The notes beneath the pieces are model-generated. The model did not search any database and was not told the DNA's origin. It worked only from the letters and a program-made list of their open reading frames with translations. DNA of 22,216 nucleotides, taken from positions 1 to 22,216 of the forward strand of contig JBDKRC010000057.1 of NCBI GenBank assembly GCA_039683575.1. The letters run 5' to 3'. Made by a program: the position numbers and the translations under genes. The DNA comes from Armatimonadia bacterium (GTDB taxonomy: Bacteria; Armatimonadota; Zipacnadia; Zipacnadales; UBA11051). Position 1 is the stretch's first letter. Each line of letters begins with the position of its first letter. This document shows positions 1 through 22,216 of this stretch, one piece after another.

Positions 1-570
1 CTGCTCGAGCAGGTCTACGCAGTGGTTGCCCATGTCAATGAAGCTGCCGCCGCCACCGAGTTCCGGGTTCTGGCGGAAGGCACCAGGGATGGGCGGGTAC
101 CAGCAGGTGAGCTCGGCACGGCCCATGACGAGGGTGCCGAGTTCGCCGTTATCCACCATCTGCTTGAGCGCCTGATGGCAGGAGTGGTAGCGCATCATGA
201 AGTTGACGCCTAGCTTGACGTTGCGGGCGGCGCATTCCTCGACCACTTCCTCGCACTGGGCGAGGGTGAGGGCGAGGGGCTTTTCGCACAGGATGTGCTT
301 GCCGGCCTCGGCTGCGGCCATTACCTGTCCGTGGTGCAGGTGGGTCGGCGTCGCGATGTAGACCGCCTGGACGTTGCTATCGTTGAGCAAGTCGTATTCG
401 CTGGTGTAGACGGCGGAGACGCCGAACTTCTCGGCGACGGCCTTCACGCGGTCTCCGGCGACGTCCTGGACGGCGACGAGCTCGGCGTCCGGGCAGGCCA
501 TGATCCCTTCAGGAATGGTGCGGCGTTCGGCGATGCCACCGGCTCCGATGACTCCCCATTTGATTGCCAT
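1..570 (-). CDS. Gfo/Idh/MocA family oxidoreductase (5' part; runs off the left edge of the window)
   Basis: Manual translation of the minus strand from ATG at 570 gives MAIKWGVIGAGGIAERRTIPEGIMACPDAELVAVQD..., a Rossmann GxGxxA start typical of the family. GGAGG RBS at 583-579. Absent from the ORF track because it is truncated. Confidence 0.9.
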   Translation of the reverse strand, partial: MAIKWGVIGAGGIAERRTIPEGIMACPDAELVAVQDVAGDRVKAVAEKFGVSAVYTSEYDLLNDSNVQAVYIATPTHLHHGQVMAAAEAGKHILCEKPLALTLAQCEEVVEECAARNVKLGVNFMMRYHSCHQALKQMVDNGELGTLVMGRAELTCWYPPIPGAFRQNPELGGGGSFIDMGNHCVDLLEQ

Positions 571-651
571 GTCACATACCTCCATCAAACTTGTAGTAAG
601 CTCACATGCAGCATGTGGAGCGGACTTTTGTGTCGCCCTCCCCAAATGACC

Positions 652-873
652 TCAACCTGCCCCTTTGCCCAGTTGGCTAAGCCGAGCCGCCCTCGGTTTT
701 CGCGAGACATCGGCTCTGCGCCATCTCCCGTCAAAGTCCTCTATGTAGAATTGCCCATTCAGGCCCAGACGAACGGCGTGCAAGTTACCATTCAAGCAGG
801 TTGTGCCACATCTACGCCCCTTTGCGTCGGGGAAATCCAGCCATTCGACTGGATTGGTCACATGGATAGGCAT
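652..873 (-). CDS. small hypothetical protein (73 aa)
   Basis: ATG preceded by a GGAAGGA RBS-like sequence, 22 bp after the stop of the co-oriented 896-1675 gene. No recognisable family. Confidence 0.45.
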   Translation of the reverse strand: MPIHVTNPVEWLDFPDAKGRRCGTTCLNGNLHAVRLGLNGQFYIEDFDGRWRRADVSRKPRAARLSQLGKGAG

Positions 874-895
874 TGATCTTCGTTCCTTCCGGAGT

Positions 896-1675
896 TCAGT
901 AGTAGGAGATGATCTCTACGTCGCTCAGCTCGTACACAGATCCTGTCCAGTTCCGCCCCGTGAGTGTTCCCTCAATTGTCAGCATCTGTTTCTTGTTGAG
1001 GGAGAGCGCCAGCGTTGCCTGTCTCAACGAGAAAACGGTGTTTGTGCTGAACATCGTGCTGGTGGGAACTTCGCTGCAGTCCATTGACACTCGATGCTCG
1101 ACATCGACGTTAATGACCTCTCCCCTCCATCTGACTCGTTTTCGCAAGACAGATTGCCATAGGGTGTCTCGCATGGCGTAAGATTGTGCAGAGGTCAGTG
1201 GATGGTCGGCATGTGAGACGGGATCAAGATACCAGTTCAGGTACTCAATAGTGATCTTCCGATCCAGCGTCCCCCTTGTGACAGCAGGCGCTGGCGGAGT
1301 GGTTGCTAGCGCCGCTGGGACCTGCTCTGAGGTCGCCGACGGCGCCTGCGCAGGGTCGACGTTCGAACGCGATGGCGCGACCGACGGCGCCTTGGGTGCC
1401 TCCTGTCTTTCCAGCGCCACAGTCAACCAAGGCAGCAACGCCACTGCGGCGACCATGGACATGCCGATCAGCGCAGCTAGCAACACCCTAACGAGTGCAG
1501 GAGGCAGAGACGGAACGACAGGCGGGACTACTGGCGGCACATTCGGAGAGATTGATGGTTCGGTGGGTCGCACTTCCCCTTCGGCCGAGGAGGCCCGTCG
1601 GGCGCGTATCTGATCCAGTACTCTTCTCTGGACGCTTCTTGCCACTAGTCTCACCCCATTGCTCGAGGTGGTCAA
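896..1675 (-). CDS. membrane-anchored hypothetical protein: one TM helix, Pro/Ala linker, probable C-terminal OB-fold (tRNA_anti-like)
   Basis: Hydrophobic segment VLLAALIGMSMVAAVALLPWL; P/A/S/T-rich linker; C-terminal pattern 'RVRWRGEVINV...LNKKQMLTIEGTL' resembles OB-fold proteins. Start codon uncertain. Confidence 0.65.
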   Translation of the reverse strand: MTTSSNGVRLVARSVQRRVLDQIRARRASSAEGEVRPTEPSISPNVPPVVPPVVPSLPPALVRVLLAALIGMSMVAAVALLPWLTVALERQEAPKAPSVAPSRSNVDPAQAPSATSEQVPAALATTPPAPAVTRGTLDRKITIEYLNWYLDPVSHADHPLTSAQSYAMRDTLWQSVLRKRVRWRGEVINVDVEHRVSMDCSEVPTSTMFSTNTVFSLRQATLALSLNKKQMLTIEGTLTGRNWTGSVYELSDVEIISYY

Positions 1676-1684
1676 TCGTCTGCG

Positions 1685-2473
1685 TTAGCGGTATACCCAC
1701 TCATGGCCGGCGTCTATGAACTCGACCGGCAGGTTTGGCAGTTGCTCTTGCAGCAGCCGGGCGAAGTTGCGCATGCCGGGGTTCTCGCTGCCGACGTGCG
1801 AGGTCTCAATGAAGCCGATCCCGGCGTCTATGGCCGCGCGGATGCTGTAGTCTATGGCTTCGCCGACGATGACGGCATCAGCGCCGTTCATCAGGAACTC
1901 GTCCACGTAGTCATAGCGCTGCGCAAGGCCCCCGTAGGCGATGCCGACCTTTTCCACGGCGCGGGCCAGATCACCTGCAATACGGACGATCGGCAAGCCG
2001 AGGCGGAGCTTGGCCCACTGAGCCAACTCGGCGAGCGTCTGGCGGGGAATCTCGTACACGCGCACGAAGTGGGATTCGTGGATGGGGTCGCCAAACTCGA
2101 GCTGGTTGGCGATGGAGTCGGCGACGCCCTGGCCGGCCGTGCCGTCCCAGTTAGAGTGGCAGCGGCAAATGACCAGCTTGTGATCGTCCGCTACCTTGTG
2201 TCGGGCGATGTTGTGGGGGCGTCCGTCGGTCGGATAGGTGGCGAACCAACTGGATGGTGAACTGGCGAAGAAGGGATGTTCGTGGCTGAGGACGAAGTTG
2301 AGGCCACTGGCAGCGGCTTGGCGGAGGACTTTGACGGTGGTGGTCCAAGTCACGGCAAGGCCCGTGATCTCCTGGTCCGGGTCGCCATAGAGCAGGCCGT
2401 TGGGATCACCCTCGATGCCGTTCTCCAGCGGCGCGATCTGTAGCACGACTTGTTCGATTTCTCGGGCGGTCAT
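1685..2473 (-). CDS. Nif3-like dinuclear metal-centre protein (YbgI/DUF34 family)
   Basis: Motifs 'GLLYGDPDQEITGLAV', 'SHEHPFF', 'CHSNWD' and 'ETSHVGSE'. Start placed at ATG 2473 (MTARE) with GGAGG RBS rather than at 2548. Confidence 0.9.
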   Translation of the reverse strand: MTAREIEQVVLQIAPLENGIEGDPNGLLYGDPDQEITGLAVTWTTTVKVLRQAAASGLNFVLSHEHPFFASSPSSWFATYPTDGRPHNIARHKVADDHKLVICRCHSNWDGTAGQGVADSIANQLEFGDPIHESHFVRVYEIPRQTLAELAQWAKLRLGLPIVRIAGDLARAVEKVGIAYGGLAQRYDYVDEFLMNGADAVIVGEAIDYSIRAAIDAGIGFIETSHVGSENPGMRNFARLLQEQLPNLPVEFIDAGHEWVYR

Positions 2474-2509
2474 GGGCGTCCTCCGGCTTGGCGATTGCGA
2501 GGCAGGGGC

Positions 2510-2538
2510 ATTGTACCGATGGCCCGTGAGTGAGTCAA
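2510..2538 (-). promoter_or_regulatory. sigma70-type promoter for the Nif3-like gene
   Basis: Minus strand TTGACT-N17-TACAAT, ending 37 bp before the ATG at 2473. Confidence 0.7.
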
Positions 2539-2582
2539 ACTCAGGCACAGAGCCGCTATTGCCCGGTATTGTCAGCGGGCCT

Positions 2583-2612
2583 ATGGCATCCGTTCTCCTT
2601 TTGTTCTATAAT
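2583..2612 (+). promoter_or_regulatory. putative sigma70 promoter for the aldolase operon
   Basis: Perfect TATAAT at 2607-2612 with a weak -35 candidate (ATGGCA, 18-bp spacer), about 50 bp before ATG 2663. Confidence 0.5.
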
Positions 2613-2662
2613 GTGGGGCCGTGCCCCCAGGTTCATCTTCCAGCGAATTGGGTGAGTTAGCA

Positions 2663-3436
2663 ATGATCGATAAGCAACAGCGGCTGGCCGAACTGGTCGC
2701 GATGTCGCGGCGGCTCGGCGCTCCCGAGGCCGATTGCGCCATGCTCGGTGAGGGCAACACCTCGACCTGCGCCAGTGAACACACATTCTTTGTCAAGGCC
2801 AGTGGCTATCAGTTGCCGTGCATCGAGGAGCAGGGCTTCACCGAGGTGCGGTTTGACACGGCGTTGTCTCTGCTTGAGGCCGATGACATCTCCGATGCGA
2901 ACGTGAAGAATGTGTTGCACGAGGCCCAGGTTGACCCGAACGCGCCTCGGCCGTCGGTTGAAACCATTCTACACGCACTGCTGCTGCGTCTGCCCGGCGT
3001 GGAGTACGTGGCGCATACCCATCCGACCATGGTGAACGCGGTGCTGTGCGCCAAGGAGGGCAAAGAGGCCTTCCGCGGGCGGCTGTTCCCCGACGAGATC
3101 GTGTGCTGCGGCTCGAACTATGTCTGGATCCCGTTCACCGACCCGGGCGCGCCACTGGCGCGGAAGGTGAATGATGAGGTGGCCCAGTTCGTCAGCGACA
3201 ACGGCTTCCTCCCCAAGGTCATCCTGATGCAGAACCACGGGATGATCGCCTTCGGTCCGACGACGGCGGCAGTGGAGAACGCGACGCTGATGATGGTCAA
3301 GACGGCGCGGGTGTTGCTCGGGACGTATGCGCTTGGTGGACCCAACTTCCTGCCTGAGACTATCGTGGACCGCATCGTGTCCCGACCAGATGAGAAATAT
3401 CGCGAGCAACTGCTCGAGTCCTTCAAGAGAGGCTGA
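2663..3436 (+). CDS. class II aldolase/adducin family protein (RhaD-like)
   Basis: Motifs 'GEGNTS', 'VKASG', 'PSVETILH', 'HTHP' and 'MQNHG' (Zn-binding His triad). Start placed at ATG 2663 after GGTGAG. Confidence 0.9.
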   Translation: MIDKQQRLAELVAMSRRLGAPEADCAMLGEGNTSTCASEHTFFVKASGYQLPCIEEQGFTEVRFDTALSLLEADDISDANVKNVLHEAQVDPNAPRPSVETILHALLLRLPGVEYVAHTHPTMVNAVLCAKEGKEAFRGRLFPDEIVCCGSNYVWIPFTDPGAPLARKVNDEVAQFVSDNGFLPKVILMQNHGMIAFGPTTAAVENATLMMVKTARVLLGTYALGGPNFLPETIVDRIVSRPDEKYREQLLESFKRG

Positions 3437-3441
3437 TCAGC

Positions 3442-5169
3442 ATGTCTTTTGCCAGTTTCCGCAGTGGACAAGATCCCATCCCCGCCGTTAACCACGTCTG
3501 GCACCTGTATGGCGAAGGACTGGATAGCGTCGGCAAGGATGCTAGCTATGAATCGAAGCCGATGCCGGAATACGGCGCCGATGAGCTGCTCGCGCGAGTG
3601 GACGCCTGTGGGCTGTGCTTCTCTGACGTGAAGGTCATCCGGCAGGGCGGTTCACATCCCCGGCTGTACAACCGAGACCTCGCCAATGACCCCATCATCC
3701 TCGGCCATGAGGTCGGCATGACCATCGTGGGCGTGGGCGAGAACATGAAGTCACAGTTCGAGGTCGGCGACCGGTTCGTCATCCAGGCCGACATCTATCA
3801 CAAGGGCGTCAATCTCGCTTTCGGTTACATGCTGCCCGGTGGCCTTGAGCAGTACGTCAAGCTGGGCGAAGAGGTCCTCCGTGGCGACGACGGTTGCTAC
3901 CTGATTCCTGTCCACGAGGGAACTGGCTATGCCGAGGCGGCGCTGGCCGAGCCGTGGGCGTGCGTGGTGCGGGCCTACCGCGACACCCGGCGCAGCGGAC
4001 TGAAGCAGGGCGGCAAGGCGTGGATAGTGGGCAGCCGTGAAGGTGAGCGCTATAGCTACGAGATGGGCGGCATGGACACAACCACGCTGCCGAGTGAACT
4101 GGTGGTGACGAATTGCCCACAGCGTTTCGTTGAATCTTTGACCAACCTGGCCGAGATCGCGAGCATCAAGCTCTCAAATGCCGACGGCGAGGACTACGAA
4201 GCCATCGCCCAGAGGCATGCACCGGATGGTTTTGACGAGATCATTGTTCTGGGCGGCGACGCGGCACTGATCGAGACCTTGTCCAAGCTTCTCGGCAAGG
4301 ACGCCGTGATGACCATCATCCGCGAGGAGCCCCTGGACCGCATGGCTGAAATCGACGTAGGCCGGGTGCACTACGACGCCCACCAGTACGTCGCGGCCAG
4401 CCCCGCTCGGCCCCTTGGAGGCTATCAGCACCCGCGGCCACTGAAGCTTCAGCAGGACGGCCTGTGCTGGATTTGCGGGGCGGGCGGCCCGATGGGCATG
4501 ATGCACGTCCAGCTTGCCATCGAAGCGTCCGATGGTCCGCGAACCGTTGTCTGCACCGATATTGACACCGACCGTCTGAGCCGCATCCCGATCCGCTTTG
4601 GCGACGCGGCCAAGAAGCGTGGTTGCGAACTGATCCTGCTCAACCCGAAGGAACTGGGCGACCAGTTCGAGGTTGAACTGAACAGGATCGCGCCCGAGGG
4701 TTACGACGACGTCGTCTGTCTCGTCCCGGTACCTGTGATCATCAGCCAATGCAGCCGCTTCCTCGGCAAGCGCGGTGTGTTCAACATTTTCGCCGGTGTG
4801 GCGCGTGGCACGATGGCGAAGATGGACATGAACAAGGTCATCGAGAACAATGTGCGCTTCTTCGGCAGCAGCGGGTCTTCGATAGACGACCTGAAGATGA
4901 CCCTGAGCCTGGCCGAGCGTGGCGAACTCTCGCCGAACATGGCCGTTGCAGCTGTGGGCGGCATCGAGGCTGTCAAAGACGGGCTGACGGCCGTTTCCGA
5001 GAGCGCCATGCCGGGGAAGATCGTCATCTACCCGCACATCATGAACCTTCCCATGACCCCGCTGCCGCAGCTCAAGGATGTGCTGCCCGATGTCGCGGCG
5101 AAGCTCGGTCCGGACGACACTTGGACCCGTGAAGCGGAGCAGGCGTTGCTCCAGCATTTCCTCGGATAA
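3442..5169 (+). CDS. Zn-dependent medium-chain dehydrogenase, L-sorbose-1-phosphate reductase (SorE)-like, with duplicated Rossmann domain
   Basis: Motifs 'CGLCFSD', 'LGHE', 'LAEPWAC', the SorE-like 'GAGGPMG' and 'VCTDID'. Length 575 aa, far longer than a typical ~350-420 aa MDR. Confidence 0.85.
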   Translation: MSFASFRSGQDPIPAVNHVWHLYGEGLDSVGKDASYESKPMPEYGADELLARVDACGLCFSDVKVIRQGGSHPRLYNRDLANDPIILGHEVGMTIVGVGENMKSQFEVGDRFVIQADIYHKGVNLAFGYMLPGGLEQYVKLGEEVLRGDDGCYLIPVHEGTGYAEAALAEPWACVVRAYRDTRRSGLKQGGKAWIVGSREGERYSYEMGGMDTTTLPSELVVTNCPQRFVESLTNLAEIASIKLSNADGEDYEAIAQRHAPDGFDEIIVLGGDAALIETLSKLLGKDAVMTIIREEPLDRMAEIDVGRVHYDAHQYVAASPARPLGGYQHPRPLKLQQDGLCWICGAGGPMGMMHVQLAIEASDGPRTVVCTDIDTDRLSRIPIRFGDAAKKRGCELILLNPKELGDQFEVELNRIAPEGYDDVVCLVPVPVIISQCSRFLGKRGVFNIFAGVARGTMAKMDMNKVIENNVRFFGSSGSSIDDLKMTLSLAERGELSPNMAVAAVGGIEAVKDGLTAVSESAMPGKIVIYPHIMNLPMTPLPQLKDVLPDVAAKLGPDDTWTREAEQALLQHFLG

Positions 5170-5209
5170 TCTACCGCTCCGCACCGCGGAGCACAGACTG
5201 TGAGTGGTT

Positions 5210-6007
5210 ATGATGGCTGAAACTCGTCTTGCCGGCAAAATCGCGCTGGTCACAGGAGGCGCCCAGGGCCTCGGAGCAGCACTGTGCGAGCGGCTTGCCC
5301 GCGAGGGCGCGAACGTCGTGGTGCTGGACCTCAATGCTGCTGGCGCCCAGGAGACGGCCGCGAAACTGGCCGCTGACTATGGCGTGCAGGTTGTCGGGCT
5401 GGGCTGCGACATTACGAGCGAAGAGAGCGTCGCGGCCGCCTTCGAGCAGATCAGGACCCAGTTCGGTCGCCTGGACATCTGTGTCAGCAACGCCGGCATA
5501 CTCATGTCCGGCGAGATCACTGAGTTCGACGTGGCCAAGTGGCGCAAAGTGGTGGAAGTGAACCTCGTCGGCTACATGATCGTTGCCAAGTACGCGGCGA
5601 AGATCATGATCCCGCAGGGCTCAGGCGTGATCGTGCAGATCAACAGCAAGTCCGGCAAGAAGGGCAGCAACAAGAATAGCGCATACGCTGCCAGCAAGTT
5701 CGGCGGTATCGGCCTGACCCAGAGCCTGGCACTTGAATTGGCGCCATACAAGATCCGCGTCAACGCCCTGTGCCCCGGCAATCTGCTGGACTCGCCGCTA
5801 TGGGTGGACAGTCTCTACGAGCAGTACGCCAAGCGCTGGAACATGACGGTGGAGCAGGTGCGGCAGAAGTACCTCGACCAGGTGCCGCTGCATCGTGGTT
5901 GCGCGTACGAAGACGTCGCTAACGCGATGGTCTTCATGTGCCTGGACGACTCGTCCTATATTACCGGCCAGGCCCTCAACGTAGACGGAGGACAGACGAT
6001 GCACTAG
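5210..6007 (+). CDS. srlD: sorbitol-6-phosphate dehydrogenase-like SDR
   Basis: TGGAQGLG and NAG motifs plus the SrlD-characteristic 'QINSKSGKKGSNKNSAYAASKFGG', 'GNLLDSPLW' and 'YLDQVPLHRGCAYEDV'. Start could be 5204, 5210 or 5213. Confidence 0.85.
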   Translation: MMAETRLAGKIALVTGGAQGLGAALCERLAREGANVVVLDLNAAGAQETAAKLAADYGVQVVGLGCDITSEESVAAAFEQIRTQFGRLDICVSNAGILMSGEITEFDVAKWRKVVEVNLVGYMIVAKYAAKIMIPQGSGVIVQINSKSGKKGSNKNSAYAASKFGGIGLTQSLALELAPYKIRVNALCPGNLLDSPLWVDSLYEQYAKRWNMTVEQVRQKYLDQVPLHRGCAYEDVANAMVFMCLDDSSYITGQALNVDGGQTMH

Positions 6008-6031
6008 CTTGTGCTGTCTCGGTTGAACCCC

Positions 6032-6067
6032 AAAGCGCCTGTGGGAACTTCCCCAGGCGCTTTTTTT
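6032..6067 (+). terminator. Rho-independent terminator of the sugar operon
   Basis: AAAGCGCCTG(T)GGGA-act-TCCCCAGGCGC hairpin followed by T7, 25 bp after the srlD stop. Confidence 0.85.
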
Positions 6068-6183
6068 GCTACTGCCAATCCCCTCCCAAACATCAGGCTC
6101 TCCCCTATATGCTTCATCTTCCCACGCAGGTAACCTCATGATGAGCCACGGTCGTGGCTCAGACCAAGATGAGGTGGTTTCGT

Positions 6184-6801
6184 ATGCGTAGGTATCTGGC
6201 GGTACTCCTTCCTATATGCGGGCTGATCGTGGCGTCTTTGGCCCTGGCAGGCTGGAATCCCACTCCCATGAGCGCCACGAGCGAGCAAAAGGCGCTCTCC
6301 AAACAGATGTCCACCTGTGTGCAGCCCGAGCAGATGAGCCTCTCGGACATGAACCAGGAGAACGCGCTGTGCCCAATGGTCATGCCGATGAAGTCTACCA
6401 CCACAGACGGTCAGGTGAGCATGTGCCCGATCAGGGCGGATCAGGCCATACCCGCTGACGCGACCATGATCACCATTCTGGTGCCGGTCAGCTTCACGCA
6501 GATAGATGGCAAGCAAGTCATGGATGTCAACGTCGACAGCGACCTGGCGAGCTCAGTAGTGCTTATGTCCATGTCCTGCAACGGGCAGAACGTATTGCAG
6601 CCGATGAAACTGACTCCGGCCGGCGATGATGTCATCCTCCTGGTACCGCTGAACGCGGCTTCCATCACACAGCCCGCGTCGGTGCCGGTCTATGTGGAAG
6701 GCGAGATGAAGATGGTGCCTGTGGATGAATCGATCAGCACCAGCGGCTTGGCTGTTGAGTGCAGCGCACAGGGCCAGACAAAAGTCATGTGTGGCAAGTG
6801 A
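6184..6801 (+). CDS. exported Met/Cys-rich hypothetical protein
   Basis: ATG 6184 after GAGGTGG; signal peptide MRRYLAVLLPICGLIVASLALA; about 17 Met and 7 Cys in 205 aa. Confidence 0.75.
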   Translation: MRRYLAVLLPICGLIVASLALAGWNPTPMSATSEQKALSKQMSTCVQPEQMSLSDMNQENALCPMVMPMKSTTTDGQVSMCPIRADQAIPADATMITILVPVSFTQIDGKQVMDVNVDSDLASSVVLMSMSCNGQNVLQPMKLTPAGDDVILLVPLNAASITQPASVPVYVEGEMKMVPVDESISTSGLAVECSAQGQTKVMCGK

Positions 6802-6840
6802 CATTCCCCGGCAAGTCATCTTAGCGGCCTACTGACCCAG

Positions 6841-6881
6841 GATTGCGTTCAGGCCGATGAACCGTCGGCCTGAACGCAATC
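6841..6881. repeat. perfect 17-bp inverted repeat (hairpin)
   Basis: GATTGCGTTCAGGCCGA (6841-6857) and TCGGCCTGAACGCAATC (6865-6881) are exact reverse complements. Confidence 0.9.
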
Positions 6882-6976
6882 GTCTGTTGTTTTGAGCGCT
6901 TCTTGATGCCGCTTTCACCACGAACCACGCAACCGTCTGGTAAGCTCAGGGCATTCTCAACCGCGGAGGCGTTGCC

Positions 6977-7621
6977 ATGCGCAGGGGCTTCACTCTTATT
7001 GAGCTGTTGGTGGTGATCGCGATCATAGCGATCCTGGCGGCCATTCTGTTCCCGGTCTTTGCCAAGGCCCGGGAGAAGGCGCGCCAATCGAACTGTCTAT
7101 CCAACGTCCGCCAGATCGGCACCGCGCTGGCCATGTATACCGATGACTATGACGAGACGCTGCCGCGTTACAGCAACGGCACCGTCATGGTCAGCGGTAG
7201 CCCGCAGATTCAGACCTGGGCACGCGTCCTCAAGCCCTACGTCAAGAACGATCAGATCTTCCTCTGCCCCAGCAAGAAAGCGACAGGCTGGATGGGCGAG
7301 GCCGACGCAGACAGCGTCTGGGCGCCCGGCGGCTATGGCGTCAACTCGGGCTATCTTCTCACCGGCACAGGCTACAGCGTAGTGGCGCTCTCCCAGGTCG
7401 ATGACCCTGCAGGCACCATTGCCGCCGGCGAGCGCGCAGGGCTGAACACAGCGCGCCTGTATACCCCCCAAAGCGAAGGCGGCGCCGGCGCGAACCCGCC
7501 GTGCAATGTGGACACCCGCCATAACGACGGCTCCAACTTTCTCTTCCTGGACGGCCACGCCAAGTTCTTCGCAAAAACCGGCGCGTGGATGAAGGATGAT
7601 AGCATGTGGGACTGGAACTAG
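6977..7621 (+). CDS. prepilin-type N-terminal cleavage/methylation protein with H-X9-DG motif (DUF1559-like), copy 1
   Basis: [10 protein letters not shown] type IV pilin leader; 'QIFLCPS'; '[16 protein letters not shown]'; GGAGG RBS. Confidence 0.95.
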
Positions 7622-7641
7622 TCTCACGTTAAGCGAGCAAA

Positions 7642-7671
7642 GTGAGGCTCGCCTTCCAAGGCGAGCCTCAC
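7642..7671. repeat. perfect 14-bp inverted repeat between the prepilin genes
   Basis: GTGAGGCTCGCCTT-cc-AAGGCGAGCCTCAC with no U-tract. Confidence 0.85.
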
Positions 7672-7696
7672 GCGCGAATCCCAGGAGGGTTACATC

Positions 7697-8314
7697 ATGC
7701 GCCGTGGTTTCACACTCATTGAGCTGTTGGTGGTCATAGCGATAATCGCCATTCTCGCCGCCATTCTCTTCCCTGTCTTCGCCAAGGCTCGTGAAAAAGC
7801 CCGCCAATCAAGCTGCCTGTCAAACATCAAGCAGATCTGCCTGGCGACTATGCAGTATGCCCAGGACTATGATGAGACGCTGCCCTCTTACTATAGCGGC
7901 GCTCCCCGCGTCAACGTACAGTCCCGCATTCAGCCCTATCTGAAGAACCTGCAGATCTGGGTCTGCCCCTCCGCCTCGGCCGTATACGGCATCTACTGGG
8001 ACGGCAATGCCGGCTGGCCCCCCACCATCTTTGGCCCCCAGGGCTCCTACGGCTGGAGCAACCGCGTCATCAACGGAGTCCGACTCGGCCAGCTCCAGAC
8101 GCCCGCCGAGACCGGGATGTGGTCAGACGCGGTCATCACCACCAGCGGCGCGTTCACGATCTTGTGGGAGAACAACTACTACCGCACCGCCGCGCCCCAC
8201 AATGACGGTGGCAACATGGGCTTCTGCGACGGCCATGCCAAGTGGCTCAACAAGCAGGACTTGTATGTTGGTACGCCCAATGCGTCACCCGCGGCGCCGT
8301 GGGACAAGCTGTAA
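7697..8314 (+). CDS. prepilin-type N-terminal cleavage/methylation protein with H-X9-DG motif (DUF1559-like), copy 2
   Basis: Same leader as copy 1; 'QIWVCPS'; '[16 protein letters not shown]'; AGGAGG RBS. Confidence 0.95.
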
Positions 8315-8333
8315 CCAGCCAGACGCGCATAGC

Positions 8334-8368
8334 AAAAACGCCACCCTCAACCGAGGGTGGCGTTTCTC
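8334..8368. terminator. probably bidirectional intrinsic terminator between convergent prepilin gene and ilvC
   Basis: AAAAACGCCACCCTC-aacc-GAGGGTGGCGTTT: 13-bp stem with an A5 run on the left (U-tract for the minus strand) and TTTCTC on the right. Confidence 0.85.
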
Positions 8369-8418
8369 TATCCGACTGTTTTCCGTTTTCTGTCTCTTCT
8401 GTTTTCGCCTTTTGCCTT

Positions 8419-9423
8419 CTACGCCTTCTTCAGCCAGGGCATCATGGCCCGCAGCCTCTGCCCTACTTCCACGATCGGGTGCTCGTCGCCCTCGCGCAGC
8501 AGCGCGTTGAAGCACGGGCGGCCGGTCATGTTCTCGAGAATCCATTCCTTGGCGAAGGAACCGTCCTGCACCTCACGCAGCATCTCCCACATCTCGTCAC
8601 GGGTCTCGTCGGTGATGATGCGCTTGCCGCGGCTCAGGTCGCCATACTCGGCGGTGTCCGACACGCGCCGCCGCATGCCCTCGATGCCGAAGTTGTGGAT
8701 CAGGTCCAGGATCAGGCCCAGCTCGTGGCAGACCTCAAAGTAAGCGATCTCCGGCTGGTACCCGGCCTCGACGAGGGTGTCAAAACCCGCGATGATGAGT
8801 TCAGACACGCCGCCGCACAGCACCGCCTGCTCGCCGAACAAGTCGGTCTCGGTCTCTTCGGCGAAGGTCGTCTCGAGGATACCCGCCTTGGAGGCCTTCA
8901 GGCCCTTGCCATAGGCCAGCGCGAGCTTCATCGCGTTGCCGGTGGCGTCCTGGTAGATCGCGACCAGCGACGGCACGCCGGTGTCGGCGATGTAGCACTG
9001 GCGCACGAGCGCGCCGGGGCCCTTCGGGGCGATCATGAAGACGTCAACATCCTTGGGCGGCACGATCTGGCCGTAGTGGATGTTGAAGCCGTGCGAGAAA
9101 ATGAGCGCCTTGCCGGCGGTCAGGTTCGGCTCGATGAAAGCCTTGTAGACCGACGCCTGGATGTGATCCTGGGTCAGGATCTGGATCAGGTCGGCCTGCT
9201 TAGTGGCGGTGGCGGAGTCCACGACGTCCCAGCCGTCGTCAATGGCGATCTGATAGTTCGGGGACGCCTGGATCTCGGACACGACAACGTCGAGCCCGCT
9301 GTCGCGCAAGCAAAGCGCCTGCGCGCGGCCCTGAATGCCGTAGCCGATGATCGCAATCTTCTTGCCCTTCAGCACGCTCAAGTCCGCGTCATTGTCGTAG
9401 TACATCTTGGGTCCTTCAGACAT
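8419..9423 (-). CDS. ilvC: ketol-acid reductoisomerase (class I)
   Basis: Motifs '[12 protein letters not shown]', 'FSHGFNIH', 'MIAPKGPG', '[16 protein letters not shown]' and 'SDTAEYG'. Start ATG 9423 with GAGGAGG RBS. Confidence 0.97.
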
Positions 9424-9447
9424 GGGAAGCCTCCTCAATAGTGGGCG

Positions 9448-9816
9448 CTACACTGCGCCTTCCTTATGTTCGTCTCTGGGCGCGTTGCGCACAAACACCC
9501 GCCCGTAGATGATGCCGAGAATAATGCCAACCACTGCAAACAACCCGATATTGGCCCAAAGCACCGCCGTCCGATGCAGCCCCACATACCCCGTCTGCGG
9601 GTCATAGCGGATCAGGTAACTGTAGAGCAGCCACAGACCATAGATGACCGGGCCCAACAGCCCGATTGCGAGGCCTTTCGCCAGCCCCTCCACCAGAGCC
9701 TTCCTCGCCGCGCCGACAGCCCCGCCAACCAGCAACCCCAGAACGGGCAGCACAACCGCCAGCCACTTGATAACCAGCGCAAACTTGTTAAGATCAATGA
9801 TTTCGTGCATTGTCAA
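9448..9816 (-). CDS. small membrane protein (about 3 TM helices), hypothetical
   Basis: Three hydrophobic segments; tightly packed and co-oriented within the ilv operon. Confidence 0.75.
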   Translation of the reverse strand: MTMHEIIDLNKFALVIKWLAVVLPVLGLLVGGAVGAARKALVEGLAKGLAIGLLGPVIYGLWLLYSYLIRYDPQTGYVGLHRTAVLWANIGLFAVVGIILGIIYGRVFVRNAPRDEHKEGAV

Positions 9817-9822
9817 TCGCGT

Positions 9823-10512
9823 CTATCCGAGGTACTTGCTCATGAAGCTGCGAATGCCATCGATCATCCGAGCCACTGCTGTGGGATCAATCACATCATG
9901 GTGACGTCCGCTCTCGTCTACCGTCAAAATATCTTCGGAGTTGCTGAGCCGACCATGGTCTACATCATTTCGCAAATCGCCCCAACTCCTAATCTCGCTC
10001 CACTGTGGCTGGTTATAGACGCTTTGGCTTTTGAGGCCCTCATTGAGGAAATTGATGCCACTGTCGCGTTTGGCGATGTTGCCCACATGAGACGTGTAGA
10101 GTTTGCGCAGTGTGTCCTCAAGCACGCCTCCACAGAGGGAAACAGCAGCCAAATGGAATCCATCCCTATGGAGATGCTCTGCCATCGATAGCAGATCGTC
10201 GAATGCTTCAGACAGTATTGCGTCGCGAAGCCGATCGAATCCGCTTACGTAATGATCTCGCGCGGCTTCAACTATGGCGAGACAGAACGACGGACGTGCT
10301 ACTTCCGGCGTCTCCAACTCCTTATTCAGCTTCTCGTAGAAGACGTCCTTGTTTGACTTCAGCGCATCAATCAGCGCCAAAGCCTTCGTGGCAGCGCCAA
10401 GAGTCCTGGCAGCATTCGCCGGATCATAGCCTGTTACACGGCTAGGCTCCGGCAGCCCCTGCAACTCAGAGGCAATTTCCCGGAACCGAGTGTCCAAGTC
10501 CTGCCTAGTCAT
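9823..10512 (-). CDS. HEPN-superfamily (DUF4145-like) protein with R-X4-H motif
   Basis: 'AEHLHRDGFHLAAVSLCGGVLEDTLRKL' helix and 'DLRNDVDHG' motif; GGGGG RBS-like sequence; lower GC than neighbours. Confidence 0.75.
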   Translation of the reverse strand: MTRQDLDTRFREIASELQGLPEPSRVTGYDPANAARTLGAATKALALIDALKSNKDVFYEKLNKELETPEVARPSFCLAIVEAARDHYVSGFDRLRDAILSEAFDDLLSMAEHLHRDGFHLAAVSLCGGVLEDTLRKLYTSHVGNIAKRDSGINFLNEGLKSQSVYNQPQWSEIRSWGDLRNDVDHGRLSNSEDILTVDESGRHHDVIDPTAVARMIDGIRSFMSKYLG

Positions 10513-10551
10513 GATGGCCCCCTGTACAGTGCGTAGACAACTCTGCTTGGC

Positions 10552-11193
10552 CTACCGTCCCGCCCGCCTAAGCAACTCCTCCACATCCACCCCGTTGATC
10601 GTCATCCCCCGAATGTTGCAGCCTTCCAGCCGCACGTTGCTCATATCCGTTCCCCAAAAGTACGCCCCGCGCATCGAGCCGCGGTCGAACCTCGTTCCGT
10701 CCAGGTCACACGAGTTGAGCCGCGCCTCGTCCATCTCGCACCAGTCCAGCCGCAGGTATGGCATCTCGCAGTTCTCGAAGCGGCTGTCGCGGAACTCGCA
10801 CCGCTCGAACCGGCTGCCCCGCAGGTCGCTGGATTTCCAGGTCTGCTCCTGCGCCTCACAGCGCTCAAAGGTCAAGTCCTTTAGGCTGACTCCCGTGAAC
10901 TGGCTACCATCAAGCAATCCACGCTCAAACTTCGCCTGTTTCAGCTCCGCCTCGCTCGCCAGCAGCCCCGGCAGCTTCACCTGGCGCAGGCTCAGCCCAG
11001 GCAACTCGGAACTCTCCACACTCATCTCATCCCCGCGAGCACCCCGCATGCTGGCCTTCTCAAAGACACAGTCCGTGAAGCTCGCCCGAGTCAAGTCGCA
11101 CTTGTTGAACTTCGTCTCTTTCAGGTCCCGACCCTCAAACTGCGCCCAAACCGGCAGCGCCACGACCATCAGCAACCAGATCCCGTGTCGCAT
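10552..11193 (-). CDS. pentapeptide repeat protein with N-terminal signal peptide
   Basis: Regular 5-residue periodicity (CDLTR ASFTD CVFEK ASMRG...); typical C-terminal 'GMTINGVDVEELL'; leader MRHGIWLLMVVALPVWA. Confidence 0.9.
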   Translation of the reverse strand: MRHGIWLLMVVALPVWAQFEGRDLKETKFNKCDLTRASFTDCVFEKASMRGARGDEMSVESSELPGLSLRQVKLPGLLASEAELKQAKFERGLLDGSQFTGVSLKDLTFERCEAQEQTWKSSDLRGSRFERCEFRDSRFENCEMPYLRLDWCEMDEARLNSCDLDGTRFDRGSMRGAYFWGTDMSNVRLEGCNIRGMTINGVDVEELLRRAGR

Positions 11194-11214
11194 CTGTCTC
11201 TCGCCTCTTCTGAA

Positions 11215-11242
11215 CCTGATCCCTGAAACCTGGTACCTGCCT
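11215..11242 (-). repeat. heptamer run (CCTGNNN)x4 directly after the ilvN stop
   Basis: cctgatc-cctgaaa-cctggta-cctgcct, abutting the stop codon at 11243-11245. Confidence 0.7.
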
Positions 11243-11728
11243 CTACGTCTTCTGCATCCCTCGCGTCAGCACGACCTTGCCGGTTCGCACCATCTCGCTG
11301 ATGCCAAACTCGCGCAGGTTGGCCACGAAGGCATCCACCTTCCCGGAATCCCCTACGACCTGCAGAATCAGCGTCCCGTTGCCAATATCCACGACGTCGG
11401 CGCGGAAGATCTGGCAAAGCTGCAGGATGTCGGTCCGGCGCTCGCGGGTTCCCTCGAGCTTGACCATACACAGTTCCCTCTCGACTACCGCCTCACCTGT
11501 ATGGTCTATGACCGTTTGCACATCATGGAGCTTGGAAAGCTGCTTGACGATCTGCGCGAGGGTCGCGTCGTCTTCGCCCACCACGATTGTGATCCGCGAG
11601 ACGCTCTCGTCCTGGGTGGTGCTAACGGTGAGGCTCTCGATGTTGAAGCCACGCCGGGCGAATAGACCGGCGACGCGGGTCAGGACCCGCGGTCGGTTCT
11701 TCACTAGAGCGGAGATGGTATGTTTCAT
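11243..11728 (-). CDS. ilvN: acetolactate synthase small (regulatory) subunit
   Basis: 'ISALVKNRPRVLTRVAGLFARRGFNIESL' ACT domain; 'ERELCMVK'; 'EMVRTG'; GGAGG RBS. Confidence 0.97.
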   Translation of the reverse strand: MKHTISALVKNRPRVLTRVAGLFARRGFNIESLTVSTTQDESVSRITIVVGEDDATLAQIVKQLSKLHDVQTVIDHTGEAVVERELCMVKLEGTRERRTDILQLCQIFRADVVDIGNGTLILQVVGDSGKVDAFVANLREFGISEMVRTGKVVLTRGMQKT

Positions 11729-11767
11729 TGCTCAGCCTCCCATTATGTGCGCGCGGGGAACAACTCG

Positions 11768-12493
11768 TCAGCTTCCGGTGCAGATACTCAACCTGTGGCC
11801 TGCCCAGGCCCCTGCCCCCGTCCCATGTTGCACTTTCACTCGCTCCGGCGTCTCCGCGTAGATGGCGTAGCGGTCATTGCCATTGCGCAGGAGCACCTTC
11901 GCCCCCGCCAGCAGACCGTTTGTTATGTCCTCATGGAAAGTCATCGGCACGCGCGCTTCGGACAACTGCTCTGCGGCCTGCTCCTCGGTCCCGAAATACC
12001 GTGTGGACTTGCCGCCGAAGTCATACGAGATCGGCCTGGCGTCCGGCATCTGGTCGGTGAATACCGCCAGCACCTCCGCCGGCAGCCCCTTCTGCTTCTC
12101 GATCAGATAGCACTGCGCGTAGCGGAAACGATTGTTGCGCTGCAGCACCAGGGCGTGGTAGTCGTACCCGTCCCAGACGTACTCACCGGCCTTAAGCGAG
12201 GCGTCCCGCATCGTGTAGTCGGGCGACGTGAGTACTGAAACCAGGTAGATGCCCGGACCGACCCGTACCTCCAGCGGCACCCGGCCGCGATAGTACTTCC
12301 CGGCGAAGGCGCTGAGCCCAATCTCCGAGCTGCTGCTTTCACCCACGCCGATAGCGCTCTGTGGCGTCACATACACCTGCGCCCCCACTGCCCCGTAGGC
12401 ATATACCCGCAGCGGCTCATCGGCGGCCCAGCTCGCCGTCAAAGAGGCCAGCGCGACCCCGGCCAGCAGCAATCGCCAAGTCAGGAGCTTCAT
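11768..12493 (-). CDS. secreted hypothetical protein with PEGA-like N-terminal domain
   Basis: Signal peptide MKLLTWRLLLAGVALASLTASWA; 'GAQVYV...GRVPLEVRVGPGIYLVSV' resembles the PEGA consensus; GAGGAG RBS overlapping the ilvB stop. Confidence 0.75.
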   Translation of the reverse strand: MKLLTWRLLLAGVALASLTASWAADEPLRVYAYGAVGAQVYVTPQSAIGVGESSSSEIGLSAFAGKYYRGRVPLEVRVGPGIYLVSVLTSPDYTMRDASLKAGEYVWDGYDYHALVLQRNNRFRYAQCYLIEKQKGLPAEVLAVFTDQMPDARPISYDFGGKSTRYFGTEEQAAEQLSEARVPMTFHEDITNGLLAGAKVLLRNGNDRYAIYAETPERVKVQHGTGAGAWAGHRLSICTGS

Positions 12494-12506
12494 CTGTGCT
12501 TACTCC

Positions 12507-14273
12507 TCAGTGCCCGGCCTCCCGGGGGCATTCGCCCGCCGGTGTGCAGCCGCAACCTTCAGAGTGCGAGTACGCACCTTTGTGGCTCACGGTCGGCTGC
12601 AGCATGGTTTCCTCGATGCTCTGGCCGCCGGGAATCATCGGGAACACGTTCTCTTCACGCGCCACGTGGAAATTCATGATCACTGGCCGGTCGTTGACTT
12701 CCATCGCCTTTTCGATGATGCCTGTCACTTCATCCGGGTTGCCGGTCTCAAAGCCGACGCTGTCATAGGCCTCCGCCAGCTTCACAAAGTCCGGCAGGTT
12801 ACACAGGTTCACGCCGGAGTACCGCTTGTCATAGAACAGGTCCTGCCACTGGCGCACCATGCCCAAAAAGCAGTTGTTCAGGATCACGATCTTCACGGGC
12901 AGGTTGTTGTGCCGGCCGGTGGCCATCTCCTGGATGTTCATCTGGATTGAGCCATCACCGGCAATGTTGACCACTGTCTTATCCGGGTTGCCGAACTGCG
13001 CCCCGAGGGCCGCCGGATGGCCGTAACCCATGGTCCCCAGCCCGCCGGAGGAGAGCCAGTGCCGCGGCTTGTCGATCTTCATGTACTGCGCCGCCCACAT
13101 CTGGTGCTGTCCCACTTCTGTGCAGACGATGGCGTCGCCCTTCACGATCTCGTACAGCTTCTCAAGCACGAACTGCGGCGGCATGCCATCATTGCCCCAC
13201 GTGTAAGACAGGGGCATCTCCCGCTTCTTCTGCACCAGCGCTTCTTCCCACGCCGTCCGCTTACGGGGCTTGAGCAGCGGGATCATCGCTTCCAGTGCCG
13301 TGCGGGCGTCTGACACGATCGGCACTTCCGCCACACGGATCTTGTCAATCTCCGCGGCGTCCACGTCCACATGGATGACCTTGGTGCCCGGGGAGAACCG
13401 CCGGGTGTCCCCGACGACCCTGTCATCGAAGCGCGCGCCCAACACCAGCATCACGTCACACTCGTGCAGCGCCCAACTGGCAGACGCATGGCCGTGCATG
13501 CCGGGCATGCCCATGGCTAGCTCCGAAGTCTCCGGGAAGCCGCCCTTACCGTTGAGAGTGTTCACGACGGCGATGTTGCACACGTCCGACATCTGCTTGA
13601 CCAGGCCGGACGCGCCGGAGGAGATCACGCCGCCGCCGATGTAGATGAGAGGGCGCTCGGCTTTGTTGATCAGGTCCGCCGCTCGCTCGACGTCACCCGC
13701 GTCAGGCAACAGTGGCTCTTGATAGCCATCCAGGGCCTTGATGTCCCGGTCCGGATAGGGCACGAGCGCCTTCTGGATGTCCGCGGGCAGGTCAATGAGC
13801 ACGGGCCCGGGCCGGCCGCTGCGCGCCAGCAGGAAGGCCTCGCGCACCGTATTCACCAACTCGGCCTCATCGGTTACGAGGTAGTTGTGCTTGGTCACAG
13901 GCATCGTGATGCCGGTGATGTCGGCTTCCTGAAAGGAGTCCCGGCCGATGGCCGCCCGCGGCACCTGTCCCGTGATTGCCACCATCGGGATCGAGTCCAT
14001 GTAGGCAGTCGCAATGCCCGTTACGAGGTTGGTTGCGCCCGGGCCACTGGTCGCCACACACACGCCGACTCTGCCGGTCGAGCGCGAGTAGCCGTCCGCC
14101 ATATGGGCCGCGCCCTGCTCGTGCCGAGGGAGGATCCCTTTGATCGGGAAATCGTACAGAGCATCAAAGAAGGGGATGATCTGCCCGCCCGGATACCCGA
14201 ACAGGATATCCACTCCCTCTTCCTGAAGCACGTTCAGCACGGCGAGCGCGCCGGACATTGGTTGCTTTGACAT
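12507..14273 (-). CDS. ilvB: acetolactate synthase large subunit (biosynthetic)
   Basis: Motifs 'FGYPGG', 'RHEQGAAHMADGY', 'TSGPGATN', 'GARFDDRV' and the ThDP motif 'GDGS...NN'. Start ATG 14273 with GGAGG RBS. Confidence 0.97.
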   Translation of the reverse strand: MSKQPMSGALAVLNVLQEEGVDILFGYPGGQIIPFFDALYDFPIKGILPRHEQGAAHMADGYSRSTGRVGVCVATSGPGATNLVTGIATAYMDSIPMVAITGQVPRAAIGRDSFQEADITGITMPVTKHNYLVTDEAELVNTVREAFLLARSGRPGPVLIDLPADIQKALVPYPDRDIKALDGYQEPLLPDAGDVERAADLINKAERPLIYIGGGVISSGASGLVKQMSDVCNIAVVNTLNGKGGFPETSELAMGMPGMHGHASASWALHECDVMLVLGARFDDRVVGDTRRFSPGTKVIHVDVDAAEIDKIRVAEVPIVSDARTALEAMIPLLKPRKRTAWEEALVQKKREMPLSYTWGNDGMPPQFVLEKLYEIVKGDAIVCTEVGQHQMWAAQYMKIDKPRHWLSSGGLGTMGYGHPAALGAQFGNPDKTVVNIAGDGSIQMNIQEMATGRHNNLPVKIVILNNCFLGMVRQWQDLFYDKRYSGVNLCNLPDFVKLAEAYDSVGFETGNPDEVTGIIEKAMEVNDRPVIMNFHVAREENVFPMIPGGQSIEETMLQPTVSHKGAYSHSEGCGCTPAGECPREAGH

Positions 14274-14380
14274 GGTAGTACCTCCAGATCCGCCGGAACT
14301 CAAAGAGCTCGGGGCCCATGATCACGATCCTGCTTCGGCTCCGAAACGTCGTTGCCTCCCCTGACCCCTGCCATTTGGGA

Positions 14381-14706
14381 GGGGTCACTGCCCCGGACGG
14401 CCCCCCAACACGCGTGTCATTCTGAGGAGCGTCGTTTGCGACGAAGAATCTCCGGCCCCCACCAAGCCCCGAGATCCTTCACTTCGTTCAGGATGACAAC
14501 CTCGTACGCCAGCAGTCCCTGACCCCTGATCCCTGCCGTTTCGGGGTCACTGCCCCCGACGGCCCCCCAACACGCGTGTCATTCTGAGGAGCGTCGTTTG
14601 CGACGAAGAATCTCCGGCCCCACCAAGCCACCGCGATCCTTCACTTCGTTCAGGATGACAACCTCGCACGCCAGCCGTCCCTGACCCCTGATCCCTGATC
14701 CCTGCC
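14381..14706. repeat. tandem duplication of a 162-bp unit, each carrying an 84-bp TGTCA...TGACA palindromic REP-like element and CCCTGAY heptamers
   Basis: Copies start at 14381 and 14543 (GGGGTCACTGCCCC) and are near-identical. Elements TGTCATTCTGAGGAGCGTCGTTTGCGACGAAGAATCTC...GATCCTTCACTTCGTTCAGGATGACA lie at 14415-14498 and 14577-14660. Confidence 0.93.
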
Positions 14707-14707
14707 T

Positions 14708-16369
14708 CTACTGCATTACTGCGCCCTTGGCCGCGCTGCTTACGCCCTTGGCATATCGCGCCAGCCAGCCGGTCTTGATCCGCGGCTCCGGCGCCACCCA
14801 CGCGGCCCGCCGCCGCGCCAACTCTGCCTCGTCCACCTGCAGGTCAAGCGTCCGCGCGTCGAGGTCCGCGGCAATGATGTCGCCATCCTGTACCAGCGCC
14901 AGAGGCCCGCCTGATGCCGCCTCGGGCGAAATGTGCCCGATGGACAGGCCCTGCGTCCCGCCGGAGAACCGGCCGTCGGTCAGCAGCCCCACCGTCTCGG
15001 CCTTGCCGATCCCGGCCAGCGCCGCCGTCGGGTTTAGCCCCTCGCGCATCCCGGGGCCGCCCTTGGGCCCTTCATAGCGCAGTACAATCCACGCCCCGTC
15101 GTCAACCTTCCCGTCCAGGATCGCCTTCATGACGTCTTCTTCGCAATCAAAGCACAGCGCCGGCCCGGTGAACTGCCGCATATGCGCCTTAACCGCCGAC
15201 TGCTTGATGACCGCACCCTCAGGGCACAGGCTCCCGCGCAGGATGGCAATGCCGCCCTCGTTGTGGTAGGCCCGGTTAAGCGGCCGAACGACCTCATGGT
15301 CGCTGATATGACCATCTGCGGCGATCTCACTGATCATCTTGCCGCTGCAGGTCACATTGTCATCCAGCATGTCCTTGATCACATTCAGGACGCCAGGGAT
15401 GCCGCCCGCCCATTCCAGGTCTTCCATGAAGTGCTCACCCGACGGCCGCAGATGGCAAAGCTGCGGCGTAACCTTTGAGAGCTCGTCGAAAGTCTCGAAC
15501 GCAATGTCCACGCCCGTCTCATACGCGATAGCCGGGATATGCAGGGTCGTATTGGTCGAACCACCAAGCACCATATCCATGCGGATGGCGTTGCGGATCG
15601 CCTGGGCGGTCATGATCTTGCGCGGGGTCAGGTCCTCGGCCACCATCCCGACGATGCGCTCACCGGACTCAAACCCGATTCGCTGCTTCTTGGCCATGCC
15701 GGCCAGCGCCGTAGCACAACCCGGCAGGCTCATCCCCATGGCCTCGGTCAGACACTGCATCGTGTTCGCGGTGTAAAGCCCCTGGCAGGAGCCGCAGCCA
15801 GGGCAAGCGGCAGCCTCAAGCGCCGCCAGTTCCTCATCGTCAATCTCGCCCGCACGGTACCGGCCCACGGCCTCAAACGTGTCCTTAACCAGGTCCAGCC
15901 GCCGCCCACGGTGCCGGCCGGTGATCATCGGCCCCGCGGTGACAACGATAGCCGGAATGTCCAGCCTCCCCGCCGCCATGAGCATCCCGGGGGTGATCTT
16001 GTCGCAGTCCGTCAGGAGCACCAGGCCGTCAAACCCGTGCGCCCGCGCCATGCTCTCGACGCTGTCCGCGATCAGCTCGCGGCTGGGCAGCGAGTAGTAC
16101 ATGCCCACATGCCCCATGGCGATTCCATCGCAGATGGCGGGCACGCCAAAGTTCATGGGTACGCCACCACCACTGCAGATGCCCTGCTCCACCGCGCGCC
16201 CAAGCTGCCCCAGCCCGATGTGTCCGGGTACAACGTCGCTCCAGGCATTGGCGATGCCGATGAAGGGCTTGGTCTTCAGTTGCTTCTCGGTATAGCCGCA
16301 AGCATAAAGCAGTGCCCGCGACGGTGCGCGAGTGTAACCTTCGACTACCGGACCGCTGTACTTCTTCAT
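14708..16369 (-). CDS. ilvD: dihydroxy-acid dehydratase
   Basis: Motifs '[10 protein letters not shown]', 'CDKITPG', '[16 protein letters not shown]', 'GGSTN', '[12 protein letters not shown]' and 'TDGRFSG'. Start ATG 16369 (MKKYS) with GGAGG RBS. Confidence 0.97.
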
Positions 16370-16467
16370 GATGGCCTCCGTTACGTCGTTGGAGGGGCCG
16401 AGCTTCAGCCGGCCCGCCGTTATCACCGACAACCTCTCGCCCGCCCTCAACCCCACCCCACCCCAGA

Positions 16468-16762
16468 ATCAAAAAGACCCCTCATCCCATATGGGACGAG
16501 AGGTCACAGTGACTTCCCGCGGTACCACCCATGTTCCGACCGCTAACGCGGACGGCTCTTCAGCGCTTTGCCCAAAGAGACCGCAGGTCTCAAGGCAGCA
16601 CGCCATAGCGCAATATCGGGCGCACCCGGCGAGGGTTACTCGGGACACTTTCTCCCTCGCGGCTCAGGGGCGACGTTCAGCGGAATCTGGCGCCGGACTT
16701 CCAGCAGGTGCCCGGCTCTCTATAGCTCAGATCGTCCGCCTACTCCTCCCCTTCACAGCCAA
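16468..16762 (-). ncRNA. T-box riboswitch (class I, transcriptional), probable Val specifier GUC
   Basis: Minus strand: stem I GCUGUGAAGGGGAGGAGUAG...AGAGAG...GCUGGAA...GAAC-GUC-GCCCCUGAGC; stem II with GAAA/AGUA; T-box AACAUGGGUGGUACCGCG (core 16530-16518); antiterminator partner CGUCCC; downstream terminator hairpin plus U5. Confidence 0.95.
16471..16505 (-). terminator. T-box attenuator terminator
   Basis: GACCUCUCGUCCC-auau-GGGAUGAGGGGUC followed by UUUUU; its 5' arm overlaps the antiterminator 3' strand. Confidence 0.9.
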
Positions 16763-16783
16763 TCATGACCGAATTGTATGGCC

Positions 16784-16812
16784 AGTATAGTCGCAGCATG
16801 CTTCTTCGTCAA
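16784..16812 (-). promoter_or_regulatory. sigma70 promoter of the T-box/ilv operon
   Basis: Minus strand TTGACG-N17-TATACT, about 20 nt upstream of T-box stem I. Confidence 0.85.
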
Positions 16813-16908
16813 GGCAACCCCATCGAATTCTTCAGCGTCTACAGGCAGGACACGAGGGCTCGGCAGCCAACAATAACGTTAACATACTATTCAGCGGAGA
16901 TGATTGCC

Positions 16909-18009
16909 ATGTGGATCGCGTGCTGGAACTGCGGGCAGGATGTCTGGTTCGAAACGCAGACAATGTGCCGCCACTGCGACGCCCCCACCCGGCGCTGCGC
17001 CGACTGCATCAATTACGACGCCAAAACCTCAACCTGCCGGGACCTCAATATCGACGTCGCCCCCGAAGATGCCACAAATCCGAGCCGGCTCTCGCTCTCT
17101 ATGACCTGCACTTCCTATGGCATGACTGACCAGGCCGCCATGCGCCAGGGGGCGGCTGTCGCCAAAGCCCCTGCAACCCCGGCCGCTCCAGCGGCCCCCC
17201 AGGCTGCAGCGGCGCCCGCTCCTCAGATCTCCGCCACTGACGAATACATCACCATCCGCCGCGAGCCGCCGCTGAAGCGCCCCAAACACCCGGTCGTCAT
17301 CGCCCATCGCGGCGATTCGGCCGCTGCGCCAGAGAACACTCTCTCCGCCTTCACCTCCGCGGTACAAAGCGGCGCCCACGCCATTGAGTTTGATGTCCAT
17401 GTCACCGCCGACGGCCACCCGGTCGTTATCCACGATGCCACCGTGGACCGCGTCACCGATGGCTCCGGCGCCGTGGCCGACATGACCCTGGCGGAGATCA
17501 AAGCTCTGGACGCCGGAGGCTGGTTTGCCGGACCGTACGAGGGCGAGCAAATACCCACCCTTGACGAGGCAATCGAGGCCCTTCCGGCTCCCACGGCCCT
17601 GTTCGTGCACCTCCGCGCCCATGAGAACGCCAGCGACTGCTGGGAGCGCGCCGTCGTGGAGGCCATCGGCCGCCACGACGCCCGCAAACGCACCGCCATC
17701 ACCAACCACACCCGCCACGGGCTGCAGCGCGTCCGCGAACTCGACCCCAAGATACGCCTCTGCTGGATTCCCGTCGGTGGCCAGCCAGGCCAGGAGTACA
17801 TTGACGACACGCACCTGTTAGGCTGCCGCTTCCTGCAACCGCGCCTCACCGAGATAGACGAAGCGTTCGTGGCCTATGCGCATGAGAAGGACCTCTGGGT
17901 GAACGCCTTCTGGGCCGACACCGAGGAAGACATGCAGCGCATGATCGCCCTCGGTGTGGATGGCATCATAACCAACTACCCGCGCCGGTTGCGGGAGTTG
18001 CTGCGTTAG
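16909..18009 (+). CDS. glycerophosphodiester phosphodiesterase (GDPD) family protein with N-terminal Cys-rich zinc-finger-like domain
   Basis: GDPD motifs 'IAHRGDS', 'PENTLSAF', 'IEFDV', 'VIHD' and 'GVDGIITNYP'. N-terminus has CWNC, CRHC, CADC plus 2 further Cys, then an Ala/Pro linker. Start ATG 16909 after GGAGA; the 16765 start would overlap the ilv promoter. Confidence 0.88.
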   Translation: MWIACWNCGQDVWFETQTMCRHCDAPTRRCADCINYDAKTSTCRDLNIDVAPEDATNPSRLSLSMTCTSYGMTDQAAMRQGAAVAKAPATPAAPAAPQAAAAPAPQISATDEYITIRREPPLKRPKHPVVIAHRGDSAAAPENTLSAFTSAVQSGAHAIEFDVHVTADGHPVVIHDATVDRVTDGSGAVADMTLAEIKALDAGGWFAGPYEGEQIPTLDEAIEALPAPTALFVHLRAHENASDCWERAVVEAIGRHDARKRTAITNHTRHGLQRVRELDPKIRLCWIPVGGQPGQEYIDDTHLLGCRFLQPRLTEIDEAFVAYAHEKDLWVNAFWADTEEDMQRMIALGVDGIITNYPRRLRELLR

Positions 18010-18019
18010 GCCCCTGTCG

Positions 18020-18048
18020 TTGCCCCCCGCCGCCCACCGTGCTACAAT
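18020..18048 (+). promoter_or_regulatory. putative sigma70 promoter for the SDR gene
   Basis: TTGCCC-N17-TACAAT with an extended -10 TG. Confidence 0.6.
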
Positions 18049-18079
18049 CGGCCCACACAATCAAAGAGGTGGGCGCACC

Positions 18080-18814
18080 ATGTCTCAGACTTCGCTTAAG
18101 GACGCTGTCGCCATCGTGACCGGCGGGTCGGTCGGGTATGGCTATGGGATCGCGAATGTGCTCAAGCAGCGCGGCGCGAGAGTGTATATCACCGCGCGCA
18201 ACGCCGGACGTTTGCAGGCTGCTGCCGACCAGCTCGGCGTGCAGGCTATCGCTGGCGATGTGACCGTGCCGGCGGACTGGGACCGCGTGGTGCAGACGGT
18301 GCTCGCTGACGCGGGGCGCGTGGATGTGCTGGTCAACAACGCCGGGGCGGGGATCAACATCAAGCCGGTGGTGGAGCTGAGCGACGAGGACATCGCGGCG
18401 ACCGTGGCGACGAACCTGACGGGCGTGATGTACGGTTGCCGCCGCGTCGCGCCGCTGCTAAAGGCGCAGGGCTCGGGCACGATCGTCAACCTCTCCAGCA
18501 TCTGCGACTCCCAGGCGTGGCCGGGCTACGCCGCCTACGGCGCGGCGAAAGCGGGGCTGGTCTCGTTCTCCAAGCACCTATATGTGGAACTGCGCGAGTC
18601 GGGTGTGCGCGTCACGTGCCTGACGCCCTCATGGGGCGCGACCGACTTCGTCACCGCGTTGGGCGGAGAGCGTCAGGAGGAGGCTCTGCGGCAGCGCATG
18701 ACCCAGCCGGACGAACTCGGCGAGATCGTCGCGCAGGTGTGCGAACTGCCGGGGCATCTGGTGATGCCGACGCTGACGGTGCTGCCGCTGGTGCAGGAGA
18801 TCGTGCCGTTCTGA
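18080..18814 (+). CDS. short-chain dehydrogenase/reductase
   Basis: TGGSVGYG, NNAG, catalytic S...YGAAK; GAGGTG RBS before ATG 18080. Confidence 0.92.
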   Translation: MSQTSLKDAVAIVTGGSVGYGYGIANVLKQRGARVYITARNAGRLQAAADQLGVQAIAGDVTVPADWDRVVQTVLADAGRVDVLVNNAGAGINIKPVVELSDEDIAATVATNLTGVMYGCRRVAPLLKAQGSGTIVNLSSICDSQAWPGYAAYGAAKAGLVSFSKHLYVELRESGVRVTCLTPSWGATDFVTALGGERQEEALRQRMTQPDELGEIVAQVCELPGHLVMPTLTVLPLVQEIVPF

Positions 18815-18994
18815 GAGACAGGGAACGGGGAGCGGTGTTGGCCGTAGCTGACGGCGAACGGCTACGGCTGGCGTCTCCAGGCAGGCCTTGCGCCATCGGC
18901 GGCGCACGATCGGCACCGCTGCCACTTTCCACTTCCTTTCACTTTTCACATCTGATACAATTCCCTTATCCCCAACTGGCGGAAGTGATTCCCG

Positions 18995-20416
18995 ATGTAT
19001 GAACCTCTAGTGGGCCTGGAAGTCCATGCCCAACTGACCACGAACTCCAAGATGTTCTGCGCCTGCAAGGCTGAGTTCGGGGCCGATCCCAACAGCAATG
19101 TCTGCCCGATCTGCCTTGGCCTGCCGGGCTCCCTGCCTGTAGCCAATGAACACGCCGTTGAACTGGTCGTCCGCACCGGCCTCGCCCTCGGATGCCAGGT
19201 CGGCACTCTCTGCCGCTTCTATCGCAAAAACTACTTCTACCCTGATCTATCAAAGAACTATCAGATCAGCCAGTATGATGAACCCCTGACCTTCGACGGC
19301 CACATGGACCTGACCGTTGACGGCCATGACGTCCACATCCGCGTCCGTCGCGCCCATCTTGAGGAAGACACGGGCAAGAACATCCACCTCCCCAATGGCC
19401 AGAGCCTCGTGGAGTACAACCGCGGCGGGCTGCCGCTGATGGAGATCGTCACCGAGCCGGACTTCAAGTCCGCTGCCGAAGTGCGCGAGTACCTCCTCCA
19501 GCTCCGCCGCCTGCTGCGCTACCTCGGCGTTTCCACCGCAAACATGGAAGAAGGCGCAATGCGCGCCGAGCCGACGATCAACCTTAAGGACAAAGCGACC
19601 GGCGCGGCCACTCCCAAGGTCGAGATCAAGAACCTTGCCTCGATCAAGGCCGTGTATGACGCCGTAGGCTATGAAATCGCCCGCCAGTACCGCTGTCTCG
19701 AAGATGATGAGCCGATGCAGCAGGAGACTCGCCGCTGGAACGAGACCCTGCAGGCTACGACCATCATGCGGACCAAGGAGTCCGCTGCCGACTACATGTA
19801 CTTCCCTGAACCCGACATCCCCCCGCTGGAGCCAGAGCCGGAGTGGGTTGAGCAGATCCGCCAGTCCCTCCCCGAGGTCCCGATGGTCCGGCAGGCACGC
19901 TTCGTCTCGCAATACGGCCTGCCGGAGTACGATGCGCAGGTTCTGACCGAATCCCGCGAGATTGCCGATTACTTCGAGGAAGCCGTCACTGCCTGTGGCG
20001 ACGCCAAGGCCTGCAGCAACTGGGTCATGGGCGACCTGATGCACATGCTCAATGACCTCGGCTGCGGCATCCAGGAGTGCCGCATTCCTCCCAGGCAGCT
20101 CGGTGCGCTGGTGGCCATCATCAAGGAAGGCACCATCAGCCACAATATCGCCCAGCAAGTCTTCCCGAAAATGTGGGAGACGGGTAAGGAGCCGCGCCAG
20201 ATCGTCGAGGAAGAGAACCTCGCGCTGATCAGCGACACCAGCGAGATCGAGCGCATCGTCGAAGAAGCCATCGCCGCCAACCCCAGGGCGGTTGAAGACT
20301 ACCGCGGTGGCAAGGAGAAGGCTCTCGGGGCCATCGTCGGCTTTGTCATGCGCCAGACCAAGGGCAAAGCCAGTCCTGAAATCGTTAACGAACTGGTCCT
20401 GGCGAAGCTTCAGTAG
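18995..20416 (+). CDS. gatB: Asp-tRNA(Asn)/Glu-tRNA(Gln) amidotransferase subunit B
   Basis: Motifs 'VGLEVHAQL', 'RKNYFYPDL', 'HLEEDTGK', 'PLMEIVTEPD', 'YFPEPD' and a C-terminal Yqey-like domain. Confidence 0.97.
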   Translation: MYEPLVGLEVHAQLTTNSKMFCACKAEFGADPNSNVCPICLGLPGSLPVANEHAVELVVRTGLALGCQVGTLCRFYRKNYFYPDLSKNYQISQYDEPLTFDGHMDLTVDGHDVHIRVRRAHLEEDTGKNIHLPNGQSLVEYNRGGLPLMEIVTEPDFKSAAEVREYLLQLRRLLRYLGVSTANMEEGAMRAEPTINLKDKATGAATPKVEIKNLASIKAVYDAVGYEIARQYRCLEDDEPMQQETRRWNETLQATTIMRTKESAADYMYFPEPDIPPLEPEPEWVEQIRQSLPEVPMVRQARFVSQYGLPEYDAQVLTESREIADYFEEAVTACGDAKACSNWVMGDLMHMLNDLGCGIQECRIPPRQLGALVAIIKEGTISHNIAQQVFPKMWETGKEPRQIVEEENLALISDTSEIERIVEEAIAANPRAVEDYRGGKEKALGAIVGFVMRQTKGKASPEIVNELVLAKLQ

Positions 20417-20444
20417 CCAGCCCGCCGCAGCCTCTTTTCGCGTG

Positions 20445-20517
20445 GTAGGCACACTCCGTGTGCCGGAATATGTGGTCGAAATCCGTCGCCAGTTCCGGCA
20501 CGCGGTGTGTGCCTCAC
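20445..20517. repeat. GTAG-type REP inverted dimer (REPIN-like)
   Basis: GTAGGCACACTCCGTGTGCCGGAA ... TTCCGGCACGCGGTGTGTGCCTCAC: an inverted pair with 2 mismatches and 1 indel, each half internally palindromic. Confidence 0.75.
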
Positions 20518-20559
20518 AAGCGAAGCTGCTGATCGTCACCCCCAGGGGAGAAAGCCTCC

Positions 20560-21342
20560 ATGTCCGACGGCGCCGGAATGATCGGTCTGGCCATGTTCAA
20601 GGCTTCCGCGCTGGCTTTCAGCCTCCTCATTGCAGCCTATCCCTTCTACCGCGTCGTCGCCATGTGGTTCGAAGGCGCGATCAACGGCTCCGAAGCCGTC
20701 ATCTACCTCACCACCCTCCTCTTCCTGCTCCTGGGTATCATCGTCTCCTGGGGAACACCACTGTGGATTCTGCTTTTTCTCGCACTGCTGGTGGCATGCA
20801 TCGGGGTGCCGTTGCTGACTGGCTTACGTGACAAGATGGCGCTTCGACGGATGGAAGATGAAGACATCCACAAGTTCACCACGACGCTGAACCAGCAGCC
20901 CCGGAATATCTACGCCCGCGAGCGACTCTCCCGCATCTTTCTCGGCCGCAAGGAATATGATCTCGCCCTGGTGCACGTGAAGGAAGCTCTCCAGGTCAGC
21001 CCCAAGGAGACCACCCTCGAACGCCTGAGGGAGCGCATCGAGACCGAGCAGCGCCGCGACCTGTATCACCTCAAGCTCTGCCCCAAATGCGCCCATGAGA
21101 ACCCGCCCGAAGCCGGAGCCTGCCTGAGCTGTGGCTTTCTCTTCGTGGATCCCGCCGACATTCTGCGCGTACTGTGGACCGAACCGGTTCTACTGGCCCT
21201 GAAGTGGACCGGCTTGCTGCTGCTCGGCGCTGCACTGGTGCTGCTGCTCGTGAATGTGGCCATCCTCCTGGTCACATTTCTGACGGGCCTGGGGCTGGTC
21301 TTCGTCTTCTGGTACCTCTACGTCCGCTTCAGCCGCCTCTGA
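20560..21342 (+). CDS. membrane protein with TPR-like helical segment and zinc ribbon
   Basis: Three N-terminal hydrophobic segments; 'PRNIYARERLSRIFLGRKEYDLALVHVKEALQVSP' is TPR-like; CPKC...CLSC ribbon; two C-terminal TMs; GGGGAG RBS. Confidence 0.82.
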   Translation: MSDGAGMIGLAMFKASALAFSLLIAAYPFYRVVAMWFEGAINGSEAVIYLTTLLFLLLGIIVSWGTPLWILLFLALLVACIGVPLLTGLRDKMALRRMEDEDIHKFTTTLNQQPRNIYARERLSRIFLGRKEYDLALVHVKEALQVSPKETTLERLRERIETEQRRDLYHLKLCPKCAHENPPEAGACLSCGFLFVDPADILRVLWTEPVLLALKWTGLLLLGAALVLLLVNVAILLVTFLTGLGLVFVFWYLYVRFSRL

Positions 21343-21350
21343 TCCGCCTC

Positions 21351-21445
21351 CCGTTGCCGTTCACTGGGAGCGCGGGCGTCCTGCCCGCATCTCGCCGTTC
21401 GCCTTTGCCGTTGCCCAGCCGTAGGTACGCGGGCATCCTGCCGGC
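21351..21445. repeat. two diverged direct copies (57-bp spacing) of a GC-rich REP-like palindrome
   Basis: CCGTTGCC...GGGAGCGCGGGCGTCCTGCCCGC (to 21388) and CCGTTGCC...AGGTACGCGGGCATCCTGCCGGC (to 21445). Confidence 0.65.
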
Positions 21446-21473
21446 TCCGGCCGTCCCGCCCGCCTCTCGCTGT

Positions 21474-21507
21474 TCCCCGATTCCCGATTCCCCATTCCCG
21501 ATTCCCC
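21474..21507. repeat. heptamer run (TTCCCGA)x~5 directly after the yfcE stop
   Basis: tccccga-ttcccga-ttcccca-ttcccga-ttcccc, abutting the stop codon at 21508. Confidence 0.85.
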
Positions 21508-22059
21508 TCACACCATCAACTCTTCTCCCGTATCCACCGCCCAGACCTTCACCTTCCCCTCCACAATCGCCGCGCAAGTTGGCCGCGCCAGCCGCTCCTC
21601 CTGCGCCAGCGGGTATGTCACCGTCCCCGGGTTGATGTGCACCAGGCTCCCGTGGCTCGTAACTTGCGGCACGTGTACGTGCGCCGTCAGCAGGTAATCC
21701 ACCCGCCACTTCTGCGCCAACTCCACCGTCTTCTCCAGCGGCTCCAGATGCCCGTGTGTGGCCAGGAAGCGCACGCCCTCGATCTGCACGAATGCGTATG
21801 GAGACTGTATGGGCGCGTTTACGAACAGCGCGTCGACCTCAGAATCCCCGTTGCCGCGCACAAACACAATCGGCACTCCACAGGCGTTGAAGGCGTCAGC
21901 CAGGGCCTTGGGAGCATAGGCGGGCGCAGGATCGAACCTCGGGCCGTGATATAGCAGATCCCCGCAGTGGAAAATGAGATCGCTGTCTCCTATCAACTCG
22001 AGGGCCTGCTGCCATCCGGCCAGGTTGCCGTGAGTATCTGCAATGATACCGATCTTCAT
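21508..22059 (-). CDS. yfcE: YfcE-like metallophosphoesterase (calcineurin-like phosphodiesterase)
   Basis: Motifs 'IADTHG', 'CGDLLYHGPR', 'VRGNGD', 'THGH', 'AHVHVP' and 'INPG'. Start ATG 22059 after GAGGTG. Confidence 0.9.
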   Translation of the reverse strand: MKIGIIADTHGNLAGWQQALELIGDSDLIFHCGDLLYHGPRFDPAPAYAPKALADAFNACGVPIVFVRGNGDSEVDALFVNAPIQSPYAFVQIEGVRFLATHGHLEPLEKTVELAQKWRVDYLLTAHVHVPQVTSHGSLVHINPGTVTYPLAQEERLARPTCAAIVEGKVKVWAVDTGEELMV

Positions 22060-22187
22060 CTCTTTCACCTCTTCCTGTTGTTCATCGGAAGGGCTCTTCC
22101 TCAATTAGTGTGGGTAGAACCTATTGACATGTCGTAAGTACGTGCTGCAGCGAGGGCAACTGTCCGCATCGCTGGAGTATTTTGAGC

Positions 22188-22216
22188 ATGAAGAATTGGA
22201 CGTCGCGGAAGCCGTA
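22188..22216 (+). CDS. possible start of the next gene (truncated)
   Basis: ATG at 22188 with GGAG about 10 nt upstream; only 9 codons visible. Confidence 0.25.

Follow-up and report, generated by a model that had tools for sequence, protein, structure and literature searches.

An operon of three genes in an Armatimonadota bacterium may be a rhamnose-linked ketose-phosphate module, in which a reduce-then-oxidise pair of the SorE/SrlD style is joined to aldol cleavage. This is a tentative reading, on which we stand a little short of evenly divided. The trio is a widely conserved, unstudied sugar-breakdown unit, and it points to an undescribed handling of rhamnose. No description of the trio as a module was found in the literature. 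The operon lies within a stretch of 22,216 nucleotides, referred to here as the window, and has the following features.

2583-2612, plus strand: candidate sigma-70-like promoter, with -35 ATGGCA, an 18-nt spacer and -10 TATAAT at 2607-2612
6 nt upstream of the ATG at 2663, plus strand: GGGTGAG, seen in the sequence
2663-3436, plus strand: aldolase gene, from ATG 2663 (the alternative GTG at 2621 is the start of the longest ORF)
3442-5169, plus strand: long SorE/YggP-like dehydrogenase gene, 575 aa, starting 5 nt past the aldolase stop
5176-5192, plus strand: small GC hairpin in the dehydrogenase-SDR spacer, with a 7-bp stem and a 3-nt loop, read from the sequence
5210-6007, plus strand: SrlD-type SDR gene, 265 aa, from ATG 5210 (GTG 5204 possible)
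6032-6067, plus strand: intrinsic terminator, with a 14-pair stem at 6032-6063 and a U7 tail

The preliminary description of this DNA had reported three tightly linked genes, and three co-directional plus-strand open reading frames do occupy these positions, with a spacer of about 40 nt between the dehydrogenase stop and the SDR start. It had also placed the operon between a promoter and a strong terminator. The terminator holds up well under folding (minimum free energy -25 kcal/mol, z -3.98, none of 200 shuffles equally stable). The TATAAT site is present and matches the consensus at 10 of 12 positions in a promoter scan; taken alone it is weak evidence, because five sites of this quality occur between 2300 and 6400, where shuffled sequence would give 1.2. 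The pattern used in the scan overlooked the terminator, which was recovered by folding. The operon had been said to have no transporter or kinase, and Pfam recognised none among 20 ORFs of the window, five of which match no family. The term "self-contained" fits the operon itself but not its relatives, whose operons add L-rhamnose isomerase, rhamnulokinase-like FGGY kinases and DeoR regulators.

The first gene encodes a protein of 257 aa from ATG 2663 with an Aldolase_II domain (PF00596, 69 bits in Pfam). In NCBIfam it scores highest against bifunctional aldolase/SDR models, matching their N-terminal halves (119 bits for NF006190 and 79 for TIGR02632; a protein that is half a fusion cannot attain the whole-protein cut-offs), and the FucA and AraD models give only about 30 bits. 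The earlier assignment to the class II aldolases of the RhaD/AraD family can be narrowed: by these scores the protein is nearest to RhaE within that superfamily. It is a separate gene, without a C-terminal SDR fusion, and it is the sole PF00596 gene that a profile search found in the 96%-complete assembly.

The second gene encodes a dehydrogenase with ADH_N and ADH_zinc_N domains. It is made up of a GroES-like domain, a degenerate extra Rossmann-like domain (about 190-335), a true NAD domain (GAGGPMG at 346-352, Asp373) and a C-terminal tail. Among plasmid records, its best annotated full-length matches are sorE and yggP. The alignment with SorE covers 95% of the protein in two segments (residues 22-320 at 29% identity and 326-572 at 26%), and residues 166-311 of SorE match two successive stretches of the dehydrogenase, 190-320 and 326-480. 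The first of these Rossmann copies has no GxGxxG, and the AF2 model (pLDDT 89.6) has an extra alpha/beta domain at about 190-335. The long dehydrogenase is thus an enzyme with a duplicated nucleotide-binding domain and no ordinary SorE; the earlier description of a SorE-like reductase is right as to full-length similarity and incomplete as to architecture. The difference in length, 575 aa against about 410 aa for SorE, was absent from that description. Across 18 sequences of the long dehydrogenase, C59, H89, E90, the GxGxxG at 346-352 and D373 are invariant; from knowledge of the fold, we take C59, H89 and E90 to be the putative catalytic zinc ligands. Automated annotation labels members of this family "zinc-binding dehydrogenase" or "L-sorbose 1-phosphate reductase".

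The third gene encodes an SDR (Pfam adh_short) for which the earlier SrlD assignment is confirmed. It scores 353.9 bits against the NCBIfam sorbitol-6-P dehydrogenase model NF009050, whose cut-off is 307, and is 46-48% identical to srlD genes over 96% of the protein. In the PDB the highest-scoring chain, at 230 bits, is 5o3z (Erwinia SrlD); the runner-up reaches 160. The catalytic S146, Y159 and K163 are invariant. The motifs KFGG, GLTQS, GNLL-SP and VPL-RGC, missing in RhaW and SorD, are common to this protein and Pantoea SrlD, and this SrlD signature sits in the substrate-binding half. RhaW is a distant relative, at 28-35% identity. Since lactaldehyde is the reported substrate of RhaW (PMC3870299), what the SDR acts on is not settled by its homology to SrlD.

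Lack of conservation would have refuted the preliminary description, but the trio recurs across genomes, and the long dehydrogenase is present in at least 557 species genomes. An SrlD-like SDR is adjacent or fused to it in 65 of the 74 loci with enough sequence (10 fusions and 55 same-strand downstream genes), and SDR domains are present in 16 of the best 120 long-dehydrogenase homologues. These two proteins are obligate partners. A same-strand aldolase lies within 45 of 70 loci, and in 30 of the 70 an aldolase homologue of 252-263 aa is directly upstream of the dehydrogenase. The SDR occurs fused to each of the other two proteins. An example of the aldolase-SDR fusion can be found in G113, where the operon order is PHP-like, aldolase-SDR, FGGY, RhaA; the SDR half of this fusion is intermediate between SrlD and RhaW.

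Other genes travel with the dehydrogenase. Phosphoesterases are found alongside it, PHP-like in 22 loci and in all 24 of 24 matching sample genomes, and DUF89 in five loci; these are signs of phosphorylated intermediates. Polyol dehydrogenases of the mannitol dehydrogenase family (five loci) and Tdh-like ones (six loci) also occur, as do genes for PDH-like E1, E2 and E3 (11, 7 and at least 2 loci). On a Deinococcus plasmid the SDR and long dehydrogenase stand with FGGY and GntR, and the 19.6 kb covered there contain no aldolase; L063 and L065 likewise hold aldolase-free operons of SDR, long dehydrogenase and FGGY. The presence of FGGY without an aldolase in the plasmid unit suggests that the dehydrogenase-SDR pair acts on a kinase product.

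Evidence for a link to rhamnose comes from gene context. In Chloroflexota and one Armatimonadota genome, operons that contain the trio genes also encode L-rhamnose isomerase, rhamnulokinase, a PHP-type phosphoesterase and a PDH-like complex. The window aldolase does not lie in a rhamnose gene cluster, but its counterparts in the related loci L023, L036, L060, L059, L064, L077 and G113 do. RhaA was found in 4 of 80 loci (682.7 bits, cut-off 572), RhaI-type isomerase likewise in 4 (575 bits, cut-off 531), and both rhamnulokinase-like FGGY (490 bits, below the cut-off of 528) and a DeoR regulator in 11 of 80; in G131 a rhamnulokinase orthologue adjoins the long dehydrogenase. A rhamnose isomerase is thus carried by just eight of the 80 loci, which counts against the rhamnose reading.

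The phylum sample comprised 151 Armatimonadota genomes, 87 of them with the long dehydrogenase; RhaA and RhaI were counted at E <= 1e-60, and the counts are not independent events, because presence is all-or-none by family. The dehydrogenase is present in 38 of the 40 RhaA-bearing genomes. RhaA or RhaI accompanies it in 75 of 87 carriers, against 32 of 64 non-carriers, and the 12 carriers without either isomerase at this threshold again count against the rhamnose reading. For RhaI by itself there is no association, the dehydrogenase being present in 38 of 68 RhaI-bearing genomes. Of the 107 genomes with an isomerase, the dehydrogenase without RhaEW occurs in 67, RhaEW without the dehydrogenase in 20, both in 8 and neither in 12, so that the long dehydrogenase is largely complementary to RhaEW across the phylum. 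Taken together, the genomic context points to a 6-deoxy sugar and not to fructose-6-P.

The present genome carries RhaI, above its cut-off, on another contig, and a profile search found no RhaEW in it. Its best rhamnulokinase-like FGGY shares 34-38% identity with the cluster kinases, against 47-62% between those kinases themselves; because of this low identity it is a candidate only, which counts against the rhamnose reading.

In the rhamnose-linked reading, the operon would encode the central enzymes by which an L-rhamnose-type (6-deoxy or L-series) ketose is broken down in phosphorylated form, standing in for RhaD or for RhaEW, the fused enzyme. The ketose phosphate would be supplied by an isomerase and an FGGY kinase from other loci; the L-rhamnose isomerase, FGGY kinases and DeoR in the operons of relatives make such a kinase its likely source. 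SorE is an L-sorbose-1-P reductase, which together with SorD or SrlD shifts the carbonyl on L-sorbose-1-P. By analogy, the SorE-like dehydrogenase would reduce the C2 carbonyl of a ketose 1-phosphate with NADH, and the SrlD-like SDR would re-oxidise the (deoxy)hexitol phosphate at its far end with NAD+, the two steps adding up to a redox-neutral carbonyl shift. Use of NAD by both is probable because each has an Asp after strand beta-2, and a pairing of the steps is supported by the fact that their closest characterised relatives, SorE and SrlD, act consecutively in one pathway. The RhaE-type aldolase would carry out the C-C cleavage.

The order kinase, dehydrogenase, SDR, aldolase is preferred, as fusions of the SDR with either of its two partners exist, but it is a doubtful choice. 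More conservatively, the aldolase may cleave L-rhamnulose-1-P directly. With this usual cleavage the dehydrogenase pair would compete for the substrate, so an unusual aldolase substrate would be needed. By our own Fischer-projection reasoning, transposition of rhamnulose-1-P would reach no standard central metabolite without a further step.

A rather unlikely elaboration is an undescribed rhamnose route in which the deoxy half does not end as free lactaldehyde. Here the pair would turn a 6-deoxy-ketose phosphate into a 1-deoxy-hexulose 6-phosphate, a methyl ketone, which is then cleaved. The starting compound would be rhamnulose-1-P itself, or else 6-deoxy-L-sorbose-1-P, made anew by joining DHAP to lactaldehyde; this second compound matches the natural SorE and SrlD substrates exactly in stereochemistry. 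The RhaE-like aldolase could split the methyl ketone into hydroxyacetone and glyceraldehyde-3-P; in Chloroflexota, the dedicated PDH-like E1/E2/E3 complex could instead convert it to acetyl-CoA and a tetrose 4-phosphate. Proofreading or exit would then fall to the PHP and DUF89 phosphoesterases.

Three other explanations must be weighed against the rhamnose-linked module. The operon could be a split RhaEW with an added lactaldehyde enzyme: the aldolase would release DHAP and L-lactaldehyde from L-rhamnulose-1-P, the SDR would form L-lactate, as is reported for RhaW, and the long dehydrogenase would then either reduce lactaldehyde to 1,2-propanediol, making the whole a dismutation, or oxidise lactate to pyruvate, a feed for the Chloroflexota PDH-like complex. 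The fused RhaEW yields DHAP and lactate in vitro (PMC3870299). The complementary distribution of the trio and RhaEW, the fusion in a rhamnose operon with its SDR between SrlD and RhaW, the recurrent PDH-like genes, and the presence of a sole class II aldolase in a genome with RhaI would all be expected. This explanation is conceivable but on balance doubtful: the SDR is 48% identical to SrlD and keeps its signature, being far from RhaW; the dehydrogenase resembles a ketose-1-P reductase; the pair forms operons with FGGY and no aldolase; and the phosphoesterases and polyol dehydrogenases of the clusters are left without explanation. We also know of no zinc-dependent medium-chain lactate dehydrogenase.

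A shunt unrelated to rhamnose, which is what the preliminary description had proposed, is unlikely. In it, the aldolase would join or split DHAP and glyceraldehyde or another aldehyde, and the pair would link a hexose 1-phosphate, a hexitol phosphate and fructose-6-P in either direction, for instance from L-sorbose-1-P or D-fructose-1-P via glucitol-6-P or mannitol-1-P. This would suit an SDR that exceeds the sorbitol-6-P dehydrogenase cut-off and keeps the SrlD pocket motifs, the carriers without rhamnose isomerase, the isolation of the Armatimonadota operon amid unrelated genes, and the five loci in which mannitol dehydrogenase-family genes replace the aldolase. However, an ordinary PFK and a class II FBP aldolase (two matches each) are present in this genome, which leaves no need for a bypass. 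The window aldolase most resembles RhaE, and RhaD and FucA-type enzymes give 3R products, from which D-fructose-6-P is not reached. Rhamnose operon context and complementarity with RhaEW would have to be coincidence. Finally, the SorE-like and SrlD-like assignments alone would also fit an ordinary sorbose or glucitol pathway with an unrecognised transporter or kinase and the aldolase as a mere neighbour. This is very improbable. The 96%-complete assembly yielded no HPr, so a sorbose PTS elsewhere in it, which the preliminary description had named as grounds for refutation, does not explain the two genes, and no glucitol or sorbose PTS genes occur among the annotated gene clusters present in at least two of the 80 loci. 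Moreover, the aldolase is linked or fused across phyla, and the dehydrogenase has a whole domain more than SorE.

Plant pectins and the envelopes of microbes, cyanobacteria included, contain L-rhamnose as a major deoxy sugar, and the Armatimonadota and Anaerolineae are abundant, poorly cultured degraders of rhamnose-containing polymers. If the long dehydrogenase and its SrlD-like partner are the missing downstream rhamnose enzymes where RhaD and RhaEW are absent, metabolic reconstructions of these phyla need correcting. New sugar-phosphate chemistry may then emerge, in the form of carbonyl transposition on a deoxy-ketose phosphate and possibly a new cleavage, and the labels "sorbitol-6-P dehydrogenase" and "sorbose-1-P reductase" would no longer mean sorbitol or sorbose use in phyla that have no PTS. 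Since the proteins are soluble and L-rhamnulose-1-P is obtainable via known coupling enzymes, the question is directly testable.

Several known systems can be compared with the trio. The Klebsiella sor operon likewise pairs a SorE/YggP-type zinc-dependent medium-chain dehydrogenase with an SDR, SorD. Klebsiella SorE shares the C-terminal tail and the G-[DQ]-R-[FY]-V-I-Q-A motif with the window dehydrogenase but has 410 aa, not 575, and is 26-29% identical to it; SorD is only 32% identical to the window SDR. The sor operon has a mannose-type PTS, the SorC regulator and no aldolase, whereas the window has no PTS genes and its operon includes an aldolase. YggP of E. coli, an uncharacterised SorE paralogue from the cmt region on which nothing relevant was found in the literature, is 27% identical to the long dehydrogenase over 93-94%, but has about 400-425 aa and lacks the duplicated domain.

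RhaEW (YuxG), the bifunctional L-rhamnulose-1-P aldolase/L-lactaldehyde dehydrogenase, also combines an aldolase and an SDR in rhamnose clusters (Rodionova et al. 2013, PMC3870299). RhaE domains from the same phylum are 24-30% identical to the window aldolase, and RhaEW systems are without the SorE-like dehydrogenase and PHP-type phosphoesterase, unlike the trio, which has the coupled dehydrogenase and often PHP. The isomerase and FGGY kinase families of E. coli RhaA-RhaB-RhaD recur in clusters related to the trio, and both systems have a class II aldolase; the trio system, however, has no RhaD orthologue and two extra dehydrogenases. Enteric SrlD/GutD has the Ser-Tyr-Lys triad and the SrlD-specific motifs that are also found in the window SDR. 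The srlD gene belongs to the glucitol PTS operon srlAEB-gutM-gutR-gutQ (the Pantoea srl operon was compared). Unlike it, the window SDR is without srlAEB, and SDRs of its type have a SorE-like dehydrogenase and an aldolase as partners or fusion domains, in genomes that lack a PTS. The substrate of the SDR may be a deoxy analogue of that of SrlD.

The aldolase, long dehydrogenase and short-chain dehydrogenase (SDR) genes form a compact operon. The preliminary description placed these three co-directional genes between a promoter candidate and a terminator, and both the open reading frames (ORFs) and the fold of the hairpin confirm this layout:

2583-2612, promoter-like site 5' of the trio: ATGGCA, 18 nt, TATAAT (10 of 12 matches)
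2621 or 2663 to 3436 (+), aldolase
3442-5169 (+), long dehydrogenase, 5 nt from the aldolase
5204 or 5210 to 6007 (+), SDR, about 40 nt from the long dehydrogenase
6032-6067, terminator hairpin 3' of the trio: 14-pair stem, U7 tail

The terminator folds at -25 kcal/mol (z -3.98), which is equalled by 0 of 200 shuffles. Five promoter-like sites are seen in 2300-6400 against 1.2 expected, so the site at 2583-2612 is by itself weak evidence. A GC hairpin (5176-5192; 7-bp stem, 3-nt loop) lies between the dehydrogenase and SDR genes and could be a processing or attenuation signal.

The operon was also described as lacking a transporter and a kinase, and neither was recognised by Pfam among 20 ORFs of the window, 5 of which have no family match. 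By the same scan, the 5' neighbour is a divergent NIF3-family gene, and the 3' neighbours are an ORF without family match followed by two DUF1559 pilin-like genes. G+C content across the window is about 61%. The DUF1559 genes (6977-7621 and 7697-8314) are arranged in tandem and encode a prepilin-type N-terminal methylation motif; the first 38 residues of the two proteins are identical and the remainder is divergent. Branched-chain amino acid genes occupy the minus strand from 8419 to 16456:

8419-9438 (-), ilvC (KARI)
12507-14303 (-), acetolactate synthase-like TPP enzyme
14708-16456 (-), ilvD

Between these genes lie a pentapeptide-repeat gene (10552-11193) and two ORFs without family match. 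A glycerophosphodiester phosphodiesterase is encoded at 16765-18009; its GDPD domain spans residues 181-406, and the N-terminal extension, some 170 aa in length, is first Cys-rich and then Ala/Pro-rich.

The aldolase (257 aa) carries the class II aldolase domain PF00596 in Pfam. In NCBIfam it is most similar to the N-terminal halves of models for bifunctional aldolase/short-chain dehydrogenases (NF006190, 119 bits; TIGR02632 RhaEW, 79 bits); scores with the FucA, AraD, MtnB and OtnC models are about 20-30 bits. Among solved structures the nearest relative is 3m4r, an uncharacterised protein. It is the single PF00596 match in its own genome.

In the long dehydrogenase (575 aa), some 200 residues separate a GroES-like ADH_N domain (residues 45-143) from a zinc-ADH Rossmann domain (350-491). 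No NCBIfam model comes near its cut-off. An AlphaFold model built with 18 homologues (pLDDT 89.6) places an additional alpha/beta domain at about 190-335. Foldseek against the PDB returns only generic zinc alcohol dehydrogenases of about 345 aa (TM-score by target 0.71-0.82, 11-17% identity), with no pointer to substrate, and a sequence profile against the PDB finds matches almost exclusively to the GroES-like region.

Among annotated plasmid records, the genes closest to it over the full length are sorE of Klebsiella, Citrobacter and Serratia and yggP of E. coli; they share 27-28% identity with the query across 93-95% of its length, in two aligned segments. Residues 9-311 of Klebsiella SorE align with residues 22-320 of the window protein, and residues 166-403 with 326-572. 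Because these pieces overlap in SorE, the long dehydrogenase is a SorE-type enzyme with a duplicated nucleotide-binding domain. The first copy (about 190-335) is without GxGxxG, yet is conserved across the family, and could serve in regulation, in docking of the SDR or in binding a second ligand. The second copy retains GAGGPMG and, after strand beta-2, Asp373, an invariant residue that we take to indicate a preference for NAD. The earlier label "SorE-like" thus holds for kinship, sorE and yggP being the best full-length relatives, but the protein is a structural variant and not an ordinary SorE.

The label "SrlD" given to the SDR stands. The protein scores 353.9 bits against the NCBIfam sorbitol-6-phosphate dehydrogenase model (cut-off 307), is 46-48% identical to srlD genes located in glucitol PTS operons, and has Erwinia SrlD as its best solved relative (230 bits; next chain 160). 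Trio-type SDRs were aligned with Pantoea SrlD, Klebsiella SorD, two RhaW domains and one aldolase-fused SDR. The motifs KFGG, GLTQS, GNLL-SP and VPL-RGC are common to the trio-type SDRs and SrlD and are missing in RhaW and SorD. This motif sharing suggests that the SrlD-type pocket is conserved.

Homologues of the long dehydrogenase number more than 3,000 among scored candidates, and the nearest of those with a name are from Armatimonadota; a pattern scan of one genome per species confirms at least 557 loci. The 80 best loci come from Armatimonadota, Chloroflexota (Anaerolineae, Thermoflexales, Caldilineae), WS1, Zixibacteria and "Zipacnadia". Conservation of the trio across genomes, on which the earlier proposal depended, is borne out in these loci. 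Where downstream sequence suffices (74 loci), the SDR is linked or fused in 65: it is fused in 10, a separate SrlD-like gene within 300 nt in 42, separate within 3 kb in 12 and farther away in 1, leaving 9 with none. Where upstream sequence suffices (70 loci), an aldolase of at least 150 bits is linked in 45, directly upstream in 30, farther upstream in 14 and downstream in 1; of the 25 with none at this threshold, 2 have a divergent PF00596 gene directly upstream.

Fusions can be found in several forms. SDR-domain fusions of about 842-860 aa make up 16 of the 120 best long-dehydrogenase homologues. No triple or larger fusion was seen among homologues of 1008-2875 aa at E <= 1e-30, which is weak evidence. 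In the Armatimonadota genome G113, contig C199 encodes, all on one strand, a PHP-like protein, an aldolase-SDR fusion of 653 aa, an FGGY kinase and an L-rhamnose isomerase of RhaA type; the long dehydrogenase is on another contig. The SDR half of this fusion is 38% identical to the window SDR and likewise to SrlD, and by sequence lies between SrlD and RhaW. The SDR thus has the dehydrogenase as its fusion partner in some genomes and the aldolase in one other, which suggests that it catalyses the middle step.

Neighbouring ORFs of the 80 loci were clustered and cluster representatives scanned. In Armatimonadota the trio is surrounded by unrelated housekeeping genes. The Chloroflexota loci contain a recurrent DeoR regulator (11 loci), an FGGY kinase (11; 490 bits, just under the rhamnulokinase cut-off of 528), L-rhamnose isomerase of RhaA type (4; 682.7 bits, cut-off 572) or RhaI type (4; 575 bits, cut-off 531), DUF89/ARMT1 phosphatase (5), mannitol dehydrogenase-family genes (5) and Tdh-like dehydrogenases (6). 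They also contain a PDH-like complex, with fused E1 alpha-beta in 11 loci (L017, L021, L026, L031, L036, L038, L040, L052, L053, L060 and L063), E2 in 7 and E3 in at least 2. Two gene orders serve as examples:

L060: FGGY, DeoR, RhaA, aldolase, 447-aa protein, long dehydrogenase, DUF89, E1, E2
L036: E1, long dehydrogenase, E2, E3, aldolase, SDR, RhaA, FGGY

Genes for this dedicated complex, made up of a fused E1 of about 700 aa, E2 and in some cases E3, are interspersed with those for the dehydrogenase and the SDR in Chloroflexota. The genome of the window has its own homologue of the fused E1 (44% identity), at the start of contig C82.

A protein of about 447 aa occurs in 22 of the 80 loci, mostly directly upstream of the long dehydrogenase. 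It matches no family with confidence, the one hit being a faint one to PHP (E 0.0065). An HxH motif is invariant in it, and with its model (pLDDT 90.3) Foldseek ranks highest the nucleotide bisphosphate phosphatase 2yb1, 3e0f and RNase AM (TM-score by target 0.66-0.70). On this evidence it is a PHP-type metal phosphoesterase. The genome of the window encodes one at a contig end (C336:10164-11522, minus strand; L094). In genome G131 it lies side by side with the long dehydrogenase and an FGGY kinase that shares 62.5% identity with the G113 kinase and 51% with a Chloroflexota cluster kinase.

The same 151 Armatimonadota genomes were searched with five protein queries, and overlaps were counted by script. 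The long dehydrogenase is present in 87, RhaI in 68, RhaA in 40, the bifunctional aldolase/lactaldehyde dehydrogenase RhaEW in 46 and the PHP-like protein in 24, all 24 being dehydrogenase carriers in this sample. PF00596 was dropped as a marker, since some class II aldolase is found in 147 of 151 genomes and the profile is uninformative across the phylum. There is no association with RhaI alone (dehydrogenase in 38 of 68 RhaI genomes, base rate 87/151). It emerges only on adding RhaA-type isomerases: 38 of 40 RhaA-bearing genomes have the dehydrogenase, and either isomerase is found in 75 of 87 carriers versus 32 of 64 non-carriers. By manual count, an isomerase is likewise mostly present in 20 of the 23 families that mostly have the dehydrogenase, the exceptions being f3, f10 and f12. 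The dehydrogenase and RhaEW are complementary: the 107 isomerase-bearing genomes divide into 67 with the dehydrogenase only, 20 with RhaEW only, 8 with both and 12 with neither. Presence of the dehydrogenase is all-or-none by family, so few independent events lie behind these counts, and Fisher values computed from them do not stand for probabilities.

In the genome of the window (6.23 Mb, 352 contigs, 96.4% complete), no RhaEW was found in the assembly. An RhaI-type isomerase (544 bits, cut-off 531) lies on another contig and adjoins two alpha-L-fucosidase genes and a URO-D-like gene. URO-D or MtaA-like (methyltransferase-type) genes recur beside RhaI and beside the long dehydrogenase, by Pfam at C14:6397-7494 in this genome, L070:6791-7906, L051:3404-4582 and as a cluster mate in L054, and by BLAST only at L043:3590-4651; they might hint at handling of O-methylated deoxy sugars. 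The best rhamnulokinase-like FGGY, on contig C278, scores 290 bits (cut-off 528). It was left unassigned as the trio's kinase because it is only 34-38% identical to the trio-cluster kinases. Its cluster (C278:12294-18354, L092) also includes a GntR regulator, xylose-isomerase-like TIM barrel, class III aminotransferase, SDR and amidohydrolase, is flanked by a gene with weak similarity to GH106 (alpha-L-rhamnosidase), and may be a separate amino- or deoxy-sugar pathway.

What the data show is the family membership of the three proteins, their coupling, the rhamnose context and a distribution complementary to RhaEW; the chemistry that follows is our inference. With a probability a little short of even, the operon supplies the core of the downstream part of a phosphorylative route for an L-rhamnose-type ketose, combining a redox pair with an aldolase cut. 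The SorE-like and SrlD-like pair would, in SorE/SrlD style, first reduce and then re-oxidise a phosphorylated (deoxy)ketose and (deoxy)hexitol with no net use of NAD(H), and the RhaE-type aldolase would make the C-C cut. Aldolase-free sets favour action of the pair on a kinase product (a ketose phosphate) and not on an aldolase product. These are the short contigs L063 and L065, with dehydrogenase, SDR and FGGY, and a plasmid of the isolate Deinococcus sp. AJ005, with SDR, long dehydrogenase (34% identity, full length, one piece), FGGY of another subfamily and a GntR regulator. Facing the AJ005 set are a sugar ABC transporter, ROK protein, AGE-family isomerase and mannose-6-P isomerase, and no aldolase is annotated in 19.6 kb of the plasmid. 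Fischer-projection reasoning provides leads rather than findings: 6-deoxy-L-sorbose-1-P would be a stereochemical match to the natural SorE and SrlD substrates, and L-rhamnulose-1-P, once transposed and relieved of its acetyl end, would give D-threose-4-P or L-erythrose-4-P, not D-erythrose-4-P. By the same reasoning, aldol cleavage of the transposed product could yield hydroxyacetone and D-glyceraldehyde-3-P.

The main rival, which we consider doubtful, is that aldolase and SDR are a split RhaEW making and oxidising lactaldehyde, with the long dehydrogenase as a lactaldehyde/lactate enzyme. This matches the RhaEW precedent (PMC3870299) and accommodates the PDH-like complex, but leaves unexplained the SrlD signature kept by the SDR, the kinship with SorE, the aldolase-free operons and the phosphoesterases. 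The general shunt from trioses to fructose-6-P put forward in the preliminary description is improbable, with a place perhaps in lineages without rhamnose isomerase; 12 of the 87 dehydrogenase carriers have none. A bypass forced by missing PFK or FBP aldolase is rejected, as the genome has two matches each to PFK and class II FBP aldolase, of ordinary types. Very unlikely is an ordinary sorbose or glucitol pathway, for all the SorE and SrlD kinship. A sorbose PTS elsewhere in the genome, which the preliminary description had set against its own proposal, is rejected for the present assembly: HPr has no match in it at 96.4% completeness.

Literature searches, which returned mostly listings and the beginnings of abstracts, did not find the trio or the long dehydrogenase family described. 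Public names for the latter are generic or, by automated annotation, "L-sorbose 1-phosphate reductase". There is a small but real chance that the trio hides new sugar-phosphate chemistry. Its parts come from known families and its logic is akin to that of the sor and rha pathways. Compared with Klebsiella SorE, the window enzyme is longer (575 versus 410 aa) and has its nucleotide-binding domain doubled, while the SDR shares only 32% identity with SorD and only 28-35% with RhaW domains from the same phylum.
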